Below, piece by piece: positions 1 to 64,000 of a stretch of 64,000 nucleotides of DNA. The stretch comes from Gammaproteobacteria bacterium (GTDB lineage Bacteria > Pseudomonadota > Gammaproteobacteria > SG8-11). Both the position numbers and the translations under genes were made by a program. The stretch spans positions 1,512-65,511 of the forward strand of contig JAHECY010000006.1 in assembly GCA_024641505.1 (NCBI GenBank), written 5' to 3'. The notes under the pieces are model-generated. The model did not search any database, was not told the origin of the DNA, and saw only the letters and a list, made by a program, of their open reading frames with translations. Within the stretch, counting starts at the first letter, position 1; every line of letters begins with the position of its first letter.

Positions 1-3000
1 CGGCGATCAACACCTTGATGCGCAGCAGCTCCGGATAAAAATACTTTTCCTGATGTTCCAGCGCCACCGCCAACGCCATTTCGATGGTCGCATCCGCCAT
101 ATCGTGACGCGCCGCCTGCAAATACATCTGAGCCAACAAACTGAGAAAATAGGTCTGCGCCAACACTCCGCCACTTTGCCGGAACGATGCCAACGCCGCC
201 TCAAAACTCCGGAGCGCGGCTGACAAATCCCCGTTCCTGGTCAACCATGCGTGCATCATGTCGCCAAACGCCGACCAGAAACTGAAGCCATACTGCCCGG
301 AAATGCGCAAGGCTTCGTCCGTCAACTGCCTGGCCTGTTTTTGATCGCCGGCCAATTCATAAACGATCGCGGAAAAAATCAACGCATAAGCGATGCTGAA
401 CGGATGCTGGATCGCCCGGGCCAGCGCGATGCTTTCCTGCGTCAGCTCCAGCGCGACTGCCTGCTCCCCAAGAAACCATTTGACCAGCGCCGCATTGGAG
501 AGATTCGCCACCAGCGGGTCCTGGCTGTAATCCTGTCCGGCATAGACCTGGGTGGTGGCGGCTTCACGGATCGCGGGTAATCCGGCCTGTAGATACCGGT
601 CCGCCGGCGCGAACTCGCCCAGCCAGAACAGGGTACACCCCATAATGCGATCGGCTTCAATGCGCAACAGGGTGTCCTTCGATTGCGCATCGACAAGCGC
701 CTGCAACTGATCCGCCAACTGCCGCGCCTCGACCAGATTTCCCCGGATATAGTAATAACGCCACAGACCCGCCATGATGGGAAATTTCACCGAGATTTCG
801 CGCACATTCCGGCACAACATGTTGGCACGGGAAAACACCTTTTCCACCTGGGGCGCCGCATAACCCTTACTCATCGACAATGCATACCCGAGCAGGGTTA
901 AACATTCCAATTCCTGGCGCACGTAGGTTTCGGAATCCGCAAGCTGCCGCAACAATTCCAGGCCCTTGTTTAGATGCTCGGCCGCTTCCAGATTGGCATA
1001 GCGGCCGACGGCGATTCTCCCAGCGCTCAGCCAATAGGGCAGTGCCTCGCTGCTGTTACCACTTTCGGTCAGGTGATGCGCATACACCTCCGGGTGACTC
1101 TGGATCTTGTCCGGAAACTGATCCCGGAGAATGCCGGCAATGCGCTTGTGATAGGTTTGCCGAGTGCTTTTCAACAGTGACTGGTAGGCCGTTTCCTGCA
1201 ACAAGGCTTGCCGAAAACAGTAAGAAGCTTCCGGCGGCAGTCCCCGTTGCTGCAGCAAATCGCTGTCCACCAGATCCGCCAATTGTTTTTGCAGTTTTTC
1301 CTCATCCATCGGCACCACCGCACGCAACAGGCTATAAATGAACTCCCTGCCCAGCGTGGCGACCATTTGCGCGAGTTCTTTTTCATCACCGAGCTTGTCG
1401 ATGCTGGCCATCAGGGAATCTTGCAGTGTGGCGGGAATTTGCAGCGCGTACAGCGCGTCGGACAATTCATACCGGCCGCCCTTTTCCTGCAACTTACCCG
1501 ACGCCAGAATCGTTTTCATCAATTCCTCGATGAACAGGGGGATGCCGTCGGTCTTGCTGACGATTTGCCGGAACAGTTCTTCCGGCAAGGCTTTACCTGA
1601 GGCAGTAGCATTGATCAGGCGCCCTACTTGCCGGCGGGACAGGCGGTTGAGACTGATGTGCGTAAGGTAGGAGTGTGGTTTCCAGGGTAACTGAAAATCG
1701 TTGCGAAACGCCAGGAGTACGAACATTCTCCACAATGACGCCTGATCGACCATTAATCTCACTAATTCCATTGTGGAGGGATCGATCCATTGCACGTCGT
1801 CGACGACGATCACCAGAAACTTTCCTTCCGCCATTTTCTGCAGCAAATGAAACAACGCGGTGATGGTTTTGCGTTTACGGATCTGCGGCGATGCATCCGC
1901 GCCGGCGACATCGGGAAATTCATGCATCACGCCCAGCAGTTCGCACACCATCGCCATTTCCTCGGCGCCGCCCAGCGCGTAGCGCGCGAACACGTCCTGT
2001 ATTTTTTCCAGCTTTTGATCGTTGCTCAGTCCGTAACTCAATTTGAAGGTGCGGCTCAGATAACTGGTGACCGCATAAAACGGGCTGTTCCGGTAATGGG
2101 ACGCGCCTTGAATTTCAATGTAGAAATGCGGTTCGACGGACAGGCGTTCGTGTACTTCCCGCAGTAACCGGGTTTTGCCGATGCCGGGCTCGCCGGTAAC
2201 ATAGACCACCTGCCCCGTGCCTTCCAGGGATTGCTCCAATCGGTCGAGCATCAATCCACATTCCTGTTCGCGCCCGATCAGCGGAATCGTCACTTTTTGC
2301 GAGCGTGTGGTCTGGCGCAACGGAAAGTCTGTTTCCCCCGCTACATTGAACAGCTCCATTTCCTGCGAGAAACCTTTGAGTACCTGGCTGCCCTGGGAGA
2401 CGCACTGGAACTCCCCGCCCAGCAGACTCTGCGTAATACCGCTGATGCACACGCCGTTGGGTATCGCGAGACTCTGCAAACGCGCCGCAATATTCGGTGT
2501 CTCGCCCAATGCCAGTCGATCGTTTTCCCCGGATGACTGCTCGCCAATGACGACCAATCCGGTATGGATACCGATGCGCACCTTTAATTCAGCGCCATAC
2601 CGCTGCGCCAGCGTGACTTCAAGTTTTTGAAAAGAATCGATAAGCGCCAGCGCGGCACGCACCGCTCGATTTGGATCGCCCTCGGACGCGACGGGATAAC
2701 CGAAATAGACCAGAATGCCATCGCCCAGGTACTGGGCGATGTGGCCGCCATAGCGGCTGATCACGCCATGACTGCGATCGCGATAAATGGTGATGATTTC
2801 CCGCAGGTCTTCCGGGTCCAGGCGCTCGGAGAGTTGGCTCGAGCCCACCAGGTCAACGAACACCACGGTTAATTGCCGCCGCTCCAGGACATTGGCAATC
2901 TGGCGTGGCGGGGGATTGGATTGCCCGGGACCAGGCCCGCCAACCGCCGCGTCGTTGCCAACCGTCGGTGACAGCGCATGACCGCATTGACCGCAGAACC

Positions 3001-3118
3001 TGAAATGGGGGGGATTTTCCGCCTGACAGGCGGCGCAAAGCGCGGCCAGCGGCGCCGCGCAATTACCGCAATAGCGCATGCCCGCTGGATTGGAAAATTC
3101 GCATTTCGAACATAGCAT
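1..3118 (-). CDS. Adenylate/guanylate cyclase protein with N-terminal double zinc ribbon, central AAA (NB-ARC/STAND-like) ATPase and C-terminal TPR region; 3-prime end runs off window
   Basis: Manual minus-strand translation from ATG at 3118: MLCSKCEFSNPAGMRYCGNCAAPLAALCAACQAENPPHFRFCGQCGHAL (two CxxC pairs). Then a class III cyclase core (VVFVDLVGSSQLSERL...IAQYLGDGILVYFGYP...KVRIGIHTGLVVIGE). Then Walker A GEPGIGKTRLL near 2180. The frame stays open to position 1. It is absent from the ORF track because no stop codon lies inside the window. Plus-strand ORFs 1208-2872 are its antisense shadow, sharing the same codon register. Confidence 0.8.
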   Translation of the reverse strand, partial: MLCSKCEFSNPAGMRYCGNCAAPLAALCAACQAENPPHFRFCGQCGHALSPTVGNDAAVGGPGPGQSNPPPRQIANVLERRQLTVVFVDLVGSSQLSERLDPEDLREIITIYRDRSHGVISRYGGHIAQYLGDGILVYFGYPVASEGDPNRAVRAALALIDSFQKLEVTLAQRYGAELKVRIGIHTGLVVIGEQSSGENDRLALGETPNIAARLQSLAIPNGVCISGITQSLLGGEFQCVSQGSQVLKGFSQEMELFNVAGETDFPLRQTTRSQKVTIPLIGREQECGLMLDRLEQSLEGTGQVVYVTGEPGIGKTRLLREVHERLSVEPHFYIEIQGASHYRNSPFYAVTSYLSRTFKLSYGLSNDQKLEKIQDVFARYALGGAEEMAMVCELLGVMHEFPDVAGADASPQIRKRKTITALFHLLQKMAEGKFLVIVVDDVQWIDPSTMELVRLMVDQASLWRMFVLLAFRNDFQLPWKPHSYLTHISLNRLSRRQVGRLINATASGKALPEELFRQIVSKTDGIPLFIEELMKTILASGKLQEKGGRYELSDALYALQIPATLQDSLMASIDKLGDEKELAQMVATLGREFIYSLLRAVVPMDEEKLQKQLADLVDSDLLQQRGLPPEASYCFRQALLQETAYQSLLKSTRQTYHKRIAGILRDQFPDKIQSHPEVYAHHLTESGNSSEALPYWLSAGRIAVGRYANLEAAEHLNKGLELLRQLADSETYVRQELECLTLLGYALSMSKGYAAPQVEKVFSRANMLCRNVREISVKFPIMAGLWRYYYIRGNLVEARQLADQLQALVDAQSKDTLLRIEADRIMGCTLFWLGEFAPADRYLQAGLPAIREAATTQVYAGQDYSQDPLVANLSNAALVKWFLGEQAVALELTQESIALARAIQHPFSIAYALIFSAIVYELAGDQKQARQLTDEALRISGQYGFSFWSAFGDMMHAWLTRNGDLSAALRSFEAALASFRQSGGVLAQTYFLSLLAQMYLQAARHDMADATIEMALAVALEHQEKYFYPELLRIKVLIA

Positions 3119-3440
3119 TATTGCAGCATCCCTCGGCAAACGTACGTTCCGGGAAGTCCCGTTCGTCCGGCGCTCAAAAGATAATCATTTTAGGCGGGAA
3201 TACCGTGAAAAGGAAGCGTACGTCGCCCAAGATCAACAACTTGTATAACGGACTGATTTGTACGAAGTGCCGGGTATAAAAACATAAAAAAAGTCCTTAA
3301 AAAACGCCGATGCCGAAGACGCAGTAACACTGATTGCAGGGCGCCTATCATGCACGCCGGAAAAACCACCCGTTCCTGGTTTGCGATCTTGCATCCAACC
3401 GTACCATCCTCGATTGACAATGAAAATGGCATCTACAACG

Positions 3441-5021
3441 CTATGGCTTACCCGTAAATTTCAACAAGGGCAGACGCTGATGACACGCATGCAGCAGCAC
3501 CCCGCGGATGTCCGCCAGCGAGACATCGGCGCCACCGTAAAGCTGTGCCTGCAACGCCACCAGCGCCGTTTCCAAGTGTGGCGAACATGGATAATGCCGC
3601 TGCCAGCGGCACAGCCACATATGTAATGTGAGATTTTCCGGCCACGCCTCGGCGCGGGCCGTGTCCAGCAACGCCGCTGTTAGTTGCGCCGGTGTCTGTG
3701 CCTCACGGAGGCGCGCCAACGCCTGACCATAGATTTGCCACACACGCACTCGGCGCGCGGCAACACCATAACCGCGGCGCAGCGCCAGACCGGCCACGAT
3801 CAGCGCCAAGATAGCGCCTGGATAAACTGCCCATGGCGCGAGCACCAGCACCGTGCCCAGCGCTTGCCGGTAGGTGACGATCTTGCCGGTATCGGGGTCG
3901 AAATATTGCACGCGCAACGCGGGTAACGCCAGCAGACCCATGGTCCCGGGAGTAAACGGCTGTTCAATCAGGACATGGCCGGCGGCGCTGATCCTGCTCC
4001 GGGCTGCGCTGGCCATCGGCTCAGCGTCTTGTGACCCACCGTCCTGGGGTGCGGCGTGCTGCGCTGCAACGTCTCGGGATTCAACGTCCGGGAGCGCAGC
4101 CGACACCAGCCGGTGCGGATAAAATTGCAGGTCCCCGTGCGTGTGCAACTGGCGTGTCAGTTCCTGCAGTTCGTGCGCGCGCGCACCCGCGCCGGTGATA
4201 TCAATGCGCAGAAAATTCAGATGCCCCGTCAATAAAAACGGCGCCGCCGGCAACGCCACCTGGACCGCGATGCGACCGATCGGCAGCGTCACCGGCACAT
4301 ACGCGGGCAATGCCCGGACCCGCAGATCGACACGCGGCGGATAAAACCAATGGGTCACGGTACCCCCGCGCCGGTACTTGAGCGCCGGCAACTGCACCGG
4401 CATGGCGCCGCTGCGCAGCGCATAGAGCCGCCAGACGCTTTGATGCTGGGTAAGCTCCCGACCGTCACGGCGCACGGTGCTGCGCACCGGGGATTGCATC
4501 TCGACTTCCAGGCCCGGCGTAGTCGCCGGTTCCGTGTCGAAACCCGCATACCGGAAAGCGCCGGTAATGTGCATCGTCACCTGCACCGGTTGCTTGATCC
4601 AGACCGCCGACTCGCTGATGGTACTGGTCACTTGAATCAGGCTGTGATCCTTGTCGTCCCGGGCGGGCGCCATGGCGACGGTCATGGGTCGGGTGGTGCC
4701 GGTACCGCAGCGTAAGGCTGGCACCTGCAGCGCACCGGGCCGCCGGGCATACAGGCGTAATCGCAGGCTATGGTCGGCGCCGGCGCGCTGCGCCCGGGCA
4801 ATGATGTTACTTTCGATGACGAAATCCCGGTCCAGTGCCGTCAAGTCCAAGGTATCCGAATCAAACTGACCGGCAGGGAGCGTCAGTTGCAGGAGCACCG
4901 GTTTGCCGTATTGGCTTTGCCCGGCGTCGACCGTGAGCTGACATGGCGCCGGCGCGGCCCAAGCCGTCAACGGCAGCAGCCATGCCGCGATTACCAACAG
5001 CCGACAATTGTCGATTACCAT
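3441..5021 (-). CDS. BatD-like protein (signal peptide, large periplasmic domain, C-terminal TM)
   Basis: 526-aa ORF with an N-terminal signal sequence (MVIDNCRLLVIAAWLLPLTAWAAP). Last gene of the MoxR-DUF58-VWA-VWA/TPR-BatD arrangement. Overlaps the upstream gene by 7 nt. Confidence 0.6.
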   Translation of the reverse strand: MVIDNCRLLVIAAWLLPLTAWAAPAPCQLTVDAGQSQYGKPVLLQLTLPAGQFDSDTLDLTALDRDFVIESNIIARAQRAGADHSLRLRLYARRPGALQVPALRCGTGTTRPMTVAMAPARDDKDHSLIQVTSTISESAVWIKQPVQVTMHITGAFRYAGFDTEPATTPGLEVEMQSPVRSTVRRDGRELTQHQSVWRLYALRSGAMPVQLPALKYRRGGTVTHWFYPPRVDLRVRALPAYVPVTLPIGRIAVQVALPAAPFLLTGHLNFLRIDITGAGARAHELQELTRQLHTHGDLQFYPHRLVSAALPDVESRDVAAQHAAPQDGGSQDAEPMASAARSRISAAGHVLIEQPFTPGTMGLLALPALRVQYFDPDTGKIVTYRQALGTVLVLAPWAVYPGAILALIVAGLALRRGYGVAARRVRVWQIYGQALARLREAQTPAQLTAALLDTARAEAWPENLTLHMWLCRWQRHYPCSPHLETALVALQAQLYGGADVSLADIRGVLLHACHQRLPLLKFTGKP

Positions 5022-6856
5022 GGCGGCAACGCCTCCACTTCCCGCGGCGCGTCCAGCGGCGCACTGATCTCCAATTCCCCTTCAAATACACGCTGCCACA
5101 AACTGCTGTCATCGCCGAGCAGATTTGCCGCCCGCAGTTGCATACTGTCATCGGTGGTGGGTTCAAACACCCATTCACTGTCCACAAACTCCTGCGCCTG
5201 GGAAACCACGGGCTGGGCCTGGTAAGCACCGCGCATGGCATCCTGCGCCGCGACGTGAGCGGTATCCGGGGTCGGTTGCGCCGGCGGCGCGTCCGGGGCA
5301 CGGTCGTCCAGCGATAAATTACCACCGGCGACCTCCGTGGCGTCCGGCATGCGGACGCCACGCGGCCCCCGGCCCTGGCCGCCGGTTCCGCCGGTGCTGT
5401 CCTGCTCGACCCGGCGCGCCAGCATGGCTACGGCAAGTTGCAGATTGGTCACCACCGCCGCATCATCCGGCCGGTAGCGCAACACATCCTGGTAGAGCGT
5501 CACCGCCTTGGCATAAGCATCAAGCCGGTAATGACAGTTGGCAAGATTGAACAAAGCATCCGCCCGTTGTTGATCCGTGTCCGCCTCCAGAATGGCCAAG
5601 GTGAATTGTTGAATCGCCATCGGATACGCCTGCAATTGATAGGCGCTGGCACCCTCGCCCATGCGTCCATGATAACCCGGTACTTGGCGGTAGGCTTGTT
5701 GCGCGCGCTGATAGGAGTGTTGCTGATAGGCCAGATAAGCCTGGCGTTGCGCGTCCGCCGCCTGGGCCGGAGTCACCGGCGCGGCGCTTGCCATCACCAG
5801 CGCCAACACCATGAGCGCCGGTGCCGAACTTGCTCCCGAGCGCCGCCGCCAGTGCGCCAACACCAGCAACAGCACCGCCGGCGCCAGCGGCCATTGATAC
5901 AGCTCCCGCCACATCACCAGGGCATTGGGCGTACGCCCGTCATCACCCGCCTCCGCCCGGGCAATGCCGGCGTCATACAGGAAGCGCAAATCGCCGTCAT
6001 CGTCACTCAGGGGCGCGTAACGACCGTTGCCGCGCCGTGCCAGTGTCATCAACAATTTCGTGTTCAACCTGGACACCACTTCCAGGTCCGCATGTCGCAA
6101 CCAGGCGCCATCCGCATCCAGCACCGAAGCCCCCGCCTCGGTGCCGACACCCAACACATGCAGCATCACGCCTTGTTGCGCCAGGGCGTCAACGGTGGCG
6201 AGCAAGTTTGCGCGCTGCGCCGCAGTCAATGCCGGCAGCTCGCCATCGGTCACCAGTAATAACGCGCGCCGCGTCTGCCCGGGGGTGAACGCGGTCAGGG
6301 CGCCTTCCAGAGCCGCCGATAAATTCGATCCGGCGATCGGCACCATGCCATAACGCGGTAACGCGAGAAAATGCCGCAACACGTCGTGGTCCGTGGTCGG
6401 TGGCGTCAACACATGGGCGCTGCCCGCGTACACCAGGACTCCGGTCTTGGTCTGGCGCAGGCGCAGGCTCAGATCCAGTAATTTCAACCGCGCCCGTTCC
6501 AGGCGATCGGGAGTCACATCGCGCGCCGTCATCGATCGCGACAGGTCCCACACGATCATCAATTCCGGCAATTGCGCCGGATCGGGCGTATAGGTGGTTT
6601 GCGCGTAACGTGGCCCCGCCAATGCCAGCCCGAACAAACCCCAGGCCAGCGCTAACAGAACCTGACGCCACCAGTGACGCGGCGTCCACTGGCCGGCAAC
6701 GGTGACCCGCGCCCATGGCTGTAACGACGCCTCCGCATAGGCGGCACCACGCACACGACCGCGCAGCCAATGCAGCAGCGCCAGCAACCAGGGGTAACCG
6801 GCCACCGCCAACCACCAGGGTGCGCGCCATTCGAGCGCGGTCACTTCGAACATCAT
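5015..6856 (-). CDS. VWA domain protein fused to TPR repeats (BatB/BatC-like)
   Basis: N-terminal TM helices, a VWA-like core (LVTDGEL..., MIVWDLSRSM) and C-terminal TPR-like repeats (ALFNLANCHYRLDAYAKAVTLYQDVLRYRPDD). Start chosen at MMFEV, next to the upstream stop. The ORF track's 5-prime extension to 6898 would overlap batA. Confidence 0.6.
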   Translation of the reverse strand: MMFEVTALEWRAPWWLAVAGYPWLLALLHWLRGRVRGAAYAEASLQPWARVTVAGQWTPRHWWRQVLLALAWGLFGLALAGPRYAQTTYTPDPAQLPELMIVWDLSRSMTARDVTPDRLERARLKLLDLSLRLRQTKTGVLVYAGSAHVLTPPTTDHDVLRHFLALPRYGMVPIAGSNLSAALEGALTAFTPGQTRRALLLVTDGELPALTAAQRANLLATVDALAQQGVMLHVLGVGTEAGASVLDADGAWLRHADLEVVSRLNTKLLMTLARRGNGRYAPLSDDDGDLRFLYDAGIARAEAGDDGRTPNALVMWRELYQWPLAPAVLLLVLAHWRRRSGASSAPALMVLALVMASAAPVTPAQAADAQRQAYLAYQQHSYQRAQQAYRQVPGYHGRMGEGASAYQLQAYPMAIQQFTLAILEADTDQQRADALFNLANCHYRLDAYAKAVTLYQDVLRYRPDDAAVVTNLQLAVAMLARRVEQDSTGGTGGQGRGPRGVRMPDATEVAGGNLSLDDRAPDAPPAQPTPDTAHVAAQDAMRGAYQAQPVVSQAQEFVDSEWVFEPTTDDSMQLRAANLLGDDSSLWQRVFEGELEISAPLDAPREVEALPPW

Positions 6857-7917
6857 GGCGCCCTCCGTGACGGCCACCATTGCACCAACACCAGCCACAA
6901 CAATGCCGCGCCCAGGGGCCAGGGATACAGCGCCACCTTGAGGTAGTGCGCGGTGCCGTCGATGGACCGGCGCTCGGCGGCTTGAATCGCCCGCATCGCG
7001 GCATTCAGGGAATCGGCGCTGTCGGCCCAGTAGAAACCGCCGCCGCCGGCCGCGGCAATCACCTTCAACAGTCCGATATTCGCCGGTTCATAGAGCAAAC
7101 CGGCGGCACGCGCTTCGTCCGCCGCGATGCTGGTGGCGCCGATGCCGATGGTGTGCAGGCGGTAGCCCTGCCGGCGCAGGAAATCCGCCACGGCACGGGG
7201 ATCGACATCGCGCCGCGGTCGGTTGACATCCGTCAGCAACACCAGCACCGGCTTTTCCGCGACCGACGGCGGTACTTGGCGCGCCAGCTGGCGCAGCGCA
7301 TAAAGCAGGGCGTTGCCCGGATCGCTGTTGCGACCGGTGAGCACCGCCGGTTCCAGGCGCTGCACCATGGTACGCAATAAATTGTAATCCGCGGTCAGCG
7401 GCACCACGCTATACGCTTGTTCGGAAAAGGCGATCAAGCCGATACGATTTCCGTCCAGGCCGTCGATAAAATGCGTCATCACGCTTTTCAGCAGGGTCAT
7501 GCGGTCCACGCGTTGCCCCGCCATTTGATAGTCACGCAACACCATGCTGATTGACGTATCAAGCAGAAACATCACATCGCGATAGGTCGCGGGCATCGGC
7601 AGTTGCGCACCCGGCACATAAGGATAGGCCAACGCGCCGTGCAGCGTCGCGATCAACACCGCATAACTCAACCAGCGCCGTACCACCGCGCCGGCACCGG
7701 AGCGTTGCGCGACCGGGTCACCGGCATGGCGCAGCAGCGGCCATTGGGGATGGCGGTAACGCGCGCTGCCCAATACTCCGGTCACCTCACGCAACGAAAC
7801 CAATTGGCGTCGCTGCGCCAGCCACGCCAGCACCAGCAACCATGCCCCGCCCGCCCATAACCAGCCGGGATGCTGAAACTGGATAAGCGCCAGCAAAGCA
7901 CCGAGCTGCTGCGCCAT
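6853..7917 (-). CDS. VWA domain-containing membrane protein (BatA-like)
   Basis: The MAQQLGALLALIQ... start gives ATG/TAA overlap with the upstream gene at 7917. Two N-terminal TM helices and a VWA MIDAS-like motif (FLLDTSISM). Confidence 0.65.
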   Translation of the reverse strand: MAQQLGALLALIQFQHPGWLWAGGAWLLVLAWLAQRRQLVSLREVTGVLGSARYRHPQWPLLRHAGDPVAQRSGAGAVVRRWLSYAVLIATLHGALAYPYVPGAQLPMPATYRDVMFLLDTSISMVLRDYQMAGQRVDRMTLLKSVMTHFIDGLDGNRIGLIAFSEQAYSVVPLTADYNLLRTMVQRLEPAVLTGRNSDPGNALLYALRQLARQVPPSVAEKPVLVLLTDVNRPRRDVDPRAVADFLRRQGYRLHTIGIGATSIAADEARAAGLLYEPANIGLLKVIAAAGGGGFYWADSADSLNAAMRAIQAAERRSIDGTAHYLKVALYPWPLGAALLWLVLVQWWPSRRAP

Positions 7918-8354
7918 TAGCGTGATTCCCCGCGCCGGGCGAGCCAGGCAAGTGCGTCGATCGCGGCCTGGCGACACTGGTCCGGCGACGGCGCTTGCGC
8001 GGCGAAGCAATAGTGTTGCAGGCGCATGAGAAATTGCTGCCAGTCCGGTTGGTGTCGCGCGCTGAATGCCACGTCTGACAATTGTGGTTGCGCAAAACCT
8101 TCGCGCAGGCAAAGCACGATACGCCGACATGCCTGACGCGCGTCCCGTTGCTGCGACAGCGACGCGCGCAACACGCGCCGCAACTTGCGCCGCGCCCGCG
8201 GCCGCGGTCGATTACCGAGCACTACGACCGCGGCGACCAATATCACTAATAACGCCATCAACGCCCCGTACCAGCCACCGGCAAGCGCCTCGGTGGCCGG
8301 TGCCGGCGCCACGATATCCACCCAGGTCCCGCCCATTATTACGCTATCGCCCAT
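7917..8354 (-). CDS. Small membrane protein of bat operon (DUF4381-like)
   Basis: ORF between the DUF58 and VWA genes. Single TM (YGALMALLVILVAAVVVLG) followed by a basic stretch, in the position of the DUF4381 gene in Bat operons. Start codon uncertain. Confidence 0.4.
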   Translation of the reverse strand: MGDSVIMGGTWVDIVAPAPATEALAGGWYGALMALLVILVAAVVVLGNRPRPRARRKLRRVLRASLSQQRDARQACRRIVLCLREGFAQPQLSDVAFSARHQPDWQQFLMRLQHYCFAAQAPSPDQCRQAAIDALAWLARRGESR

Positions 8355-9339
8355 GGCCGGGCTCCAGACATGTGCTAATGTCATCGGTGGTGCTGCAGGT
8401 GCGCAGCGCAACGCCGGCTTGTTTGCAACAAGCTTGCAGCACCCATTGCCGTTGCTGAAACAGTTCCTGGTACCGTTGTCGCTGCGTGTGATCCCGGGCA
8501 TCGATGCGCAACTCCTGCGCTACGTCGCCGGTATCGATCAGATAGGCACCGGTCGCGGGCAGACGCTGCTCCACCGGATCGAGTATCTGCTGCGCACGTA
8601 CCGTATGTCGGGCGGCAAGTTGCTGTAACAGCGGCGCGGCAAGTTGCGCGTCGAACGCGGCAAAGTCGCTGAGCAGTAACACGAAACTGCCGCCCGGCAT
8701 CCGATGCGCCAGGTGTCCCAGGATCGAATGCAGATGCGCGTGCGGCGCATCGAAGGCCAGCGGCGTACACGGCGCGATCAGCTGCGCCAGCAAGCCCTGG
8801 GTCAACTGCGCGCCGGCGGCCGGGGCATGCCACTGCGACTCCTGATTCAAAACGCAACCACCTACCGCCAACCCCAGGGACCGCGCGTATTGCAAATAGC
8901 ACACCGCGATTCGCGCCGCAAGCGTGACCTTGAGTTGCCGACGCGTGGCGAAGCGCATGGTGGGACCACGGTCCACCACCAGATACACCTGGGGTCGCCG
9001 CTCCTCCATGAACACCTTGGTGTACAGGGCACCGCTGCGCGCATACAAGCGCCAGTTCAACAAGCGTGGCTCGTCACCAGGTTGGTAGGGCCGATGTTCT
9101 TCAAATTCAAAGCCGCGACCTCGATAAATCGAGGCATGTTCGCCCGTCAAGGCGTGGCTGCTGTGCTGTTGAAAACTGAACAGGGACTCCGGCAACTGTT
9201 GGGTCACAAGCGCCAGACGTTGCAGTTCAGCGTCGTCCAGCAAGGGCCTATGCGTCGGCGCGGGCTTGCCGCCAAAACGCCGGCGATACCGGGTCCACCG
9301 CTCCAGTATCCTATGCGCCGGAGTCATGATGATGTTCAC
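8344..9339 (-). CDS. DUF58 family protein (VWA-like, MoxR partner)
   Basis: 331-aa ORF overlapping the moxR stop by 4 nt (ATGA). Canonical position downstream of MoxR. Conserved DUF58-type stretch (RGRGFEFEEHRPYQPGDEPRLLNWRLYARSGALYTKVF). Confidence 0.65.
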   Translation of the reverse strand: MNIIMTPAHRILERWTRYRRRFGGKPAPTHRPLLDDAELQRLALVTQQLPESLFSFQQHSSHALTGEHASIYRGRGFEFEEHRPYQPGDEPRLLNWRLYARSGALYTKVFMEERRPQVYLVVDRGPTMRFATRRQLKVTLAARIAVCYLQYARSLGLAVGGCVLNQESQWHAPAAGAQLTQGLLAQLIAPCTPLAFDAPHAHLHSILGHLAHRMPGGSFVLLLSDFAAFDAQLAAPLLQQLAARHTVRAQQILDPVEQRLPATGAYLIDTGDVAQELRIDARDHTQRQRYQELFQQRQWVLQACCKQAGVALRTCSTTDDISTCLEPGHGR

Positions 9340-10325
9340 GGCACGGGGATCGCATCCACCAGTCCTTTGATAAGATCATTCGCCGACAGTTGTTTGGCTT
9401 TGGCGGTAAAGCTGAGAATCATCCGGTGACGCAGCACATCGGCGGCGACATCGATGACATCATCGGGAATTACATAGGCACGGCCCTGTAAATAGGCATG
9501 GGCACTGGCGGCTCGGGCCAAGGCGAGCGTGGCTCGGGGCGAAGCACCGTAGTGGATATGGTCGCGCCAGTCGGGTAACCATTTTTCCGGATGCCGCGTG
9601 GCATTAACCAGGCTCACCATATAGCGTTTCACGCTCTCTTCGAGGTGAATCTCCGCGACTTCACGCCGGGCGGCCAACACGGTGGCCGGTTGCAGTTGGC
9701 TCTCCACCGCTTGTTGGTCCGCGCCGAAGTGTAAACGCCGGTCGCGTTCCAGAATTTGAAATTCCTCTTCTTCGCTGGGATAGTCGATCACCACATGCAG
9801 TAGAAAGCGATCCAGTTGCGCTTCCGGCAAGGGATAGGTACCCGCTTGCTCCAGGGGATTTTGCGTCGCCATCACCACGAACAGGTCCGGTAATCGATGG
9901 CTTTTCCCGGCGATGGTCACCTGCTGTTCCTCCATGGCTTCCAGCAATGCCGATTGCACTTTGGGCGGCGCACGGTTGATTTCGTCGGCGAGGATGATTT
10001 CCTTGAATAATGGGCCCTCGACAAAACGAAAATCCCCGGTCTTGGGATCGAAGACCTCACTGCCTGTAATGTCCGCGGGCATCAGATCCGGTGTGAACTG
10101 GATACGCTGAAATCCCGCGTGCACGCCGCTGGCTACCGCCTTTACCGCCGTGGTCTTGGCCAGGCCCGGCGCGCTCTCCAACAGTAAATGCCCGCCGGTC
10201 AGCAGGCCGATCATGATCCGATCCAGCAGCTGGTGTTGCCCGACAATGATACTTTCCAGATGACGGCGTAAAGTGAGAAATTCCGGTTGCGTGTGCATGG
10301 CTATGGCTCTGGGGATCAAGAACAT
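9336..10325 (-). CDS. MoxR-family AAA+ ATPase
   Basis: LLLESAPGLAKTT Walker A and the typical MoxR body (ILADEINRAPPKVQSALLEAMEEQQVTIAG). 329 aa. Confidence 0.85.
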   Translation of the reverse strand: MFLIPRAIAMHTQPEFLTLRRHLESIIVGQHQLLDRIMIGLLTGGHLLLESAPGLAKTTAVKAVASGVHAGFQRIQFTPDLMPADITGSEVFDPKTGDFRFVEGPLFKEIILADEINRAPPKVQSALLEAMEEQQVTIAGKSHRLPDLFVVMATQNPLEQAGTYPLPEAQLDRFLLHVVIDYPSEEEEFQILERDRRLHFGADQQAVESQLQPATVLAARREVAEIHLEESVKRYMVSLVNATRHPEKWLPDWRDHIHYGASPRATLALARAASAHAYLQGRAYVIPDDVIDVAADVLRHRMILSFTAKAKQLSANDLIKGLVDAIPVP

Positions 10326-10335
10326 AGATTAACTC

Positions 10336-10960
10336 AATTTAAGCTGTATGCGTAGGGTGCGAGACGGTGTAACAACCGCGGCTGAAAGGCGCTGCGCAAA
10401 GAATCGGCTTCATCACACCACTGAAGCGCCAGTATCGCTTGGTGCGTAATACGCACCCTACGTGCCACTTGCGCTTGGTTTGTGACGCCGATCAATGTTG
10501 TTACGCAACCCCATTTCCCGTCTGCGATAACGGTGGTATTCTCGATTGGCAAGTAAGATGGTATCAAATTAAAAAATTGTAGGGTGCGTATTACGCACCG
10601 TCTTTATGCTTTATCCAAAGGATTGCCTGGCTCCAAACAAAACACCTAGTGGGTAACAACCGATTGTAGGGTGCGTATTACGCACCGTCTTTTGCTATAT
10701 CCAAGAGATTGCCTGGCTCCAAACAAAACACCTAGTGGGTAACAACCGATTGTAGGGTGCGTATTACGCACCGTCTTTATGCTTTATCCAAAGGATTGCC
10801 TGGCTCCAAACAAAACACATAGTGGGTAACAGCCGATTGTAGGGTGCGTATTACGCACCGTCTTTTGCTATATCCAAGAGATTGCCTGGCTCCAAACAAA
10901 ACACATAGTGGGTAGCAACCGATTGTAGGGTGCGTATTACGCACCGGCTTTTGCTCTTTC
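10336..10960. repeat. REP (palindromic GTAGGGTGCGTAWTACGCACCCTAC) cluster, including a tandem array of five copies at about 86-87 bp spacing with alternating A/B sub-units
   Basis: Palindrome copies begin at about 10347 (partial), 10441, 10578, 10665, 10751, 10838 and 10924. Spacer variants ccgtctttatgctttatccaaaggattgcc and ccgtcttttgctatatccaagagattgcc alternate. Confidence 0.85.
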
Positions 10961-11251
10961 CAAGCGTTTGCTGCGCACCAATAAGAGACATGGTGCGCAA
11001 TACCTGCCCAGGGCACTTCCATTTAAACTGATTCTAACTATTCAATCGCGGTTTTATCGTTTTTTCCTACATCGACACCCAATCTTATCATTGCTCGTTA
11101 TTAACTCCCCGAGGTGGATAAATCCCCTCCTGAAAGTCTATGTAATTACCGTATTTCAGGGCTTCTCGACCCTTACTATTCTGGTAAACTCTCCAGGTCT
11201 TCGAGCGGTACCCAGATCGGTCACCGTTACGTTTTCCACAGGGGGGAAACC

Positions 11252-12817
11252 ATGGACGTCTTGACCACCCACGCTTCGACATCGGGCGACGCCAATCCAT
11301 TGATAAAATTGCGCGCCTGGCAGCGCTTCCATGTGCGCTTGACGGGACTCTATGGGGGAACCGTGCTGGTCTGCCTGTTGCTGATCGGCTTTATCTTTTA
11401 TGCCTCGGGCGTGGACGCCGAAATTCAAGGTCTGCAAAAACGCCTGTTAGCCATGGTCAGCAGCCTGGCCGCCTCGGTGGACGGTGACAAAGTCAGCGCC
11501 ATTCCCCTGGACAGCGGCGAAAATTCTTCTTTTCACCGCGCCATCAAACAACGGTTTCAGGAAGTGGCTGATCTCGACCCTGACGTGGCGACTATTTACA
11601 TCCTGCGGCCTACCAACGAACCGACCAAATTGCGGTTCCTGGTGGATTACGTCAAAGACGGCGAGGAAGGCAAACCCGGCGAGGCTTACGATGCCACCGA
11701 CATACCGGTGATGCTCAAAGGTTTCGCCGCCCCCGCCGTGGAGAACGAGCCCTATACGGATCAGTTCGGCACCACCCTTTCCGGATACGCGCCGATCTAT
11801 AGCAGCACCGGTAAAAGCGTCGGCATCGTCGGCGCTGATGTTCATGTCTCCCGCCTCACCATTTTGGAGCATCAGGTGCGCAACGTGGTGGTGCTGGTGT
11901 TTGGCATTGCGGTACTTCTGATCAGTCTGGTTTCGTTGGCCGTGGCGCACAGCGTGCGCACGCCGCTGAGTAAAATCATCAATGCCGCAGCCGCCGTTGC
12001 CCGCGGCGATTACACGACCCGTATCGATCTCAAGCGTAACGATGAATTCGGCTTGATGAGTCAACACTTCAATAATATGGTGCATGGTCTCAAGGACCGG
12101 GAATTCATCCGGGAAACCTTCGGCCGCTATATGAGTCATGACCTGGCAACCGCCGTACTCAGCACCGAGAAGATGCCGCAACTGGGTGGCGAGGAACGGG
12201 TGGTCACGGTGCTGTTCAGCGATCTGCGGGGCTACTCCACCATGGCGGAACGCCTGCCACCGGTGGCGGTCGTGGAAATGCTCAATGAATATCTTGGTGA
12301 AATGAACGTACTGATCGACAAGTATCACGGGTGCGTGATCGAATTTCTGGGAGATGCCATCCTCGCCGTGTTCGGCGCGCCCTCCTATCAACCGGATCAC
12401 TCGGAAAACGCCGTGCGCTGCGCGATGGAAATGCGCGTGCGTCTGGCGGAACTGAATCAGCGCTGGAGCCAATCGGGATTGGCGCGTTACTGGAAGGGCA
12501 AAGCCCTGGAAAATTGGGGGCTGCGCATCGGCATCCACGCCGGCCCGGTGGTGGCGGGCAATATCGGCAGCCCGACACGCATGAAATACACCGTGATCGG
12601 CGATACCGTTAATGTCGCCGCGCGTCTGGAAAACTTGAACAAGACACTGAAAACCGATGTGCTGATCAGCGATGAAGTGTACGATCATCTGCCCGATGCG
12701 CTGGTGGGCCAGATGAAGGATCAGGGCCAGCACCAGGTGAAAGGGCGGGAACAATCCGTCAGCGTTTACTCCCTGGAAGCCTTGCATGTCGCCAAGGTGG
12801 TTCGATTTTCGAAATAG
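11252..12817 (+). CDS. Membrane-bound adenylate/guanylate cyclase with periplasmic sensor region, HAMP domain and class III cyclase domain
   Basis: Start set at the internal ATG at 11252, preceded by GGGGGGAAAC. Two TM helices flank a roughly 170-aa extracytoplasmic region. HAMP (RIDLKRNDEFGLMSQHFNNMVHGLKD). Cyclase core VVTVLFSDLRGYS...IEFLGDAILAVFGAP...GIHAGPVVAGNIGS...YTVIGDTVNVAARLE. Confidence 0.8.
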   Translation: MDVLTTHASTSGDANPLIKLRAWQRFHVRLTGLYGGTVLVCLLLIGFIFYASGVDAEIQGLQKRLLAMVSSLAASVDGDKVSAIPLDSGENSSFHRAIKQRFQEVADLDPDVATIYILRPTNEPTKLRFLVDYVKDGEEGKPGEAYDATDIPVMLKGFAAPAVENEPYTDQFGTTLSGYAPIYSSTGKSVGIVGADVHVSRLTILEHQVRNVVVLVFGIAVLLISLVSLAVAHSVRTPLSKIINAAAAVARGDYTTRIDLKRNDEFGLMSQHFNNMVHGLKDREFIRETFGRYMSHDLATAVLSTEKMPQLGGEERVVTVLFSDLRGYSTMAERLPPVAVVEMLNEYLGEMNVLIDKYHGCVIEFLGDAILAVFGAPSYQPDHSENAVRCAMEMRVRLAELNQRWSQSGLARYWKGKALENWGLRIGIHAGPVVAGNIGSPTRMKYTVIGDTVNVAARLENLNKTLKTDVLISDEVYDHLPDALVGQMKDQGQHQVKGREQSVSVYSLEALHVAKVVRFSK

Positions 12818-13030
12818 TGTTTTTCCCGGTGGCGCGATTGCTTGCCTGCCGGTGAACGCTCGCGGATGGCATCGCAATGACAGCGCCACCGACAGTGACT
12901 AACCCGTCAAATTCTGTGTACTTTACGCACCCCATCCATCCCTTCGCTAATTTAATTACTAGCATATCTCGTATAATCTTTCGCTCTTAACTTATACGAA
13001 ACACCCTATTTTGTCCGCAGCCCCCGCTTC

Positions 13031-13045
13031 GTAACACATTGTTAC
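13031..13045. promoter_or_regulatory. Inverted repeat GTAACA-cat-TGTTAC in hemerythrin promoter region (candidate operator)
   Basis: Perfect palindrome read directly, about 210 bp upstream of the hemerythrin ATG. Its half-site equals the (TGTTAC)n microsatellite unit at 26361-26390. Confidence 0.35.
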
Positions 13046-13253
13046 ACATCACATTTTCAACATCATGCACCCTATTTGTTCAAAATATTCAGCCATTTAT
13101 AAAACCTTACATATGTTCTCCCTGTAAAGAATTATTACAAATAGACGACAAATGCACTAAGGATTTTAACTGAGTTGTTTACTTTGTTTTACACCTAATA
13201 CAGTGACAACGACTCATTTGCCTTGAATATAACCCCCAAGAGGAGATCGACAC

Positions 13254-13664
13254 ATGCCATTGTTTACCTGGAGTAATGAATACAGCGTGGGCGTAGGTAC
13301 CATGGACAGCCACCACAAAACCCTGTTCGACATCATGAACAAGCTTCATGACGCCATGAAGCAGGGTCAGGCGGAAGACCGCATCGCCGCCACCATCCGC
13401 GAACTGGTGGACTACACTGTATATCACTTCGGTGAAGAAGAAAAAATCATGGAGCGTATCAACTATGCCGGTATCGGCGCGCAAAAACGCGAACATGTCG
13501 TATTTGTGGACAAAATGAACGAGTATAAAGCCAAGGCGGACAAGGGTCAGGCTATCTTCACCGTGGCGGAAGTCGCGGCGACCTCTGTGACATGGCTGCG
13601 GGAACACATTCTGGGCATGGACAAGAAATACGAAGAAACTATGAAGGCGCACGGGATCAAATGA
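13254..13664 (+). CDS. Bacteriohemerythrin (hemerythrin-like O2/iron-binding domain protein)
   Basis: 136 aa. MPLFTWSNEYSVGVGTMDSHHKTLFDIMN...HF.EEE...H motifs typical of single-domain bacterial hemerythrins. Good RBS (agaggag). Confidence 0.8.
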   Translation: MPLFTWSNEYSVGVGTMDSHHKTLFDIMNKLHDAMKQGQAEDRIAATIRELVDYTVYHFGEEEKIMERINYAGIGAQKREHVVFVDKMNEYKAKADKGQAIFTVAEVAATSVTWLREHILGMDKKYEETMKAHGIK

Positions 13665-13682
13665 TCTCTGGTCACTGACCTG

Positions 13683-13722
13683 ACCTCGGGGGGTGCGCAT
13701 CGCACCCCCCTTTTTTTTCCCC
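13683..13722 (+). terminator. Rho-independent terminator after hemerythrin gene
   Basis: ggggggtgcgcatcgcacccccc hairpin followed by a T-run (tttttttt). Confidence 0.6.
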
Positions 13723-14000
13723 CTCGGCAGTACGCAATCCCATTGCAGGTGCGCAGCGTCCCCGCCATTGGTGCTCCCCCCTCGATATTGCGGAATCACA
13801 TTTGGGATGCGCATCGCACCGCTTTTGTTGCGGCCCCTCGTTAGTGCGGAATCACATTCGGGGTGTGCATCGCCCACCCTTTAGTGCGCGCCCTCGACAG
13901 TGCGCACCTTGGGGGCGTATGACGCACCGATCTTTATCTGGTTTTGTCACCATCGAGAGCACATGAACGAAAAGCAAAAGCCGGTGCGTCATACGCACCC
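13683..14000. repeat. Cluster of about 5 degenerate REP-like palindromes (GGTGCG..CGCACC variants)
   Basis: ggtgcgcatcgcacc, gatgcgcatcgcacc, gtgtgcatcgcccacc, ggcgtatgacgcacc and ggtgcgtcatacgcaccctac lie in the convergent intergenic region. Confidence 0.6.
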
Positions 14001-15046
14001 TACGGGGGCAGAATGCTTTCCAGACCGGTAATATGGGTGGTATCGGCGTCACGAGCGAAAGAGGATTCGACAAGCCCGGTAATATCGTTCGTTGTTGACA
14101 ATCCGAAGTGCTGCATGAGATCGGCTATTTTCTGGATATCTGCGTCACGCGGCGCGTAGTTGTCGAAATCGATGCGGTTTTTGGGCGTGTTCAGGGTGTA
14201 CATCACCAGATCGTAGGGCTGACCCCAGTACTTGGAGGCAATGCGTCCGGCTTCCTCCGGATTCTGCTTGGCCCATTGCAGGGCCCGGGCGGCCGCGGTC
14301 ACCATATACTTCACCACCTCCGGCTCATCCTTGATCATGCGGTTTTTGATGATCGTGAGATTGCTGAAAAATCCGGGCCACACTTCCTCGGCATATTTAA
14401 ACTTCTTTGACTCTCCGGACATCAACGTCTTAGCGGCAAACGGTTCGCCGACATAGTACGCATCCAGCGCGCCGGAAGACAATGCCGCGGCCATATCCGG
14501 TGGATTCATTTCCACGACGTTGACCTGACCGGTGAGATTGGCTTTTTCCAATTGCTCCATGATACTCAGATTATGGCCTGAAAACCGCATGGGCACGGCG
14601 ACGGTCTTGCCAATCAAGTCATTCCAGGTATTGCCGTTGAGATCCTTGCGTACCACCAGGGTACTCTCATTGCGGTTACCGACGAGTATGATCTTGACGT
14701 CTTCGCCCTGCTGTCGCAGCACAACGGACAAAGGCGCGATGATAAACGCCGCGTCGATCTGATTATTGCGCAAAGACTCGCCCATTTCCGCGAACGAAGC
14801 GAATTTCAGGGCTTTAAAACGAATGCCTTTGGTTTCCTTGCTCACCTTGTCCAGAATTGGCGCCGCCAGATTGCTGAACACGGGCATATAGCCCATGGTA
14901 ATCACTTTGCGGTCGCTGTCTTCGTTATTGACGTATTCATGCATGAAGGTGATGAAAATCAACCATGCGGTAATCGCCGCCGACAGCTTCCATACCATGG
15001 GCATTTGAGATATGGGTCTAAAATTGTCCCGTTGATTGCTATCCAT
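14000..15046 (-). CDS. ABC transporter substrate-binding protein, NitT/TauT (nitrate/sulfonate/bicarbonate, NMT1-like) family
   Basis: 348 aa with an N-terminal TM/signal (WKLSAAITAWLIFITF) and an NMT1/SsuA-like body. Alternative start at 15004. Confidence 0.75.
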   Translation of the reverse strand: MDSNQRDNFRPISQMPMVWKLSAAITAWLIFITFMHEYVNNEDSDRKVITMGYMPVFSNLAAPILDKVSKETKGIRFKALKFASFAEMGESLRNNQIDAAFIIAPLSVVLRQQGEDVKIILVGNRNESTLVVRKDLNGNTWNDLIGKTVAVPMRFSGHNLSIMEQLEKANLTGQVNVVEMNPPDMAAALSSGALDAYYVGEPFAAKTLMSGESKKFKYAEEVWPGFFSNLTIIKNRMIKDEPEVVKYMVTAAARALQWAKQNPEEAGRIASKYWGQPYDLVMYTLNTPKNRIDFDNYAPRDADIQKIADLMQHFGLSTTNDITGLVESSFARDADTTHITGLESILPP

Positions 15047-15460
15047 CTATATCGCCACATTTCGCTCGTAAATCGTTTTCTTGCACTACCCACCGGTATA
15101 GCTTCAGAACCGAGCCTGGTCCTGTCATCGGCAGATCCATTATTCCCCGCAAATGTTACCGCCACCGGCAGCTTGCGATACGCATTTCACCACCGGACTT
15201 GCCGGATTGCGCGCCGGAGTTTTTTTAATTATCGAAATCGTGGTGCGTTGTACGCCGTCCCCATTCAGCCAATGATGGGTAATGGAGATCAACAGCAGCC
15301 ATGTCGTGAGCACAACCAGCAACATGTAGCCCAAATGCTGCTGGGTTCGAGGTTGGAAGCTTGCCCGATGCTCATAATCCGGGCGTGGCTTGAATTGCGC
15401 TTTACCGGTCACCTGATTCACCGTACCTAAATCGGTACGGATACGACCAAAGCCTCTGCA

Positions 15461-16255
15461 TCAAACCGCATAACTGACCCCGAGTTTTAAAAATATATCG
15501 TCACGAATTTCCGCCAGTTCCTTGTTGGTCTCGAGATTGCGTGGCCGTTCAAACTTCATTTCATATACCGCTTTTACCTTGGTGGGTCGATCGCCCATCA
15601 CTATGATGCGATCTGCCATAATCACCGCGTCTTCGATAAAATGCGTGACCATGATCATGGTTTTACCGATATAGCTGTGGATATTGACCACTTCCTCACG
15701 GATGCGCAATTGCGTCAGATAGTCCAGGCCGGTAAACGGTTCGTCCATAAATAACATGTCGGGATTAACCACCAGCGCCCGGGCCAATTCGGCGCGCCGC
15801 TGCATACCACCGGAAAGTTGATTCGGGTAGTGATTTTCAAAGCCAGTCAATTCCACCATATCAAGAAATTCGAATACCATATGGCGTTTTTCCTGTTCAT
15901 CACTGATATGGCGCACTCCCAATTCCACGTTTTGCCACACGGTCATCCAGGGCAGCAGGCCATTGTGCTGAAACACAAAAATATGGTCGGCGCTGGGTCC
16001 TTTTACCTCTTTGCCATCGATCAGTACCCGACCGGAACTAGGTGTATCGAAACCGGCGATGATACGCAGCATGGAAGACTTGCCGCAACCGGAAGCGCCA
16101 AGCACACACACCATTTCCCCGTCCTGAAATTCCAGATTCACGTTATCGAGAACCCGCATTATTTCCCCGGGTCGTGCCGCATCTCCAGGCTGGCGTTTCA
16201 CCGACCGGCGGTTAACGTATTCCTTGGTGAGATTTTCTATTTTTACGTGCCCCAT
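15461..16255 (-). CDS. ABC transporter ATP-binding protein (NitT/TauT family)
   Basis: Walker A GASGCGKSS, signature LSGGMQRRAELARAL, Walker B LFMDEPFTGLD. Start chosen at MGHVKIENLTKEY (16255). The ORF track extends to 16297, overlapping the permease stop. Confidence 0.8.
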   Translation of the reverse strand: MGHVKIENLTKEYVNRRSVKRQPGDAARPGEIMRVLDNVNLEFQDGEMVCVLGASGCGKSSMLRIIAGFDTPSSGRVLIDGKEVKGPSADHIFVFQHNGLLPWMTVWQNVELGVRHISDEQEKRHMVFEFLDMVELTGFENHYPNQLSGGMQRRAELARALVVNPDMLFMDEPFTGLDYLTQLRIREEVVNIHSYIGKTMIMVTHFIEDAVIMADRIIVMGDRPTKVKAVYEMKFERPRNLETNKELAEIRDDIFLKLGVSYAV

Positions 16256-16275
16256 AATCCACTGCCTTGTATGCG

Positions 16276-17052
16276 CTATTTTTTTGCTTTCGCCCATTTC
16301 AGATAGTCCACGGAAGTCACCCGGATCATTATGATATCCAGCAACAAGCCGATGAGACCGATTGTAATCATGCCCACCATGACGTTATCCATGCGCAGGG
16401 CATTGCGCGCGTCGACAATGAGATAACCCAGCCCCGACTGTACCGCAATCATTTCCGCCGCCACCACCACCAGCCAGGCAATAGCCACGGTGAGACGTAT
16501 CGCGGTCACTACTTCGGGAATGATCGCCGGCACCACGATCTTGGTAATCACTTCGATACGCGAAAAATTGAAGTTGGCCGCCACCTGAAAATACATCGGG
16601 TTGATGGATTCCACCGCCACCGCGGTGGCCACCACCAGCGGAAAGAAGCTGGCGAGAAATATCAGAAATATCGCCGGTTGATCACCGATGCCGAACCAAA
16701 GCATGGCCAAGGGAATCCAGGCCAGCGGCGAAATCGGGCGCAGAAACTGGATCAGCGGGTTGATCAGGCTTTTTGCCACGGTCATGCGACCCAGCAGTAT
16801 GCCCAAAGGTATGCCCAGCATCACCGCCAGGTAAAACCCGACCGTTACCCGGTATAAGCTGGCCACGGAATGTTTGAGCAGAGAGCTGTCCTGCGCCAGA
16901 TCCAGAGCGCTTTGCATCACCACCATGGGCCCTGGAAATACCTGATGACTCCAGTCGCTATAGCGTGTGATGCCGTCCCACAGCAAAAATATCACCACGA
17001 ACGAAAGCACGGGAAACAGTATGAACGAACGCTTTAATGCTTTGCGCATCAT
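16276..17052 (-). CDS. ABC transporter permease (NitT/TauT family)
   Basis: 258-aa polytopic membrane protein with a BPD-transporter-type permease body. Lies 18 nt downstream of the ParA-like gene. Confidence 0.8.
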   Translation of the reverse strand: MMRKALKRSFILFPVLSFVVIFLLWDGITRYSDWSHQVFPGPMVVMQSALDLAQDSSLLKHSVASLYRVTVGFYLAVMLGIPLGILLGRMTVAKSLINPLIQFLRPISPLAWIPLAMLWFGIGDQPAIFLIFLASFFPLVVATAVAVESINPMYFQVAANFNFSRIEVITKIVVPAIIPEVVTAIRLTVAIAWLVVVAAEMIAVQSGLGYLIVDARNALRMDNVMVGMITIGLIGLLLDIIMIRVTSVDYLKWAKAKK

Positions 17053-17069
17053 AATTTTTGATATCTCAA

Positions 17070-18050
17070 CTACAACGCCAGAATTTCTTTAGCCAGGGAA
17101 AAATACTGCAATCCGGCACGGCTGCTTTTGTTGTAGTACATAGTGGGCGAGAGCACGATCTGGGACTGAGGTACATTGTCATCCTTTTCGATGATGGTCT
17201 GAAACAGACTACCGGTGAAGGCGCGATTCATCTTGGTATAGATGACTTTTGATGCCATATTGTCACGATCAAACATCGTCACCAGGATATGGGAGCGTAT
17301 ATCATGCTGGGACTTTTCCCGGATTAAATTAATCATGCTCTGAATATGATTGATACCGTTCATGGAAAGAAATTCCGCCTGAGTGCATATCGCCGCCATA
17401 TCCGAAGCCAACAGGGCGTTGAGAGTAAAAAAATCGCCGGACGGCGGCGTATCAATGAGCACGTAGTCGAAATACGGCTTCACCGGCGCCAGCATGTCGC
17501 GCAGCATATACTGAAAGTTCTCACTATTTTGTTGTTTGTTCAGCAATGTCATCTTGGTATTGGACGGTAACAGCCAGAAATAAAGACCGGTTTTCACGAT
17601 GTAGTCCGCCAGGGAATTTTCGGGATCGCTGCTGGCATCGAAAAACGAACGCGCATCACGGTAGTTCAGCAGCAGGCTGAGATTGGCTTGGATATCGAAA
17701 TCAATGACCAATACCCGTTTCTTCATCAATACCAGTGAGGTCGCCAGGTTGAGGCAGGTAGTGGTCTTGGCCACACCGCCCTTCTGGTTGCAAATTGTAA
17801 TTACTTTACAAGACCGGGCTGAATCTGACATATCCATGCCATCGATGATTACCGGCTTTTGCGCCTTGCGCACGAAGTCGGGGTTCGACGCGGCATCCGG
17901 CGCTGGCAATGATAACAATGGTTGCCGAATGGAAAACACATGGCCGCAACGACAACAGCGTGCCCGGGAAACGCGTTTTTCCAATAAATGCTCGTCGATC
18001 CGGTAACGTGTCGCGCACTCGTCACAAGTAACAATCATATGTCCATCCAA
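17070..18050 (-). CDS. ParA/MinD-family ATPase with N-terminal MJ0042-type zinc ribbon
   Basis: The N-terminus MIVTCDECATRYRIDEHLLEKRVSRARCCRCGHVF has CxxC...CxxC. It is followed by a deviant Walker A (KVITICNQKGGVAKTTTCLNLA) and a ParA/MinD body. Confidence 0.75.
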   Translation of the reverse strand: MDGHMIVTCDECATRYRIDEHLLEKRVSRARCCRCGHVFSIRQPLLSLPAPDAASNPDFVRKAQKPVIIDGMDMSDSARSCKVITICNQKGGVAKTTTCLNLATSLVLMKKRVLVIDFDIQANLSLLLNYRDARSFFDASSDPENSLADYIVKTGLYFWLLPSNTKMTLLNKQQNSENFQYMLRDMLAPVKPYFDYVLIDTPPSGDFFTLNALLASDMAAICTQAEFLSMNGINHIQSMINLIREKSQHDIRSHILVTMFDRDNMASKVIYTKMNRAFTGSLFQTIIEKDDNVPQSQIVLSPTMYYNKSSRAGLQYFSLAKEILAL

Positions 18051-18145
18051 TTTTCAGTAAAAAGTTTTAGAACATCGCACTGTGACCAATTTGTCCGCAA
18101 GCACCAACCTGGCAGGCGCCTGCGTCGCACCATGCGTGGTTGCGG

Positions 18146-19225
18146 TCAGCCTGCGGTTACCACCCGCTCCTCGCCATTGCGCTCGCCCAATACACCGGCG
18201 ATTTTTTCACTAAGTTTTAGATCACTGACCACGAAATCGACCACACCTTCTTCGATCGCGCACTGCGCCAGATTTGGATACACGCAGGTTTCGGTATTCT
18301 GTGCAATGGTGGTACCGTGCTTTTTCTTAATTTCCGAAAAACCCATTTGGCCGTCATTGCCCACGCCAGTGAGCAACACACCCACCGCATGCTGATCGAA
18401 AACGCTGGCTGCGGACATGAATAAGGCATCCAACGGCTTGTGTCGCCCCGGCCCCTTTTTCAAGCACGGCTCATTGGCTTCGTTGAGCGCAATTATCATC
18501 GGTTCCTTATAGGAACACACATAGCAGACCCCCGCTTCCAACACCATGTCTTCCTGTGCGGCTTCGACTTTCCATTGCGTATATTCGTTGAATTGCTTGA
18601 CGAAGTTAGGGAGAATTTTTGGCTCGATTTCCTGCACCACCACCGCCGCCGCCGGAAAATCCGGTGACAACTCCGACATAATACGGATTATGGTATTGGG
18701 CCCGCCGAGAGTGGTACCCAGGGTCAGCACGCCTTCCAGTGTCTGATAGCCGTAGCGTTCCGCCAAATTGGCGCGCAGATCGACTTTTTGCAGCTTTACC
18801 CTGCGTACATTGTTAATATTTTCCGCGGCGGCGATCTTCACCCGGTCAATGATCTGCTGCCCCTGGCTGTGAATGTCGGTGGAAATGGCGCCGGAAGGCT
18901 TGGGCAGAAAATCGACGACGCCCAACCGCAATGCTTCAAAAGTGATATCACCGTGGAAAAACAGTGAACTGAGCATAACGATCGGCACCGGCGACTCTAT
19001 CATAATATGACGAATCGCCTTGATGCCGTCCATCACCGGCATATCAACATCCAGGGTCACCACATGCGGTTTCAGAGCTTTGATTTTTTCCAGAGCATCG
19101 CGACCGTTACGCGCGCTGCCGACTACTTCGATCTCGGCGTCCTGTTCCAGGATATCGCGCAACGCTTTCACCATGAAGGAAGCGTCATCCACGATCAACA
19201 CTTTTATCTTATCACTCATAGTCAT
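18146..19225 (-). CDS. CheB-like protein (REC + methylesterase fold) with apparently degenerate catalytic triad
   Basis: REC domain (KVLIVDDASFM...VTLDVDMPVMDG). The esterase-domain segment LGTTLGGP aligns with E. coli IGASTGG (Ser164 to Thr). VVQEIEP aligns with ITQHMPP (His190 to Glu). GVGNDG keeps Asp286. Confidence 0.8.
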   Translation of the reverse strand: MTMSDKIKVLIVDDASFMVKALRDILEQDAEIEVVGSARNGRDALEKIKALKPHVVTLDVDMPVMDGIKAIRHIMIESPVPIVMLSSLFFHGDITFEALRLGVVDFLPKPSGAISTDIHSQGQQIIDRVKIAAAENINNVRRVKLQKVDLRANLAERYGYQTLEGVLTLGTTLGGPNTIIRIMSELSPDFPAAAVVVQEIEPKILPNFVKQFNEYTQWKVEAAQEDMVLEAGVCYVCSYKEPMIIALNEANEPCLKKGPGRHKPLDALFMSAASVFDQHAVGVLLTGVGNDGQMGFSEIKKKHGTTIAQNTETCVYPNLAQCAIEEGVVDFVVSDLKLSEKIAGVLGERNGEERVVTAG

Positions 19226-19257
19226 GTTCCCTATCTGTCAGGAGTCGATGTTGATGC

Positions 19258-22200
19258 TCAATGCACATTATCGGGCGGTGGCGCAGGCGGCAACGCCTGT
19301 TGGCGTTTCGGCCCGCGGCGAATACGGGTGCGTAGTTGCTGCGCTTGATCCCGGTGCATTTTCGCCTGTCGACCAGAAGTCATTTTTACGAGTTCATGGG
19401 CGTCGAGAATCAGGGAAATACGGCCGTCACCAACGATGGTAGCGCCGGAAAATCCGCTTTTCTCCTGCACATAGTCCGCCAGGGGTTTGATTACCACTTC
19501 TTCCTGACCGATCAATTCATCCACCACGAAACCGGTACGCGCGCCCTCGGTGTTGACAATCACCACAAATACCTTGTCTGTGTTTTCATCCGCCTTGATA
19601 CTGAACAGCTTGGAGAGATGAAAAATCGGCAGGGCATGACCGCGCAGATGAATAACTTCGACCCCCTCGACTTTTGACGTCTCGTGGCGGAAAATTCGCA
19701 CCGTTTCATCGACATTGGCCAGAGGAATGGTAAACAAGTCGCGACCGACGCGGATCATTAAGGCATGAATAATCGCCAGCGTCAGGGGAATCTTCAAGCG
19801 CATCTGGGTACGCACGCCGGGTTTGGAATCGATTTCGAGAATGCCGTTGAGTTTTTCGATATTGCGCTTGACGACATCCATGCCAACACCGCGACCCGAG
19901 GTACCGGTGACCTTTTCCGCGGTAGAAAATCCGGGCATCAGGATCAATTGCGTCAGGTCCCGGGCATTCATGCGTTCCAGTTCTTCCGGGGTATATAACC
20001 CTTTTTGCTGCGCCTTGAGCTTGATGCGTTCCGGGCTGATACCGCGGCCATCATCGGTGACTTCGATGACGATATTATTACTTTCCTGGTAGGCATTCAG
20101 GGTGAGCGTACCCGCTTCCGGCTTGCCGGCCTTGCGCCGTTCTTCACGGTTCTCCAGGCCATGATCCACGGCGTTGCGAATGATGTGAATCAACGGATCC
20201 GACAATTCCTCGACGATCATTTTGTCCAATTCCGTATCTTCGCCTTGAATCACCAGCTCCACCTTCTTGTCGGAGGTGTGCGTCAGATCGCGCACCAGGC
20301 GCGGGTAACGGTTGAAGATCTGCGAAATCGGCAGCATGCGCATCTTCATCACTCCTTCCTGGAGTTCATTGGAAGTGCGGCCCAGGGAGGCAATCGCCTC
20401 TCCAAGTCGGTAGGTAAACGTACGCAGCATTTTAATTTCTTTTTGATCGATACCGGCCACGTCCTTCAGATAATTCTGCAATACCCGCATTTCATTGGAC
20501 AGCTGGAAAAAATAGGATCGGTCCACCACCAACTCGCCGACCAGATTCATCAACGAGTCGATTTTTTCCGCATCGACCCGCATGCTTTTCTTGATCTTTT
20601 TTTCCATCGTGTCCAGAACCCGACGCTTGTCGCCGGTACCTGGGGCGGACTCAGGACGAGGCGCAGTCGGAGCTTGACCGTTACCCTTAGTCTGCTGCGT
20701 TGGCGTTTTTGCCTTGGCTTGGGCCCCGGCCACCATTTGGTCGTATACCTGGTTCAGGGTTTCCTGCTTGTTGGCGCTCGCCTCTTTTTCCATTACCGAA
20801 TCGAGAGCACCGCTGAGTTGGTTGTAAAGTTGGTTCTCAGCAACCGCCGGGGCTGCCTTCCTGCCCGTGGCCGGCGCCCGAGCCGGTACCGGTACCGTTT
20901 CAATGATTTCACCTTTGATGGCTGTGGTCGGTACATCACGCAGCTGTGGAAACATGCCATCCAGTCGCGCCAGATATTTGTTCATGAATTCCAGTGGTGC
21001 TTTCCCGCCACCGGCCCAGGCGGAACTTGCCTGCTCGATGCGCGTACGCCACTCTTCATACAACGATGCCAAATCCTGGTAACCCATGTAGTTGGCGGCG
21101 GACCAAAGACGCCCGATGGTATCGTCACACCACTGCAGATGCTGCACCTTGTCCGGCTCCTTTTGCAGCTCATTGACGGATTTCCGCAGAATACTCGCTT
21201 GCTCCCGCAAATGATGCATAAAAATGCCGAACAATTCCTGATCGTGCTCCTCCTCGTAGGAAGAACCCACCGTCTCCGTAATCGCATCCACGGATTCCAG
21301 GCTCGCTGCAGGGATCGCGGGTGATGCTGCCACCGAAAGACCGGTACTGCCATCGATGCGGTGACTGATTTTCATCACCAGATCGTCAATCGCCGACAAT
21401 TCCTGTTCGTGGATATTCAATTCATTGACCAGTTGCACGATACGATCCCGGGCATCGATCAACAAGTCGATAGTGCCGGTGCTCGAAGACATTTTACCCT
21501 GGCGTAACAGATCCAACAGATCTTCGAGGCGATGTGACAGTCGGGAAATTTTCGCCAGTCCGGTAATTTGCGAGCCACCCTTGATGTTGTGGACCGGCCG
21601 GAAAACGTCGTTAAGGAATTCAAGATTCTGGGGGTCGTCGCTCAATTGCAGTAATATGGTTTCGATTTCATCCAGGTGGTCGCCGGCTTCGATTATAAAA
21701 TCCTTGAGCAGACCCATATTGATTTCCATTTCCGGCTCCGGCTTCAGAATCACGCGTGGCTCGGGTAACTCATCAGCAGGTACCGCCGTTGACGCAGACG
21801 CCGCATCAGCCGCGGTATCGGGTTCCGCAATATCAACCCCTCCACCCACACCCATATTCATGAATATGTTCATGACATCGTCGGTGACATCCGACACAGC
21901 CGGCATCAAACCGTCTTGGTCGGCGGACACTGACGGTGCCGGAGATTCCCTACCGTTCGCGTCCATGGCTGGCTGATGAGGGGCCGTTTGCCAGGTATCC
22001 AGATCGGGAAACAATGTGGTGACACGCCGTAAATATTCGTGCATGAATTCCAGATCCGGCACTTCCCCACGCGCCACATCCTGACGTGAATCACTCAAAA
22101 TACCACGCCATTCCCCATACATGTCCACCAGATCCTGGTAACCCATATAGTTGGCCGCAGACGACAGACCCTCGACCACGGCTCCACACCATTCTAAATG

Positions 22201-22767
22201 CTGATCCAGATCGGGTTCGCTATCCTGCTGTGCCACCGCCTGCCGCAAGGTATGCACTTGTTCCCGCAGATGACTCATGAAAATCCCGAACAACTCCTGG
22301 TCGTGCTCTTCCTGATAGGTCTGCGCATCGGGCATAGCGGTTTCGGCCACGGTGGTCGCGGCGGCCAGCGGCGTATCGTTTTGGTCTTCAATCAGTACTG
22401 TGAGCTGATCCACCAGATCTTCGATATCAGATTGCTCTTCCTGAAACTCCTCCAGTTCCCGCACCAGACGCAAAATGCGATCGCGGGTTTCAATGAGCAA
22501 ATCGACGGTATCATTATCCGACTTCTTCTTTCCCTGACGCAAAATGTCCAGCAAATCTTCGAGTCGATGCGACAACCGCGACACTTTGTCCAAACCGGTG
22601 ATCTGAGACCCACCCTTGATGTTGTGCACCGGCCGGAAAATGTCATTGAGAGTGGTCAGATCATTCGGATCTTCCGCCAGCCTCAACAGCAGGACTTCTA
22701 TCTCATCCAGGTGTTCGCCTGCTTCGACAATAAAGTCGCCAAGTAATGCCAGGTTTATTTCACTCAT
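19258..22767 (-). CDS. cheA: CheA-family histidine kinase with two HPt domains (tandemly duplicated N-terminal module), dimerization, HATPase and CheW-like domains
   Basis: 1169 aa. HPt1 (FRPVHNIKGGSQITGLDKVSRLSHRLEDLLD) and a near-identical HPt2 (FRPVHNIKGGSQITGLAKISRLSHRLEDLLD). The H-box-less kinase core HIIRNAVDHGLE...DDGRGI...GRGVGMDVV. C-terminal CheW-like domain. Confidence 0.9.
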   Translation of the reverse strand: MSEINLALLGDFIVEAGEHLDEIEVLLLRLAEDPNDLTTLNDIFRPVHNIKGGSQITGLDKVSRLSHRLEDLLDILRQGKKKSDNDTVDLLIETRDRILRLVRELEEFQEEQSDIEDLVDQLTVLIEDQNDTPLAAATTVAETAMPDAQTYQEEHDQELFGIFMSHLREQVHTLRQAVAQQDSEPDLDQHLEWCGAVVEGLSSAANYMGYQDLVDMYGEWRGILSDSRQDVARGEVPDLEFMHEYLRRVTTLFPDLDTWQTAPHQPAMDANGRESPAPSVSADQDGLMPAVSDVTDDVMNIFMNMGVGGGVDIAEPDTAADAASASTAVPADELPEPRVILKPEPEMEINMGLLKDFIIEAGDHLDEIETILLQLSDDPQNLEFLNDVFRPVHNIKGGSQITGLAKISRLSHRLEDLLDLLRQGKMSSSTGTIDLLIDARDRIVQLVNELNIHEQELSAIDDLVMKISHRIDGSTGLSVAASPAIPAASLESVDAITETVGSSYEEEHDQELFGIFMHHLREQASILRKSVNELQKEPDKVQHLQWCDDTIGRLWSAANYMGYQDLASLYEEWRTRIEQASSAWAGGGKAPLEFMNKYLARLDGMFPQLRDVPTTAIKGEIIETVPVPARAPATGRKAAPAVAENQLYNQLSGALDSVMEKEASANKQETLNQVYDQMVAGAQAKAKTPTQQTKGNGQAPTAPRPESAPGTGDKRRVLDTMEKKIKKSMRVDAEKIDSLMNLVGELVVDRSYFFQLSNEMRVLQNYLKDVAGIDQKEIKMLRTFTYRLGEAIASLGRTSNELQEGVMKMRMLPISQIFNRYPRLVRDLTHTSDKKVELVIQGEDTELDKMIVEELSDPLIHIIRNAVDHGLENREERRKAGKPEAGTLTLNAYQESNNIVIEVTDDGRGISPERIKLKAQQKGLYTPEELERMNARDLTQLILMPGFSTAEKVTGTSGRGVGMDVVKRNIEKLNGILEIDSKPGVRTQMRLKIPLTLAIIHALMIRVGRDLFTIPLANVDETVRIFRHETSKVEGVEVIHLRGHALPIFHLSKLFSIKADENTDKVFVVIVNTEGARTGFVVDELIGQEEVVIKPLADYVQEKSGFSGATIVGDGRISLILDAHELVKMTSGRQAKMHRDQAQQLRTRIRRGPKRQQALPPAPPPDNVH

Positions 22768-22788
22768 TTTTTTTCCCTCAAAGCCGCC

Positions 22789-23139
22789 TCAGCTTCCCAC
22801 TAAGGCGAGAATCTGTTCGGATTTGTGTTTATTCACCAGACCAATGGCGCCGATGCGTTCCACTTCCCCGCGGTATTTATCCTCATCCATATTGGAGAGA
22901 ATCAGGATGCGCGCCTTGGCGTCTCGAGCCATGATTTCCTTAGCCGCGGTAATCCCATCCATGCCCCGCATGGTGATATCCATGGTGACCAGATCCGGGC
23001 GCAGACGCTCATACATTTCCAGTGCATCGGCGCCATTGGCCGCCTCCCCTACCACCTCATGGCCAGCATCACGCAAGGTTTTGACGATCACCTTGCGCAT
23101 CATGGTCGAGTCTTCCACCACCAGTATTCGCTTGCTCAT
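22789..23139 (-). CDS. cheY: CheY-like single-domain response regulator
   Basis: 116 aa. ILVVEDSTMMR...DLVTMDITMRGMDG...K motif set of a REC domain. Confidence 0.85.
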   Translation of the reverse strand: MSKRILVVEDSTMMRKVIVKTLRDAGHEVVGEAANGADALEMYERLRPDLVTMDITMRGMDGITAAKEIMARDAKARILILSNMDEDKYRGEVERIGAIGLVNKHKSEQILALVGS

Positions 23140-23179
23140 ATCCGCTTCCTGTAATCTTTAACCCTTATGCCCGGCTTAC

Positions 23180-23722
23180 TTACTGCACTATGGATTCTTC
23201 GCCCAGCGACAGCTCTTTGTAATTTGTTTCCTTCAACATATGGTACTCTTCGTTGAACAGGATGCGTTCGAAGCTCAGGATGATCAATAGCTTGCCGTTG
23301 ATATCGCACACCCCGTGGATGTACTGATTTTCCAGGCCCACCACAACGATATCCGGTGGCGGCTCTACTTTATCCTGCTCCACCTTCAGTACTTCCGTGA
23401 CGCGATCGACGATAAAGCCGATAACGCGTTCTTTGATGTTGAGAATCAAAATCCAGTTGCCTTCGCCGCCACCTTCCCCCATGTAAAGGTAAAGGCGCTT
23501 GCGCAAGTCGATGACCGGAATTATATCGCCGCGCAGATTGATTACCCCTTCGACAAATTCAGGCGAATTGGGCACCGCGGTAACCGGAGCCGATCGGATG
23601 ATTTCCTGAACCATCAGGATGTCGACTCCGAATTCTTCCTCATTGATCTTGAATCCCACCAATTGCATCAAGCCTTCGGCTTCGGCATCGGTCAAGGTAT
23701 CAAATCTAATTCGTTCTGCCAT
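23180..23722 (-). CDS. cheW: CheW coupling protein
   Basis: 180 aa with a CheW-like domain (EEFGVDILMVQEIIR...VINLRGDIIPVIDLR). Confidence 0.88.
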   Translation of the reverse strand: MAERIRFDTLTDAEAEGLMQLVGFKINEEEFGVDILMVQEIIRSAPVTAVPNSPEFVEGVINLRGDIIPVIDLRKRLYLYMGEGGGEGNWILILNIKERVIGFIVDRVTEVLKVEQDKVEPPPDIVVVGLENQYIHGVCDINGKLLIILSFERILFNEEYHMLKETNYKELSLGEESIVQ

Positions 23723-23812
23723 GTTGCATCTCCTGTAAAACGCCGCCGACCGGTCGCCGCCCTGTCCGGTATTCCCGGACAGGCACGGCGATTGATCGCG
23801 CCCATGCTACGC

Positions 23813-26272
23813 CTAGCTGATCTTGAACTGCGCTACCTGGCGTGCGAGAGCTTCTGACTGCTCCACCATGGTTTCCATGATGTCAGCGTTGGCGCCGGCA
23901 CCTTCCACCGTTTGCACCGCCGCTTGTCCCGATTCCTGGGACAGCTTGGTAATCGCCTTGGAACGTTGCGCCTGCAGACCGGTCATATGCTGCATTTCCT
24001 CACCGCTTCGTACTACACCTTCCATTTCATGACCGATGATGCGAGCGTTTTCATTAGCTTCCATAACCAGCGCCGAGATCTTGTTCGACGCCTGCAACAT
24101 CTTACGCAGCGAATCTTCCGCAACGGTACGACGCTTGGTATTTTCCGTAGCCATTTCACCGATTTGTTGCGCCAATGTGTTCAACTCGCGAATCAAACCC
24201 TGTACTTCAGTGGTACTGCCACTGAGGGACTCCGCCGAACGTTCGATGTCTTCGATGGAGCGCATGTTATCGCGACCGCCTTCGTCGATTTTGCGCAGCG
24301 CTTCCTGGGACTGGTCAGTCAGTTTTACCCCGTCCGCCACGTTGTTTGTGGAGTCCTTGATGAGCTGGGTGATTTCCTTGGCGGCCTCGGAAGACCGCTG
24401 GGCGAGTTTACCTACTTCATCCGCAACCACCGCGAAACCCTTACCGTGCGCACCGGCACGCGCCGCTTCTACCGCGGCGTTCAAGGCGAGCAAGTTGGTT
24501 TGTTCGGCGATTTCCGTGATTACCGAGATGATTTCCGAAATCTGTTCGGAAGATCCAGCGATGGCGCGCATACCTTCTACGGTAGCGGCCACTGCTTTCC
24601 GGCCTTCTTCCGCCGCTGCCAGCGAACCGCGACCGAACTGGGTCGCCTGTTGTACGGAACGTTGCATGGTATCCACCGCCGCCACCATTTCGTTGATAGC
24701 GCTGGTGACTCGCATTACCATCTTGCCCTGTTCCTGCGCGGACACCGCCACTTTCGCACCGGCATCACCCATTTCCGATACGCGGGACATGGTTTCGCCC
24801 GCTTCCCGGTCCTGGTTCCGTTGGGATTCGGATACGATACTCATCTTTTCCTGCAATTCGCGCAACAGCCCTGAGGATTTTTCCGCAGCGCCCTGCTGAC
24901 CACCGGCTTTTTCGTTGATCTGACCGGCGGTGGCGCCCATTTCCCCGATAACCTTTCCTGCAGTTTGGGAACGATTGAGCTCTTCCTCGGCACGCTTTCT
25001 GTTGTTGCCGGCGCGAGTCGCGGCTTCCGTGGCGTTTCTGGCGACATCACCGGCCGCGGAGTTTACCTCGACAAACGCGTTCTTGATAACATCCATCATA
25101 CCGTTGAACGATAACGACATGGCGCCGATTTCATCCTTGGATTCCACCGGCACATGAATGGTAAGGTCGCGTTTCTCGGCGATGTTCTGAATGGTGTCCG
25201 CCATCCGGATAACCGGACCCGCGATCACCCGGGTCAAGAACACAATCAATATTGCGCTGATCAGCAAGCCGGCTACCAGCAGGCCCCATTCGATGTTTTT
25301 CAAGCGTACGGTAAGAGTCGCCGCGGACGCTACGTCGTCCTGCAGCAATTTGTCCTGGCTTTCCACCAATTCAGAAAGCACCTCAACGATCGCCTTAGCG
25401 GTCGGTGCAGCGCGGGTCGCCAGCCAGAAATTGGCCAGGTTAGCTTCGGCGGAAGCCTGGATCTTAAACATCTTCTCGGGCAACGGTTCGAATTCCGCGC
25501 GTACCTGTTTGAACTGGTCAAATGCCAGTTTTTGTTCCGGTGACAGGTGCTGGTAATTATTGGCCAGGTCATTGAAACGCAGGGTATTCTTGGACCATAG
25601 ATTTTCGAAGCTGGTTTTCAAGGACTCATCTTTGGTGAGCAGGTAGGCGCGAATACTCGCCAAACCCAGACCGGTGGTACCGCGCACGTCAGCCATCATG
25701 TACAGAATGGATTTGCGTAATGGCGTACCCTCCAACTGGCCTTCCAAGTCGATCATGCGCGTGATCAACTCGGCGAGCTTGGCGGATCGCGGCTGTGCTT
25801 CTTCCGCCAGCATTTTCAGCGCCGGTTCCTGATCGACAGTGTTGGCGATGTCTTCGACTTCCTGCTGGTACTTGCGGAACAACTCCAGTTCCTTGCCGAT
25901 TTTATCAACGCGCTTGATGTTTTCCGCGTTGGTAAAATTTTTCGAGAATCCCTGCAACGCATCGAAGTTTTTGTCGATCCAGTTTTTCCAGCTCTCATCT
26001 CGTTGGGTCTTAAATTGTTCTTTACCCAAAAGCATCCAACCACGCAATGCCGCCAATGATTCGTTGACGCCGTTCAACAAGGAAAGACTGGCGCGGGCCA
26101 CCGGTGTTCGCAGTTCCGCAACCCGATTCGACAGAGTTTGCACCTCTGTTACCTCATAGATCGTTATACCTACCGCTGATACGAGCAACAATGCCATCAT
26201 GCCGAAGCCTGTGCCCAGCTTGAATGGCAGTCTCATATTAGCAAAGAGACCAAAGTTGGTATTCTTAGCCAC
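23813..26272 (-). CDS. Methyl-accepting chemotaxis protein with about 290-aa periplasmic helical sensor, HAMP and MCP signalling domain
   Basis: TM1 [17 protein letters not shown] and TM2 [21 protein letters not shown]. The highly conserved signalling tip [35 protein letters not shown]. No C-terminal NWETF-like pentapeptide. Confidence 0.9.
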
Positions 26273-26360
26273 TTTCTTTCCTCCGTTTCACCTGAATTAA
26301 GGCCAAATGCTGTGTGGTGGGCAAAAAAGCCGCTTTCACCAAGAGCGCAGGACCCGCGTT

Positions 26361-26390
26361 TCTGTTACTGTTACTGTTACTGTTACTGTT
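26361..26390. repeat. Hexanucleotide microsatellite (TGTTAC) x about 4.7
   Basis: tctgttactgttactgttactgttactgtt read directly, about 90-118 bp upstream of the MCP start codon, in the intergenic gap between the cheB-like2 and MCP genes. Confidence 0.9.
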
Positions 26391-26485
26391 TAAACTCTAA
26401 AGCCAATTTTCCGTCTGTTACTCATAATAATTTCGCATCTTGCAACCATACACAACTTCACGCCACGCGCTCTGGCAGCAATATT

Positions 26486-27589
26486 TTATTGCAAGTCGTT
26501 AATCACCTGCGCAAGTTGGCTGTCGCTTACCGTTGTTGCGTCCGGACACCAGGCGAGGGCGGCGTTGGCCATATTCTTGTACAAACAGGTTTTCAGGTCC
26601 TGCACCACGGCGCTTCCACCAACCCGGTGTATTTCCTCGAGGCCTTCGGCCCCATCACTGCCGGTGCCTGACAACACTACGCCCACGGCATTCTCGCCCA
26701 TGGCCTCAGCCACGGAAAACATCAACATGTCCACCGCACCCTTACGCGAAGCGAACGGCGCCGGTTGCACATGCAGGCGACAATTGTCGTCCGTTTGCCT
26801 ATGTACGGTCATGTAGTTACCGCCGGCGTTCAGATAGCACACCCCGGGACGCAGCAATTCATCATGCACGGCGCGCTTGACCTCGACTGCACTATAGTTG
26901 TTGAGGTAAGTGGCAAAGGCGTCAACGTACTCCTGGGCGGCGTATAAAGTAACCATATAAGCAACCTGCCGGTCAGCGCGCAAGTTGGGCACGATTTTCA
27001 GTAACGCACCATAACCACCTTCCGCGGCACCAATCGCGACGATGCGATGGCATTCCGGAAGCGACACGTCCTGTCCCATCAATTCAAGATTGGGTAGATT
27101 ACGGATATATTTGATCGCTTCCACTTCCACCACCGAGGCAAATTTCACCTTGTTACGAATTTCACCTTCCTGAGCGGAAACATCCTCGCCATTGACCGCG
27201 GATGGCTTGGCGATAAAATCCACTGCACCATAGCGCAGCGCGTCAAACGTCACCGCCGCGCCTTCCATGGTGAGGCTCGACAGCATCACCACCGGCGTCG
27301 GATAGCGAATCATGATATGTTTCAAAGCGGTGACTCCGTCCATTTCCGGCATGCGGATATCCAGCGTGATGACATCGGGCCTGTGCTCTTGCACCGCCGC
27401 CAGCGCCTCGCGGCCATTTTTGGCCACCGCCACGATTTCCACATCCTTGTCGTTCTGGAAAATACGGGTAACCGAATCCCGGAGAATCTTGGAGTCGTCC
27501 ACGATAAGCAACTTCAATACTTTACCGGTGCCACCGTCAATCGCCTCGGCAAACTCGTCTGAATGCTTTTTTACAGTGCTCATGCTCAT
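26486..27589 (-). CDS. Second CheB-like protein (REC + methylesterase fold) with apparently degenerate catalytic triad
   Basis: REC (LLIVDDSKILR...ITLDIRMPEMDG). AIGAAEGG aligns with IGASTGG (Ser to Ala). MVTLYAAQEY aligns with ITQHMPPGF (His to Tyr). SGTGSDG keeps the Asp. Start overlaps the upstream gene's stop (ATGA). Confidence 0.8.
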   Translation of the reverse strand: MSMSTVKKHSDEFAEAIDGGTGKVLKLLIVDDSKILRDSVTRIFQNDKDVEIVAVAKNGREALAAVQEHRPDVITLDIRMPEMDGVTALKHIMIRYPTPVVMLSSLTMEGAAVTFDALRYGAVDFIAKPSAVNGEDVSAQEGEIRNKVKFASVVEVEAIKYIRNLPNLELMGQDVSLPECHRIVAIGAAEGGYGALLKIVPNLRADRQVAYMVTLYAAQEYVDAFATYLNNYSAVEVKRAVHDELLRPGVCYLNAGGNYMTVHRQTDDNCRLHVQPAPFASRKGAVDMLMFSVAEAMGENAVGVVLSGTGSDGAEGLEEIHRVGGSAVVQDLKTCLYKNMANAALAWCPDATTVSDSQLAQVINDLQ

Positions 27590-28284
27590 CCTAGATATTT
27601 TTTCAGTTTTTCTTTCAAGGCCGCGGAGTCCACAGGCTTGGTCATGTACTCATCGGTACCGGACATTTTTCCTTTAAGTTTGTCAAACAACGTGTCACGA
27701 GAGGTAAGCACGATCACCGGCACATCCTGCAGACGTTCGCTTTTTTTCATGGCGGCCAGCACCTCATATCCGTCTTTTTTAGGGAGGATCAAGTCCAGCA
27801 GCACCAGATCCGGTACATCCCGACCCAACAGAGCCAAGGCCTCCTCCCCGTCCCTGGCTTCGGAAATGAAATATCCTTGATTCGCAAGTGATTCCACCAA
27901 CACCTTGCGCGCCAAACCGCTATCTTCCACAATCAAAATCTTTTTCAAGCCCATGGACGGCGACTGGTTGAAGTCCACGCCTAACTCGAGGAAGATGTCC
28001 TCGTTGCTCATGGCACCAACGGGCGCCGTCGTCACATTAGCGCTGCCCTGGGCATCGCCTTTAAAAAAGAACTTGGCACGTTCGATTTTCTTGATTTCCG
28101 CCAAGGCCGGAGCGCCACGCATATTGCGAAAGAACACATCGACGATATTGCCGGTATTCAGCGAAAAGATGACGCCATGGCCCTGATCCGTGTACATGTA
28201 CATAGCCCCGCTGTACCGTTCCTTGCACAGTTTCAGCAATGCCCTGGCGGCATCCTTGAAGGCTACAAGTTCATCTTTAGACAC
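27586..28284 (-). CDS. Response regulator with N-terminal about 110-aa uncharacterised domain and C-terminal REC domain
   Basis: The C-terminal half KILIVEDSGLARK...DLVLLDLILPKKDGYEV...TSRDT...K is a REC domain. The N-terminal domain (MSKDELVAFKDAARALLKLCKERYSGAMYMYTDQGHGVIFSL...) is not recognised. Confidence 0.7.
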   Translation of the reverse strand: MSKDELVAFKDAARALLKLCKERYSGAMYMYTDQGHGVIFSLNTGNIVDVFFRNMRGAPALAEIKKIERAKFFFKGDAQGSANVTTAPVGAMSNEDIFLELGVDFNQSPSMGLKKILIVEDSGLARKVLVESLANQGYFISEARDGEEALALLGRDVPDLVLLDLILPKKDGYEVLAAMKKSERLQDVPVIVLTSRDTLFDKLKGKMSGTDEYMTKPVDSAALKEKLKKYLG

Positions 28285-28700
28285 TGGATATTCTCCTGGA
28301 TGTCATCCTGCGCCGGCAGTGGCATCACCACCGATCACACTGAGTTCTATAATCATCAAAACCGAGCAGGCAATAATTCACCTGAAATTACTACGCAAAC
28401 CAAGACCTGGCTCAAAGTCCAGGGCTATGTGTCTTATCGACAACTCTTAACCTCGCTTTAACCTTTTGGGTAAAAATTATCAAAATACTCAAACATCGTG
28501 ACTAATCATTGATTTCGTGAACCCGGTTATGCCCCGGAACGGGGCACATTGAATTAAAAAAATTAAGGCTATTACAGGGTGGTCACTTACCTGTTTATCG
28601 TCAGCGCCGCGCTTTCGGTTAATGTTTATGTCAATTCAGCCGTTATCTGTTTGACTAACGTCTAACGGTATGTGCCCACTATCCCATCGGAATATCGGTT

Positions 28701-31025
28701 ATGCTTGAACCTAATGAAAAGGAGAGTTTGTTGTCGGATGCGGCGCACACCGACGTTAGCGAAACGCCGGAATACACCGATGTTGCCGTCGATTTAGACA
28801 ACAATGATGTTCTAGAACTGCAGAATAATTTGCAGGCCACGATCAAGGAACTTGCCGATGCCATGGATGCGGAAAATATGCAGCGACAGATGGTATTGCA
28901 GGCTGAACAACGCGACCAGGCCGAGCGCGCAATTGATGTTGAAATGTCCCACCCGCTCGATTCCGTAGAACATACTCCAAGCGCCGATTTTGAAATCCAT
29001 GACGCAGTTACCGTTTCCGCGACATCGACATCGGGGGTTACCGATAACCTGTCGCTGGATGAACTGCTGGCGGCGTTGAATATCAGCACCCTACCGCGGC
29101 CCGACGCGGTTGACGACAGCACCACCGAGACCACAAACGACATGCCGACCCAGGTACCGCGCATCGAGAACCTGTGGCAGGAACTCGGGGAAATCTGGCC
29201 GGTAATAACGCACCATCCTGAGGTGGTAACCAACATCGAGGAATTGTGGAGCAGGCTCAAGGAGGCGCACCATACTGGCACGCTGGGCACCGAACTTTCC
29301 CAGTTGTATTCTAAATTGACCGACGACGATACCGCTAACCCAGCACCGACGACCGCGCCACTTCGCAACAGTGATGAAGTTGCGGATATAGTCAGCCGTA
29401 TTCTTGCCGGAGTAAAGACCCGGGATATCATCAACGACACCGGTCCAGATGCGTCTGTTGCAGCGCCTCTCGCGAAACAGGGTACCGAGGAATTCGACGT
29501 CGACAATTTCCTGCAACGCTATGCCATGGACGCCGAACCCGCCCCGGCGGCCACCGTCGTACCCAAGGTTACTGAAAATCGCCAGAAAAAACCCAACACC
29601 GGCAACAAACTCACGATCAGTGCTGACGAGCTGGCGATACTGGAAAATATTCTGGGCGACCGCCTGGACCGTAACGCCATTGGCGCACCGGCGCTTGACC
29701 ATGACGCTGACGAAGTAAATACCGGGGGACATCCGCATTCTGACTCGCGGGAGATTGTCTCCCAGCCAAAACCAAACGGCACCGACCCGGCACCCATAAA
29801 AGACGTGGAACAGCCGGCGCGGCACAGCCGGTCGACCCATAAGTCTCCGTCGCGCAAGGCACACAAGTCAAGCGCGACCCACGCGACACCGACATCACCG
29901 GTTCCGTACCAGCCGGCACATACAGTTGCCAGTGCCGACGTCTCGGCGCTGGATACCAATGAAACTGATGACGATGCTGATAAAAAGTCCTACTGGCTGC
30001 CGCGCGTCACGGCCGCACTGGTAATTGTCGGTATTGCCTGGCTGTGGTTAAGTAGCGGTTCCGAGCAGGACCTCGTCGCCACCCAGGATGCAACCCGGGA
30101 AACCCGCAACGGCATGTCGCCGACACAACTTGCGGAAAATGAAAATTCAAAAACCCTCGCGGAAAGTAAAGCCGAGTACCGCCGGGCTGCGGAACAAGAG
30201 CATGCGCGCGTCGTCAGCGCCGCTGCTGCCCGCAAGACAGTCCCGAACGACAACCGTCCGATGATGCCAGGGGCGGGCAATGACACTGAAGCCAAGCGGC
30301 CCAGGGAGCTCAGTACTACAGAAGTCGCCAGCCAAATCCCGGGTACCGCAGGCGGTACCGGTGCGCCATCTGGCGTCACTGGAGACCACGTGCAAGCCCC
30401 TCCGGCCGTACAAAGTCTCGCCACCGGCTCGGTGCCCGTCGTGCCCGCGAATTCTTCGGAGCTGACGCAAAATACCGCCTACAACACGCTCACCGAAACC
30501 TTGAACCTATCCACGCAGAACATTCAAAATCTGGTCGATGGTTCCCTGGATCGTTTGCGTACCAGCACCCAAAATGGTTTGCAGGATCTTTCCCAACGTG
30601 TCAATCGGCTGGAAGACGCTATTGGCAAATTACACGCCGCCATAGAGTCCCTGTTGCACCAGAATAATGAGGCGCGCGCCGACCAAAACCGGAGTTTATC
30701 AGCATTGGGAGAGCGACTTGATGGTTTGGAAACCGCGCAAAAAAAGGCCTTTAATGCCAGAATCGAACGCGACAAGGAAGGCGTGACCATCGTGCTGACG
30801 GAACCACGCGCTGGCCGCACCGGCGAAAGTGGCGCCGACGGTACCTATGATGTGATCGTGCACACCGTGGTCAAAGGCGACACCCTGTGGGATATCGCCG
30901 CCAAGTATATCAACGATCCGTTTCGTTATCCGGAACTGGCCAAACTGAGCAAAATCAAGAACCCGGACCGTATCTTCCCCGGAGACCGGGTGCGTATCGT
31001 CCGACGTTATGTCACTGAACCGTAA
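28701..31025 (+). CDS. Large acidic single-pass membrane protein with C-terminal periplasmic coiled coil + LysM domain (HubP/FimV-like, reversed domain order)
   Basis: 774 aa. The N-terminal roughly 430 aa is highly acidic, low complexity, and has no signal peptide. One TM (YWLPRVTAALVIVGIAWLWLSS) is preceded by KK/R. C-terminal LysM (YDVIVHTVVKGDTLWDIAAKYINDPFRYPELAKLSKIKNPDRIFPGDRVRI). The minus ORF 28679-29506 is an antisense shadow. Confidence 0.6.
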   Translation: MLEPNEKESLLSDAAHTDVSETPEYTDVAVDLDNNDVLELQNNLQATIKELADAMDAENMQRQMVLQAEQRDQAERAIDVEMSHPLDSVEHTPSADFEIHDAVTVSATSTSGVTDNLSLDELLAALNISTLPRPDAVDDSTTETTNDMPTQVPRIENLWQELGEIWPVITHHPEVVTNIEELWSRLKEAHHTGTLGTELSQLYSKLTDDDTANPAPTTAPLRNSDEVADIVSRILAGVKTRDIINDTGPDASVAAPLAKQGTEEFDVDNFLQRYAMDAEPAPAATVVPKVTENRQKKPNTGNKLTISADELAILENILGDRLDRNAIGAPALDHDADEVNTGGHPHSDSREIVSQPKPNGTDPAPIKDVEQPARHSRSTHKSPSRKAHKSSATHATPTSPVPYQPAHTVASADVSALDTNETDDDADKKSYWLPRVTAALVIVGIAWLWLSSGSEQDLVATQDATRETRNGMSPTQLAENENSKTLAESKAEYRRAAEQEHARVVSAAAARKTVPNDNRPMMPGAGNDTEAKRPRELSTTEVASQIPGTAGGTGAPSGVTGDHVQAPPAVQSLATGSVPVVPANSSELTQNTAYNTLTETLNLSTQNIQNLVDGSLDRLRTSTQNGLQDLSQRVNRLEDAIGKLHAAIESLLHQNNEARADQNRSLSALGERLDGLETAQKKAFNARIERDKEGVTIVLTEPRAGRTGESGADGTYDVIVHTVVKGDTLWDIAAKYINDPFRYPELAKLSKIKNPDRIFPGDRVRIVRRYVTEP

Positions 31026-31205
31026 GGTGCGTACTACGCACCCTACGCAGATGCGAGAGGGGTGCGAAAATGCTTATGAACCAACCGGAAGGGCCGTAAG
31101 GTGCGTACTACGCACCGTTTTGCTACGCACCATCTCGCCTTTTTAATGTAGCAGCGCCGATCAAGATCCAGATCTAAAACCGGTGCGTAATACGCACCCT
31201 ACAAA
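31022..31205. repeat. Three REP palindrome copies
   Basis: gtaaggtgcgtactacgcaccctac at 31022 overlaps the LysM gene stop. Further copies lie at about 31088 and 31183. Confidence 0.8.
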
Positions 31206-31270
31206 CCGTGCCGAACATCCGGCCCGTCCTTTGCATACATAACGCAGGATCAACAACTTATTTTACAATA

Positions 31271-31849
31271 ATGAAACAAAAGCTCCAGACCCGTCTTGTT
31301 AACTATTTCATGCTGATCGCCGTCGCCGCCATGCTTATTGGCGTGGAATTCTATTTTGAAATGAGCCGCACCGAGGTCACCAGCGAAATCTGCACAATCG
31401 CCGAACAACAGGCGGCCGGCGCTGACGGTGCCCTGCCCCTGGACAATTTACGCAATAAGATCGTGATCATGTTCGGGGTTTTGACCATTGTCGTGGCCAT
31501 TGTACTCACCATGTTCATCCGCAATATCACCGCTCCTTTACAAAAAATGGCGGATGTCGCGGCGCGCATCAACGAAGGTGATCTGAGCCTGAGCGTACCC
31601 ATCGAAACCCATGATGAAATCGGTCAGGTGGGCGATGCTATCAACGAACTCACCAGCAATTTGCAGGAAGTGGCCACCATGACCAGTACCACCGCCCAGG
31701 ATACCCTGGGTCAGATCGAACGTCTGCTGGAGGCCACACGCAAGGGTGACCAGATACCGGAAACACAAGCCAGGGAGATTCGCGCCAGTCTGCAATCACT
31801 GATTGAGTTTGTGGATTCCTTCAAACTGCTGAAAACGGATATCGCCTGA
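31271..31849 (+). CDS. Small membrane protein consisting of two TM helices and a HAMP domain, no recognisable output domain
   Basis: Start at MKQKLQTRLVNYFMLIAVAAMLIG. Second TM VIMFGVLTIVVAIVLTMFI. HAMP motif NITAPLQKMADVAARINEGDLSLSVPIETHDEIGQVGDAINELTSNL. Confidence 0.55.
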   Translation: MKQKLQTRLVNYFMLIAVAAMLIGVEFYFEMSRTEVTSEICTIAEQQAAGADGALPLDNLRNKIVIMFGVLTIVVAIVLTMFIRNITAPLQKMADVAARINEGDLSLSVPIETHDEIGQVGDAINELTSNLQEVATMTSTTAQDTLGQIERLLEATRKGDQIPETQAREIRASLQSLIEFVDSFKLLKTDIA

Positions 31850-31852
31850 ACC

Positions 31853-32608
31853 ATGGAAGCACTGGGCCTGATCATCGCCGGCGTCTGCATCGCGTCCGCC
31901 GCCATGGCCGTCGGTATTGGCGGCGGTATCTTATGGACGCCATTGCTGATCCTGGCTTACGGTTTAACACCTCAGGAAGCGGTAGCCACGTCGCTGATGA
32001 TCCAGGTGGTGGGCATGGGCAGCGGCACCCTGGCCTATATGAAGGCCAAACTCACCCAGGTAAAACTCAGCCTGGTGTTTTTCTGTGCCGCGCTACCCGG
32101 CGTCATTATCGGCGGCTTCCTGAGCGTGCATCTCTCCCAGGACGCCGTGCAAATGATGTTGGGCGTGATGGCCATGACCGTGGCGGTATTGTTCGTCGCC
32201 GGCCAGGATCAGTTCAGTGAAGGCGGCAATTACGCGCCGGACCGGCGCAATATCGGCAAGTTACTGCCGATTCCGGCATTCTTCGGTTTCATGATGGGCA
32301 CCCTGTCCGTGGGGATCGGCGAGTGGCTGGTGCCGGCGCTGCGCCAGCGCCTGCATCTGGAAATGCGCCAAGCCATCGGCACCGTGATCCCGGTAATGTT
32401 TCTGCTCGCCATCTGCGCCTCCCTGGTCCACTGGAGTCAATCGGACAGCCTGCACTTGAACTATTTCGCCTATGGCGGCATCGGCACCTTTGTCGGCGGC
32501 CAGATCGGGCCGCGCATTTCCCAACGCATTGACGAACGCATCTTGAAACAAAGCTTTATCTATCTGATGACCTTGATCGGCATACATATGATTTTTCAGG
32601 CGATCTGA
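31853..32608 (+). CDS. TauE/SafE (DUF81) family anion exporter membrane protein
   Basis: 251-aa polytopic protein with the typical internally duplicated 4-TM architecture and a GIGGG motif. Begins 4 nt after the preceding stop. Confidence 0.7.
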   Translation: MEALGLIIAGVCIASAAMAVGIGGGILWTPLLILAYGLTPQEAVATSLMIQVVGMGSGTLAYMKAKLTQVKLSLVFFCAALPGVIIGGFLSVHLSQDAVQMMLGVMAMTVAVLFVAGQDQFSEGGNYAPDRRNIGKLLPIPAFFGFMMGTLSVGIGEWLVPALRQRLHLEMRQAIGTVIPVMFLLAICASLVHWSQSDSLHLNYFAYGGIGTFVGGQIGPRISQRIDERILKQSFIYLMTLIGIHMIFQAI

Positions 32609-32745
32609 GCCGATTCCGACTTTCGCGCCCGTAAAACCCAAGGCAAAAGTTCAGCGCGGTGCGTAATACGCACCCTTATACGTCTTTGGTCGGCATACAT
32701 ATGATCTTACCGGTGATCTGAGTCGACCCCGACTTCCGGTCACGC
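32575..32745. repeat. REP copy flanked by a roughly 55-bp direct duplication of the tauE-like gene 3-prime end
   Basis: cggcatacatatgatttttcaggcgatctgagccgattccgactttcgcgcc appears again as cggcatacatatgatcttaccggtgatctgagtcgaccccgacttccggtcacg after the REP ggtgcgtaatacgcacc at about 32657. Confidence 0.8.
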
Positions 32746-33034
32746 TTCATCACTGGTAAAGAATCGATCCGGCGCGCCGATGAACTGATGTCCGGTGGCT
32801 AATGAAAGCCCCAATTGAATTTTCACTGAACACAGACCGCCGCACCCATGCTGAAAGCACTCTATCTCACCTGCACACGAACCGGTTTGACGCTGACCCT
32901 GCTGGGGCAGATGCTGTCCCTGTGCATGCGTGATGAAGAAGACTGCTACTGCCTGTTTGTCATCGCCGCGGCGTTGTTTATCAGCGGATTCCTGCTATTG
33001 GCTCTGGTTTGAAACCAGCGTGTGAAGCCCGCAC

Positions 33035-33793
33035 TCACGCCGGCGGTTGAATATCCAGCACATGAATCATACGCAAACGCGTTTTGTCAAACACACCGAT
33101 AAACCAGTGGTAGCGAGACCGCACGGGAATATAAACAAGTTTGTCCCGGTCACCCTCCAGACCGCGCAGATATTCCTGATAAGTCCGCATGTCGTCAGGT
33201 TTCTGCGCTAAATAACTGTCCATATCAATCGCGGCGGCAATGATCTTTCCGATGTTGCTGTCATTGATCGGACGGAAGTGCTCACTGAAAAGATACACCG
33301 GTTGACTGTTTTTAAGCGCTCTGACACGCAGCGCCTGTTCAGATACGGGATCTTTCGGCATTTCGAAATAAATCAGCGCGGGTTGCTCCCGGTCAAACGC
33401 CGCCAGCTCGGATGTCGTCAACCCGGCCTCCGTCAAAATCGAGGTACTGATGGGATGAAAGCTCTCATCGGCGAACACCACGGCGACCGGGCGCTCGTTG
33501 TATACAAAATAGGTACCGGCGGTCAGTGCCAGGGTTTGAAACAGGGCGATGGCGCTCATGTCGAACTTCAACCCGGGTTTACCCTGTTTGAACACCACCA
33601 GCGTGAGCAAAGGCCCCAATACCACATCGACGCCTGCGACGATGCGAATGCCCTGCCAACCGCCGTCGCTGGTGAAATACCCGTGCGGATACCAATGCAC
33701 CAGGATCATATAGAGCAATCCCAAGAAAATACACAAACTGAGGGCGAAATGAATTCCGAAGGCTTGCCAGCGATTGATATTTTTCAAATGCAT
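33035..33793 (-). CDS. Membrane protein (3 N-terminal TM helices + about 140-aa soluble domain), possibly type IV pilin accessory protein (FimB/TfpY/TfpZ-like)
   Basis: 252-aa ORF divergent from pilS. TM helices FGIHFALSLCIFLGLLYMIL, IVAGVDVVLGPLLTLVVF and AIALFQTLALTAGTYFVY. The assignment rests on context and architecture only. Confidence 0.4.
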   Translation of the reverse strand: MHLKNINRWQAFGIHFALSLCIFLGLLYMILVHWYPHGYFTSDGGWQGIRIVAGVDVVLGPLLTLVVFKQGKPGLKFDMSAIALFQTLALTAGTYFVYNERPVAVVFADESFHPISTSILTEAGLTTSELAAFDREQPALIYFEMPKDPVSEQALRVRALKNSQPVYLFSEHFRPINDSNIGKIIAAAIDMDSYLAQKPDDMRTYQEYLRGLEGDRDKLVYIPVRSRYHWFIGVFDKTRLRMIHVLDIQPPA

Positions 33794-33985
33794 ATAGACC
33801 TCGAGAAATCCGCAAATAACACACAGAAGTATCCATCAAAATATCGTACCGGTGATGAATTACTTAAGCACGGAAATATCCGGTATTTCTCCTGCCTCCA
33901 CGGCGACCATACACGCGTATTCCGCAATTTGTGTCCGGCTGAAAAACTGACTTATATTTTGGGAAATTATGCCGAAAAACTGTCC

Positions 33986-35617
33986 ATGAGCATTCTTTCC
34001 ACTGCATATCCCGATCATCCGGCGGATTCTATCGAGGCGTCCTACCCGGATCATATTCACACCTGGCGACCGTTGTTCTGGCTGAATATCTATCGTTTCG
34101 TCCTCAGTTTGTTCCTGGTCGGATACTTGCTAAGCAGCGGCGACGAATCCTATATCGGAAAAATGCTGCCGGATCTGGCCAAGCATACCAGTGTCATCTA
34201 TTTACTGTTCAGCAGTCTGACCTTTGTCACCATACGCATGATGCGCCCCGATTTCATCATCCAGGTACATATGCAGGTGATGGTGGACATCACTCTGCTC
34301 ACCCTGCTGATGCATGCCAGCGGCGGCATTCAAAGCGGCTTGGGCATGTTCATCAATATCGTGATTGCCGGTGGCGCCATCGTGGTCCCGGGGCGCAACG
34401 CCAACCTGTTCGCGTCCCTGGCGAGCCTGGCGTTACTCGCGGAACAAGCCTCCGCTTACTTCAGCAGTGAAGTGCCTACCAACTATCCGCAGGCGGGCAT
34501 TCTTGGGGTCAGCTTTTTCGCTACCGCCACCCTCGCCTATGTGCTGGCACGGCGCATTCGTGCCAGTGAGGCGCTGGCCAGTCAGCGGGGCGCCGATTTG
34601 GCCAATATGGCGGAACTCAACGAGCACATCATCCAACAAATGGATTCCGGGGTTATCGTTATCGATCATCGCCTGACAGTGCGTCACGCCAACCGCGCCG
34701 CCAGCCGCATGCTCGCCAAAAACAATATTCTTTACGGTCAAAAACTTATTAATATCGCACCGGAACTGGCAACCGCCTACCAGCAATGGCGTGTACACCA
34801 GCAACCCCAGAACCGGGATTTGCATGTCATGGAGAACGGACGCGAGCTGCACCCCCAATTCATTCTGCTGGGCAGCCATGACGAGTCGGGCATACTGATT
34901 TTCCTCGAGGACATCAGTGATACCTTGCATCAGGCACAGCAAATGAAACTTGCGTCCCTGGGCCGACTCACCGCCAGTATTGCCCATGAAATACGCAATC
35001 CCCTGGGCGCCATCAGCCATGCCGGTCAGTTGCTTGGCGAATCGACCGCGCTGCCGCCGGCTGATCAGCGCCTGGCGCAGATCATCCAAAATCATACACA
35101 GCGGGTCAACGTCATTATTGAGAACATACTGCAATTGAGTCGCCGGGATCATTTTGCGCCGCAGTCTATCGCGCTTATTCCATGGCTTGACAAATTCGTC
35201 GACGAATTCACCACCGACAACGATTTACCGGCCGACAGTATCCAAATTATCGGACATAGTTCGCTGACCATTGTCATGGATCCATCTCAATTGCATCAGG
35301 TCATCAACAATATCGCGAGCAACGCCTTGCGCTATTGCGTGCGCACACAGTCACCCTGGATAAAACTGCTGGCCGGTGTAATCGCGGAACGGGAAACTCC
35401 ATACCTGGATATTATTGATAATGGACCCGGCATCCCGGCGCATTTTCAGGCAAATATTTTCGAGCCGTTCTTTACCACTGAAAACACGGGCACCGGACTA
35501 GGCTTGTATATCAGCAAGGAATTGTGCGCCATCAACAAAGCCAAGTTGGCTTACTTTATCACCAAAGAGGGTGAAAGCTGCTTTCGCATCTACTTTTCCA
35601 ATCATCAGCATGTGTGA
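33986..35617 (+). CDS. pilS: Sensor histidine kinase PilS (6-TM, PAS, HisKA, HATPase)
   Basis: Start at MSILSTAY (in-frame internal ATG; the ORF-track 5-prime extension overlaps the divergent gene). Multi-TM N-terminus. H-box SIAHEIRNPLGAI. N/G boxes (IIDNGPGIP...GTGLGL). Immediately upstream of pilR. Confidence 0.85.
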   Translation: MSILSTAYPDHPADSIEASYPDHIHTWRPLFWLNIYRFVLSLFLVGYLLSSGDESYIGKMLPDLAKHTSVIYLLFSSLTFVTIRMMRPDFIIQVHMQVMVDITLLTLLMHASGGIQSGLGMFINIVIAGGAIVVPGRNANLFASLASLALLAEQASAYFSSEVPTNYPQAGILGVSFFATATLAYVLARRIRASEALASQRGADLANMAELNEHIIQQMDSGVIVIDHRLTVRHANRAASRMLAKNNILYGQKLINIAPELATAYQQWRVHQQPQNRDLHVMENGRELHPQFILLGSHDESGILIFLEDISDTLHQAQQMKLASLGRLTASIAHEIRNPLGAISHAGQLLGESTALPPADQRLAQIIQNHTQRVNVIIENILQLSRRDHFAPQSIALIPWLDKFVDEFTTDNDLPADSIQIIGHSSLTIVMDPSQLHQVINNIASNALRYCVRTQSPWIKLLAGVIAERETPYLDIIDNGPGIPAHFQANIFEPFFTTENTGTGLGLYISKELCAINKAKLAYFITKEGESCFRIYFSNHQHV

Positions 35618-35623
35618 GGCGCC

Positions 35624-37000
35624 ATGAACACCCCATTAACCCTGCTGGTGGACGATGAACCTGATTTGTGCGAACTGCTGTCGCTGACGCTGCAGCGTAT
35701 GAACATCAACTCCCGGGTCGCCCACAATATCGAACAGGCAAAACAATTACTCGCCGACGAAAAATTCGATTTGTGTCTCACCGACATGAGACTGCCCGAT
35801 GGCAATGGCATTGATCTAGTGCGGCATGTACAACATCGGTACAGCGATTTGCCGATCGCGGTGATTACCGCCCATGGCAATATGGAAGCGGCAGTCGAAG
35901 CGTTGAAATCGGGTGCTTTTGACTTTGTTTCCAAACCCGTGAATCTGCAGGTGCTGCGTAATCTGGTACAAACCGCCCTGCGCCTGACCCAAAAGTTCCC
36001 GGAAACGGACCGCCGTACCCGCGACATCTTAATCGGCGATTCCGCGCAGATGCAGCAATTGCGCGGCACCATTGCCAAATTGGCGCGCAGTCAGGCACCG
36101 GTGTATATCAGCGGTGAATCCGGTACCGGCAAGGAACTGGTAGCACGCATGCTGCACGAAAAAGGACCCCGCGCCGGCGGTCCGTTCATGCCGGTAAATT
36201 GTGGCGCGATCCCGGGGGAATTGATGGAAAGCGAATTTTTCGGGCACCGCAAGGGCAGCTTCACCGGTGCGCACAGCGACAAACAAGGTTTGTTCCAGGC
36301 GGCTCAGGGTGGCACCCTGTTTCTGGACGAGGTCGCGGATCTACCGCTCAGCATGCAGGTGAAACTGCTGCGTGTGATTCAGGAACGGGCGGTGCGTCCG
36401 ATCGGCGATGCCAAGGAATTGCCGATCGACGTGCGCATCCTGTGCGCCACCCATAAGCCGCTGTCAACTCTGGTGGCCCAGGGCGCGTTTCGGCAAGATC
36501 TTTACTATCGCCTGAATGTCATCGAAGTCCGGGTGCCTCCGCTGAATCAGCGCATCGAGGATTTGCAGGAACTGGTCCCTCATATCATCAAAAAACTGAC
36601 CGGTAACGCCGTCCCGCCATTGACCGTCGACCCCGCGGCACTGGTCAAACTTGGCACCTATGACTTTCCCGGCAATATCCGGGAATTGGAAAACATTCTG
36701 GAGCGCGCCAGTACGCTGTGCGAAAACAATATCATTCGGGAACAGGATCTGGACCTCGGCAGATCCTCTTCCACTCTGGCACCGGCGCCGAAAGCCGAGC
36801 GCGAACCCCTCGAATCCAAAACCCATACCCGCGGCATGACACCCGACGAAAACCTCGAAGAGTACCTGGAATCCGTGGAACGCAGCACCATACTCGAAGC
36901 GCTGGCGGCTACCGGTCAAAACAAGACAGCCGCCGCCCGCAAACTCGGCATTAGTTTTCGGGCCTTGCGTTACCGGTTAAAGAAGCTGGGGCTGGATTAG
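35624..37000 (+). CDS. pilR: Sigma-54-dependent response regulator PilR
   Basis: REC (LLVDDEPDLCELL...LCLTDMRLPDGNG). Sigma54 AAA+ domain (GESGTGKELVARMLH...GAFRQDLYYRLNV with the GAFTGA-like ESEFFGHRKGSFTGA motif). C-terminal Fis-type HTH. Confidence 0.9.
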   Translation: MNTPLTLLVDDEPDLCELLSLTLQRMNINSRVAHNIEQAKQLLADEKFDLCLTDMRLPDGNGIDLVRHVQHRYSDLPIAVITAHGNMEAAVEALKSGAFDFVSKPVNLQVLRNLVQTALRLTQKFPETDRRTRDILIGDSAQMQQLRGTIAKLARSQAPVYISGESGTGKELVARMLHEKGPRAGGPFMPVNCGAIPGELMESEFFGHRKGSFTGAHSDKQGLFQAAQGGTLFLDEVADLPLSMQVKLLRVIQERAVRPIGDAKELPIDVRILCATHKPLSTLVAQGAFRQDLYYRLNVIEVRVPPLNQRIEDLQELVPHIIKKLTGNAVPPLTVDPAALVKLGTYDFPGNIRELENILERASTLCENNIIREQDLDLGRSSSTLAPAPKAEREPLESKTHTRGMTPDENLEEYLESVERSTILEALAATGQNKTAAARKLGISFRALRYRLKKLGLD

Positions 37001-37097
37001 GTGACCTTATCCTACACCCGCGAGTGTCCATTCTGGTCACCTGACCATTTGTATCAGCGCTTTCCGTTATATGGATATTACGAATACTGCTCTCCCC

Positions 37098-37140
37098 CGG
37101 GTTCAGCACTTGCTGCAGTGCTTGGCTAAGTTTTTGTTTT
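37098..37140 (+). terminator. Probable rho-independent terminator downstream of pilR
   Basis: agcacttgctgcagtgct hairpin followed by tggctaagtttttgtttt. Confidence 0.5.
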
Positions 37141-37201
37141 ACATTCCATAGTTACCCGTTCCGGCAAGATTCTCAAGTTTCGTCGCCATGCAACCGATAC
37201 C

Positions 37202-37217
37202 TGGCACAACTACTGCA
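37202..37217 (+). promoter_or_regulatory. Sigma-54 (-24/-12) promoter candidate for pilin gene
   Basis: TGGCACaactaCTGCA matches the TGGCAC-N5-TTGCA consensus (GG and GC 10 nt apart). About 140 bp upstream of the first pilin ATG, with the sigma54 activator PilR encoded adjacent. Confidence 0.5.
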
Positions 37218-37357
37218 CTAAGCACAGCAAGGCAAGTTTCCTGGGCCTTGCTTCAAGGATAGATCGGTTAATGCAGCGCCTAAAACAGACCACTGGCAAG
37301 GTTACAGGAAACTTGATCCCCCTGATTCACAACAATGCTTTAGAAGAGGAGCTCCAA

Positions 37358-37840
37358 ATGAAGAATGTAAAAGGTTTTACCTTGATCGAATTGATGATCG
37401 TGGTCGCGATCATCGGTATCCTGGCAGCCATCGCCATCCCGGCTTACAACGGCTACATCGCACAAAGTAAAGTTTCCGGCATGATCGAAAACATGGAAAA
37501 CGGTTTCCGTTTAGCCAAAGCCGAAGCTGCCAAAATCGCCGCTGGCGGTGTGTGCGTCAGCGTCGTCAACCAAGCCAATGACAATGGTGGAGTTGCACTT
37601 GCTGGCAAACGCGCTATCGGTGACCAAACCGTAGACGCATATGCAGTTGGTGCCGTCGCCAGCCCCGGCCAGATCGCCATCACCGACGCCGGCAGCACCC
37701 TGCCGACCGCCGCTGACGACAACGGCTGCCCGGAACCCGGTGACACTGTTGTTGTAACGATGACCCCGCCTGCAGGTCTGGTAGCCGCTGCGTTCCCTGG
37801 TGGCGCCCTGCCTGCTGACAAGACCTTCGTGGCCGAGTAA
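37358..37840 (+). CDS. pilA: Type IV pilin (major pilin candidate, PilA-like)
   Basis: Class III leader MKNVKGF|[23 protein letters not shown] (Gly-1, Phe+1, Glu+5). RBS agaggag. Two Cys (GVCVSV, NGCPEP) allow a C-terminal disulfide loop. 160 aa. Confidence 0.85.
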
Positions 37841-37887
37841 GCGGTTGATAAGCACGGAGCAGTAGCACCACACCGTGCTGATTAGGA

Positions 37888-37922
37888 TAAAAGGGGCTGG
37901 TAAACACTAGCCCCTTTTTTTA
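37888..37922 (+). terminator. Rho-independent terminator after first pilin gene
   Basis: aaaggggctggtaaacactagcccctttttttt: a GC stem followed by a T-run. Confidence 0.65.
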
Positions 37923-37952
37923 TGTTCAAGTTCCATCATGTGAGCAGCGACT

Positions 37953-38390
37953 ATGGAGTCCAGACAAACAGGATTTACTCTCATAGAATTAATGATTGTG
38001 GTTGCAATCATTGGCATCCTCGCCTCGATCGCCATCCCAGCCTACAACGGCCATATTCGCCAGACCAAGATAGCTGCGCTGATCGAGCATCAGGCAAATG
38101 CGATCAAGATTATCAAAAGCGAAGCCGCGAAAATCGCCGCGGGCGCAAACGGGGCCGATGTTATCGTGCAACTGAACTTTGGCGACCGTAAAGCGGTGGG
38201 CGACACCAGCGTAGCCGCATTTGTCGCCGCGGCGCCCGGCGCCCCCGGCCAAATAGAAATCACGGGCATGACCGGAGCCGGTAATGTGCCTTCACCGGCA
38301 GATGCAATTTCCGTCACCATGATTCCCATAGCCGCCACTAACGCCGCGGATTACCCGGTGCCATTAAGCATTACTTTTTCGGTTGAGTAG
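37953..38390 (+). CDS. Type IV pilin paralogue (no cysteines)
   Basis: Leader MESRQTGF|[25 protein letters not shown]. 145 aa. No Cys residues. Confidence 0.8.
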
Positions 38391-38762
38391 TGGTAGCGGA
38401 TTGTGACGTAATACCCATAACGGTATTAATGTTGCAATAGAAACCCAATGACTGGCGCCATTCAAGGAGTCTGATTTTTGGTCGACAGTATAGCGAGGGT
38501 GACCCGCTGGGCACGATACCCGGAGTCTCCCGCGGCCAATGACCGCCTTATGTGGGAAGGCGCTTTAATCATCCCACAAGTTTTCTTCAGGTGGACAGGG
38601 AGTTGTCTGCCTTATCCAGGTCGCGCATCGCTACGGTATAAATGGGCGCTGCGGTCCGACACGACGGGTAGCGACGTGTCCGGCGCCGCTAGCAGCACCA
38701 GCCGTGCGCTACCATGAGCAGTTTTTCCGGCAATGCCGGTTCCGTAATATTCGGAGGTATAA

Positions 38763-39170
38763 ATGAAATACTCTATCACAGCAAAGCGTTCCACCGGTTT
38801 CACCCTGATCGAAATCATGATCGCCATGGCGGTGCTGGGCGTAATCGCGGCGATTGCGATTCCCGCCTACAGAGGTTATCTCGCCACCTCCCGGGAAACC
38901 GAAGGCTGGAATAACCTCAACACTTTAGCCATTGCCGAAGAAGAATTTTTCCTGGAAAACAGTACCTACTTTGTCGGTACGGACACCGCCACATTGGTGA
39001 CCAGCAGCGGCGGCCTGTGGAACCCCGCCGAAACCGTTGAAACGGATCGCGCCTTCGTCTATACGGTGGCTGCCGGAACCACGGGCGCCGCCACCAGCAG
39101 TTACAGCGCGACCGCCACCGGTAAGGGCGATAAAGTACCGGTGACCACGGTACTCACAAAAGGCAACTAA
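38763..39170 (+). CDS. Type IV pilin-like protein (third paralogue, no cysteines)
   Basis: Leader [13 protein letters not shown]|[26 protein letters not shown]. 135 aa. Thr/Ser-rich C-terminus. Confidence 0.75.
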
Positions 39171-39437
39171 GCTGTGTCTGGCGCCCTGCCACAACAACGG
39201 CGGGGCAGATGTAGAAAAACCGGGTCGGGCACCGGGAAGCCGTGACCTGGTTACTAAAGTTGTCGTGGTGCTTCCCGATATAAGCAAAGATACCCGCATC
39301 CGGGGACAGTACAGGCGGCATAATCACTATTAGCTAATCATTTTTTATGATAAGGCCAGCGGTTCATCAACAATGCGCAGGCCGGATAAACATGCCCTCT
39401 TGAACCTACAGCATCGCTAACAACAGCAGATATAGAT

Positions 39438-41159
39438 ATGGCGACACAATCGGCGCAACTAAAACTGAGTGGTCTGGCACGGCGTCTGGTGCAGGACAAG
39501 CTCATTACGGAAGAGGATGCCATCAAGCACCATGCGACCGCTTTAAAAAAGAAAATACCGTTCGTCACCCACCTGGTGGAGAACAATGTCGCTAAGGCGA
39601 TCGATATCGCCAATTGCGCATCTCAGGAATTCGGCTTGCCGCTCCTTGATTTGTCCATCGTCGATATTGAAAGCGATATCGCAAAGCTGGTGGATGAAAA
39701 AGTGGTGCGTCAACACCACGCCCTGCCGCTGTATAAACGCGGCAACAGGCTGTATGTCGGCATTTCCGACCCCACCAACCTGCAAGCGCTGGACGCCATC
39801 AAGTTCAATACCGGTCTGACCACGGAAGGCATCCTGGTCGAAGAAAATAAACTGGTCAAGACGATCGATACGGTCCTGGCGCAAAACGACAACTCCCTGT
39901 CCGATCTTGGTGATGACAGCCTCGACGATCTGGAAATTTCCGCCGACGACGATTTGCAGGCAAACAATTCTGACGCCAGCGAAGTCACCGGTGATGACAC
40001 ACCGGTAGTACGGTTCATCAATAAGGTGTTGCTCGACGCCATTAACAAAGGGGCCTCGGATATTCATTTCGAACCCTACGAAAAAGTCTATCGGGTACGT
40101 CTGCGTCAGGACGGCGTGTTGCGCGAAGTCGCCTCACCGCCGATACAGTTGGCGCAAAAAATCGCCGCGCGCATCAAGGTCATGTCAAAAATGGACATTT
40201 CCGAACGCCGGGTGCCGCAGGACGGCCGTATCAAAATGAAGTTGTCGAAAACCAAATCCATCGATTTTCGTGTCAACTCCTGCCCTACCCTGTTTGGCGA
40301 GAAAATCGTACTGCGTATTCTGGACGCCTCCAGCGCCATGCTGGGGATCGAAGTTCTGGGCTACGAGGACGAGCAACGCAAACTGTATGAGGACGCCCTG
40401 AAAAAGCCCTATGGCATGATTCTGGTGACCGGCCCTACCGGTAGCGGTAAAACCGTATCGCTGTACACCGGATTGAATATACTGAACACCGAAGACCGCA
40501 ATATCTCCACCGCCGAGGATCCGGCTGAAATCAACCTGCAAGGCATCAACCAGGTCAACATGAACGCCCGGGTCGGGCTGACGTTTTCCGCTGCCCTGCG
40601 CGCTTTTTTACGCCAGGACCCCGACATCATCATGGTGGGGGAAATTCGTGACCTGGAAACCGCGGAAATCGCTATCAAAGCAGCGCAAACCGGCCACTTG
40701 GTATTGTCCACGCTGCATACCAATGACGCCCCGCAAACCCTTACCCGGCTAATGAACATGGGCGTACCCGCGTACAACATCGCCAACGCTGTGTCCCTGA
40801 TCATCGCCCAGCGGCTGGCCCGGCGCTTGTGTAAACATTGCAAGAAACCAGTGGACGTACCCAAGGATGTGCTGCTGGATGAGGGATTTTCGGAGGCCGA
40901 CGTCAACCGTGGCTTGAAATTGTTCGGCCCGGTGGGTTGCGATCAATGCGCCAACGGCTACAAAGGCCGGGTCGGTATTTACCAGGTGATGCCGATCACC
41001 GAAGGTATTTCACGCATCATTCTCGAAGGCGGCAACGCCATGAATATCGCGGATGCCGCCGAGAAGGATGGTATCGCCGATTTACGGAAATCCGGCCTGC
41101 GTAAAGTAAAAGAAGGCCTCACCAGTCTCGATGAAATCAACCGGGTTACGAAGGAATAG
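39438..41159 (+). CDS. pilB: Type IV pilus assembly ATPase PilB
   Basis: 573 aa. N-terminal GSPII-like domain. Walker A GPTGSGKT. Asp box. Tetracysteine CKHCK...CDQC. Confidence 0.9.
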   Translation: MATQSAQLKLSGLARRLVQDKLITEEDAIKHHATALKKKIPFVTHLVENNVAKAIDIANCASQEFGLPLLDLSIVDIESDIAKLVDEKVVRQHHALPLYKRGNRLYVGISDPTNLQALDAIKFNTGLTTEGILVEENKLVKTIDTVLAQNDNSLSDLGDDSLDDLEISADDDLQANNSDASEVTGDDTPVVRFINKVLLDAINKGASDIHFEPYEKVYRVRLRQDGVLREVASPPIQLAQKIAARIKVMSKMDISERRVPQDGRIKMKLSKTKSIDFRVNSCPTLFGEKIVLRILDASSAMLGIEVLGYEDEQRKLYEDALKKPYGMILVTGPTGSGKTVSLYTGLNILNTEDRNISTAEDPAEINLQGINQVNMNARVGLTFSAALRAFLRQDPDIIMVGEIRDLETAEIAIKAAQTGHLVLSTLHTNDAPQTLTRLMNMGVPAYNIANAVSLIIAQRLARRLCKHCKKPVDVPKDVLLDEGFSEADVNRGLKLFGPVGCDQCANGYKGRVGIYQVMPITEGISRIILEGGNAMNIADAAEKDGIADLRKSGLRKVKEGLTSLDEINRVTKE

Positions 41160-41164
41160 GACAC

Positions 41165-42385
41165 ATGGCTACCAAATCCAATTTGATGACGTTCGCCTGG
41201 GAAGGTACCGACAAAAAAGGCGGCAAAAAATCCGGGGAATCCATCGGCGCCAGTGAAGCTCTGGTTAAGGCGGAACTGCGGCGCAAAGGCATCAACCCGA
41301 CCAAGGTCAAGAAAAAGTCCTCCAAGGCAACCGGCGGCAAGAAGATCACTCCCAAAGATGTTGCCATTTTCATGCGCCAGCTGGCTACCATGATGTCCGC
41401 CGGCGTACCGTTGGTGCAATCCTTTGAAATCATCGGTAATGGACACGAAAACCCCAACATGGCGACGCTGTTGCTCACGGTGAAGAGCGACGTGGAAGGC
41501 GGTAACACATTGGCGGATTCCATGGCCAAGCATCCCGTATACTTTGACAAACTGGTATGTAATCTGATCGGTGCTGGTGAACAAGCCGGTACTCTGGAAA
41601 ACCTGCTGGACAAAATCGCCACTTACAAGGAAAAAATGGAAGCCATCAAGGGCAAGATCAAGAAGGCGCTGTTTTATCCCGCGGCGGTAATGGTGGTCGC
41701 GTTTGTCATCACTTGCGTGTTGATGATTTTCGTTATTCCCAGCTTCAAGGATCTATTCGCGGGATTTGGCGCGGATCTTCCCGCGCTTACCCAGATGGTC
41801 ATCGACATGTCCAACTTTTTCGTATCCTACTGGTGGGCCATCTTTGGCGCCATCGGTGGCACCATATTCAGTATTGTCCAATTTTACAAGCGTTCCAAGG
41901 CCATGCAGAACCTGATGGACCGCACCATCATCAAGACGCCCATTATCGGTCCGGTACTCAACAAAGCGGTAGTGGCGCGTTTCGCGCGTACCTTGTCCAC
42001 GATGTTCGCCGCCGGTATGCCGCTGGTGGACTCACTGGAAACCGTAGCACAAGCCGCCGGCAATATCGTCTACGAAGAAAAGATCCGCATCATGCGCGAC
42101 GAAGTTTCAACCGGTAACCAGATGAATGTTTCGATGAAGGAAAGTGGTCTGTTCCCCAGCATGGTGGTGCAAATGGTCGCCATCGGCGAGGAAACCGGCG
42201 CTATCGATACCATGCTCAGCAAAGTCGCGGACTTCTTCGAGGAAGAAGTGGATAACGCGGTGGATGGTTTGACCAGTCTGCTGGAACCGCTGATCATGGC
42301 GTTCCTGGGCGTGGTCATCGGCGGCCTGGTTATCGCCATGTATTTGCCAATTTTCAAAATGGGCAGCGTGGTCAACGGCCATTAA
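41165..42385 (+). CDS. pilC: Type IV pilus platform protein PilC
   Basis: 406-aa polytopic protein with duplicated T2SSF-type domains. Directly follows pilB. Confidence 0.9.
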   Translation: MATKSNLMTFAWEGTDKKGGKKSGESIGASEALVKAELRRKGINPTKVKKKSSKATGGKKITPKDVAIFMRQLATMMSAGVPLVQSFEIIGNGHENPNMATLLLTVKSDVEGGNTLADSMAKHPVYFDKLVCNLIGAGEQAGTLENLLDKIATYKEKMEAIKGKIKKALFYPAAVMVVAFVITCVLMIFVIPSFKDLFAGFGADLPALTQMVIDMSNFFVSYWWAIFGAIGGTIFSIVQFYKRSKAMQNLMDRTIIKTPIIGPVLNKAVVARFARTLSTMFAAGMPLVDSLETVAQAAGNIVYEEKIRIMRDEVSTGNQMNVSMKESGLFPSMVVQMVAIGEETGAIDTMLSKVADFFEEEVDNAVDGLTSLLEPLIMAFLGVVIGGLVIAMYLPIFKMGSVVNGH

Positions 42386-42510
42386 AGCCGCCAAAACAGG
42401 TGTGCCGCTTCGTGGAGCTGTAGTATCATGAACGGCAACACGAAGGCGCACCAACAACCAGGTTGGCGGCGGGCTTCGCATGGCAGGACATTGCACTGAC
42501 AACCGCACCC

Positions 42511-43386
42511 ATGACTTTCACGGAAATTCTCGCATCGAATCCCACTTTTTTTACCATATGCTGCGGCTTTTTGTCGCTGTTCGTCGGCAGTTTTCTCAAT
42601 GTCGTCATTTATCGCCTGCCGGTGATGATGCAGCGGGACTGGGAACATCAATGTCGGGAGTTGCTGCATGTCGAAAACGCCCCGCAACCGGCCACCAAGA
42701 CGTTCAATCTTCTTAAACCGGATTCCCATTGCCCGCAGTGCGGACATCCGGTGCACCCGCTGGCCAATATTCCATTGTTGTCCTATGCACTGCTCAGAGG
42801 CAAATGCGCTCATTGCAAACAAACGATTCCCCCCCGATACCCCGTCATTGAACTGGCCACTGGCGTGCTTTCCAGTATCGTCGCCTGGCATTTCGGTTAC
42901 GGCTGGGCGTGTGGCGCCGCGCTCGCGCTTACCTGGGCGCTGATCGCGCTCACCATGATCGACTATGATCAACAATTACTGCCGGACTCGATTACGCTGC
43001 CCTTTCTCTGGATCGGCTTATTGCTCAGCCTGTACAGCGTTTACGTGGACAGCACCGCCAGCATTGTCGGCGCCGTCGTTGGCTATCTGTCCCTGTGGAG
43101 CGTTTATCAGGGCTTCAAACTGCTGACCGGCAAGGAGGGCATGGGCTATGGTGACTTCAAATTGCTGGCCATGCTCGGCGCCTGGTTGGGTTGGCAAATG
43201 ATTCCGTTGATCGTGCTGCTGTCGTCACTGGTGGGCGCCGCGGTCGGCATTACCCTGGTGGCGTTGCGTAAACATGATCGCACCAAACCCATCCCTTTCG
43301 GACCCTACCTGGCCGCCGCCGGCTGGATCAGTTTATTGTGGGGCGATAACATTATAGAATCCTACCTCTCCTACAACCTGCATTGA
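42511..43386 (+). CDS. pilD: Prepilin peptidase / N-methyltransferase PilD
   Basis: Start at MTFTEILASNPTFF. Cys box CPQCGHPV...CAHCKQ. Multi-TM A24 peptidase body. Confidence 0.85.
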   Translation: MTFTEILASNPTFFTICCGFLSLFVGSFLNVVIYRLPVMMQRDWEHQCRELLHVENAPQPATKTFNLLKPDSHCPQCGHPVHPLANIPLLSYALLRGKCAHCKQTIPPRYPVIELATGVLSSIVAWHFGYGWACGAALALTWALIALTMIDYDQQLLPDSITLPFLWIGLLLSLYSVYVDSTASIVGAVVGYLSLWSVYQGFKLLTGKEGMGYGDFKLLAMLGAWLGWQMIPLIVLLSSLVGAAVGITLVALRKHDRTKPIPFGPYLAAAGWISLLWGDNIIESYLSYNLH

Positions 43387-43396
43387 CCGTTATGCC

Positions 43397-44002
43397 ATGC
43401 TGATCATCGGACTCACCGGCGGTATCGCCAGCGGCAAGTCCACGGTCGTCGACCGGTTTCGCGCTCTGGGCGCCACGGTCCACGATGCGGACGTGATTGC
43501 CCGCGACTTGTTGCAACCCGGAACCCCCGCGTTTAACGAAACCCTCGCGCACTTCGGCAGCGCCATCATGAATGCCCGGGGTGAGATTGATCGGGCGGCA
43601 TTGCGCGCCCTGGTGTTCGCTGACCCGCGACAACGGGCCTTGCTGGAAGGCATCCTTCACCCCCGGGTGCGCAATGCGCTGCTGGCGGCGGCACAGCAGC
43701 CACACGAGTCTTATTGCATATTCTGCGTGCCATTGTTGATCGAATCCGGGATGACGGATTTGGCTGACCGGATTCTGGTGGTAGACGTAAGTCGTGACGT
43801 ACAATTGGCCCGCCTCTGCCAGCGTGATGGCATGACGCACGCGGCCGCTTTGCAGATACTGGCCGCCCAGGCCAGCCGGGAGCAACGGCTGGCGGTGGCC
43901 GATGATGTCATCGACAACAATGGCGATGTTGCGGCATTAAGCCGTCAGGTTCAGGAATTACATCAAAAATATTGCAGATTAAGCAGCCAGGAGACCCCTT
44001 GA
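43397..44002 (+). CDS. coaE: Dephospho-CoA kinase
   Basis: MLIIGLTGGIASGKSTV P-loop. 201 aa. The conserved pilD-coaE linkage. Confidence 0.85.
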   Translation: MLIIGLTGGIASGKSTVVDRFRALGATVHDADVIARDLLQPGTPAFNETLAHFGSAIMNARGEIDRAALRALVFADPRQRALLEGILHPRVRNALLAAAQQPHESYCIFCVPLLIESGMTDLADRILVVDVSRDVQLARLCQRDGMTHAAALQILAAQASREQRLAVADDVIDNNGDVAALSRQVQELHQKYCRLSSQETP

Positions 44003-44034
44003 AACTGGCGCCATCCGAAGGATATGACTACAAT

Positions 44035-44895
44035 ATGCATCATCTTGTCTTGAATCGAATGAGGGGAATCTTGTCCAGCGCCGATGCCATTACCACTCCT
44101 GCGGATGATACGCCGGCGATCACACCGTCGGATAATTTCGTCGTCTTTGAGCAACCGCTCAATGAACGCATGCGCACGCTGATGCGCCTGGAGTTCCTGT
44201 TCGACAAATTAATGCATTTCATCGGCGGTGAAGCGGAATGGGACAGCCGGGTCAGCATGGATGCCTTGCTGGAAATCCTCAATCTGCTGAACCGAAGCGA
44301 CATCAAATCGGAACTGATCAAGGAAGTGGAACGTCAGATCGCCGCGCTGGAGCGCATTCCCGACAAGCCCGGCATCGACGGCAGCTTGCGCACGCATCTG
44401 GTACGCCAGCTTCAGGACAGTTTGGGGCGATTACGCAATATCAACGGCATGGCCGGTAATGACCTCAAACGCAATGAATTCATGCGCGCCATCAGTCAGC
44501 GCGCCAGCACCCCCGGCGGTACCAGCCCCGTCGATCTGCCTAATGTGCATTTCTGGCTGCAGCAGGAAGCATCAGTGCGCGGCGAGTTTTTACAAGGCCT
44601 GCTGACTACCGTGGCGCCGGTGAAATCCGCCCTCGACATGGTGTTGAATCTGATCCGGGAAAGCAGCCCGGCGAGTGACGAGATTGCCGTGCGCGGCAGT
44701 TACAGTCGCAATCTGGAACCGGAAGTGACGTACCAATTGGTGCGCATTCTGGTCAACGCCCGCGAACGCTGTATCGCGGAAATCAGCACGGGCAAATACC
44801 GCACCAGCATTCGATTTCTGGAACCGTCCACTGAAGAACGGCCCAAACTCGTCGAGCGCGATATTCCATTTCATATAATTTGTTGTCGCCTGTGA
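44035..44895 (+). CDS. zapD: Cell division protein ZapD
   Basis: [19 protein letters not shown] aligns with E. coli ZapD FEHPLNEKMRTWLRIEFLI. Position coaE-zapD-yacG. Start uncertain (43972, 44035 or 44059). Confidence 0.65.
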
Positions 44896-45086
44896 ATAAT
44901 GTGGTAAAAACCGTGCCCTGTCCGACCTGCGGCAAACCTTCGGTGTGGCGCCAGGATAATGCGTTTCGTCCGTTCTGTTGCGAACGTTGCAAACTCATCG
45001 ATTTGGGCGAATGGGCCAGCGAAGGATACAGCGTGCCGGTAATCGAACAGGATAATTTCATCTTCCCCGAGGACGAGAGCGTTTGA
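44880..45086 (+). CDS. yacG: DNA gyrase inhibitor YacG (zinc-binding)
   Basis: [35 protein letters not shown] matches the YacG C4 zinc motif. 68 aa. Confidence 0.75.
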
Positions 45087-45261
45087 ACTCGGGACTCGCG
45101 CTGACGCCCGCACTGCCGTGACTTCGTCTGCACCTGTCAAAATCTGACTACACAAGTCCAGCCAGTGGCCACCTGGAATGCGCTCGCCGCCACCGGTGCG
45201 CGCTGCTGACCAGGCGCTGCTCCTGCTGACGACCCTTGCCCGACGTCGGTGACCTGCGCCA

Positions 45262-46218
45262 TCAGCCTCCGCCGTCTACCCACAAACCGGTAATCGCGGC
45301 AATACCTTGCCCCCCATGCTCGCGGGCGAATTCGATATCCCCGGGACGCATGCCCCCCAATGCGTAAACCGGTATCGGCGCCGCCGCAGCAATATTTTCG
45401 AACCCCCGCCAGGTCAGAGGTGTGGCATCGGGATGCGTCGCCGTCGGCCGCACCGGGCCCAGCACCATGAAATCCGCGCGTAATGCCAGCGCCAGCTTTG
45501 CTTCCTCGCGATTGTGGCAGGATGCGGCCACTAAAAACTCATCCGGCAAGGGGCGTTGTCGCAGTGTCGATAACTGGGTGGCGGTCAGATGCACACCGTC
45601 GGCGCCCAATTCCCGCACCAGATGCACATGGCTGTTCAACAACAAGCGAGCATCCGGGTAGGCACGCACTACCGACAACACCAGGGGGACCAGTTGACGA
45701 AAAGACTCGCTGGCGAGCGCGCGGGCGCGCAACTGAATCAGGACCACGCCACTGGCAAGACAATGACCCAAGTGAGTCAGAAAAGCCGGCCAATCATCGC
45801 CCGGCTCCGGGGTCACGAGGTAGCGGTCCGGCAACGTCAATGCCAGGGTGATGCCACGATTGGCGGCCGGTACCGGATACCCATGCAGCTCATGACGCGC
45901 CACCCATGCCAGCGGTTGACCTTCGCGGCCGTGGGGCACGCCGTTGAATGTGGTGACTTCAAACACATGCAACACCACATCACGGTCGGCATAGGCGTAG
46001 GGAATGGTGATCAACGGTAAGCAGGCGCGGACGTCGATACCCAATTCTTCATGGAGCTCCCGCCGCAAGGCCTGTGCCGGAGATTCATCGGCATGCACCT
46101 TGCCCCCGGGATATTCCCAAAGCCCACCCTGGTGCAGATGCGCGGCGCGGCGCGCTAACAACACCCGTCCCTGGTCATCGCAAATCGCACCGACCGCGAC
46201 ATGCATGGGTGCCTGCAC
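45262..46218 (-). CDS. mutT: Nudix 8-oxo-dGTP diphosphatase (MutT) fused to ThiE-like thiamine-phosphate synthase domain
   Basis: Nudix box GGKVHADESPAQALRRELHEELGI. The C-terminal TIM-barrel ThiE-like region ends in ...YALGGM. Same fusion and position (after argJ) as in pseudomonads. Confidence 0.75.
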   Translation of the reverse strand: MQAPMHVAVGAICDDQGRVLLARRAAHLHQGGLWEYPGGKVHADESPAQALRRELHEELGIDVRACLPLITIPYAYADRDVVLHVFEVTTFNGVPHGREGQPLAWVARHELHGYPVPAANRGITLALTLPDRYLVTPEPGDDWPAFLTHLGHCLASGVVLIQLRARALASESFRQLVPLVLSVVRAYPDARLLLNSHVHLVRELGADGVHLTATQLSTLRQRPLPDEFLVAASCHNREEAKLALALRADFMVLGPVRPTATHPDATPLTWRGFENIAAAAPIPVYALGGMRPGDIEFAREHGGQGIAAITGLWVDGGG

Positions 46219-46229
46219 GGGAATCTCGA

Positions 46230-47444
46230 TCAGGTGCGGTATTCCGCGTTGATACGCACGTAATCGTGGGAGAAGTCGCAGGTCCAGACGGTATGACTGG
46301 CGACACCCCGTTGCAAATCGACGGTCACCGTGATTTCCTCCCGGTCCATCACTGCCTGACCACGGGCCTCGGTATATTCCGGATGACGCTCGCCACCGGC
46401 AACGATACAGACGTCATCCAGCAGAATCCGCACTTTGCTCAGATCCAGGGCCGACACGCCCGCGCGCCCGACAGCCGCCAGAATACGCCCCCAATTGGGA
46501 TCACTGGCGAAGAACGCTGTTTTCACCAAAGGCGAATGGGCAATGGTAAAAGCCACGGCTCCGCACTCGTCCTTGTCGGCACCCCCGGTCACGGTCACGG
46601 TAATAAATTTGGTAGCGCCCTCACCGTCGCGAATCACCAGTTGCGCCAGCGTTTGACACAGCTCCAGCAACGCGGCCTTGAACGCAAGGAACCCGGCGCT
46701 GCCAACGGCGAGCCGCGTCTTGTGCGCTTTCCCGGTGGCCACCAATATCAGGGAATCATTGGTGGACGTGTCGCCATCGACGGTAATACAGTTGAAGGAA
46801 TCCCGCACCACCTCCTGCAACAGCATCTGCAAATCCCCGGCGTTCAGGCTGGCATCAGTGGCGATGAATGACAATAAGGTCGCCATATCGGGCCGAATCA
46901 TGCCGGCGCCTTTGACGATGCCCGTCAATGTAATGGTACGACCCTCGATATTGCGCTGCAGGGAAACACCCTTGGGCAGGGTATCCGTGGTCATAATCGC
47001 GTGCGCCGCGGGATTCCAGTCACTGGCACTGTTACTCAATGCGTGCACCAGACCGGCGGTGATCTTGTCCATGGGTAAATATTCGCCGATCACGCCCGTG
47101 GAAAACGGCAGCACTTGTTCCGGCGCGCAACCGACCAATGCCGCGAACGCCCGGCAGGTGGTCAATGCATCCTGCATCCCGCGCGCACCGGTACCGGCAT
47201 TGGCGTTACCGGTATTGATCACCAGATATCGAGTTTGATCGGTTTGCAGGTGCTGCTTGCACACCTGCACCGGCGCCGCGCAAAATGCATTGCGTGTGAA
47301 CACACCCGCCACCGCGCTGCCCGTCGCGATTTCCATCACCGCCAGATCCTGGCGACCGGGTTTCTTGATCCCCGCCGCGGTGGTGCCCCAGCGTACCCCC
47401 GCCACCGGCAGCAAAACCGGCAATGCGTGATAACCTACAGCCAT
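46230..47444 (-). CDS. argJ: Bifunctional ornithine acetyltransferase / N-acetylglutamate synthase ArgJ
   Basis: 404 aa. Self-cleavage site region ...ATTDTLPKG...MLSFIATDA. Typical ArgJ N-terminus (VRWGTTAAGIKK). Confidence 0.9.
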   Translation of the reverse strand: MAVGYHALPVLLPVAGVRWGTTAAGIKKPGRQDLAVMEIATGSAVAGVFTRNAFCAAPVQVCKQHLQTDQTRYLVINTGNANAGTGARGMQDALTTCRAFAALVGCAPEQVLPFSTGVIGEYLPMDKITAGLVHALSNSASDWNPAAHAIMTTDTLPKGVSLQRNIEGRTITLTGIVKGAGMIRPDMATLLSFIATDASLNAGDLQMLLQEVVRDSFNCITVDGDTSTNDSLILVATGKAHKTRLAVGSAGFLAFKAALLELCQTLAQLVIRDGEGATKFITVTVTGGADKDECGAVAFTIAHSPLVKTAFFASDPNWGRILAAVGRAGVSALDLSKVRILLDDVCIVAGGERHPEYTEARGQAVMDREEITVTVDLQRGVASHTVWTCDFSHDYVRINAEYRT

Positions 47445-47461
47445 TAATCGTTACCTCCGTT

Positions 47462-47790
47462 GGGTGCATATTACGCACCGGCATTAAATCCAGAACAGCG
47501 CCTTCGTGTAATTAACAACACGGTGCGTAATACGCACCCTACGCCATGGTGCCGCGGCGTTGCTGGTATTTCTTAGCGAAACCGCAGCTCTTGCCCAAAC
47601 GAAGCCGGACTTCGCTCGAATTATAAACGCCGGTGCGTAATACGCACCCTACGCCATGGTGCCGCGGCGCTGCTGGTATTTCTTAGCGAAACCGCAGCTC
47701 TTGCCCAAACGAAGCCGGACTTCGCTCGAATTATAAACGCCGGTGCGTAATACGCACCCTACGCCATGGTGCCGTGGCACTGTTTGTATT
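47462..47790. repeat. REP copies plus two degenerate 110-bp tandem copies of the secA 3-prime terminus (stop codon + zinc-tail coding region)
   Basis: The units 47521-47630 and 47631-47740 each run REP - cta - cgccatggtgccgcggcg.... On the minus strand they read ...GKSCGFAKKYQQRRGTMA*, against the genuine SecA tail ...[17 protein letters not shown] at 47741-47850. An additional REP variant lies at 47462. Confidence 0.85.
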
Positions 47791-50506
47791 TCTTACCGGA
47801 ACCGCAGGGGCACGGCTCATTACGTCCCACTTTACGGCCGTCGCGCACGAAGGGTTGCGCATGCTGGTCACCACCGTGGGCGCCGGCTTGCGCGGCGGCC
47901 GGCGGGGTTTGCCCACTCGGCGTCGCATCGGGTTCACCTGCCATGGCGGAGGCATCCGCATGCTGATATTGCATCTTGATGCGTTGCCGACGCTGCTCTT
48001 CCACCGCCTGCACATCTTCTTCCGCCCGCACCTGCACCCGCGACACCACCTGGATCACATCACGCTTGAGGCGATCCAGCATGTTGCCGAACAGCTCAAA
48101 TGCCTCCCGCTTATACTCTTGCTTGGGATTCTTCTGCGCGTAACCGCGCAGGCCGATGCCCTGGCGCAGATAATCCATTTGTGCCAGATGATCCTTCCAC
48201 AGGGAATCCACCACCTGCAACATGACCGCCTTCTCAAAATGACGCATGGTCGCCTTGCCCGCCAGCGCCTCCTTGTGCTTGAACGCTTCCACCAGCTCCT
48301 CAAGCATCTTTGCGCGCAGCGTTTCCTCATGCAGGCTATGATCTTCTTCCAGCCACTTGCGCACCGGCATGCGCGTTGAAAATTCCACTTCCAGCGCATC
48401 TTCCAGGCCTTTCAGATCCCACTGTTCTTCCAGGCTGTTGCGGGGAATATAAAGATTGATGACGTTATTCACCACGTCCTGGCGAATATTGATAATCGTC
48501 TCCGAGATATCCTCGGACGCCATGAGTTCGTCGCGTTTTTCATAGATCGCCTTACGTTGATCATTGGCGACATCATCATATTCCAGCAATTGTTTACGCA
48601 TGTCGAAGTTGCGCCCCTCAACCTTGCGTTGCGCATTCTCGATGGCCTTGGTAACCCAGGGATGCTCGATCGCCTCGCCCTCCTGCATGCCCAGTTTCTG
48701 CATCATCGAGGACACGCGCTCCGACGCGAAGATGCGCATGAGGTTATCCTGCAGGGAAAGATAAAAGCGGCTGGAACCCGGATCGCCCTGACGACCGGAA
48801 CGGCCGCGCAACTGGTTGTCGACGCGCCTTGATTCATGGCGCTCGGTGCCGACCACATGCAACCCGCCAGCCTGAATCACCTGATCATGACGTTGCTGCC
48901 ATGCGGATTTAATCTCCGCCATCGCGCTGGCTTCCACGCTTTCCTGACGCGCCAACTCCGCATCCAGGCTGCCGCCGAGCACGATATCGGTACCGCGACC
49001 AGCCATGTTCGTAGCGATCGTCACCGCACCCGGACGCCCGGCATTAGCGACGATTTCGGCTTCCCGGGCGTGTTGCTTGGCATTGAGCACTTCATGCTTG
49101 ATTTTCTTCTTGTCGAGCAGGGAAGACAGGTACTCAGATACTTCGATGGAAACCGTACCTACCAGTACCGGCTGGCCACGACTTTGGCATTCGGTGATGT
49201 CCTCGATGATGGCGTCGTACTTTTCATTGGCGGTCAGATAGATCAGATCGCCTTGATCCTTTCTGGCGATCGGGCGGTTGGTGGGAATCACCACTACTTC
49301 CAGACCGTAGATTTGCTGGAACTCGAAGGCCTCGGTATCGGCGGTACCGGTCATGCCCGAAAGTTTTTTATAGAGACGAAAATAATTCTGGAAGGTAATC
49401 GACGCCAGCGTTTGGTTTTCCGCCTGCACGTCCAATCCTTCCTTGGCCTCTACCGCCTGATGCAAACCGTCGGACCAGCGCCGTCCCGGCATGGTGCGCC
49501 CGGTGAACTCGTCGACGATAATGACCTGCCCGTCCTTGACGATGTATTCCACGTTTTTTTGAAATAACGCGTGCGCGCGCAATCCGGCGTACAAATGGTG
49601 CATGAGGGTGATATTGGCGGGATCGTAAAGACTCTCCCCTTCGCCGATGAGTCCCGCCTGCTCCAGCATTTCCTCGGCTTTCTGGTGACCATCCTCGGTA
49701 AGGTAGACCTGGCGCGCTTTTTCATCGACGCTGAAGTCACCAGGCCCGTCTTCCACTTCCTGCTTGACGAGATTCGGTACCAGTACGTTGACTTTCTTAT
49801 ACAACTCTGAACTTTCGTCGGAGGCGCCGGAGATAATCAACGGTGTGCGTGCTTCATCGATCAGTATCGAGTCCACTTCATCGACCACGGCAAAATTCAG
49901 ACCACGCTGCACTTTGTCGGCAATACTGAACGCCATATTGTCGCGCAGATAATCGAAGCCATATTCGTTGTTGGTGCCGTAGGTGATATCGGTGGCATAG
50001 GCGGCGCGTTTTTCTTCCGTGGATTGGCCGGACAGAATCACACCCACGGTCATCCCCAGGAAATTATAGATCTTGCCCATCCACTCGGCGTCACGTCGCG
50101 CCAGGTAGTCGTTGACGGTGATGACATGCACACCCTTGCCGGACAAGGCGTTGAGATATGCCGCCAACGTCGCCACCAGGGTTTTACCTTCACCGGTCGC
50201 CATTTCGGAAATCTTGCCGCTGTGCAACACCATGCCGCCAATGAGCTGAACATCAAAATGGCGCATGCCGAGCACGCGTTTACCCGCCTCACGCACTACT
50301 GCAAACGCTTCCGGCAACAAATCATCCAAGGTCGCGCCTTGGGCGATACGTTCCCTAAACGCCACGCTCTTGGACTGCAACTGGGCATCATCCAGCGCGG
50401 CAATTTCCTGTTCCAAGGCATTAATGCGCTCGACATTCTTGTACATCTGTTTGATCAGCCGTTCGTTACGGCTGCCAAAAATCGTTTTCAGGGCTTTTTG
50501 CAGCAT
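47759..50506 (-). CDS. secA: Preprotein translocase ATPase SecA
   Basis: Start at [23 protein letters not shown] (ATG at 50506; the ORF-track extension to 50710 is upstream read-through). DEAD motor motifs. C-terminal zinc tail [14 protein letters not shown]. Confidence 0.92.
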
Positions 50507-50855
50507 GATGATGCTATTTCCAGTCTGGTTGTACCGACTCCGGCCATGGCGGCTGAGTTTACCGGTTTGGTGAAAATCGGGAATTATATCAAAGGCTGGG
50601 GCAAAGATAATGTATAAATAATCCGCTCTATGTTCCGGTGGTCGTCGGCAATAACTCATGGCGGATCTAATGTCTGGAGCCGCAACTGCCATCGCTCGCC
50701 TCGACGCCACACCCGCGCCAGCTTAAGCATTTGTTTTCAACAGTATATTAACGTGCTGAGAGGGCGTCATGACGCCGTGGCCAACCTAAAAATTCGATCC
50801 GTGGAAACGAAACAGGGCCCTGGCGGGCCCTGTTGTGGCAAGAAACCGGCGAAGC

Positions 50856-51785
50856 TTAGTTTTCTTCCGCCTGCACGAAGCGCAACGGATTGATGGGATG
50901 GCCATTGCGCAGCACTTCATAATGCACATGGGGTCCCGTGGAACGACCGGTAGAGCCGATCAGAGAAATGACGTCCCCTTTTTTGACGGTATCCCCGACC
51001 TTAACAAGGACTTTACTGTTGTGGCCGTAGCGCGTGGTATAGCCTTTACCGTGGTTAATTTCCACCAGATTGCCATAACCATACCGGGCACCGGCCCAGG
51101 TCACGACGCCGGAAGCCACGGCGATCACATCGCCACCCTCGGGTCCGGCGAAATCGATGCCTTCGTGATAATCAGGCCGGCCGGTAAACGGATCGGTGCG
51201 TACGCCAAAATATGATGACAACCAACCCTTGGTGACGGGACGTCCCGATGGCTTGACCACCTGATCCACATTGCGGTTGATCAACATTTCTTCGAGCACC
51301 GCCAGTTGTTGATCACGATCTTCCAATTCCCGGGTCAAATTCTCCAAATCCAGCATAAAATTAGAAAAATTCGCCGATTCTGAGGCACCCGCATGGGCCG
51401 GTCCACCCACGGCGGGAGGGCTGCTAAAATCAAATTCTGTGGGATCAACCCCAGCCACTTTGCTCAAACGGTCACCCAGAGCATCCAGGCGAATCACATG
51501 GGATTGAAGCTGACCCAAACGGGACGCCAGGGCATTGATATTGTCGGTGGTCGATAATGACATTTCTTTGAGGTTTTTTTGTTGTTGTTTTAATTCTGAA
51601 CGAAACGCATGGTGCAATTCATCGGGAGAGTATACTGCATCGCGGGTACCGTACCAAAAACCGGCATACATCAAAGATCCTGGAATGATGACCAACCCTA
51701 ACAACGACATGACGAAGACGCTGCCGCGCCCCAATGTGACATGGCCGGAATGGCCTTTATGCTTGGTGATAAATATAATGTTCAT
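50856..51785 (-). CDS. M23 family metallopeptidase (murein DD-endopeptidase-like) with N-terminal TM and coiled coil
   Basis: C-terminal LytM/M23 motifs HEGIDFAG...GSTGRSTGPHVHYEV. Located between secA and lpxC as in Pseudomonas. Confidence 0.85.
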   Translation of the reverse strand: MNIIFITKHKGHSGHVTLGRGSVFVMSLLGLVIIPGSLMYAGFWYGTRDAVYSPDELHHAFRSELKQQQKNLKEMSLSTTDNINALASRLGQLQSHVIRLDALGDRLSKVAGVDPTEFDFSSPPAVGGPAHAGASESANFSNFMLDLENLTRELEDRDQQLAVLEEMLINRNVDQVVKPSGRPVTKGWLSSYFGVRTDPFTGRPDYHEGIDFAGPEGGDVIAVASGVVTWAGARYGYGNLVEINHGKGYTTRYGHNSKVLVKVGDTVKKGDVISLIGSTGRSTGPHVHYEVLRNGHPINPLRFVQAEEN

Positions 51786-51897
51786 GTTTACAGACCACCC
51801 TGAAAAGACCTAACCCACTTATGGGATTATGTCAGATAACATCCGAATTATCTTATACTTAATTTTAGTATCGGCCTCAACCAATCAAACCTAAGAT

Positions 51898-52305
51898 ATG
51901 ACTCGTCAGATTGCCACGTATTTCACGAAAAACGAAAACAATTTAAATATTATTGTTTTACGAGCCAACAAATTGCGCAAGGTACAGCAATTATTCCTGA
52001 ACAGCCTTGAACCCGGCTTAAGAAATCATGTCAGATTGGCGGCGATTGACCAGACAAGCGCATTGATCATGGCAGACTCGCCCGCACAAGCCCATCAGCT
52101 TCACTTCAACACAATGAAATTATTGGATATTTTCGCTACCATACCAGAGACCCGGCATATTAGCAAAATTCGGGTGAAAACGGGATATTGGCCGACCGAC
52201 GAGAATCCCGGCATGGCTCCACCCCCCACCGGCTCGCCATCACGGCCATCGTTTGCTGCTCAGCGGCAACGACTCAAGGCGCTTCTCAGCAAATCCTCTA
52301 AATAA
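51898..52305 (+). CDS. Small conserved hypothetical protein (possibly DUF721-type)
   Basis: 135-aa ORF divergent from the M23 peptidase. The family call is tentative and based mainly on position. Confidence 0.4.
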   Translation: MTRQIATYFTKNENNLNIIVLRANKLRKVQQLFLNSLEPGLRNHVRLAAIDQTSALIMADSPAQAHQLHFNTMKLLDIFATIPETRHISKIRVKTGYWPTDENPGMAPPPTGSPSRPSFAAQRQRLKALLSKSSK

Positions 52306-52324
52306 TTAGAGATTAGACTCACTC

Positions 52325-52348
52325 CCGAGGGGTACACCCTCGGGGGGG
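52325..52348. terminator. Bidirectional hairpin terminator between hypothetical gene and lpxC
   Basis: ccgaggggtacaccctcggg is a perfect stem-loop in a convergent intergenic region. Confidence 0.5.
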
Positions 52349-52365
52349 GAAGGCATTAACTACAA

Positions 52366-53280
52366 TCAGGAAATCGCCATTGACGGGTGGGAAAAGGAAA
52401 TGGGCACGGGGTCTTCTTCCAGGTAAGTCGCCACTTCCCAGGCGGATTCATCGGCCAGCAGCTGACGCAACAAACGATTGTTCAGCTCGTGGCCGGATTT
52501 GTATCCACTGAAGGCGCCAATCAAGCTGTTGCCGAGGAGATACAAGTCACCTATAGCGTCCAGTACCTTATGCTTGACGAATTCATCTTCATAGCGCAGA
52601 CCGTCTTCGTTCAGTACCCGATAATCATCCAGCACCACGGCGTTGTCCAAGGTTCCCCCCAGCGCCAGATTGTGAGCACGCAGGTATTCATAATCTTTCA
52701 TGAACCCGAAGGTACGTGCACGACTGACTTCCTTAACGAAGGAAGTAGTGGAGAAATCAATGCTGGCATCCTGGCTGCGACTTTTGAACACGGGATGCTC
52801 AAAATCGATCTTGATCGATACTTTAAAGCCATCAAAGGGCTCGAAACGCGCCCATTTATCACCCTCTTCCACCGTGACCGAGCGCTTGATACGGATAAAA
52901 CGCTTGGGTGCGTTCTGTTCCTCAATACCGGCGGATTGCACCAGGAATACGAACGGCCCGGCGCTGCCATCCATGATGGGCACTTCTGGCGCGCTCAGAT
53001 CCACGTAGGCATTGTCGATACCCAAGCCCGCGAACGCCGACAACAGATGCTCCACGGTGGAAATTTTCACTCCATCCTTGGCCAACGTTGTGGAAAGCTG
53101 CGTGTCACCGACATTTTCCGGTGTCGCCTTGATTTCCACCGGGGGATCCAGGTCCACCCGTCGGAAAATAATTCCCGCATCCGCCGCTGCCGGACGAAGC
53201 GTAAGATACACCTTCTCACCGGTATGCAGCCCAACTCCCGTTGCACGAATAGCATTCTTGAGGGTTCTTTGCTTAATCAT
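52366..53280 (-). CDS. lpxC: UDP-3-O-acyl-N-acetylglucosamine deacetylase LpxC
   Basis: MIKQRTL...[18 protein letters not shown]...HELNNRLL. 304 aa. Confidence 0.92.
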
Positions 53281-53533
53281 GGATTTCTTCTACTTAATAT
53301 CTATAGTGGGCCAGTATGGATTGCGCGATTCTAGCACAAGGATCTTGTCATGAATACAACACATATTTACGGATTTACAACACTTAAATCCTGGTCCTAT
53401 TATCGTCAAATTCCACGCCCGGATTAACTGTTAATAGTGTTAACCCGGTCACATACTCTATATATAGACCCACTCTATACGCCCATTTAACTGTTCATCG
53501 ATGCTAACCCTCTCATTTTATTGAAATCGTTGT

Positions 53534-54688
53534 TCAATCAGCCTGACGGCGCAAGAACGCAGGCACGTCCAGATAGTCCAGACTGGTGTCACGGTTCTTG
53601 TTGTATTGTTTCGACACATCCCGACGGATCACCGTGGGTCGATCCAGCTTGTCATAATCCACAAGACCATTAGTGCCATTTTGCACCAATTTCACTGGTT
53701 TGGATTCTTTGTGAACATCCTTGGCGGTTTTCTCCACCCCGAGACCGGTCGCCACCACCGTTACCCGCAATTCATCCTGCATGCTGGGATCAATGACGGT
53801 GCCGACCACCACGGTGGCGTTGTCGGAAGCGTATTCCTTCACCGCCAGACCCACTTCTTCGAATTCACCGATGGCGAGATTGAGACCCGCGGTGATATTC
53901 ACCAGCACGCCATGCGCCCCTTGCAGATTGATGTCCTCAAGCAGTGGGCTGCGAATGGCTTTTTCCGCCGCTTCCCGGGCCCTGCCATCACCGTGCGCAC
54001 TGCCGGTACCCATCATGGCCATACCCATTTCCGACATCACGGTGCGTACATCGGCGAAGTCCACATTGATCAACCCGGGACGGGTAATCAACTCCGCGAT
54101 ACCCTGCACGGCGCCCAGCAGCACATCGTTGGCGGCCTTGAACGCATCCAGCAAACTGATGTTCTTACCCAACACCGAAAGCAACTTGTCATTGGGAATC
54201 GTGATCAGGGAATCCACATGTTCCGACAACTGCCGAATGCCCAGATCGGCCGCGGCCATGCGTTTGCGGCCTTCAAAGGGAAACGGCTTGGTAATGACCG
54301 CGACCGTGAGGATACCCATGTCCTTGGCGATTTGTGCCACCACCGGTGCACCGCCGGTACCGGTACCACCGCCCATGCCGGCGGTAATGAACAGCATATC
54401 CGCGCCAGTGATGATTTCCGCGATGCGATCGCGATCCTCCAGAGCCGCCTGACGTCCGACTTCGGGATTGGCGCCGGCACCAAGACCCTTGGTGATACTG
54501 CTGCCCAATTGCATGATCACTTTGGACGAGGCATTTTTCAGCGCTTGCGCGTCGGTATTGGCGCAAATAAAATCGACACCCTCGATATTAGCCTGCACCA
54601 TGTGTTCCACGGCGTTACCACCGCCACCGCCAACGCCGATGACTTTGATAACCGCGTTCTGGGTATATGCATCCATTAATTCAAACAT
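53534..54688 (-). CDS. ftsZ: Cell division GTPase FtsZ
   Basis: [10 protein letters not shown] tubulin signature and GGGTGTG. 384 aa. Confidence 0.95.
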
Positions 54689-54721
54689 GTTTTGACCTCC
54701 ACTTGAGATGAGTGATGTGCG

Positions 54722-55940
54722 TCAGAAATTGCCTTTAAACCAATTCACCATACGCTGGAAAATTCCTTCCAAACCCGCATTACTTGGGTAATCCTGCCGC
54801 CGTTCTTCCTTGTGTTGAAGCCCGCATAACAGCAATCCCACGCCGGTGGCATGAATGGGATTCCTGACGACATCGACCAAACCAGTAACATACTGCGGAA
54901 TGCCAAGACGAACCGGCATGTGAAATACCTCCTCGGCCAGATCGATCAGACCTTCGATCTTGGCGCTGCCCCCGGTAACCACAACACCGGCGGCACACAT
55001 ATCCTCGAAACCACTGCGGCGCAATTCCGATTGCACCAACGACAACAACTCCTCGTATCTCGGCTCCACGACTTCCGCCAGGGTCTGCCGTGCCAGACGC
55101 CGTGAGGCACGATCACCGACACCGGCGACTTCGATGGTCTCGTCCGGGCTGGCGAGTTGCGTCAACGCGCACGCGTACTTGACCTTGATCTCCTCCGCAT
55201 GCTGGGTGGGTGTGCGGAGCGCGATGGCGATATCATTGGTCACCTGATCACCGGCGATGGGAATTACCGCGGTATGCTTGATCGAACCCTCGGTGAACAC
55301 CGCGATATCCGTGGTGCCACCACCGATATCCACGAGGCACACACCCAGCTCCTTCTCGTCTTCCGTCAGCACCGAATAGCTGGACGCCAGTTGCTCCAGA
55401 ATTATGTCTTGCACTTCCAGACCGCAGCGGCGCACGCATTTGATGATATTCTGCGCGGCGCTCACGGCGCCGGTCACCAGATGCACCTTGGCCTCCAGGC
55501 GCACGCCGGCCATGCCGATAGGATCACGGATGCCTTCCTGATTATCGATCACGAACTCCTGGGGCAGGATATGCAAAATTTTCTGATCCGCAGGAATCGC
55601 CACCGCGCGCGCCGCGTCAATGACGCGATCGACATCGCTCTGGCTGACTTCCTTGTCCCGAATGGCGACGATGCCATGGGAATTAAGACTGCGAATATGA
55701 CTGCCGGCGATACCGGCATACACGGAGCGAATCTGGCAACCGGCCATCAACTCCGCCTCCTCCACCGCGCGCTGAATCGACTGCACCGTGGAATCGATAT
55801 TTACCACCACGCCCTTTTTCAGGCCCCGCGAGGGATGGGACCCGATGCCGATGATCTCCACCTCGTTGTCCGGCGTAATCTCACCGGCGATCGCCACCAC
55901 TTTCGAGGTACCTATATCCAACCCCACGATCAGATTCTTG

Positions 55941-55957
<17 letters not shown>
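54722..55957 (-). CDS. ftsA: Cell division protein FtsA
   Basis: Start at MSKKADKNLIVGLDIGTSKV (ATG at 55957). Actin-like ATPase motifs. Confidence 0.9.
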
Positions 55958-58534
<2,577 letters not shown>

Positions 58535-58538
<4 letters not shown>

Positions 58539-59977
58539 GTGACCTTATCCGCGAGAGCTTCCGGCAGCCGCAGAGATGCCGCGCCGATATCCCCCGCGCC
58601 CATGGTCAGCACCACATCACCACCTTCGACGATGTCTGCCAGCGTAGCCGCCAAAGCATCCGTGCCTTCAACAAAAATCGGCTCCACATGGCCGCGGGTG
58701 CGAATCGCGCGACACAGCGCACGACTGTCGGCACCGGCGATCGGCTCCTCGCCGGCGGCGTAAACTTCCAGCACCAGCAGCGCATCGGCTTCGGAAAGAG
58801 TGATAGTGAAGTCCTCGAACAAATCACGGGTGCGCGTGTAGCGATGCGGCTGGAATACCACCACCAGACGACGCGAGGGCCACACTTGACGCGCGGCGGC
58901 GATGGTGGCGGCGACTTCCCGCGGGTGATGGCCATAGTCATCGACAAAGGTGACGGTCGCTCCACGCACCGTGACATCGCCGTTGATCTGAAAACGCCGG
59001 TTAATGCCTTGAAACTCCTTGAGAGCCTTGCATATCGCGGCATCAGCGACGCCGATTTCCCGGGCGATGGTGATTGCCGCCAGGGCGTTCAATACATTGT
59101 GCTTGCCCGGCAAATTCAGTTGCACCTGCAAGGCTTGTGTTTGATCGCGCCATTGCACCTGAAAACGCGAGCCCATGCCGCTATATTCCACATTCACCGC
59201 CCGCACTTCCGCTTCCTCCGAGAAGCCATACCCCAGGACGGGTCGCGCCATGCGCGGCCGCAAGTCACTGATCACCGCATCGTCCTGGCAGACCACCGCC
59301 AGTCCGTAGAATGGCAGGTGATGGATGAATTCCAGAAAGGTGTTGATGAGACTGTCAAAATCACCGTAGGTTTCCATGTGATCGGCGTCAATATTGGTGA
59401 CCACTGAAATCATCGGTTGCAGATACAGGAACGAGGCATCACTTTCGTCCGCTTCCGCCACCAGGTATTCACTCTCGCCCAGGCGCGCATTGGCGCCCGC
59501 GCTGTTAAGCCGGCCGCCGATCACAAATGTGGGGTCGAGACCACCTTCCGCCAGGATGCTGGTGACCAGAGAAGTGGTGGTGGTCTTGCCATGAGTGCCG
59601 GCGACCGCAATTCCAAAACGAAAGCGCATCAACTCCGCGAGCATTTCCGCCCGTGGTACGATCGGAATGCGGCGTTCGTGCGCCGCGGTCACTTCCGGAT
59701 TACGATCGTTGACCGCCGACGACACCACCACCGCGTCCGCCTGTAAAATATTTTCCGCCCGATGGCCGATGCTGATCTGCGCGCCGGCCTGACGCAGGCG
59801 TTGCACCGCCGGACTTTCCTTGACATCGGATCCGGACACCTTGTAGCCCATGTTCAGCAACACTTCCGCAATGCCGCTCATGCCCACGCCGCCAATGCCC
59901 ACAAAGTGCAGTTGCTGGATACGGCGCATCGCCACCGCCCGGGTTTGGCGCACCGGCTTGGCAGGTGTGTTAGTCAT
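58535..59977 (-). CDS. murC: UDP-N-acetylmuramate--L-alanine ligase MurC
   Basis: [15 protein letters not shown] and [11 protein letters not shown] motifs. 480 aa. Confidence 0.9.
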
Positions 59978-61116
59978 ACTTCGCCTCCCGAGGAAGAAAC
60001 CTGCGCTTGCGGCAGATAAACATTACATTCCCGCGCCACACACGCGGTGGCATCGGTGATCGCCCGGGCGCGTGCCGCCTGAGCCATGCTCAGCAGACGG
60101 CGGCGACCGGACAACGCATCCAGCACATAAGGCAACAACATTTGATGCAGCGATGCCGCGCTCAGCGCGGTCTGCGCCAACAGTAACGCGGCGCCATGCT
60201 CCGAAAGATAACGAGCGTTTGCGGACTGGTGATCGTCCACCGCGTGCGGATACGGTACCAGGATCGCACCCACGCCCACCGCCGCTAATTCGGCGACGGT
60301 CAAGGCGCCGGCGCGGCACACCACCAGATCCGCCCAGGCATAGCGCTCCGCGACATTTTCAATGAATGCCACGGTTTCGCCGGCAACGTTTGCGGCCTGA
60401 TAGTGACGCGCCGTTTCCGCGTCGCGATCCCGTCCACATTGATGATAAACAATCGGTCGCTGCTCCGGTGCGAATAAAGCCAGCGCTTTCGGTACCCATT
60501 CATTCAGCGCCACGGCGCCCAGACTGCCGCCCATTACCAACAAACGCAACGCACCGCTGCGCCCGGCGAACCGTTGCTCCGGCGTCGGGGTGGCGATCAG
60601 ATCGGCACGAACCGGATTGCCTACGGTCAGCACTTTACGTCGTGCGGGAAAGGTATTGGGAAACGCTTCCAGCACTTTTACCGCTAACCGCGCCAGAATC
60701 CGGTTGGTCATGCCGCTAATGGCGTTTTGCTCATGAATCAACAATGGCCGGCGCAACAGCCAGGCGGCGACACCGCCGGGAGCGGATGCGAACCCCCCCA
60801 GCCCGAGCACCACGTCCGGATTAATGTTGCGCACCGCGCCCACTGCCTGACTCACGGCGACCAGAATCTTGAAGGGCGCCAACAGCAAGGTAACCAGCCC
60901 TTTACCACGCAGACCGCCAAACGCGATTACATGCAAAGGAAAGCCCGCCGCGGGTACCACCCGCGCTTCCAGGCCGTGAGCGGTACCCAGCCAGAAGCAG
61001 TCATTACCCTGTTGCTGCAAATACTGCGCGACCGCTAACGCCGGGTAGATGTGCCCCCCGGTGCCACCGGCCATGATCAACACTCTGCCACGTCGCGCTG
61101 TCGTCATAACGACCAC
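59974..61116 (-). CDS. murG: UDP-GlcNAc:undecaprenyl-PP-MurNAc-pentapeptide GlcNAc transferase MurG
   Basis: [18 protein letters not shown]-loop. 380 aa. Confidence 0.9.
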
Positions 61117-62303
61117 CCTTTGCGGCGCACCGGCTGCTCAGCCATGCGGTTCTCCATGTCGACACGCACCACGAACGCCGCGGCAACGCACATCACCACC
61201 ACAGAGGTACCGCCATAGCTCATCAGCGGTAAGGTTAGGCCCTTGGTCGGAAGCACGCCCATGTTGACACCGATATTGATCAGCACCTGAATACCAAACC
61301 AGATCGCCACGCCGTTCACCGCATGGGTACTGAACGCGTCCTGTCGCCGTTGCGCTTCCATGGCAATCGCGAACATGCGCGCCAACAACACCGCGAAGGT
61401 GGCGATCACCAGCACCAGACCCACCAGACCCAGCTCCTCGGCGAGAATTGCCAGCACGAAATCCGTATGGGGTTCCGGCAAATACAGCAATTTCTGAACA
61501 CTGTTACCCAGACCCACGCCAAACCATTCGCCGCGTCCGAAAGCGATCAGCGCCTGCGTCAACTGAAATCCGCTGTCGAACGGATCGGCCCAGGGATCAA
61601 GGAACCGCGTCACCCGCTCCAGGCGATAGGGGGCCGCCAGCACCAGCGCCACACCAGCCGCCAGCGCCATCAGGAAAATACCCATGAAGTAGCGCAAGCG
61701 TGCGCCGGCAATAAACAACATGCACAGCACTGTGGTCAACGTCACTACCATGGCGCCGAAATCCGGCTCCAGCAGCAGCAGGCCCGCCGCGACCGCGGCC
61801 ACCAGAAACGGTTTGAAAAAACCGCCAAATGTCTCCCGCTCTTCACCGTGCCGGCGCGCCACATAGTCGGCGATATACAGGATCAAAAACCATTTCATCA
61901 GCTCCGACGGCTGCAAGCGGAAGATACCCAGATCCAGCCACCGATAGCTGCCATTCACGTGCACACCCAGCCCCGGCACCAGCACCAGGATCAGCGCCAG
62001 CGCGCCCAACACCAGCAATACCGGCGATAACTTCTGCCAAACTTTGATGCTGACGCGCGTCACCCCCAAGGCCAGCGCCAAACCCAGCACTACGTAATAA
62101 ATTTGCTTGCGCGTGAAGTACAGGGCATCGCCGTAATTACGGTCCGCCAGCGGCATCGACGCGGTCGTCACCATCAATACCCCCAGCGCCAGCAGCAGCA
62201 GTATCGCGCCCACCAGATAGATGTCGAGCGCCGGCGCCGCAACGCGCGCCACGTCATGATCGGCAAGGGATCCAGGCAACCGTTGCACCGCTGCTTTCGC
62301 CAT
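61104..62303 (-). CDS. ftsW: Peptidoglycan glycosyltransferase FtsW (SEDS family)
   Basis: 399-aa polytopic protein with a SEDS-type body. Position murD-ftsW-murG. Confidence 0.9.
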   Translation of the reverse strand: MAKAAVQRLPGSLADHDVARVAAPALDIYLVGAILLLLALGVLMVTTASMPLADRNYGDALYFTRKQIYYVVLGLALALGVTRVSIKVWQKLSPVLLVLGALALILVLVPGLGVHVNGSYRWLDLGIFRLQPSELMKWFLILYIADYVARRHGEERETFGGFFKPFLVAAVAAGLLLLEPDFGAMVVTLTTVLCMLFIAGARLRYFMGIFLMALAAGVALVLAAPYRLERVTRFLDPWADPFDSGFQLTQALIAFGRGEWFGVGLGNSVQKLLYLPEPHTDFVLAILAEELGLVGLVLVIATFAVLLARMFAIAMEAQRRQDAFSTHAVNGVAIWFGIQVLINIGVNMGVLPTKGLTLPLMSYGGTSVVVMCVAAAFVVRVDMENRMAEQPVRRKGWSL

Positions 62304-63691
62304 CAGCCGCCTCCACCGATATAGTGCTGCACCTGCTGGACAAAATCCCTGCCTCGATGTTCATAGTTGTCATACATATCGAAACTCGCGCAGGCGGGCG
62401 ACAGCAGCACGCAATCGCCGGTTTGCGCCAGGGAAGCAGCGGCGCGCACTGCCTGCGTCATGTTCTCCGCGCTCACCGTATTGACATGCGCGCTCAACAC
62501 CGCGCCGATGCGCGGCCCGTCGCGGCCAATCAACACCAGGGCGCGCAAACGCGGCGCGAGTTGCGACAGCGCGGAAAAATCCGCGCCTTTGCCGTCACCG
62601 CCGGCAATCAATACTACCGGTCGGTCCATACCGGACACCGCCGCCAGCGTGGCGCCGACATTGGTGCCTTTGGAATCGTTATACCAATCGACACCGCGAC
62701 AGCTACCCACCCAGTTGGTGCGATGCGGTAATCCACCGTAGCCGCGCAACGCTGCCAGCATGCGTGGCATCGGCAAACCGAAAGCATTACCCAGTGCCAG
62801 CGCCGCCAGGGCGTTGGCGTGATTGTGTTTGCCTTTCAGTTTCAGTTCGCTGACCGGCAACAATGCGCTGTTACCATGACACAACCAGGTAACGCCGCCG
62901 ATCTCGCGCACCCCGAAATCACCCGCCTCGGGCGGTTGCAGGGTAAAACCGACAGTAGCGCGCCCGGGCTCCGCCAGGGCTGCCACCATCGGATCATCAC
63001 GGTTCAACACCACCACGCCCTGCCCCTGAAACACCCGCCGCTTGGCGGCAAGATAGTCCTGGATGTCCTGATAGCGATCCATATGATCTTCGGTAATATT
63101 CAAGATGGTCGCCGCCACCGCGTTCAAGGAATAGGTGGTCTCCAGTTGAAAACTCGACACCTCCAGCACATAGAGTTCCGTGGCGATGGCACCAGCGGCG
63201 TCGGCCCACGGCAGTAAATCCAGAGCCGGGGTGCCAATATTGCCCCCCACCTTGACGTGCACACCACAATGCGCGGCAAGCACTCCCAGCAAATCCGTGA
63301 CCGTGCTCTTGCCATTGGTGCCGGTAATGGCGATTACCGGCGCGTCGGCCGCGCGCGCGAACAACTCGATATCACCAACGATGGACTTGCCGGCCTGGGC
63401 CGCCTCCCGCAGTGCCGGCGTCGCCAGAGAAATTCCCGGTGATACGATCAGCTCCTGAGCCGCGGCCAGCGCGCCGGCATCAAAACCGCCGAGGAAACAC
63501 GGCACTTCAGTGAATTCATGGCGAAATCCCGCCAGATCCGGCGGCTGTTGCCGGGAATCGCTCACCGCGAACGCAACGCCGGTGGCTCGCAAATAACGCG
63601 CGCACGAGCGCCCGGTCTTACCCAGACCCAGGATCAGCGTACCCGGCAGTGCGTCGTCGTGTGTTTGCATAAGAGCCTCGGCTATTGGCAC
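62303..63691 (-). CDS. murD: UDP-N-acetylmuramoylalanine--D-glutamate ligase MurD
   Basis: ILGLGKTGRS and GTNGKSTV Mur ligase motifs. 462 aa. Confidence 0.9.
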   Translation of the reverse strand: MPIAEALMQTHDDALPGTLILGLGKTGRSCARYLRATGVAFAVSDSRQQPPDLAGFRHEFTEVPCFLGGFDAGALAAAQELIVSPGISLATPALREAAQAGKSIVGDIELFARAADAPVIAITGTNGKSTVTDLLGVLAAHCGVHVKVGGNIGTPALDLLPWADAAGAIATELYVLEVSSFQLETTYSLNAVAATILNITEDHMDRYQDIQDYLAAKRRVFQGQGVVVLNRDDPMVAALAEPGRATVGFTLQPPEAGDFGVREIGGVTWLCHGNSALLPVSELKLKGKHNHANALAALALGNAFGLPMPRMLAALRGYGGLPHRTNWVGSCRGVDWYNDSKGTNVGATLAAVSGMDRPVVLIAGGDGKGADFSALSQLAPRLRALVLIGRDGPRIGAVLSAHVNTVSAENMTQAVRAAASLAQTGDCVLLSPACASFDMYDNYEHRGRDFVQQVQHYIGGGG

Positions 63692-63695
63692 GTGG

Positions 63696-64000
63696 TCAGC
63701 GTATCTTCAACGTGGCCAGACCAACCAGCACCAGAATCACGGTAATCACCCAAAAGCGAACGATGACACGAGGTTCGGGCCAGCCTTTCAGTTCAAAATG
63801 ATGGTGCAGCGGCGCCATGCGAAAGATGCGCTTGCCGGTCAGCTTGAAAGAAGCCACTTGCAGGATCACCGAGACGGTTTCCATGACGAACACGCCCCCC
63901 ATGATGAACAACACCAGCTCCTGACGCACAATCACCGCGACCACTCCCAGCGCCGCGCCCAGGGCCAGGGCACCCACATCACCCATGAACACCTGCGCCG
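63696..64000 (-). CDS. mraY: Phospho-N-acetylmuramoyl-pentapeptide transferase MraY (C-terminal part; 5-prime end beyond window)
   Basis: The C-terminal sequence ...[22 protein letters not shown]...[22 protein letters not shown] is characteristic of MraY. The ORF continues past position 64000. Confidence 0.85.

Follow-up and report, generated by a model that had tools for sequence, protein, structure and literature searches.

A probably polymorphic hexanucleotide repeat in a chemosensory gene cluster of an uncultured gammaproteobacterium

Short tandem repeats upstream of genes can act as expression switches, but they can also be the passive residue of replication slippage, and a TGTTAC array in front of a chemoreceptor gene of an uncultured gammaproteobacterium raises the question of which of these it represents. 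An initial annotation had proposed that the array could vary in repeat number and tune promoter spacing and that its hexamer, shared with a palindrome upstream of a hemerythrin gene, reflects a regulator common to both loci. We examined these proposals across the 64-kb (64,000 nt) stretch of DNA containing both loci, hereafter the window, to which all coordinates refer. The evidence favours, with a probability of roughly 0.6, a near-neutral slippage product that sits in a tolerant operon spacer and is polymorphic in the population.

The array lies upstream of a gene for a methyl-accepting chemotaxis protein (MCP; 23813–26272, minus strand), an open reading frame of 819 aa with a GTG start and Pfam matches to 4HB_MCP, HAMP and MCPsignal domains, preceded by a GGAGGA ribosome-binding site 7 nt before the start codon (26284–26279, minus strand). 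On the plus strand, sequence search of the window found four TGTTAC units at 26363–26386, followed by TGTT through 26390 (the microsatellite proper, 26363–26390), which on the minus strand, the strand of the gene, reads AACA(GTAACA)4G with a periodic run of 29 nt (26362–26390). The direct repeats reported upstream of the MCP gene are therefore present and extend far beyond chance, with the end correctly placed at 26390 and the start, given as 26361, two bases before the true one at 26363. Tandem Repeats Finder (TRF) reported a slightly longer array at 26358–26390 (period 6, 5.5 copies, 96% matches, score 59), because it counts GTTTCT as a degenerate first unit (AGAAAC on the gene strand, annotated at 26358–26362, minus strand). 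With four units plus 4 nt, the tract is a simple sequence repeat (SSR) in the sense of perfect head-to-tail units of 1–9 nt beyond chance, and it was the sole perfect SSR found in the window by a regular-expression search for units of 2–9 nt in at least three copies spanning at least 18 nt. Gene coordinates place it in the 213-bp spacer between a CheB-like gene and the MCP gene (26273–26485, minus strand), 91–118 nt upstream of the GTG start. It is non-coding with respect to the MCP, as an in-frame TGA (26290–26288) occurs six codons before the start. A plus-strand open reading frame that crosses the tract (26312–26671) and would encode (Cys-Tyr)4 was judged spurious, as it overlaps the CheB-like gene's 3' end in antisense.

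The surrounding cluster is encoded entirely on the minus strand in the order response regulator, CheB-like, the 213-bp spacer, MCP, CheW, CheY, CheA and a second CheB, beyond which follow, also on the minus strand, a ParA-like ATPase with a zinc ribbon and an ABC transporter. The response-regulator gene, first in the cluster (27586–28284, minus strand), has a C-terminal receiver domain by Pfam, preceded by about 110 aa without a Pfam match, while the CheB-like gene (26486–27583, minus strand) combines receiver and methylesterase domains. The CheB-like protein is on record in public gene calls as a 365-aa form, and the 367-aa open reading frame is without an exact record. The CheA of the cluster comprises 1169 aa. 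Two CheB-type proteins are encoded in the cluster and no CheR was seen within the stretch examined. None of the cluster's proteins gave a Pfam match to a DNA-binding domain. Type IV pilus genes adjoin the cluster (33278–42385); they encode a PilS-like kinase, a PilR-like sigma-54 activator, two pilin-like proteins, and PilB- and PilC-like proteins.

If the tract tuned promoter spacing, a promoter would be expected nearby, and the scans of the spacer gave none, so this proposal was not borne out. Neither a sigma-70-like promoter nor an intrinsic terminator was found on either strand of 25900–26900 in a consensus scan based on E. coli-type sequences. The top sigma-28 score in the spacer was 10/16, a value reached by 205 of 300 shuffles, and inspection of the spacer by eye revealed no sigma-54 GG-N10-GC match with the right spacing. 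At the RNA level, there was no Rfam match at E<=1 over 26000–28800, the predicted fold of the spacer RNA was not stabler than those of shuffled sequences (z=+0.56), and the tract was mostly unpaired in the centroid fold. A structured RNA or riboswitch in the spacer was rejected on the basis of the Rfam result and a fold stability no better than that of shuffles.

A candidate promoter was identified further upstream, before the response-regulator gene. The FliA-type (sigma-28) consensus is TAAAGTTT-N11-GCCGATAA, and the consensus match TAAAGCGA-N11-GTCGATAA at 28434–28460 (minus strand) scores 12/16, a value reached by 16 of 300 shuffles. At the same place, the orthologous locus L002 carries TAAAGTCG-N11-GCCGATAC, which scores 13/16 (reached by 1 of 300 shuffles). 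No sigma-28-like site was found in the upstream regions of the orthologous loci L007, L135 and L136, and such a site is present in only two of the five orthologous upstream regions. The pattern TAAAG-N14-17-CGATA has two matches in the window against 0.19 expected, the second of which (39255–39280, plus strand) lies upstream of the PilB-like type IV pilus ATPase gene. From its sequence, the cluster is most likely a single operon whose transcription begins at a sigma-28-type promoter ahead of the response-regulator gene. The spacer would then be co-transcribed with the upstream genes and, given the sigma-28-like site, the tract is probably transcribed as part of an operon spacer.

Whether the number of units varies was addressed by exact-protein look-ups, which placed the locus in one other assembly, that of the metagenome SRR12825371 in Logan (an accession not found in the literature), where it occurs as two contigs. 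The first, L128, carries the response-regulator and CheB-like genes with one mismatch to the window and ends ...TTTAAACA(GTAACA)4G; the second, L001, carries the MCP and CheW genes with no mismatches and begins AACA(GTAACA)4GAA.... In other words, L128 ends with TA plus the 29-nt periodic run and L001 begins with that run plus AA, such that the two overlap by 29 nt, the entire run, and the single missing 31-mer is the run with an A on either side. Logan contigs derive from a k=31 de Bruijn graph from which k-mers seen only once are dropped and in which all 31-mers are distinct (PMC12424806). No 30-mer across the tract recurs elsewhere in the window, and every 31-mer and 30-mer is unique for an allele with four units, so a lone four-unit allele would give an unbranched path. 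Only k-mers in which the period carries on, with T in place of the flanking A, would create a branch at both edges, implying an allele of at least five units in the sample. Two other causes fit the break less well: with a three-unit allele, the contigs would have ended 6 nt further out, and a foreign array could have produced it only by matching the flanking base and the phase at both ends. It is therefore likely that alleles with four and with at least five units coexist in one natural population, as judged from assembly behaviour rather than from reads. The proposed variation in repeat number thus has indirect support, from two contigs of SRR12825371 that each stop at one edge of the tract. 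A single C/T difference between L128 and the window, at position 28546 in the intergenic region upstream of the cluster, is evidence of strain-level diversity.

Comparison with orthologous loci indicates that the array is young. The best non-self homologue of the MCP is 61% identical, a scan of genome contigs with the MCP protein found no close relatives, and scans of metagenome contigs with both flanks and a variable gap, or with the right flank alone, gave no matches. Gene order from the response regulator through CheB-like, MCP, CheW, CheY and CheA to CheB is retained in L002/L003, L007/L008, L135 and L136, and, without the response regulator, in L005/L006, while L004 was seen in part. The spacers between the CheB-like and MCP genes of the orthologous loci span 95–273 bp. 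Neither GTAACA nor TGTTAC occurs in these spacers in six distinct loci (L002/3, L004, L005/6, L007/8, L135 and L136), and a scan of four of the orthologous spacers for SSRs gave none. The tract therefore appears to be lineage-specific, since the orthologous spacers are without its hexamer in either orientation, and this absence from all six loci is the lack of conservation across species expected of a young slippage product. The gap of 213 bp is long for one within an operon and the orthologues keep gaps of 95–273 bp, which may point to an unrecognised internal promoter or RNA element. The L135 spacer (4906–5000) contains a 17-nt tandem duplication, TAGATGGTGT(T/C)GGGTAA x2, of a sequence unrelated to the tract. 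CheA lengths differ between near-identical contigs from different assemblies (951 versus 963 aa in L005 and L006; 1114 versus 1110 aa in L007 and L008), which suggests that CheA carries a length-variable repetitive linker.

The same repeat is widespread. Arrays of at least four GTAACA copies were found in at least 119 unrelated species genomes, and among the matches listed, the taxa with (GTAACA)4 belong to many phyla, from Firmicutes to Bacteroidota and Proteobacteria and even an archaeon, with no flanks in common with this locus. Counting one array per locus among the matches listed, 64 lie in long open frames (54% coding), 37 of them encoding (Asn-Ser)n and 19 (Thr-Val)n, and 55 are intergenic; relative to the nearest downstream gene start, the intergenic arrays listed are sense in 18 cases, antisense in 15 and both in 6. 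As a microsatellite unit GTAACA is generic, and nothing in these counts points to a strand-specific role. We rejected a general function for such arrays given their occurrence in many phyla, the 54% that are coding and the unbiased orientation among the matches listed.

The second proposal concerned a link to hemerythrin. The palindrome GTAACA-cat-TGTTAC is present where it was reported, as GTAACAcatTGTTAC at 13031–13045, 209 nt upstream of the ATG (13254) of a hemerythrin gene (Pfam PF01814) that is preceded on the plus strand by an adenylate/guanylate cyclase gene. However, shuffles and orthologue comparison led us to judge it unrelated to the tract. Among dinucleotide shuffles, 9.7% contain one or more palindromes that combine a rotation of the unit with a spacer of 0–10 nt (2.3% for a spacer of 3 alone). 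Perfect 6+6 inverted repeats with spacers of 0–10 number 347 in the window, and the pattern allowing up to two mismatches has 1 match against 1.19 expected. A regulon motif should be more frequent than chance at regulatory positions, which neither the 9.7% of shuffles nor the 1 versus 1.19 matches indicates. The hexamer itself occurs 30 times in the window against 17.6±3.8 expected, with the tract supplying four copies and one 86-bp tandem repeat three. In intergenic DNA, after repeats were collapsed, nine copies remain against 3.2±1.8 expected, four of which are the sites at which the motif was discovered and two to three the GTAACAACCG end of the 86-bp repeat family.

Conservation gave the same answer. 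The closest hemerythrin loci, L129–L134, encode hemerythrins at least 90% identical by cluster membership, their hemerythrin coding sequences share 86% nucleotide identity with that of the window, and they retain the order of cyclase and hemerythrin genes; a further hemerythrin on another NCBI contig (P0123) is 94% identical. The regions upstream of hemerythrin in L129–L134 contain no TGTTAC at all and therefore no palindrome, and in alignment to the hemerythrin relatives the position of the palindrome is not conserved. A regulon motif should also persist among relatives, and here the palindrome is missing from L129–L134 and the hexamer from the orthologous MCP spacers. A distance of 13 kb that includes an ABC transporter separates the tract from the palindrome, and the extended motif GTAACAGA (the array's final unit together with its flank) is absent from the palindrome, which is without the GA extension. 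With the sharing of the hexamer at chance level (9.7% of shuffles), both sites unconserved, 13 kb between them and GTAACAGA not in the palindrome, a common regulator of the hemerythrin and chemosensory genes found no support, and we conclude that the hexamer common to the two sites is a coincidence. A block about 100 nt before the hemerythrin ATG, AAATAGACGACAAAT (13139–13153), is conserved with L129 whereas the rest of the intergenic region is not, making it a better candidate regulatory site than the palindrome.

Several other repeats were observed near the hemerythrin gene and elsewhere in the window. A 56-bp tandem repeat (x3.3; 13719–13904) follows the single hemerythrin gene, while in the closest relatives the same cyclase gene is followed by a tandem pair of hemerythrin genes (L129, 2625–3998). 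Two further long tandem repeats, of 86 bp (x4.6; 10576–10971) and 110 bp (x2.6; 47521–47807), both hold the palindrome GGTGCGTA(T/A)TACGCACC and look like a REP-type intergenic element family.

Additional copies of GTAACAGA occur around the MCP start. On the same (minus) strand the motif is found at 26145–26152, 26361–26368 and 26414–26421, placing three copies within 280 nt at about +121, -97 and -150 relative to the start, with only one further copy elsewhere in the 64 kb. In the motif search, the upstream copy proved to be a solitary AGTAACAGA identical to the last unit plus flank (26414–26422, minus strand; about 150 nt upstream of the MCP start), while the downstream copy lies inside the MCP coding sequence (minus strand) at about codons 41–43. 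A first-order Markov model predicts 0.005 copies in 600 nt, with a probability of about 1e-5 for two or more before allowing for post-hoc choice. GTAACAGA is absent from the orthologues. The nearby copies could reflect either a local duplication history or a lineage-specific binding motif; the two extra copies are not expected of a purely neutral slippage product.

The preferred reading is that replication slippage created the tract and also alters its length, making it a young, lineage-specific hexanucleotide VNTR. A sigma-28-type promoter before the response-regulator gene would drive the operon, and the polycistronic mRNA would carry (AACAGU)n some 90 nt before the MCP ribosome-binding site, with each unit gained or lost lengthening or shortening the spacer by 6 nt. 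The effect on expression would be little or none, such that the tract would be a tolerated near-neutral polymorphism rather than a regulatory device. The same observations could alternatively describe a contingency-type rheostat, in which slippage stochastically shifts the expression of the MCP, and possibly of the downstream che genes, so that cells differ in their chemosensory settings. This could operate through shifts of 6 bp per unit in the phase of an upstream element relative to an unrecognised internal promoter, as in Neisseria nadA, or through changes to a transcribed leader or spacer, as in Haemophilus hmw1A, both of which are genes whose expression SSRs do control (PMC2791445, PMC12721329). 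Such a device would fit a tract that probably varies within one metagenome, has no other SSR beside it in the 64 kb and is positioned 91–118 nt before the MCP start in a long spacer. However, the spacer scans gave no promoter, no stable hairpin involves the repeats, and the tract is found in none of the orthologues, while GTAACA arrays elsewhere have no positional or orientation preference among the matches listed. Its 4.7 units are also few compared with known phase-variable tracts, the hmw hairpin alone using 10 repeats on one arm. A phase-variable SSR would be expected inside the coding sequence or among the elements of a promoter or operator, whereas this tract lies outside the MCP coding sequence and the sigma-70-like and sigma-28-like scans gave no promoter in its spacer. 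We therefore regard a rheostat as unlikely, and a more specific version, in which the tract and the two nearby GTAACAGA copies act together as a stochastic chemoreceptor rheostat with four versus at least five units altering the amount of MCP and possibly of downstream Che proteins, as distinctly improbable.

It is also conceivable, though we consider it highly unlikely, that GTAACAGA is the element of a lineage-specific DNA-binding regulator, one site of which was amplified by slippage. Such a regulon might or might not extend to the hemerythrin palindrome; if it did, this would be the version put forward in the initial annotation. Three same-strand copies near the MCP start against 0.005 expected, and the excess of the hexamer in redundancy-collapsed intergenic DNA (9 versus 3.2±1.8), are consistent with reiterated protein-binding sites, but four of those nine hexamers are the discovery sites and two to three belong to the 86-bp family (GTAACAACCG). 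Furthermore, the palindrome has no GA extension and shares the hexamer at chance level, palindrome and tract are both unconserved in orthologous loci, and the cluster proteins are without a Pfam DNA-binding domain. Most regulators that bind direct repeats recognise sites spaced 10–11 bp apart, which fits poorly with a 6-bp period. An effect through RNA appears still more doubtful. The gene strand of the tract, transcribed as AAC AGU ... AGA AAC, contains 11 consecutive A-R-N triplets, the motif bound on mRNAs by the distal face of Hfq, and could in principle recruit Hfq and a small RNA to control translation of the MCP. Such a site calls for three to four or more triplets in a row, in mRNA that is unpaired. 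In mRNA leaders, Hfq is known to bind at ARN motifs (PMC5580658, PMC3458560, PMC10920880), the tract is largely unpaired in the centroid fold, and co-transcription is likely with no terminator found and a sigma-28-like promoter upstream. Against this, we estimate that about 1 in 20 random hexamer repeats fit ARN in some frame, the tract is absent from orthologues, and the 18 sense versus 15 antisense intergenic (GTAACA)n arrays among the matches listed speak against a general role at the RNA level. For each of these alternatives the key element is missing here, be it a promoter or set of operators, a partner arm for a hairpin, a regulator, or a bias in orientation.

The tract was compared with characterised systems, among them the VNTRs used in strain typing. 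Hexanucleotide VNTRs serve multilocus VNTR analysis (MLVA) typing of Gammaproteobacteria, for example at 6-bp loci in Vibrio cholerae and Salmonella Typhimurium. Like these, the tract consists of short, perfect head-to-tail 6-bp units, such loci being sometimes intergenic, and function need not be assumed; in the typing loci slippage makes the copy number differ between closely related cells, as it probably does in the tract. Unlike the MLVA loci of Vibrio cholerae and Salmonella Typhimurium, it has 4.7 units, its variation is deduced from assembly breaks in one metagenome, and its host is an uncultured gammaproteobacterium represented solely by a MAG. In Neisseria meningitidis nadA, a TAAA tract is located upstream of the promoter, between mapped NadR operators and the mapped promoter (PMC2791445). 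The two share a non-coding SSR upstream of a gene, in which unit number could shift the spacing of a distal element, but the nadA unit is 4 nt long with a mapped promoter and operators, whereas here the unit is 6 nt and neither was detected in the spacer. The Haemophilus influenzae hmw1A 5'-UTR contains (ATCTTTC)n, which forms a long hairpin with a G-rich arm that is cleaved by RNase III and has at least 11 units in nature (PMC12721329, PMC8262952). The hmw1A SSR is transcribed upstream of a start codon, as the tract probably is, and in both an effect of repeat number on expression through the RNA is possible in principle; in contrast to hmw1A, the tract has no complementary arm, no stable fold and just 4–5 units. 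Similarly, (ARN)n sites for the distal face of Hfq occur in mRNA leaders (PMC5580658, PMC3458560) and, like the tract, present runs of A-R-N triplets before a ribosome-binding site, but the run in the tract is a by-product of the repeat unit.

The tract is thus probably best described as an ordinary intergenic VNTR that is probably polymorphic. Its use is as a strain marker, by which genotypes of an uncultured bacterium that live side by side could be told apart from their copy number, and as a caution that short tandem repeats break up k=31 assemblies. As it stands, it matters little, being one more probably polymorphic microsatellite for which the oxygen-sensing link to hemerythrin does not hold. 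SSR-based contingency control has so far been documented mostly for the surface structures of host-adapted pathogens. If copy number changed chemoreceptor expression, phase or rheostat variation by SSRs would extend to chemosensing and to environmental bacteria, and a single population of a free-living, uncultured gammaproteobacterium would hedge its chemosensory behaviour through a sigma-28 operon.

Follow-up and report, generated by a model that had tools for sequence, protein, structure and literature searches.

LysM-W, a putative peptidoglycan-anchored scaffold protein encoded beside chemosensory and type IV pilus genes

Organization of the LysM-W locus

The gene designated here as LysM-W occupies positions 28701..31025 on the plus strand of the window, the 64,000-nucleotide stretch of gammaproteobacterial DNA that was analysed. 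It was delimited from the open reading frame (ORF) list of the window and from family alignments A2 and A3, and encodes 774 amino acids from an ATG start codon. The protein of record P0001, returned by the homologue search, is identical. An AAGGAG Shine-Dalgarno sequence (28719-28724) followed by an in-frame TTG at codon 11 (28731-28733) marks a possible true start (28719..28733, plus strand), and the TTG at nt 28731 has a better Shine-Dalgarno sequence than the ATG. The initial annotation had considered that a true start farther downstream might remove the acidic N-terminal domain; the TTG candidate costs only 10 residues and leaves this domain in place, with all of the conserved motifs lying downstream of it. 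Translation of the acidic N-terminal part is shown by the motifs at aa 44-57, 118-127, and 155-187, which are kept across homologues.

Divergent from LysM-W is a gene for a response regulator of 232 aa (27586..28284, minus strand), identified by its REC domain and the AlphaFold2 (AF2) model, with a PATAN-like N-terminal domain. The AF2 model of this regulator has a pLDDT of 84 and a compact N-terminal domain, and a weak match to DUF4388/PATAN (best E-value of only 0.002) was found in 17 of 61 members of the regulator family. Its homologues are labelled PilG by JGI. The rest of the che operon (17070..27589, minus strand), assigned by domain searches, encodes CheB (26486-27589), an MCP (23813-26272), CheW (23180-23722), CheY (22789-23139), CheA with a duplicated Hpt module (19258-22767), a second CheB (18146-19225), and a Zn-ribbon ParA (17070-18050). 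The placement beside a che operon containing a Zn-ribbon ParA was thus described correctly in the initial annotation. The operon continues on the same strand with an SsuA/TauA-type ABC transporter (permease, ATPase, and binding protein; 14000..17052), also recognized by domain searches.

On the 3' side, two partner genes were assigned by Pfam on the plus strand. The first (31271..31849; ORF listed from GTG 31208) encodes a HAMP-only protein of about 192 aa with two transmembrane (TM) helices, and the second (31853..32608) encodes a TauE/SafE (TSUP) permease of 251 aa. Beyond them, domain searches revealed a type IVa pilus locus (33035..43386) comprising a TfpX/TfpZ-like gene on the minus strand and genes for PilS, PilR, three pilins, PilB, PilC, and PilD. 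Neither the HAMP-only and TauE partners, which are the tightest ones, nor the type IV pilus context (the PATAN-like regulator, pilSR, pilA, and pilBCD) was mentioned in the initial annotation.

The neighbourhood was compared over 12 loci of the divergent family. The HAMP-only gene lies directly 3' of LysM-W in all 12 (one is a remnant), and the TauE permease gene is present in 10 of 11 informative loci; these are the most constant neighbours, ahead of any che gene. Conservation of the HAMP-only protein covers its TM helices, HAMP domain, and a C-terminal motif but not its periplasmic loop, which varies. A che gene adjoins LysM-W in nine of ten informative loci, and two arrangements were observed: LysM-W is either divergent from the PATAN-like regulator gene, which adjoins it in 6/9 informative loci, or on the same strand 15-24 nt after cheW. 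At L091, the upstream neighbour is a HEAT-repeat gene, and no che gene is visible. The ParA-ABC block also adjoins the family gene in L088 and L093 and is present in the three of three loci that reach far enough, which are the only loci where ParA is visible. Linkage over 12 loci in two gene arrangements strengthens the functional tie to the chemosensory operon that had been suggested from the window, and synteny is the strongest evidence on the LysM-W protein.

Domain plan and topology

From the N-terminus, the protein consists of an acidic arm (aa 1-435), one TM helix, a disordered linker, a 79-residue heptad-periodic helix, a beta module, and a C-terminal LysM domain. The AF2 model built on a 19-sequence alignment places helices at 34-81 and 151-246, disorder at 328-430, the TM helix at 432-452, and the periplasmic part at 455-774. 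ORF analysis, Pfam, hydropathy, and AF2 all bear out the initial description of a 774-aa ORF with an acidic N-terminus, a TM segment, a coiled coil, and a C-terminal LysM domain. The overall pLDDT of the full-length model is poor (54), and a Foldseek search with it against the PDB gave no match with E<0.5. The model is unfit for fold comparison because it is too disordered.

The arm before the TM helix has a net charge of -44, a pI of 4.5, and 18% D+E. Across the family, the corresponding values are 16-27% D+E and net charges from -29 to -139. Long stretches of the arm have pLDDT values below 50, and conserved elements are interspersed among them. AF2 and the alignment indicate a long cytoplasmic helix at aa 34-81 (28800..28943, plus strand, as for all features of this protein; pLDDT ~90) with the conserved motif DLQAxIxxLADAxD. 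The short conserved acidic helix SLDELLAALN (aa 118-127; 29052..29081), also found from the alignment and AF2, is a weak relative of the repeat motif described below; its identity to P0002 and P0003 is 70%, against 4-26% for the neighbouring linkers. The family signature is a helical hairpin with three tryptophans, IENLWQELGEIWPVITHHPEVVTNIEELWSRLK (aa 151-191; 29151..29273), in which nine residues are invariant in 19/19 aligned sequences and the AF2 helices span 151-170 and 173-191. The hairpin motif has no chance occurrence among about 8,500 other ORFs, and its profile found no relative in the PDB.

An N-capped acidic amphipathic helix is repeated on the cytoplasmic side only, with up to eight copies per protein in the family, and the strict motif occurs 25 times across the family versus 0.2 expected. 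The protein of the window has just one clear copy, RNSDEVADIVSRILAGVKT (aa 222-240; 29364..29420), which scores 13 bits against the motif profile. A further conserved helix related to the repeat, ISADELAILENILGDRLD (aa 306-323; 29616..29669), was located by the alignment and corresponds to an AF2 helix at 308-321 with a pLDDT of ~73. The arm ends just before the membrane in an unconserved His/Pro/Ser/Lys-rich linker (aa 328-430; 29682..29990), which is disordered (pLDDT below 50) and shares 11-22% identity with homologues. Overall, identity to homologues is 41-71% in the motifs versus 0-29% in the linkers. High conservation of motifs and low conservation of linkers is the pattern expected for linear docking motifs in a disordered scaffold and supports a scaffold function. 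The N-terminus had been called acidic and of low complexity. It is indeed acidic, but not merely of low complexity, as conserved short helices alternate with unconserved disordered linkers.

The acidic repeats were also considered as CheY-binding peptides of the FliM/CheZ type (LSQxEIDALL / VDDLLDSLGF). Against the repeat profile, the authentic E. coli FliM and CheZ peptides scored -1.6 and -1.2 bits, respectively, no better than unrelated helices; the resemblance was rejected as evidence, and CheY binding is kept as a hypothesis only. The only matches of the acidic-repeat profile in the PDB were designed helical repeats, and the motif may simply be a generic amphipathic helix. The acidic repeats may resemble the N-terminal helix of PopZ.

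Hydropathy indicates a single TM helix at about aa 432-454 (29994..30062), with an AF2 helix at 432-452. K428, K429, and R435 lie before it and acidic residues follow; summed over the family, the flanks contain 41 K+R before versus 28 after. No N-terminal hydrophobic segment or signal peptide was found in the protein of the window or in any of the 19 members. Reasoned from these features, N-in/C-out would be the only reasonable topology, because a 430-aa acidic tail lacking a signal peptide is not exportable, the LysM domain is conserved (56-83% identity), and K+R residues are biased to the segment before the membrane. The same three features uphold the earlier proposal of a cytoplasmic acidic arm and a periplasmic LysM domain.

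The predicted periplasmic part begins with a Pro/Ala/Gly/Thr-rich linker (aa 455-604; 30063..30512), which according to AF2 and conservation is mostly disordered and has one helix at 486-509. It is followed by a continuous helix of 79 residues (aa 605-683; 30513..30749; AF2 pLDDT 80-90), about 12 nm in length, which is predicted to form a coiled-coil stalk. In the heptad test, hydrophobic occupancy of the a/d positions was 0.61 versus 0.45 ± 0.05 in shuffled sequences (p~0.006). This region also gave a weak match to TolA_bind_tri in Pfam. The C-terminal segment (aa 685-766; 30753..30998), defined by Pfam, a PDB profile search, and AF2, consists of a beta module (RDKEGVTIVLTEP) and the peptidoglycan-binding LysM domain. 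The LysM domain (PF01476, aa 721-766; E-value 4e-10, 39.8 bits versus a cutoff of 20.9) is the sole Pfam domain detected in the protein, and its secondary structure in the AF2 model is beta-alpha-alpha-beta (E714-722, H729-736, H744-751, and E763-771).

The LysM-W family and related proteins

Three features defined the family: the hairpin [IVM]E.LW..L...W.......P.......[IL]E.LW..LK in the acidic arm, a single TM helix, and a beta module followed by the LysM domain at the C-terminus. Full-length relatives were recovered by an exhaustive HMMER search, giving 19 sequences with the Trp hairpin and the same plan, all from metagenomes or MAGs, in at least 17 clusters at 50% identity. A word-indexed homologue search, whether with the single sequence or with an 8-sequence profile, found no more than the protein itself and a single relative, and a scan of a genome collection had a UBA6920 MAG as its sole match. 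A metagenome scan probed with LysM peptides yielded 80 LysM-only loci, none of which carried the family cytoplasmic or coiled-coil profile. Pfam and NCBIfam searches with ten family members detected nothing beyond LysM. Judged by these searches, LysM-W is a distinct, previously unannotated family. Its carriers are gammaproteobacteria that are uncultured and probably oxidise sulfur.

LysM-W shares a periplasmic LysM domain, one TM helix, and a large acidic unstructured cytoplasmic region with FimV/HubP/TspA of Pseudomonas, Vibrio, Shewanella, and Neisseria. These proteins are tied to chemotaxis arrays via ParC/ParP, and FimV has further ties to PilS and to PilG, the regulator of the Pil-Chp system (PMC12918733; 10.1101/116954). 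FimV is needed for PilG signalling and polar PilS, and its LysM domain is required for twitching (10.1101/116954). In HubP, the unstructured cytoplasmic region contains imperfect acidic repeats, and these repeats or the periplasmic part place the chemotaxis array (PMC12918733); the repeated acidic motifs in the unstructured arm of LysM-W are a parallel. The initial annotation had called the protein HubP/FimV-like, which does not hold by descent: similarity in sequence is limited to LysM, and the TPR “FimV domain” at the C-terminus is missing. Pfam and NCBIfam gave no match to a TPR or FimV model at E<=1, and no FimV chain was found in the PDB profile search. Furthermore, FimV and HubP carry the LysM domain at the periplasmic N-terminus, behind a signal peptide or anchor, whereas in LysM-W the cytoplasmic arm comes first, with no signal peptide, and the LysM domain last. 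The Trp hairpin, the N-capped acidic helices, the long periplasmic coiled coil, and the obligate HAMP/TauE neighbours also set LysM-W apart from FimV/HubP.

The inverted order relative to FimV/HubP had been noted before and stands, but it is not without precedent, since PodJ of Caulobacter crescentus has the same layout: a cytoplasmic N-terminus, a TM helix, and a periplasmic peptidoglycan-binding C-terminus, with coiled coils and a disordered region in the cytoplasmic part, the latter recruiting clients such as the pilus-assembly ATPase CpaE (PMC9684454). Both proteins have helical and disordered regions in the cytoplasmic N-terminal part and end in a peptidoglycan-binding domain. The periplasmic part of PodJ contains TPR/Sel1 repeats and a PG_binding-type domain, while that of LysM-W contains a coiled coil and LysM, the latter being the only one found by Pfam. 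There is no detectable homology between them, and PodJ belongs to the alphaproteobacterial cell cycle and not to a che operon. By analogy, LysM-W would be a functional analogue, not a homologue, of FimV/HubP and PodJ. The design of a LysM anchor plus an acidic disordered arm would then have arisen repeatedly, in either orientation.

Proposed function and alternatives

We tentatively propose, as a reading with a little less than an even chance of being correct, that LysM-W is a bitopic inner-membrane scaffold, anchored to peptidoglycan, of a pilus-type (Chp/Tax-like) chemosensory module. Peptidoglycan binding by the LysM tip would immobilize the protein, possibly at a pole or septum by analogy with FimV, and the coiled-coil stalk would bridge the gap between membrane and wall. 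The cytoplasmic motifs could serve as docking sites that keep soluble signalling proteins in place; candidate clients are the divergent PATAN-like regulator, CheY, the CheW/CheA array, and the Zn-ribbon ParA ATPase. In this model, LysM-W, the HAMP protein, and the permease would function together in the membrane. The LysM-W gene is co-inherited with those of the 2TM HAMP-only protein and the TauE permease and with che genes. A pilus-type module is favoured by the adjoining pilSR-pilA-pilBCD genes and by the PATAN-like regulator with its homologues named PilG. FimV, HubP, and PodJ are precedents, as are the PATAN regulators of Synechocystis, which an unidentified factor keeps at the membrane (10.1101/2021.06.11.447907). 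A further functional counterpart would be FimV-FimL-PilG of Pseudomonas. Landmark proteins such as FimV, HubP, PodJ, and PopZ set the sites of pili, flagella, and chemoreceptor arrays, and just a handful of families are known. LysM-W would add a landmark family that is annotated in no database and has a sharp cytoplasmic signature, and its Trp hairpin and repeated acidic helices are concrete short motifs for interaction tests.

Several points weigh against the scaffold reading: the lack of a visible che gene at L091, the insignificant resemblance to FliM and CheZ peptides, the possibly generic nature of the amphipathic helix, its single clear copy in the protein of the window, and the poor overall AF2 model. 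A pure landmark model leaves the HAMP/TauE link unexplained, because the tightest genetic link is to these two genes and not to ParA, the regulator, or the pil genes. The same two neighbours, steadier than any che gene, favour a signal-input module, a possible but distinctly less probable reading. TauE would be the trigger transporter and the HAMP-only protein an intramembrane co-sensor in a membrane sensory complex with LysM-W. The complex would report transport, sulfonate/sulfite status, or the envelope state to the chemosensory pathway, with the acidic arm passing on or buffering this signal instead of positioning proteins. Bitopic N-in regulators paired with transporters exist, such as CadC-LysP. 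The conserved TM helices and HAMP domain and the variable loop of the HAMP protein resemble intramembrane or transporter-coupled sensors, and the ABC transporter that ends the che operon fits a sulfonate theme. However, LysM-W has no output domain, and signalling does not require a 12-nm stalk with a peptidoglycan-binding tip plus a disordered, multivalent arm of 430 aa, a combination typical of anchoring scaffolds. Signal input is compatible with the scaffold model. The HAMP-only protein and the TSUP permease are obligate partners, a hint that transport sensing and the spatial arrangement of signalling are connected. In a more novel reading, which we regard as unlikely, LysM-W, the HAMP-only protein, and TauE would form an unrecognised peptidoglycan-anchored input/output platform of a pilus-steering chemosensory pathway. 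The PATAN-REC/CheY pair, the ParA ATPase with the array, or all of these would dock on the Trp hairpin and the multivalent acidic helices. Such a platform, if real, would be the extra membrane factor known to be needed by PATAN regulators, and the FimV-FimL-PilG axis would have been re-invented convergently with inverted topology.

In two further explanations, the che linkage is secondary or incidental. LysM-W might be an assembly or anchoring factor of the type IV pilus whose LysM tip positions the secretin/alignment complex in peptidoglycan, like TsaP and the periplasmic part of FimV, with the che linkage being secondary. In the window, L001, and L087, LysM-W has the che operon on one side and pilSR-pilA-pilBCD on the other, which fits this reading, as does the FimV LysM requirement in twitching (10.1101/116954). 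Among solved structures, the LysM domains of TsaP from the pilus machines of P. aeruginosa and M. xanthus come closest (6ve2_O, E-value 2e-9; 3jc8), and TsaP binds peptidoglycan in a pilus context. Yet similarity at this E-value is generic for LysM, and TsaP is soluble and periplasmic, carries its LysM domain at the N-terminus, and, unlike LysM-W, has neither a TM helix nor a cytoplasmic arm. In addition, the conserved family signature is on the cytoplasmic side, and no pil genes lie near LysM-W in the distant members L088, L090-L093, and the P0015 contig, although the HAMP/TauE/che linkage is kept there. We consider a pilus-anchoring role improbable. Slightly more improbable still is an envelope protein unrelated in function to chemosensing, for instance a division-site or peptidoglycan-remodelling factor like FtsN/DamX, with its gene a mere passenger at this locus. 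Bitopic SPOR division proteins of this type share the plan of LysM-W (N-in, a single TM helix, a flexible periplasmic linker, and a C-terminal peptidoglycan-binding domain), and the beta-plus-LysM C-terminus occurs in many other proteins with different N-termini. FtsN and DamX differ in having a SPOR domain, a short cytoplasmic part, a function in cell division, and no che linkage. The linkage of LysM-W survives rearrangements, including the intra-operon position after cheW, and the dcw cluster, 20 kb away, shows no association with it.

Neither the Rfam scan nor the tRNA scan gave a hit in the window. The interval right after the LysM-W stop codon (31026..31198) contains three REP-like palindromes, GGTGCGTA[AC]TACGCACC, and a motif count gave 15 copies of this palindrome in the window versus 0 expected.

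Architecture and topology of the LysM-W protein

The open reading frame of the initial annotation was confirmed at 28701-31025 (+), encoding 774 aa from an ATG start. The Shine-Dalgarno sequence of an in-frame TTG at codon 11 (AAGGAG, 6-nt spacer) is much better than that of the annotated ATG; the whole acidic arm is kept with either start, which answers the objection that a downstream start might remove it. Family alignments indicated that motifs at aa 44-57, 118-127, 155-187, 226-237, and 306-323 are kept in homologues and, because of this conservation, the arm can be taken as certainly translated.

The C-terminal LysM domain (aa 721-766; 39.8 bits against a cutoff of 20.9) is the sole Pfam match, and among NCBIfam models only LysM-containing ones matched the window protein, all far under their cutoffs. 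Hydropathy indicated a single transmembrane (TM) segment at aa ~433-454, with K428, K429, and R435 before it and an acidic stretch after it. N-terminal to the TM segment, the sequence carries a net charge of -44 (pI 4.5), and no N-terminal hydrophobic segment was found in the window protein.

The AlphaFold2 model, built from the 19-sequence family alignment, was poor overall (pLDDT 54, pTM 0.25), but its pattern along the sequence is informative. The arm is predicted to contain helices at 34-81, 119-127, 151-170/173-191 (the Trp hairpin), 195-208, 223-246, and 308-321, separated by segments of pLDDT <50 and followed by a 100-residue disordered stretch (aa 328-430) and the TM helix (432-452). 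The modelled periplasmic part starts with a mostly disordered linker, continues in a 79-residue helix, and ends in a beta unit of four strands and the LysM fold. The helix (605-683) is unbroken at pLDDT 80-90, and the hydrophobic occupancy of its heptad a/d positions is 0.61, as compared with 0.45 ± 0.05 in shuffles (p ~0.006). At 1.5 Å per residue it would extend ~12 nm and is a plausible stalk bridging membrane and wall. Homologues share 41-71% identity with the window protein across the Trp hairpin, 56-83% across LysM, and 0-29% across the linkers. The N-terminus, originally described as low complexity, is therefore better described from the identity pattern and the model as short conserved elements strung on disordered tethers.

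We infer an N-in/C-out topology because of the missing signal peptide, the untranslocatable acidic tail, the charge bias of the TM flanks, and the need of LysM for peptidoglycan. None of the 19 members has a signal peptide, and a highly acidic N-terminal tail of 350-610 aa cannot be translocated without one. In all 19 members together, the 15-residue flank preceding the TM segment includes 41 Lys and Arg (net charge -6), and the 15-residue flank following it includes 28 (net charge -20). The strongly conserved LysM, we argue, makes sense only beside peptidoglycan.

The LysM-W family and its arm elements

A word-indexed search gave a lone relative, the database protein P0002, which is 35% identical and comes from the MAG "Proteobacteria bacterium UBA6920". 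An exhaustive HMMER search of 1.84 billion representatives gave the full-length relatives P0003-6, P0011, and P0015, and many more proteins with the shared plan of acidic N-terminus, one TM segment, and C-terminal LysM. The N-terminal parts of these same-plan proteins are acidic, 350-610 residues long, with net charges of -29 to -139, and a profile of the cytoplasmic part, used alone, recovers the same proteins. The family signature of 33 residues, [IVM]E.LW..L...W.......P.......[IL]E.LW..LK, is present in 19 sequences (at least 17 clusters at 50% identity) and has nine invariant residues, three of which are Trp. It did not occur by chance among ~8,500 other ORFs, and no relative of it was found in the PDB. 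Pfam assigned LysM and nothing else to the members, which are all from metagenomes or MAGs, none of them named. No description of such a family was found in a limited selection of the literature.

A further element of the arm is a repeated N-capped acidic amphipathic helix, with the consensus SSEEEIDDLIADILGEDWL. Family-wide, a strict pattern was found 25 times on the cytoplasmic side (0.2 expected) and is absent from the periplasmic side. By profile, distant members have as many as eight copies; in the window protein, a single copy is clear (aa 222-240), and weaker relatives lie at 118-127 and 306-323. The resemblance of the repeat to the FliM and CheZ peptides that bind CheY, assessed with the authentic E. 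coli sequences and, separately, by a PDB-wide profile search, is not significant, because the repeat has the form of an idealised N-capped amphipathic helix. Separately, hundreds of database proteins (P0019-P0151) share a C-terminus of a beta strand (..GVTI.L..P) plus LysM after a single TM segment, with non-acidic N-terminal parts of 340-430 aa. These constitute a broader uncharacterised superfamily that is N-in and LysM-out.

Chemosensory neighbourhood and synteny

A complete che operon on the minus strand diverges from the LysM-W gene. It begins, nearest to that gene, with a 232-aa response regulator (27586-28284), followed by CheB (26486-27589), an MCP, CheW, CheY, the 1169-aa CheA (19258-22767), and a second, paralogous CheB methylesterase (18146-19225); a ParA/MinD ATPase with an N-terminal MJ0042-type zinc ribbon and then an SsuA/TauA-type ABC transporter follow within 14000-18050. 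Searching the 64-kb window by phmmer with E. coli CheR revealed no CheR methyltransferase. The N-terminal ~330-aa Hpt-containing module of CheA is duplicated in tandem (49% identity, E 3e-88). A CheA homologue in locus L086 has a faint FimL_C match, which would make it ChpA-like. The N-terminal ~110-aa domain of the window regulator has no Pfam assignment; 17 of 61 homologues weakly match DUF4388 (PATAN) there, a sign that the regulator may be a divergent gammaproteobacterial member of the PatA type.

Directly downstream of LysM-W lie a two-TM HAMP-only protein of ~192 aa (31271-31849, +) and a TauE/TSUP permease (+), followed by a TfpX/TfpZ-like gene, pilS, pilR, three pilins, pilB, pilC, pilD, coaE, and zapD, and beyond these argJ, secA, and the dcw cluster. 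Downstream gene orders of this kind are typical of Gammaproteobacteria. The HAMP-only protein has no output domain. Strong conservation is seen in its two TM helices, its HAMP domain, and a L.SL..FV.SF.LL.TD motif at its C-terminus, and not in its ~30-residue periplasmic loop, a pattern resembling intramembrane or transporter-coupled sensing. The GTG start listed for it (31208) is probably incorrect; the start supported by homologues is ATG 31271. The ABC transporter on one side of the che cluster and the TauE permease on the other form an unexplained sulfonate/sulfite theme.

The window and eleven further LysM-W loci were compared by local phmmer. The HAMP-only gene follows LysM-W in 12/12 loci (after an inserted hemerythrin gene in one, as a remnant in another), and TauE follows in 10 of 11 informative loci. 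Genes for che components adjoin LysM-W in 9 of 10 informative loci, in varying arrangements. In the window, L001, L004, L086, and L087, LysM-W diverges from the 232-aa regulator, and in L090 it is co-directional after a related regulator. On the same strand, cheW lies 24 nt (L088) and 15 nt (P0015 contig) upstream. The ParA-ABC block also adjoins LysM-W in two distant loci, L088 and L093, where the gene is convergent with CheB-ParA-ABC. Since the linkage survives these rearrangements, it points to a functional connection with the chemosensory cluster, tighter still with the HAMP protein and the permease. The pil genes are close by only in the three loci nearest to the window.

Possible function and other features of the window

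The pairing of PATAN-REC with a single-domain CheY is the hallmark of cyanobacterial pilus-steering chemosensory systems. In these, PATAN binds PilB and PilC and is still membrane-localised without them, so that "additional proteins" were inferred (10.1101/2021.06.11.447907). Given a putative pairing of this kind and the neighbouring pilus locus, the system of the window is most likely of a pilus-controlling type.

Given the observed anatomy, family, and linkage, we tentatively propose, as the best-supported reading, that LysM-W is a peptidoglycan-anchored scaffold for the che module. LysM would fix the protein in the wall, the coiled coil would bridge the gap to the membrane, and the flexibly tethered Trp hairpin and acidic helices would keep soluble che components at the site, acting together with the HAMP protein and the permease. 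Anchoring, polarity, and client identity are what we infer for this scaffold. Its main rival, which is compatible with it, is a sensory input unit of permease, HAMP protein, and LysM-W; this would account for the three genes as an invariant core and seems rather unlikely. Anchoring of the pilus machine is improbable and an unrelated envelope role very improbable, because the che/HAMP/TauE linkage holds where pil genes are absent.

Each element of the scaffold reading has a precedent in FimV, HubP, or PodJ. PilG signalling and polar PilS depend on FimV, and twitching depends on its LysM (10.1101/116954). HubP appears to place the chemotaxis array via ParC/ParP by its unstructured acidic repeats or its periplasmic part, and not by its TPR domain (PMC12918733). 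The disordered region of PodJ recruits PleC and the pilus ATPase CpaE, and PodJ has the same "reverse" topology (PMC9684454); the initial idea of a reversed topology is sound, and PodJ is already a precedent for it. LysM-W does not belong to the FimV/HubP family: its LysM is placed differently, it lacks the signal peptide and the TPR "FimV domain", and sequence similarity is confined to LysM. On the best reading, by analogy, it would work like FimV/HubP and like PodJ, and the new element would be a family of wall-anchored acidic scaffolds with its own signature and obligate partners. It merits testing by specialists in bacterial polarity and chemosensory arrays, although its function is a proposal and its carriers are uncultured.

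Adenylate cyclase CyaB of Pseudomonas is controlled by FimV and Pil-Chp, and a HAMP-adenylate/guanylate cyclase gene (11114-12817, +) just upstream of the ABC/ParA/che block may be relevant in this light. The TfpX/TfpZ-family pilin accessory gene (33035-33793, -) overlaps the first ~170 codons of the listed PilS ORF (33278-35617, +); pilS probably begins near 33.9 kb in reality, because homologues are 549-575 aa. A MoxR AAA ATPase-DUF58-VWA-VWA operon at 3441-10325 (-), together with a 526-aa ORF with no Pfam match, has a GC content of 0.61-0.65, markedly above that of the che/pil region (0.51-0.55). A REP-like 17-bp palindrome, GGTGCGTA[ACT]TACGCACC, has 15 copies in the window (0 expected), at 10441-10945, 13983-13999, 31026-31198, 32658-32674, and 47463-47758. 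All copies are intergenic, often arrayed with ~86 or 110 bp spacing, and three follow the LysM-W gene, the first abutting its stop codon.

Follow-up and report, generated by a model that had tools for sequence, protein, structure and literature searches.

Downstream of a TauE/SafE transporter gene of an uncultured gammaproteobacterium, the last codons of the gene occur a second time on the far side of a REP sequence. This arrangement raises the question of whether it records the insertion of a REP with duplication of its target, or the copying of a REP together with the DNA next to it. We examined the locus within a window of 64,000 nucleotides, by which we mean the whole stretch of DNA that was analysed and to which all positions refer. 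The locus is made up of the following features.

31853..32608, plus strand: complete gene for a TauE/SafE (TSUP) family membrane transporter of 251 aa (Pfam PF01925, E = 4.5e-43).
32573..32625, plus strand: copy A, the functional gene tail (11 codons, LIGIHMIFQAI, and TGA) plus 17 nt of 3' flank.
32626..32685: segment X, the 60 nt between A and A', unique sequence apart from a REP.
32655..32680, minus strand: the REP copy in X, in the opposite orientation to the tauE gene.
32686..32738, plus strand: copy A', a decayed pseudo-tail (LVGIHMILPVI and a stop) followed by the 17-nt flank once more.
32739..32847: unique spacer 3' of A', in which neither another REP nor another copy of X was detected.
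32848..33012, plus strand: small ORF of 54 aa, hydrophobic (MLKALYLTCTRTGLTLTLLGQMLSL...), the right-hand limit of the intergenic region.

The match of the transporter to PF01925 spans profile positions 1-237 of 237, and copy A takes in the last 36 nt of its gene (11 codons and TGA) together with 17 nt past the stop. An earlier note on this DNA had claimed that about 55 bp of the TauE/SafE tail are duplicated across the REP. Our data confirm this claim with a length of 53 nt: A and A' start 113 nt apart and are identical without gaps at 44 of 53 bases (83%). The binomial probability of so many matches at a single offset is ~3e-17, and the alignment of the left with the right flank of the REP scores 30.5, against a null with a mean of 7.2 and a maximum of 13.5. 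Outside the 53 nt, local and global alignment revealed no similarity at either end (206/500 and 232/500 shuffles reach the same score). Moreover, locus L010 of an independent assembly (Logan SRR12825371) differs by 3 SNPs from window positions 31177-37398 and shows A-REP-A' in identical form; therefore, the duplication is not an assembly artefact.

Comparison with orthologues distinguishes the two copies. All TauE orthologues at 55-87% identity (87%, 76%, 71% and 55-63%) end in the motif ...L[IT]GIH[LM]IFQ[AS][IV] followed by the stop, and it is copy A that encodes this tail. A and A' differ at 9 positions, 5 of them in the former coding part; all 5 are specific to A' relative to the orthologues, 4 are non-synonymous, and the conserved F and Q are lost. 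Copy A is thus the functional copy and has stayed under selection, and A' is decayed. The two copies also have lineage-specific bases in common, GGCATACATATGAT, where the relative at 87% has GGCATCCACATGAT, and A' is thus a decayed duplicate that arose within the lineage of the window.

The relatives point to the same lineage. The loci L011/L012 (87% aa identity) and L001 (76%, UBA6920) have one gene tail, no REP, no duplicate and a shorter spacer, with ~62 nt (L001) and ~85 nt (L011), both counted by eye from the sequence, between the tauE stop and the small ORF, compared with 239 nt in the window. None of the fetched tauE orthologue loci (L001-L009 and L011-L013) contains this REP. The REP and the duplication are absent from the relatives and are therefore derived in the lineage of the window. 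The intergenic DNA of L011/L012 and L001 is too diverged for alignment with the window, and these loci therefore do not reveal where exactly the empty site would be. The search for closer TauE relatives returned only the near-identical P0001 (listed at 100%), the rest being at most 87% identical; a search with the SecA C-terminus gave nothing above 68%, and exact-protein look-ups (TauE, the small ORF, the HAMP protein, ArgJ and MoxR) gave the same Logan sample only, or nothing. An intermediate state in a close relative, or a polymorphism, was not found in the collections searched.

The small ORF that bounds the intergenic region is probably a real small membrane protein gene. By our own reading and translation, an ORF occupies the equivalent position 3' of tauE in L001 (~5123-5290) and L011 (~1769-1930), and the small ORF is a called gene in L010; its 54-aa product has no Pfam match. 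A functional RNA element was also considered for this region. The whole window gave no Rfam match, no promoter-like or terminator-like site was found in 32400-33100, and the predicted fold of 32560-32850 is unremarkable (z = -1.44); this reading was therefore dropped. Further downstream, a type IV pilin N-terminal methylation motif occurs in three adjacent ORFs (37271-39170), one of which has a ComP_DUS-like domain; these ORFs follow a PilS/PilR-like two-component pair (33.3-37.0 kb) suggested by the Pfam families of the matching L010 genes.

Segment X is little more than one REP, with 32 and 11 nt besides. It contains the perfect REP hairpin GGTGCGTAATACGCACC at 32658-32674; on the minus strand (32674..32658) this hairpin reads GGTGCGTATTACGCACC and matches the consensus perfectly (17/17), and the head that precedes it is degenerate, with TAAG in place of GTAG. 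The PWM score of this REP is 26.0 and the next best score in the spacer is -4.9. The 32-nt left part of X matched nothing elsewhere in the window or in the fetched loci except its identical copy in L010, and we accordingly rejected X as a shared mobile unit. A second copy of X after A' was sought by local alignment, which was not significant, and the best PWM match there, a candidate degenerate REP TTGGGGCTTTCATTAGCCACCGGA at ~32793-32816, was rejected (p = 0.14-0.18). Because the PWM search found no second REP after A', the structure is A-REP-A' and not A-REP-A-REP, equivalent to 1.47 units.

The 64-kb window has 16 copies of the hairpin family to which the REP in X belongs; 32 pattern matches were obtained, as both strands score for each copy, versus 0.23 expected by chance. 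The consensus is GTAGGGTGCGTATTACGCACCGG, frequently followed by CTTTTGC. A GTAG head is present in 11 of the 16 copies in the oriented listing, plus the copy at 31026 when read on the minus strand; the remaining heads are GTAA, GTTG, CTTG or TAAG, and the hairpin GGTGCGTATTACGCACC follows every head. All copies lie outside credible genes, the three that fall within ORFs being in spurious ORFs of 77-81 aa within an array at 10.5 kb. Head, hairpin, copy number and position outside genes identify the family as GTAG-type REPs. Contigs from many metagenome samples, 55 in all, also contain the exact REP 21-mer, frequently as pairs of hairpins ~38-48 nt apart. The defining partner of such a family is a single-copy gene, bracketed by inverted REPs, for a cognate RAYT (REP-associated tyrosine transposase). 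Among ten small ORFs scanned in the window, none has a Y1 transposase match, and no inverted REP pairs bracket a gene in the window, where inverted pairs are 59-142 nt apart. Two genes, secA and a LysM-domain gene, get their stop codon from a REP head: the secA stop TAG is the TAG of a GTAG head (47759-47763), and the stop TAA (31022-31025) of the LysM-domain gene (28701..31025) lies inside a GTAA-headed REP that has CTAC on its other side.

The window contains four local direct repeats of at least 50 nt, and all four are at REPs or REP-like palindromes; the next-best local repeats are 28-31 nt long with ~71% identity. Local direct duplications of adjacent unique DNA are thus strongly associated with REPs in this genome. 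Apart from the tauE locus, the repeats are the following.

47521..47850, minus strand: 3' end of secA, composed of tail and REP, 43 nt, pseudo-tail and REP, the same 43 nt, pseudo-tail and REP.
10576..10971, plus strand: head-to-tail array of ~4.6 units of REP and 63-nt spacer, period 86/87, with no gene tail involved.
13719-13904 (within 13690-13905): array with a 56-nt period, 3.3 units with 74-79% matches, built on a second palindrome type, GGGGTGCGCATCGCACCCC.

At the 3' end of secA, a period of 110 nt is repeated 2.6 times (47521-47807). The module, a 22-nt REP with ~45-48 nt of coding tail, occurs three times, and beyond it identity falls to the random level. Identity is 99% between the two pseudo-modules and ~87% between them and the real tail; according to our own translation, the pseudo-tails would encode CGFAKKYQQRRGTMA and a stop, with the zinc-ligand Cys and His (two ligands) gone. 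Units with tails that are ~13% different have an identical stretch of 34 nt across the REP and the adjoining tail, so a perfect hairpin is no sign of youth. The 43-nt stretches between the modules (47588-47630 and 47698-47740) match nothing else in the data, and they resemble the DNA that follows the last REP no more than expected by chance (499/1000 shuffles). Each holds a small palindrome of its own (CGAAG TCCGG CTTCG). For annotation, the tail-like sequences that follow the true stop codons of tauE and secA are pseudo-tails; they should be neither called as genes nor read as signs of a frameshift.

The array at 10.5 kb, with five REPs, has a super-unit of 173 nt repeated at 96-98% identity. 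It adjoins the 5' ends of two divergent genes and so lies in a promoter region and not at a 3' end; from their ORF translations, we take the flanking genes to be a MoxR-like ATPase (9336..10325, minus strand) and a HAMP/cyclase-like gene from 11114. The 56-nt-period array lies downstream of a hemerythrin gene (13254..13664). Its unit motif GGAATCACATTCGGGG resembles GGAACACATTCTGGG, which is located within the hemerythrin gene ~50 nt before the stop (20/2000 shuffles score equally), and the array may be another captured gene fragment.

In the secA, 10.5-kb and 56-nt arrays the palindrome lies within the repeated unit, which indicates tandem reiteration of modules and not target duplication round a single insert. 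The position of the REP inside the unit at secA and at 10.5 kb, with at least one recent event at 98-99% identity, further shows that this genome reiterates modules of REP plus flank. Local duplications in this genome stem mainly from head-to-tail modules of this kind, whose periods are ~86-113 nt.

Taken together, we give about even chances to the reading that the tauE locus is an old, decayed local duplication of a REP with its adjacent DNA, made by the same process as the secA and 10.5-kb arrays. A REP would have been present, or would newly have arrived, just 3' of tauE. A segment of ~113 nt, containing the last 36 nt of the gene, the 17-nt flank and the REP, would then have been copied in direct orientation through slippage of replication at the hairpin or a flap left unprocessed there, through unequal exchange, or through RAYT cleavage and rejoining. 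The upstream copy completes the gene and would have been kept by selection; the downstream copy would have been neutral and would have drifted by ~17%. Later, its second, REP-bearing part would have been lost by deletion or excision, leaving A-REP-A'. The data show the duplication itself, which copy is functional and which decayed, the association with REPs, the modular make-up of the secA and 10.5-kb loci and the absence of REP and duplicate from the relatives; we infer the original inclusion and later loss of the second REP, as well as which enzyme took part.

Several observations fit this module duplication. The secA period of 110 nt is similar to the 113 nt of the tauE locus, and the retention of the conserved tail in A with loss of conserved residues in A' is what is expected of an in-situ duplicate that drifts neutrally. 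Slippage, flap ligation and unequal exchange yield whole units and thus directly explain the recent events at secA and in the 10.5-kb array. Even at secA, slippage alone does not explain everything, since the older event there leaves the unique 43-nt stretch. Against module duplication, a simple tandem duplication yields two full units and tauE has 1.47, and a single insert flanked by duplicated target would look like X too. Neither a second REP nor a second X has left a trace after A', so an extra deletion step must be assumed. The negative RAYT scan of ten small ORFs and the failure to find an intermediate state in the collections searched also count against it. A loss of the second REP is plausible because sequencing reads have captured the excision of REPINs (PMC3116915), and the duplicate, at 17% divergence, is old enough for a deletion to have had time to occur.

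The first alternative, which we consider unlikely, is a target-site-like duplication: a REP-bearing piece of ~60 nt would have been inserted at a 53-nt staggered break in the 3' end of tauE, and fill-in would have duplicated the 53 nt. A single event suffices for this, and it predicts exactly the geometry A-X-A', with one REP in X, no second REP and an X that barely exceeds a REP in size; both the REP and the duplicate are, moreover, absent from the relatives. The earlier note had gone further, proposing a REP mechanism with a target-site-like duplication and counting three independent instances of it. The association of REPs with duplications is real and the secA and 10.5-kb loci do exist, but they do not have a target-site-like signature in common with tauE, as the REP is inside the repeated unit there and the A-REP-A' geometry is confined to tauE. 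A test for flanking direct repeats at REP copies, which that note had suggested for the whole genome, also went against the proposal in the window and in foreign contigs. Flank repeats above the null were found at none of the other single REPs of the window (10441, 13912, 13983, 31026, 31100, 31182 and 47463), and the scores at ~94 REP copies in the 55 foreign metagenome contigs were within the null. Therefore, no constant duplication accompanies REP insertion. In addition, the 32 non-REP nucleotides of X are common to no other REP copy, so X is not recognisable as a mobile unit; the relatives of RAYTs, IS200/IS605-type enzymes, act by single-strand cut and paste and make no sizeable target duplications (PMC2817692); and the mechanism of REP dissemination is still unresolved in the literature (PMC8266576).

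Two candidates that arose in this survey were rejected. The sole high flank score among the foreign contigs, in L050, comes from two adjacent REP doublets and not from a flank duplication, and a fourth gene-tail duplication at the LysM gene (REPs 31026 and 31100) was not significant (204/2000). By count, flank repeats occur at 3 of 6 REP loci in the window versus 0 of 55 foreign contigs (Fisher p = 0.0006), a difference inflated by the choice of window and by breaks in short-read assembly. Short-read contigs end at REPs in two cases: L010 starts at window position 31177, and L071, the ArgJ contig, ends at 47550 inside the secA array. Contigs that end exactly at REPs imply that the REP arrays of this organism will be systematically missing from, or collapsed in, metagenome assemblies, and any census is biased accordingly.

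A wider form of the target-site reading holds that REPs spread in this lineage via widely staggered breaks of ~50 nt with target-duplicating fill-in, A-REP-A' being the insertion footprint and the secA and 10.5-kb arrays secondary amplifications. We regard this as decidedly unlikely; if true, the locus would give a first signature, at the level of sequence, of the spread of RAYT-associated REPs. The tauE duplication itself is real, decayed and local, and it is not good evidence for a new insertion mechanism.

Another possibility is that two unrelated events are superimposed, a 53-nt tandem duplication A-A' first and the arrival of a REP-containing segment in or near the junction later. The perfect hairpin (17/17) beside copies that differ by 17% would be consistent with a younger REP. 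However, REP hairpins in this genome seem to be conserved or homogenised whatever their age, as the 34-nt identity at secA illustrates, and the GTAG head of the tauE REP is itself degenerate. The insertion would also have to strike the junction within a few bases, and we consider this sequence of events very unlikely.

It is highly improbable that DNA of a related strain, carrying a tauE tail and a REP, replaced the gene end through a homologous join in the gene and an illegitimate one downstream, leaving the tail of the recipient as A'. In that case the divergence between the copies would be that between strains and would date from the event itself, and both tauE and secA indeed have the functional tail with its REP upstream and the pseudo-tail downstream. 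Nevertheless, A' has the same lineage-specific bases as A where the 87% relative differs, and it is without residues that are invariant even in orthologues at 36-57%, which marks it as a decayed pseudo-sequence and not a working allele. The same accident would, moreover, need to recur at several REP loci. Finally, chance similarity or an assembly artefact has next to no probability, given the p value for 44/53 matches, the flank score far over its null and the identical structure in the independent assembly.

Target-site duplications of transposons have a short, fixed length for each element family and are found at every copy. The tauE locus resembles them in that a short repeated element lies between direct repeats of the local sequence. 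It differs in that the repeat is 53 nt long and present at one copy only, the other solitary REPs having none; a flanking repeat at most copies was seen neither among the REPs of the window nor in the 55 foreign contigs.

Module duplication has closer counterparts among known REP systems. In P. fluorescens SBW25, 16 clusters consist of tandem REPIN repeats "including the flanking sequences" (Bertels & Rainey 2011; PMC3116915, Fig. S7), which the authors credited to a "second mechanism" apart from REPIN transposition. The repeats in our window are similar in that a unit of unique flank plus palindromic repeat recurs in direct orientation at least twice per cluster, and the SBW25 clusters often have a short non-repeated stretch between units, as with the 43 nt at secA (PMC3116915). 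They differ from the inverted REP doublets of SBW25 in being single head-to-tail REPs, and their host is an uncultured gammaproteobacterium. At least two direct units with REP and flank are present at secA and at 10.5 kb; the second tauE unit, unlike those of the SBW25 clusters, is without a REP, and its membership of this class thus depends on the later loss proposed above. The head-to-tail arrangement of single REPs has been described as rare in most genomes.

As in the GTAG-tagged REP families of Di Nocera et al. 2013 (PMC3733652), the GTAG head adjoins a 7-bp stem with a short loop and the copies are extragenic; a solitary REP with a decayed coding tail beyond it, the arrangement at tauE, is not among the cases described in that work. 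Nunvar et al. 2010 (PMC2817692) reported rayt genes whose 3' ends had become enclosed between REPs and put forward a model of rolling-circle amplification primed by RAYT. The secA locus is like their BIMEs in that a gene 3' end and the sequence up to the downstream REP join the inter-REP segment. Their case concerns rayt genes and BIMEs of alternating REP orientation, whereas housekeeping genes and directly oriented REPs are involved here, and the rolling-circle model requires two directly repeated REPs (PMC2817692), which the tauE locus does not have.

For the question of how REPs and their arrays spread, loci in which unique coding sequence has been drawn into the repeat are useful because the functional copy provides the polarity and a rough clock of the event. 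The tauE locus is one clean example from an uncultured gammaproteobacterium and alone changes nothing that is known of REP biology. REP clusters reiterated with their flanks, captured gene 3' ends and REP-supplied stop codons have all been published already. The secA locus is close to these published descriptions, its unique inter-unit stretch included, and the tauE locus differs from them by its solitary REP between two copies of the flank.

Follow-up and report, generated by a model that had tools for sequence, protein, structure and literature searches.

Introduction

In GTAG-REP families, the termini of the elements often provide the TAG stop codon of flanking open reading frames (Di Nocera, De Gregorio and Rocco 2013, PMC3733652). 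In Pseudomonas fluorescens SBW25, REPIN clusters consist of tandem repeats that include flanking sequence, and a short unrepeated stretch usually lies between the units (Bertels and Rainey 2011, PMC3116915). For the amplification of BIMEs, a rolling-circle-like addition of units has been proposed (Ton-Hoang et al. 2012, PMC3333891). How REPs spread and are amplified is unsettled, and their dissemination mechanism is still called poorly understood in the literature. The models include excision followed by reintegration, rolling-circle-like amplification, and host recombination, and the published ones draw mainly on in vitro cleavage and on the patterns of Escherichia coli BIMEs. In Salmonella, chromosomal tandem duplications of kilobase size, mediated by REPs, were reportedly obtained under laboratory selection.

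Here, we describe a REP cluster between secA and argJ in a 64-kb stretch of gammaproteobacterial DNA (hereafter, the window), in which the repeated units contain copies of the 3′ end of secA. A flank derived from coding sequence is useful for the study of REP amplification, as the ancestral sequence is known, the original copy is unambiguous, and the steps can be dated relative to one another.

Results

Layout of the secA-argJ locus

The secA coding sequence occupies positions 47759 to 50506 on the minus strand and encodes a protein of 915 amino acids beginning with MLQKAL, as read from the open reading frame list and the translation. We placed the start at 50506, at the first ATG from which the translation has a typical SecA N-terminus, and the TAG stop lies at 47759–47761. 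The C-terminal 113 residues match the SEC-C motif (Pfam PF02810, E = 9.3e-12). The argJ gene (46230–47444, minus strand, 404 amino acids, PF01960) begins with the ATG at 47444–47442. The spacer between the two genes is 314 nt in length and is occupied by four REP copies.

We followed the locus from the secA end toward argJ; all features lie on the minus strand unless stated otherwise. The true secA tail, taken as the final 49 nt with the TAG (47759–47807, referred to as T), is the source of the pseudo-copies described below. The proximal REP (47742–47762) consists of a GTAG head and the 17-nt palindrome GGTGCGTATTACGCACC, and its head is at the same time the last 4 nt of T. It is followed by a 44-nt spacer without secA homology (S copy 1, 47698–47741), in which folding gave a small hairpin, CGAAG-TCCGG-CTTCG. 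The middle unit then contains a 45-nt pseudo-copy of the secA tail (T′, 47653–47697), which reads CGFAKKYQQRRGTMA and precedes the second direct REP with its GTAG head (47632–47652). S copy 2 (47588–47631, 44 nt) is identical to S copy 1 and is followed by the 45-nt pseudo-copy of the distal unit (T″, 47543–47587) and by a third direct REP, also with a GTAG head (47522–47542). This last copy continues into GTGTTGTTAA and was flagged as terminator-like. Beyond it lies a 42-nt segment (R′, 47480–47521), the spacer of a REPIN-like doublet that is completed on the plus strand by an inverted REP (47459–47479) with the head GTTG and the palindrome GGTGCATATTACGCACC (47463–47479). The inverted REP pairs with the third direct REP; the arms of the doublet (47458–47480 and 47521–47543) are 23 nt each, 91% complementary, and 40 nt apart. 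The RBS of argJ, GGAGG (47454–47458), starts immediately beyond the head of the inverted REP. A preliminary description of this locus covered the interval 47462–47790 and was silent on the inverted REP, which sits inside it.

The same description had reported the REP palindrome in each unit and the secA stop codon embedded in the REP, and both statements proved correct. The palindrome, GGTGCGTAATACGCACC on the plus strand, was found in every unit, at 47522–47538, 47632–47648, and 47742–47758. The CTAC that follows each of these on the plus strand corresponds to the GTAG head when read on the secA strand, and the stop codon TAG (47759–47761) is part of this head.

Extent of the homology between the repeated units and the secA tail

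Two 110-nt units had been reported downstream of secA and were recovered by find_repeats at 47521–47630 and 47631–47740 with 99% identity. Tandem Repeats Finder gave a period of 110 nt and 2.6 copies over 47521–47807, with 96% matches and no indels. A single base separates the two full units (T at 47560 and C at 47670; 109/110), and the register-matched third copy, which extends into secA (47741–47850), showed 67% identity.

The portion of each unit derived from secA is shorter than the ~85 bp of homology to the SecA zinc tail first claimed: only 49 nt, including the stop codon, are homologous. In gapless alignments, T matched T′ (taken with its GTAG) at 43/49 and T″ at 42/49 positions, and the two pseudo-copies matched each other at 48/49. 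When only the 45 nt preceding the GTAG were considered, the pseudo-copies matched secA at 39/45 and 38/45. The homology between T and T′ ends abruptly, with its 5′ edge exactly at CTGCGG, and the likeness of S to the secA sequence upstream of the tail was not above that of shuffled sequences (p = 0.89).

The values of 43/49 and 42/49 in the three-unit alignment are far beyond chance and uphold the claimed homology of the units to the secA tail. No other match to the 45-nt secA tail on either strand of the window reached 28/45. Across 80 related secA loci, tails matched their own downstream sequence (≤1 kb) at 29/49 positions at best and at 23 in the median, compared with 43/49 here. The translation previously given for the units, CGFAKKYQQRRGTMA*, is also right, and the GKS that precedes the corresponding residues in the genuine tail is read from GGC AAG AGC TGC. 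Taken together, the original observation is real but overstated, and it is confirmed in part.

Pseudo-tails as relics

In the pseudo-tails, the last two zinc ligands (Cys and His) are replaced by Arg. One zinc ligand is kept, and the first Cys falls outside the copied stretch. An ORF with CxCxSGx5C[HC], the pattern of a SEC-C motif protein, is present in the genuine secA tail and absent from the pseudo-copies. No SEC-C match (Pfam) was obtained for the pseudo-tail translation at E ≤ 1, compared with 9e-12 for the true tail. Neither a start codon nor an RBS was found for the pseudo-tails, and no ORF or upstream homology accompanies T′. Since the pseudo-tails lie behind the secA stop codon, the 110-nt period is not a multiple of three, and a start codon and RBS are lacking, they would not be expressed as protein; on these features, they are non-functional relics. 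Read-through of the stop codon or frameshifting into T′ was considered separately and rejected: read-through in the secA frame meets a TAA without reading T′ in frame.

Comparison with related loci

The argJ gene directly follows secA in 37 of 80 related loci, with spacers of −19 to 301 nt and a median of ~39 nt, compared with 314 nt here. None of the 80 loci has a downstream copy of the secA tail. The SecA tails of the relatives are of the same length as the tail here, with 2–3 residues after CHG in most, and the ending TMA* was found in none of the 80. In view of the short or absent spacers and the same-length SecA tails in the relatives, the secA-argJ spacer is evidently expanded here, and the REP abuts the secA coding sequence without having lengthened it.

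Closer relatives were sought in larger collections. In a scan of genome contigs, the closest SecA C-terminus showed 66% identity. The closest ArgJ showed 63% identity in metagenome contigs and 76% in a search of 5.8 billion proteins; in the relative with the 76% ArgJ, argJ is not beside secA and the REP of this window is absent. An exact look-up of the 915-aa SecA returned no record, and that of ArgJ returned only a 1.7-kb Logan contig, which starts inside the REP. In the 36-nt motif-coding part of the tail, T′ matched T at 30/36 positions, and distant orthologues matched T at a median of 30/36. None of the sampled orthologues was closer to T′ than T is.

The REP family in the window

The REP palindrome was found in 16 copies in the window, compared with 0.23 expected, and none of 100 shuffles reached 16. 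The element is a short palindrome: GGTGCGTATTACGCACC is composed of 8-nt arms and one central base, and its length with the head is 21 nt. A GTAG tag is present as the head of 12 of the 16 copies, the remainder having GTAA, GTTG, CTTG, or TAAG, and in the head-oriented consensus, GTAG-GGTGCGTATTACGCACC leads into a T-rich stretch. All 16 copies lie outside likely genes save for overlap with stop codons, so that within the window the family is extragenic and multi-copy. The REP head serves as the stop codon of three genes, namely secA (TAG), an NMT1-like gene at 14000–15046 (TAG), and a LysM protein gene at 28701–31025 (TAA, from a GTAA-variant head).

Two higher arrangements were observed. The inverted doublet with a short spacer that characterizes a REPIN is present at 47458–47543, and the same layout recurs at 13912/13983 and 31100/31182. 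Tandemly reiterated REPs with flanking sequence are found in the 110-nt units, at 99% identity, and in an array at 10576–10971. No RAYT gene was detected in the 64-kb window by a scan for HUH/Y motifs and by Pfam searches of 20 ORFs. A literature search with the exact REP sequence GTAGGGTGCGTATTACGCACC returned only unrelated papers.

Other local duplications in the window

The 64 kb were scanned for direct repeats of ≥35 nt recurring within 500 nt. Four families were obtained, all at REP clusters or clusters of REP-like hairpins, and the secA array is the first of these. The second is the plus-strand array at 10576–10971, which has a MoxR ATPase gene on one side and a HAMP-cyclase gene on the other. 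It is composed of a GTAG-REP with a flank of 65/66 nt, in 4.6 copies of 86/87 nt, and has a diverged terminal flank copy beyond the last REP. A higher-order period of 173 nt gave 96% matches, compared with 93% for the single period, and this two-level structure implies that the array passed through several rounds of amplification. The third family is a set of degenerate 56-nt repeats that derive from the terminator-like hairpin after a hemerythrin gene and adjoin a REP doublet.

The fourth family is a second duplication of a gene tail (32573–32738, plus strand), at a gene with a Pfam match to TauE (31853–32608). The last 36 nt of this gene with the TGA stop and 17 further nt (32573–32625) recur at 32686–32738 with 44/53 matches. 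The two copies retain the frame and the stop codon, reading LIGIHMIFQAI* and LVGIHMILPVI*, and one REP (32658–32674) lies between them. The geometry is similar to that at secA: the period is 113 nt at TauE and 110 nt at secA, the duplicated tail 53 and 49 nt, and the sequence in between 60 and 61 nt. The orientation of the TauE REP relative to its gene is opposite to that in the secA case, and there is no second REP at TauE. No similarity was found between S and the 3′ flank of the REP at the TauE locus.

We also tested whether other REPs in the window are flanked by duplications. No direct repeats flank the REP at 10441, the doublet at 13912–13999, or the cluster at 31026–31198 as a whole, and none flank the outer members of this cluster (31026 and 31182) taken singly. 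For the middle REP at 31100, the sole flanking match was to its two neighboring REPs. The tail of the LysM gene was compared with the flank of REP 31100 as a possible third case, and the similarity was insignificant (p = 0.16). As the other tested REPs are without flanking duplication, duplication of gene tails is not a general signature of REP insertion. The association of local duplication with REPs within the window is strong, and the presence of a second gene-tail case within the same 64 kb suggests that the process is recurrent.

Two further kinds of repeat were considered for the secA array and rejected. In a CRISPR array, the segments between the repeats would differ; here, the segments between the REPs (S and T′) are themselves identical from unit to unit, and none of the 20 ORFs gave a cas-like match. 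Duplication of an att site was set aside as well: only 61 nt (REP and S) lie between T and T′, with no ORF inside.

Discussion

Proposed history of the array

We consider it probable, at roughly 65%, that a GTAG-REP cluster colonized and expanded the secA-argJ spacer and that local duplication within it left the secA-tail copies as non-functional by-products. Three steps would account for the present sequence. A REP, probably in the form of an inverted doublet (REPIN), would first have landed against secA, and the TAG of its head would have become the stop codon. The abutment of REP and secA is the arrangement seen today, and we infer the order of events. In an older second step, the last 45 nt of secA together with the GTAG-REP would have been copied to a position 44 nt further downstream. 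In a recent third step, one 110-nt unit would have been added when directly repeated units with their REPs underwent unequal exchange or replication slippage. As a likely consequence, the 3′ UTR of secA would form four stable hairpins between secA and argJ, and, by analogy with REP biology, the hairpins may influence the stability of the mRNA, termination, or polarity on argJ.

Two ages are visible in the array: T and T′ differ at 6/49 positions, and the full units differ at 1/110. Most likely, an old duplication at this site was followed by unequal exchange or slippage in more recent times. The six differences between T and T′ probably arose in the copy, because the genuine tail, in which CxCxSGx5CH is intact, is under selection. 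The preliminary description had invoked a REP-mediated local duplication that carried coding sequence along. This is supported in part. It holds in that the 3′ end of secA was copied with the REP and that the copies have decayed, with zinc ligands changed to Arg and the SEC-C match lost; the REP, or a REP-associated transposase, may have caused the event. It falls short in that the history exceeds one duplication, as seen in the two ages, the 2.6 units, and the S segment without a source.

Several observations are difficult to accommodate in this history. The number of units, 2.6, is not an integer, and S has no identifiable source. A clean tandem duplication followed by one exchange works only if R′ is a strongly diverged S, and these two segments are weakly similar (p ~0.02 in global alignment and ~0.5 in local alignment). 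In addition, all six differences between T and T′ fall within the 36-nt motif-coding part, for which (36/70)^6 gives ~0.02, and no copy departs from the other two at any of the 34 nt that comprise the REP and the sequence next to it. Such clustering is unlike neutral decay and suggests homogenization near the REP or constraint on the REP. Finally, the data do not separate host recombination or slippage from amplification driven by a transposase.

Alternative explanations

Transposase-driven amplification is the main rival of the history proposed above, and we regard it as unlikely. A RAYT/TnpA-REP protein (Y1 transposase) would have nicked single-stranded DNA at C|T, 45 nt upstream of the REP and inside secA; a host polymerase would have extended the 3′-OH, and a second cleavage past the REP with strand transfer would have added a unit together with coding sequence. 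The model is a published one, in which TnpA-REP cuts ssDNA at C|T both near the REP and at some distance from it (PMC3333891, PMC8266576). The REP in the window, with its GTAG head and perfect short palindrome, is like the group 3 REPs of Stenotrophomonas (PMC8266576), and secA and TauE provide two independent gene-tail duplications of similar geometry. The homology between T and T′ begins exactly at CTGCGG in both copies, which is compatible with C|T and counts as weak evidence; CT is expected by chance about once per 8 to 16 junctions, and it is absent from the 3′ boundaries. The opposite orientation and single REP at TauE, the lack of direct repeats around the other REPs and doublets tested (10441, 13912–13999, and the 31026–31198 cluster), and the lack of a RAYT gene within the window also argue against the model.

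The secA and TauE duplications might, in addition, be read together as footprints of RAYT-driven rolling-circle-like amplification or of REP insertion with a target duplication of ~50 nt, a proposal that we consider rather unlikely. Because the reading frame is restored by the upstream copy, duplications of this type could take place harmlessly even within the final codons of essential genes. If the proposal were true, decayed coding copies would provide a datable record of REP dissemination.

It is very unlikely that the repeated unit is itself a functional element of secA or argJ, such as a structured 3′ UTR, an attenuator, or an sRNA, whose copy number has been selected. The 371-nt transcript region is more stable than shuffled sequences (z = −5.7), although this stability is accounted for by the REP palindromes. 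A terminator-like score was obtained for the distal REP and the T-rich tail behind it, and REPs near stop codons reportedly stall ribosomes and so reduce expression of the gene upstream. Against such a role, Rfam gave no match in the region, either at the gathering threshold or with E ≤ 1, argJ has no promoter-like site ahead of it, and S and T′ are without a recognizable signal.

An assembly artefact, in which a repeat was collapsed or expanded and the true number of units is different or none, is highly improbable. The window comes from a draft contig 93,876 bp in length, and the Logan assembly of SRR12825371 with k=31 is interrupted right within the REP, showing that the locus is hard to assemble. 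On the other hand, the array contains no exact repeat longer than 104 nt (47561–47664 = 47671–47774), and since substitutions distinguish the three copies, reads or k-mers longer than ~105 nt would place every unit. The Logan contig, which comes from a run possibly not independent of the draft, has the same distal junction of REP, R′, inverted REP, and argJ. It starts within 30 nt common to all units, as is expected where several continuations exist. Analogous structures are also present at three further places in the window. The copy number of the units should be read as a lower bound, as additional identical middle units may have been collapsed.

That the pseudo-tails are remnants of a separate small SEC-C gene or of a foreign secA fragment is scarcely credible: the SEC-C motif (PF02810) is present in proteins other than SecA, and the motif part of T′ is no nearer to this secA than the median of distant genomes (both 30/36), but the 13 nt after the motif (ACC ATG GCG TAG, TMA*) are identical in T, T′, and T″, the ending TMA* is found in 0/80 relatives, the adjacent REP is identical in all three copies, T′ has no ORF, start codon, or upstream homology of its own, and no sampled orthologue is closer to it than T, so that the shared lineage-specific ending and the REP tie T′ to this lineage.

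Comparison with known systems

The secA-argJ feature is a clear example of known REP-cluster behavior and not a new system. It is otherwise an ordinary by-product of REP biology, and we found no sign of a change to SecA. In practical terms, such loci break short-read assemblies, and pseudo-tails of this kind risk being annotated mistakenly as small ORFs or SEC-C fragments. A genome-wide census could characterize the recurrent process of gene-tail duplication.

The REP-mediated duplications reported from Salmonella share with this locus the use of direct REPs as short homologies at the joins, as proposed here for the latest 110-nt step. They differ from it in scale and setting: the duplication described here comprises 110 nt and is fixed in a natural genome.

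With BIMEs and TnpA-REP (PMC3333891; Corneloup et al. 2021, PMC8266576), the locus shares the local tandem addition of REP units, a C|T-compatible junction, and a perfect-palindrome GTAG REP like those of group 3 (PMC8266576). Unlike the units here, those of E. coli BIMEs consist of paired REPs with linkers and are not described as including host coding sequence; no RAYT gene was found within the window. The REPIN clusters of P. fluorescens SBW25 (PMC3116915) are similar in two respects, the inverted REP doublet with a short spacer (47459–47542) and the ordered, near-identical tandem units that include flank, the spacing of which is comparable to the succession of T-REP, S, and T′-REP. In contrast to those clusters, the units here hold single direct REPs and not whole REPINs.

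The GTAG-REP families (PMC3733652) share with this locus a GTAG-tagged perfect palindrome, a high local copy number, a location mostly downstream of genes, and the supply of a TAG stop codon. What distinguishes the secA-argJ locus from these families is that the flank is coding sequence of an essential gene and that the direction of the events and their relative age can be read.

Gene 3′ ends associated with REP elements

The TauE-family gene (31853..32608, plus strand) has a second copy of its 3′ end 113 nt downstream, with 83% identity between the copies (32573-32738). The duplicated stretch consists of the last 36 nt of the gene, the TGA stop codon and 17 nt beyond, and one REP, a member of the GTAG-headed family of short palindromes, lies between the two copies. 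The TauE tail is a second gene-tail duplication, and its geometry is like that of the secA tail, which was copied together with a REP.

Besides secA, two more genes obtain their stop codon from a REP head, the tetranucleotide at one end of the palindrome. In the gene for an NMT1-like substrate-binding protein (14000..15046, minus strand), the head at 14000-14003 supplies the TAG stop codon. In the plus-strand gene for a LysM-domain protein (28701..31025), TAA comes from the head variant GTAA at 31022-31025, and the REP at 31026 has heads at both ends.

Tandem repeats and REP elements

A tandem REP array (10576-10971) occupies the spacer of a divergent gene pair: on the minus strand lies a gene for a MoxR-type AAA ATPase (9336..10325), on the plus strand one for a HAMP-adenylate/guanylate cyclase (11114..12817). 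It comprises 4.6 copies of 86/87-nt units, and because unit subtypes alternate, a higher-order period of 173 nt is observed. The REP at 10441 is in the opposite orientation to the array.

At 13688-13906, on the 3′ side of the hemerythrin gene (13254..13664), a strong terminator-like hairpin, GGGGTGCGCATCGCACCCC, with a T-run is followed by ~3 degenerate tandem copies of itself and its flank, 56 nt each, which immediately adjoin the REP doublet (inverted pair) 13912/13983. The long minus-strand ORF that spans this region (13179..13877), for which Pfam gave no match, is probably spurious.

Replication direction and other features of the window

Plus-strand GC skew was negative in all 2-kb bins (1-64000), indicating that the whole window lies on one replichore and that both secA and the minus-strand dcw/fts cluster (about 53534-63691) are co-directional with replication. 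GC content was higher, at 0.65, at 4-8 kb. Four successive plus-strand ORFs at 880-2630 (153, 110, 125 and 137 aa) had no Pfam match at E <= 0.001. A GTTACT hexanucleotide repeat of 5.5 copies (26358-26390) is close to the 5′ end of an 819-aa ORF (23813..26272, minus strand); should this ORF really start further downstream than its first GTG, the repeat may precede the coding sequence.

argJ locus of the closest relative

Of the relatives available, the closest has an ArgJ that is 76% identical; there, the gene before argJ is an AmiC-like amidase gene, not secA. This locus has its own ~65-nt direct repeat, GTCGCTCCGGGC.TCCTGCCCTCACGCGACATA..., within the 600 nt upstream of argJ (locus positions 5640-5780), and in the same upstream region carries a palindrome, GTGTACGTGGTACGCAC, different from the REP of the window.
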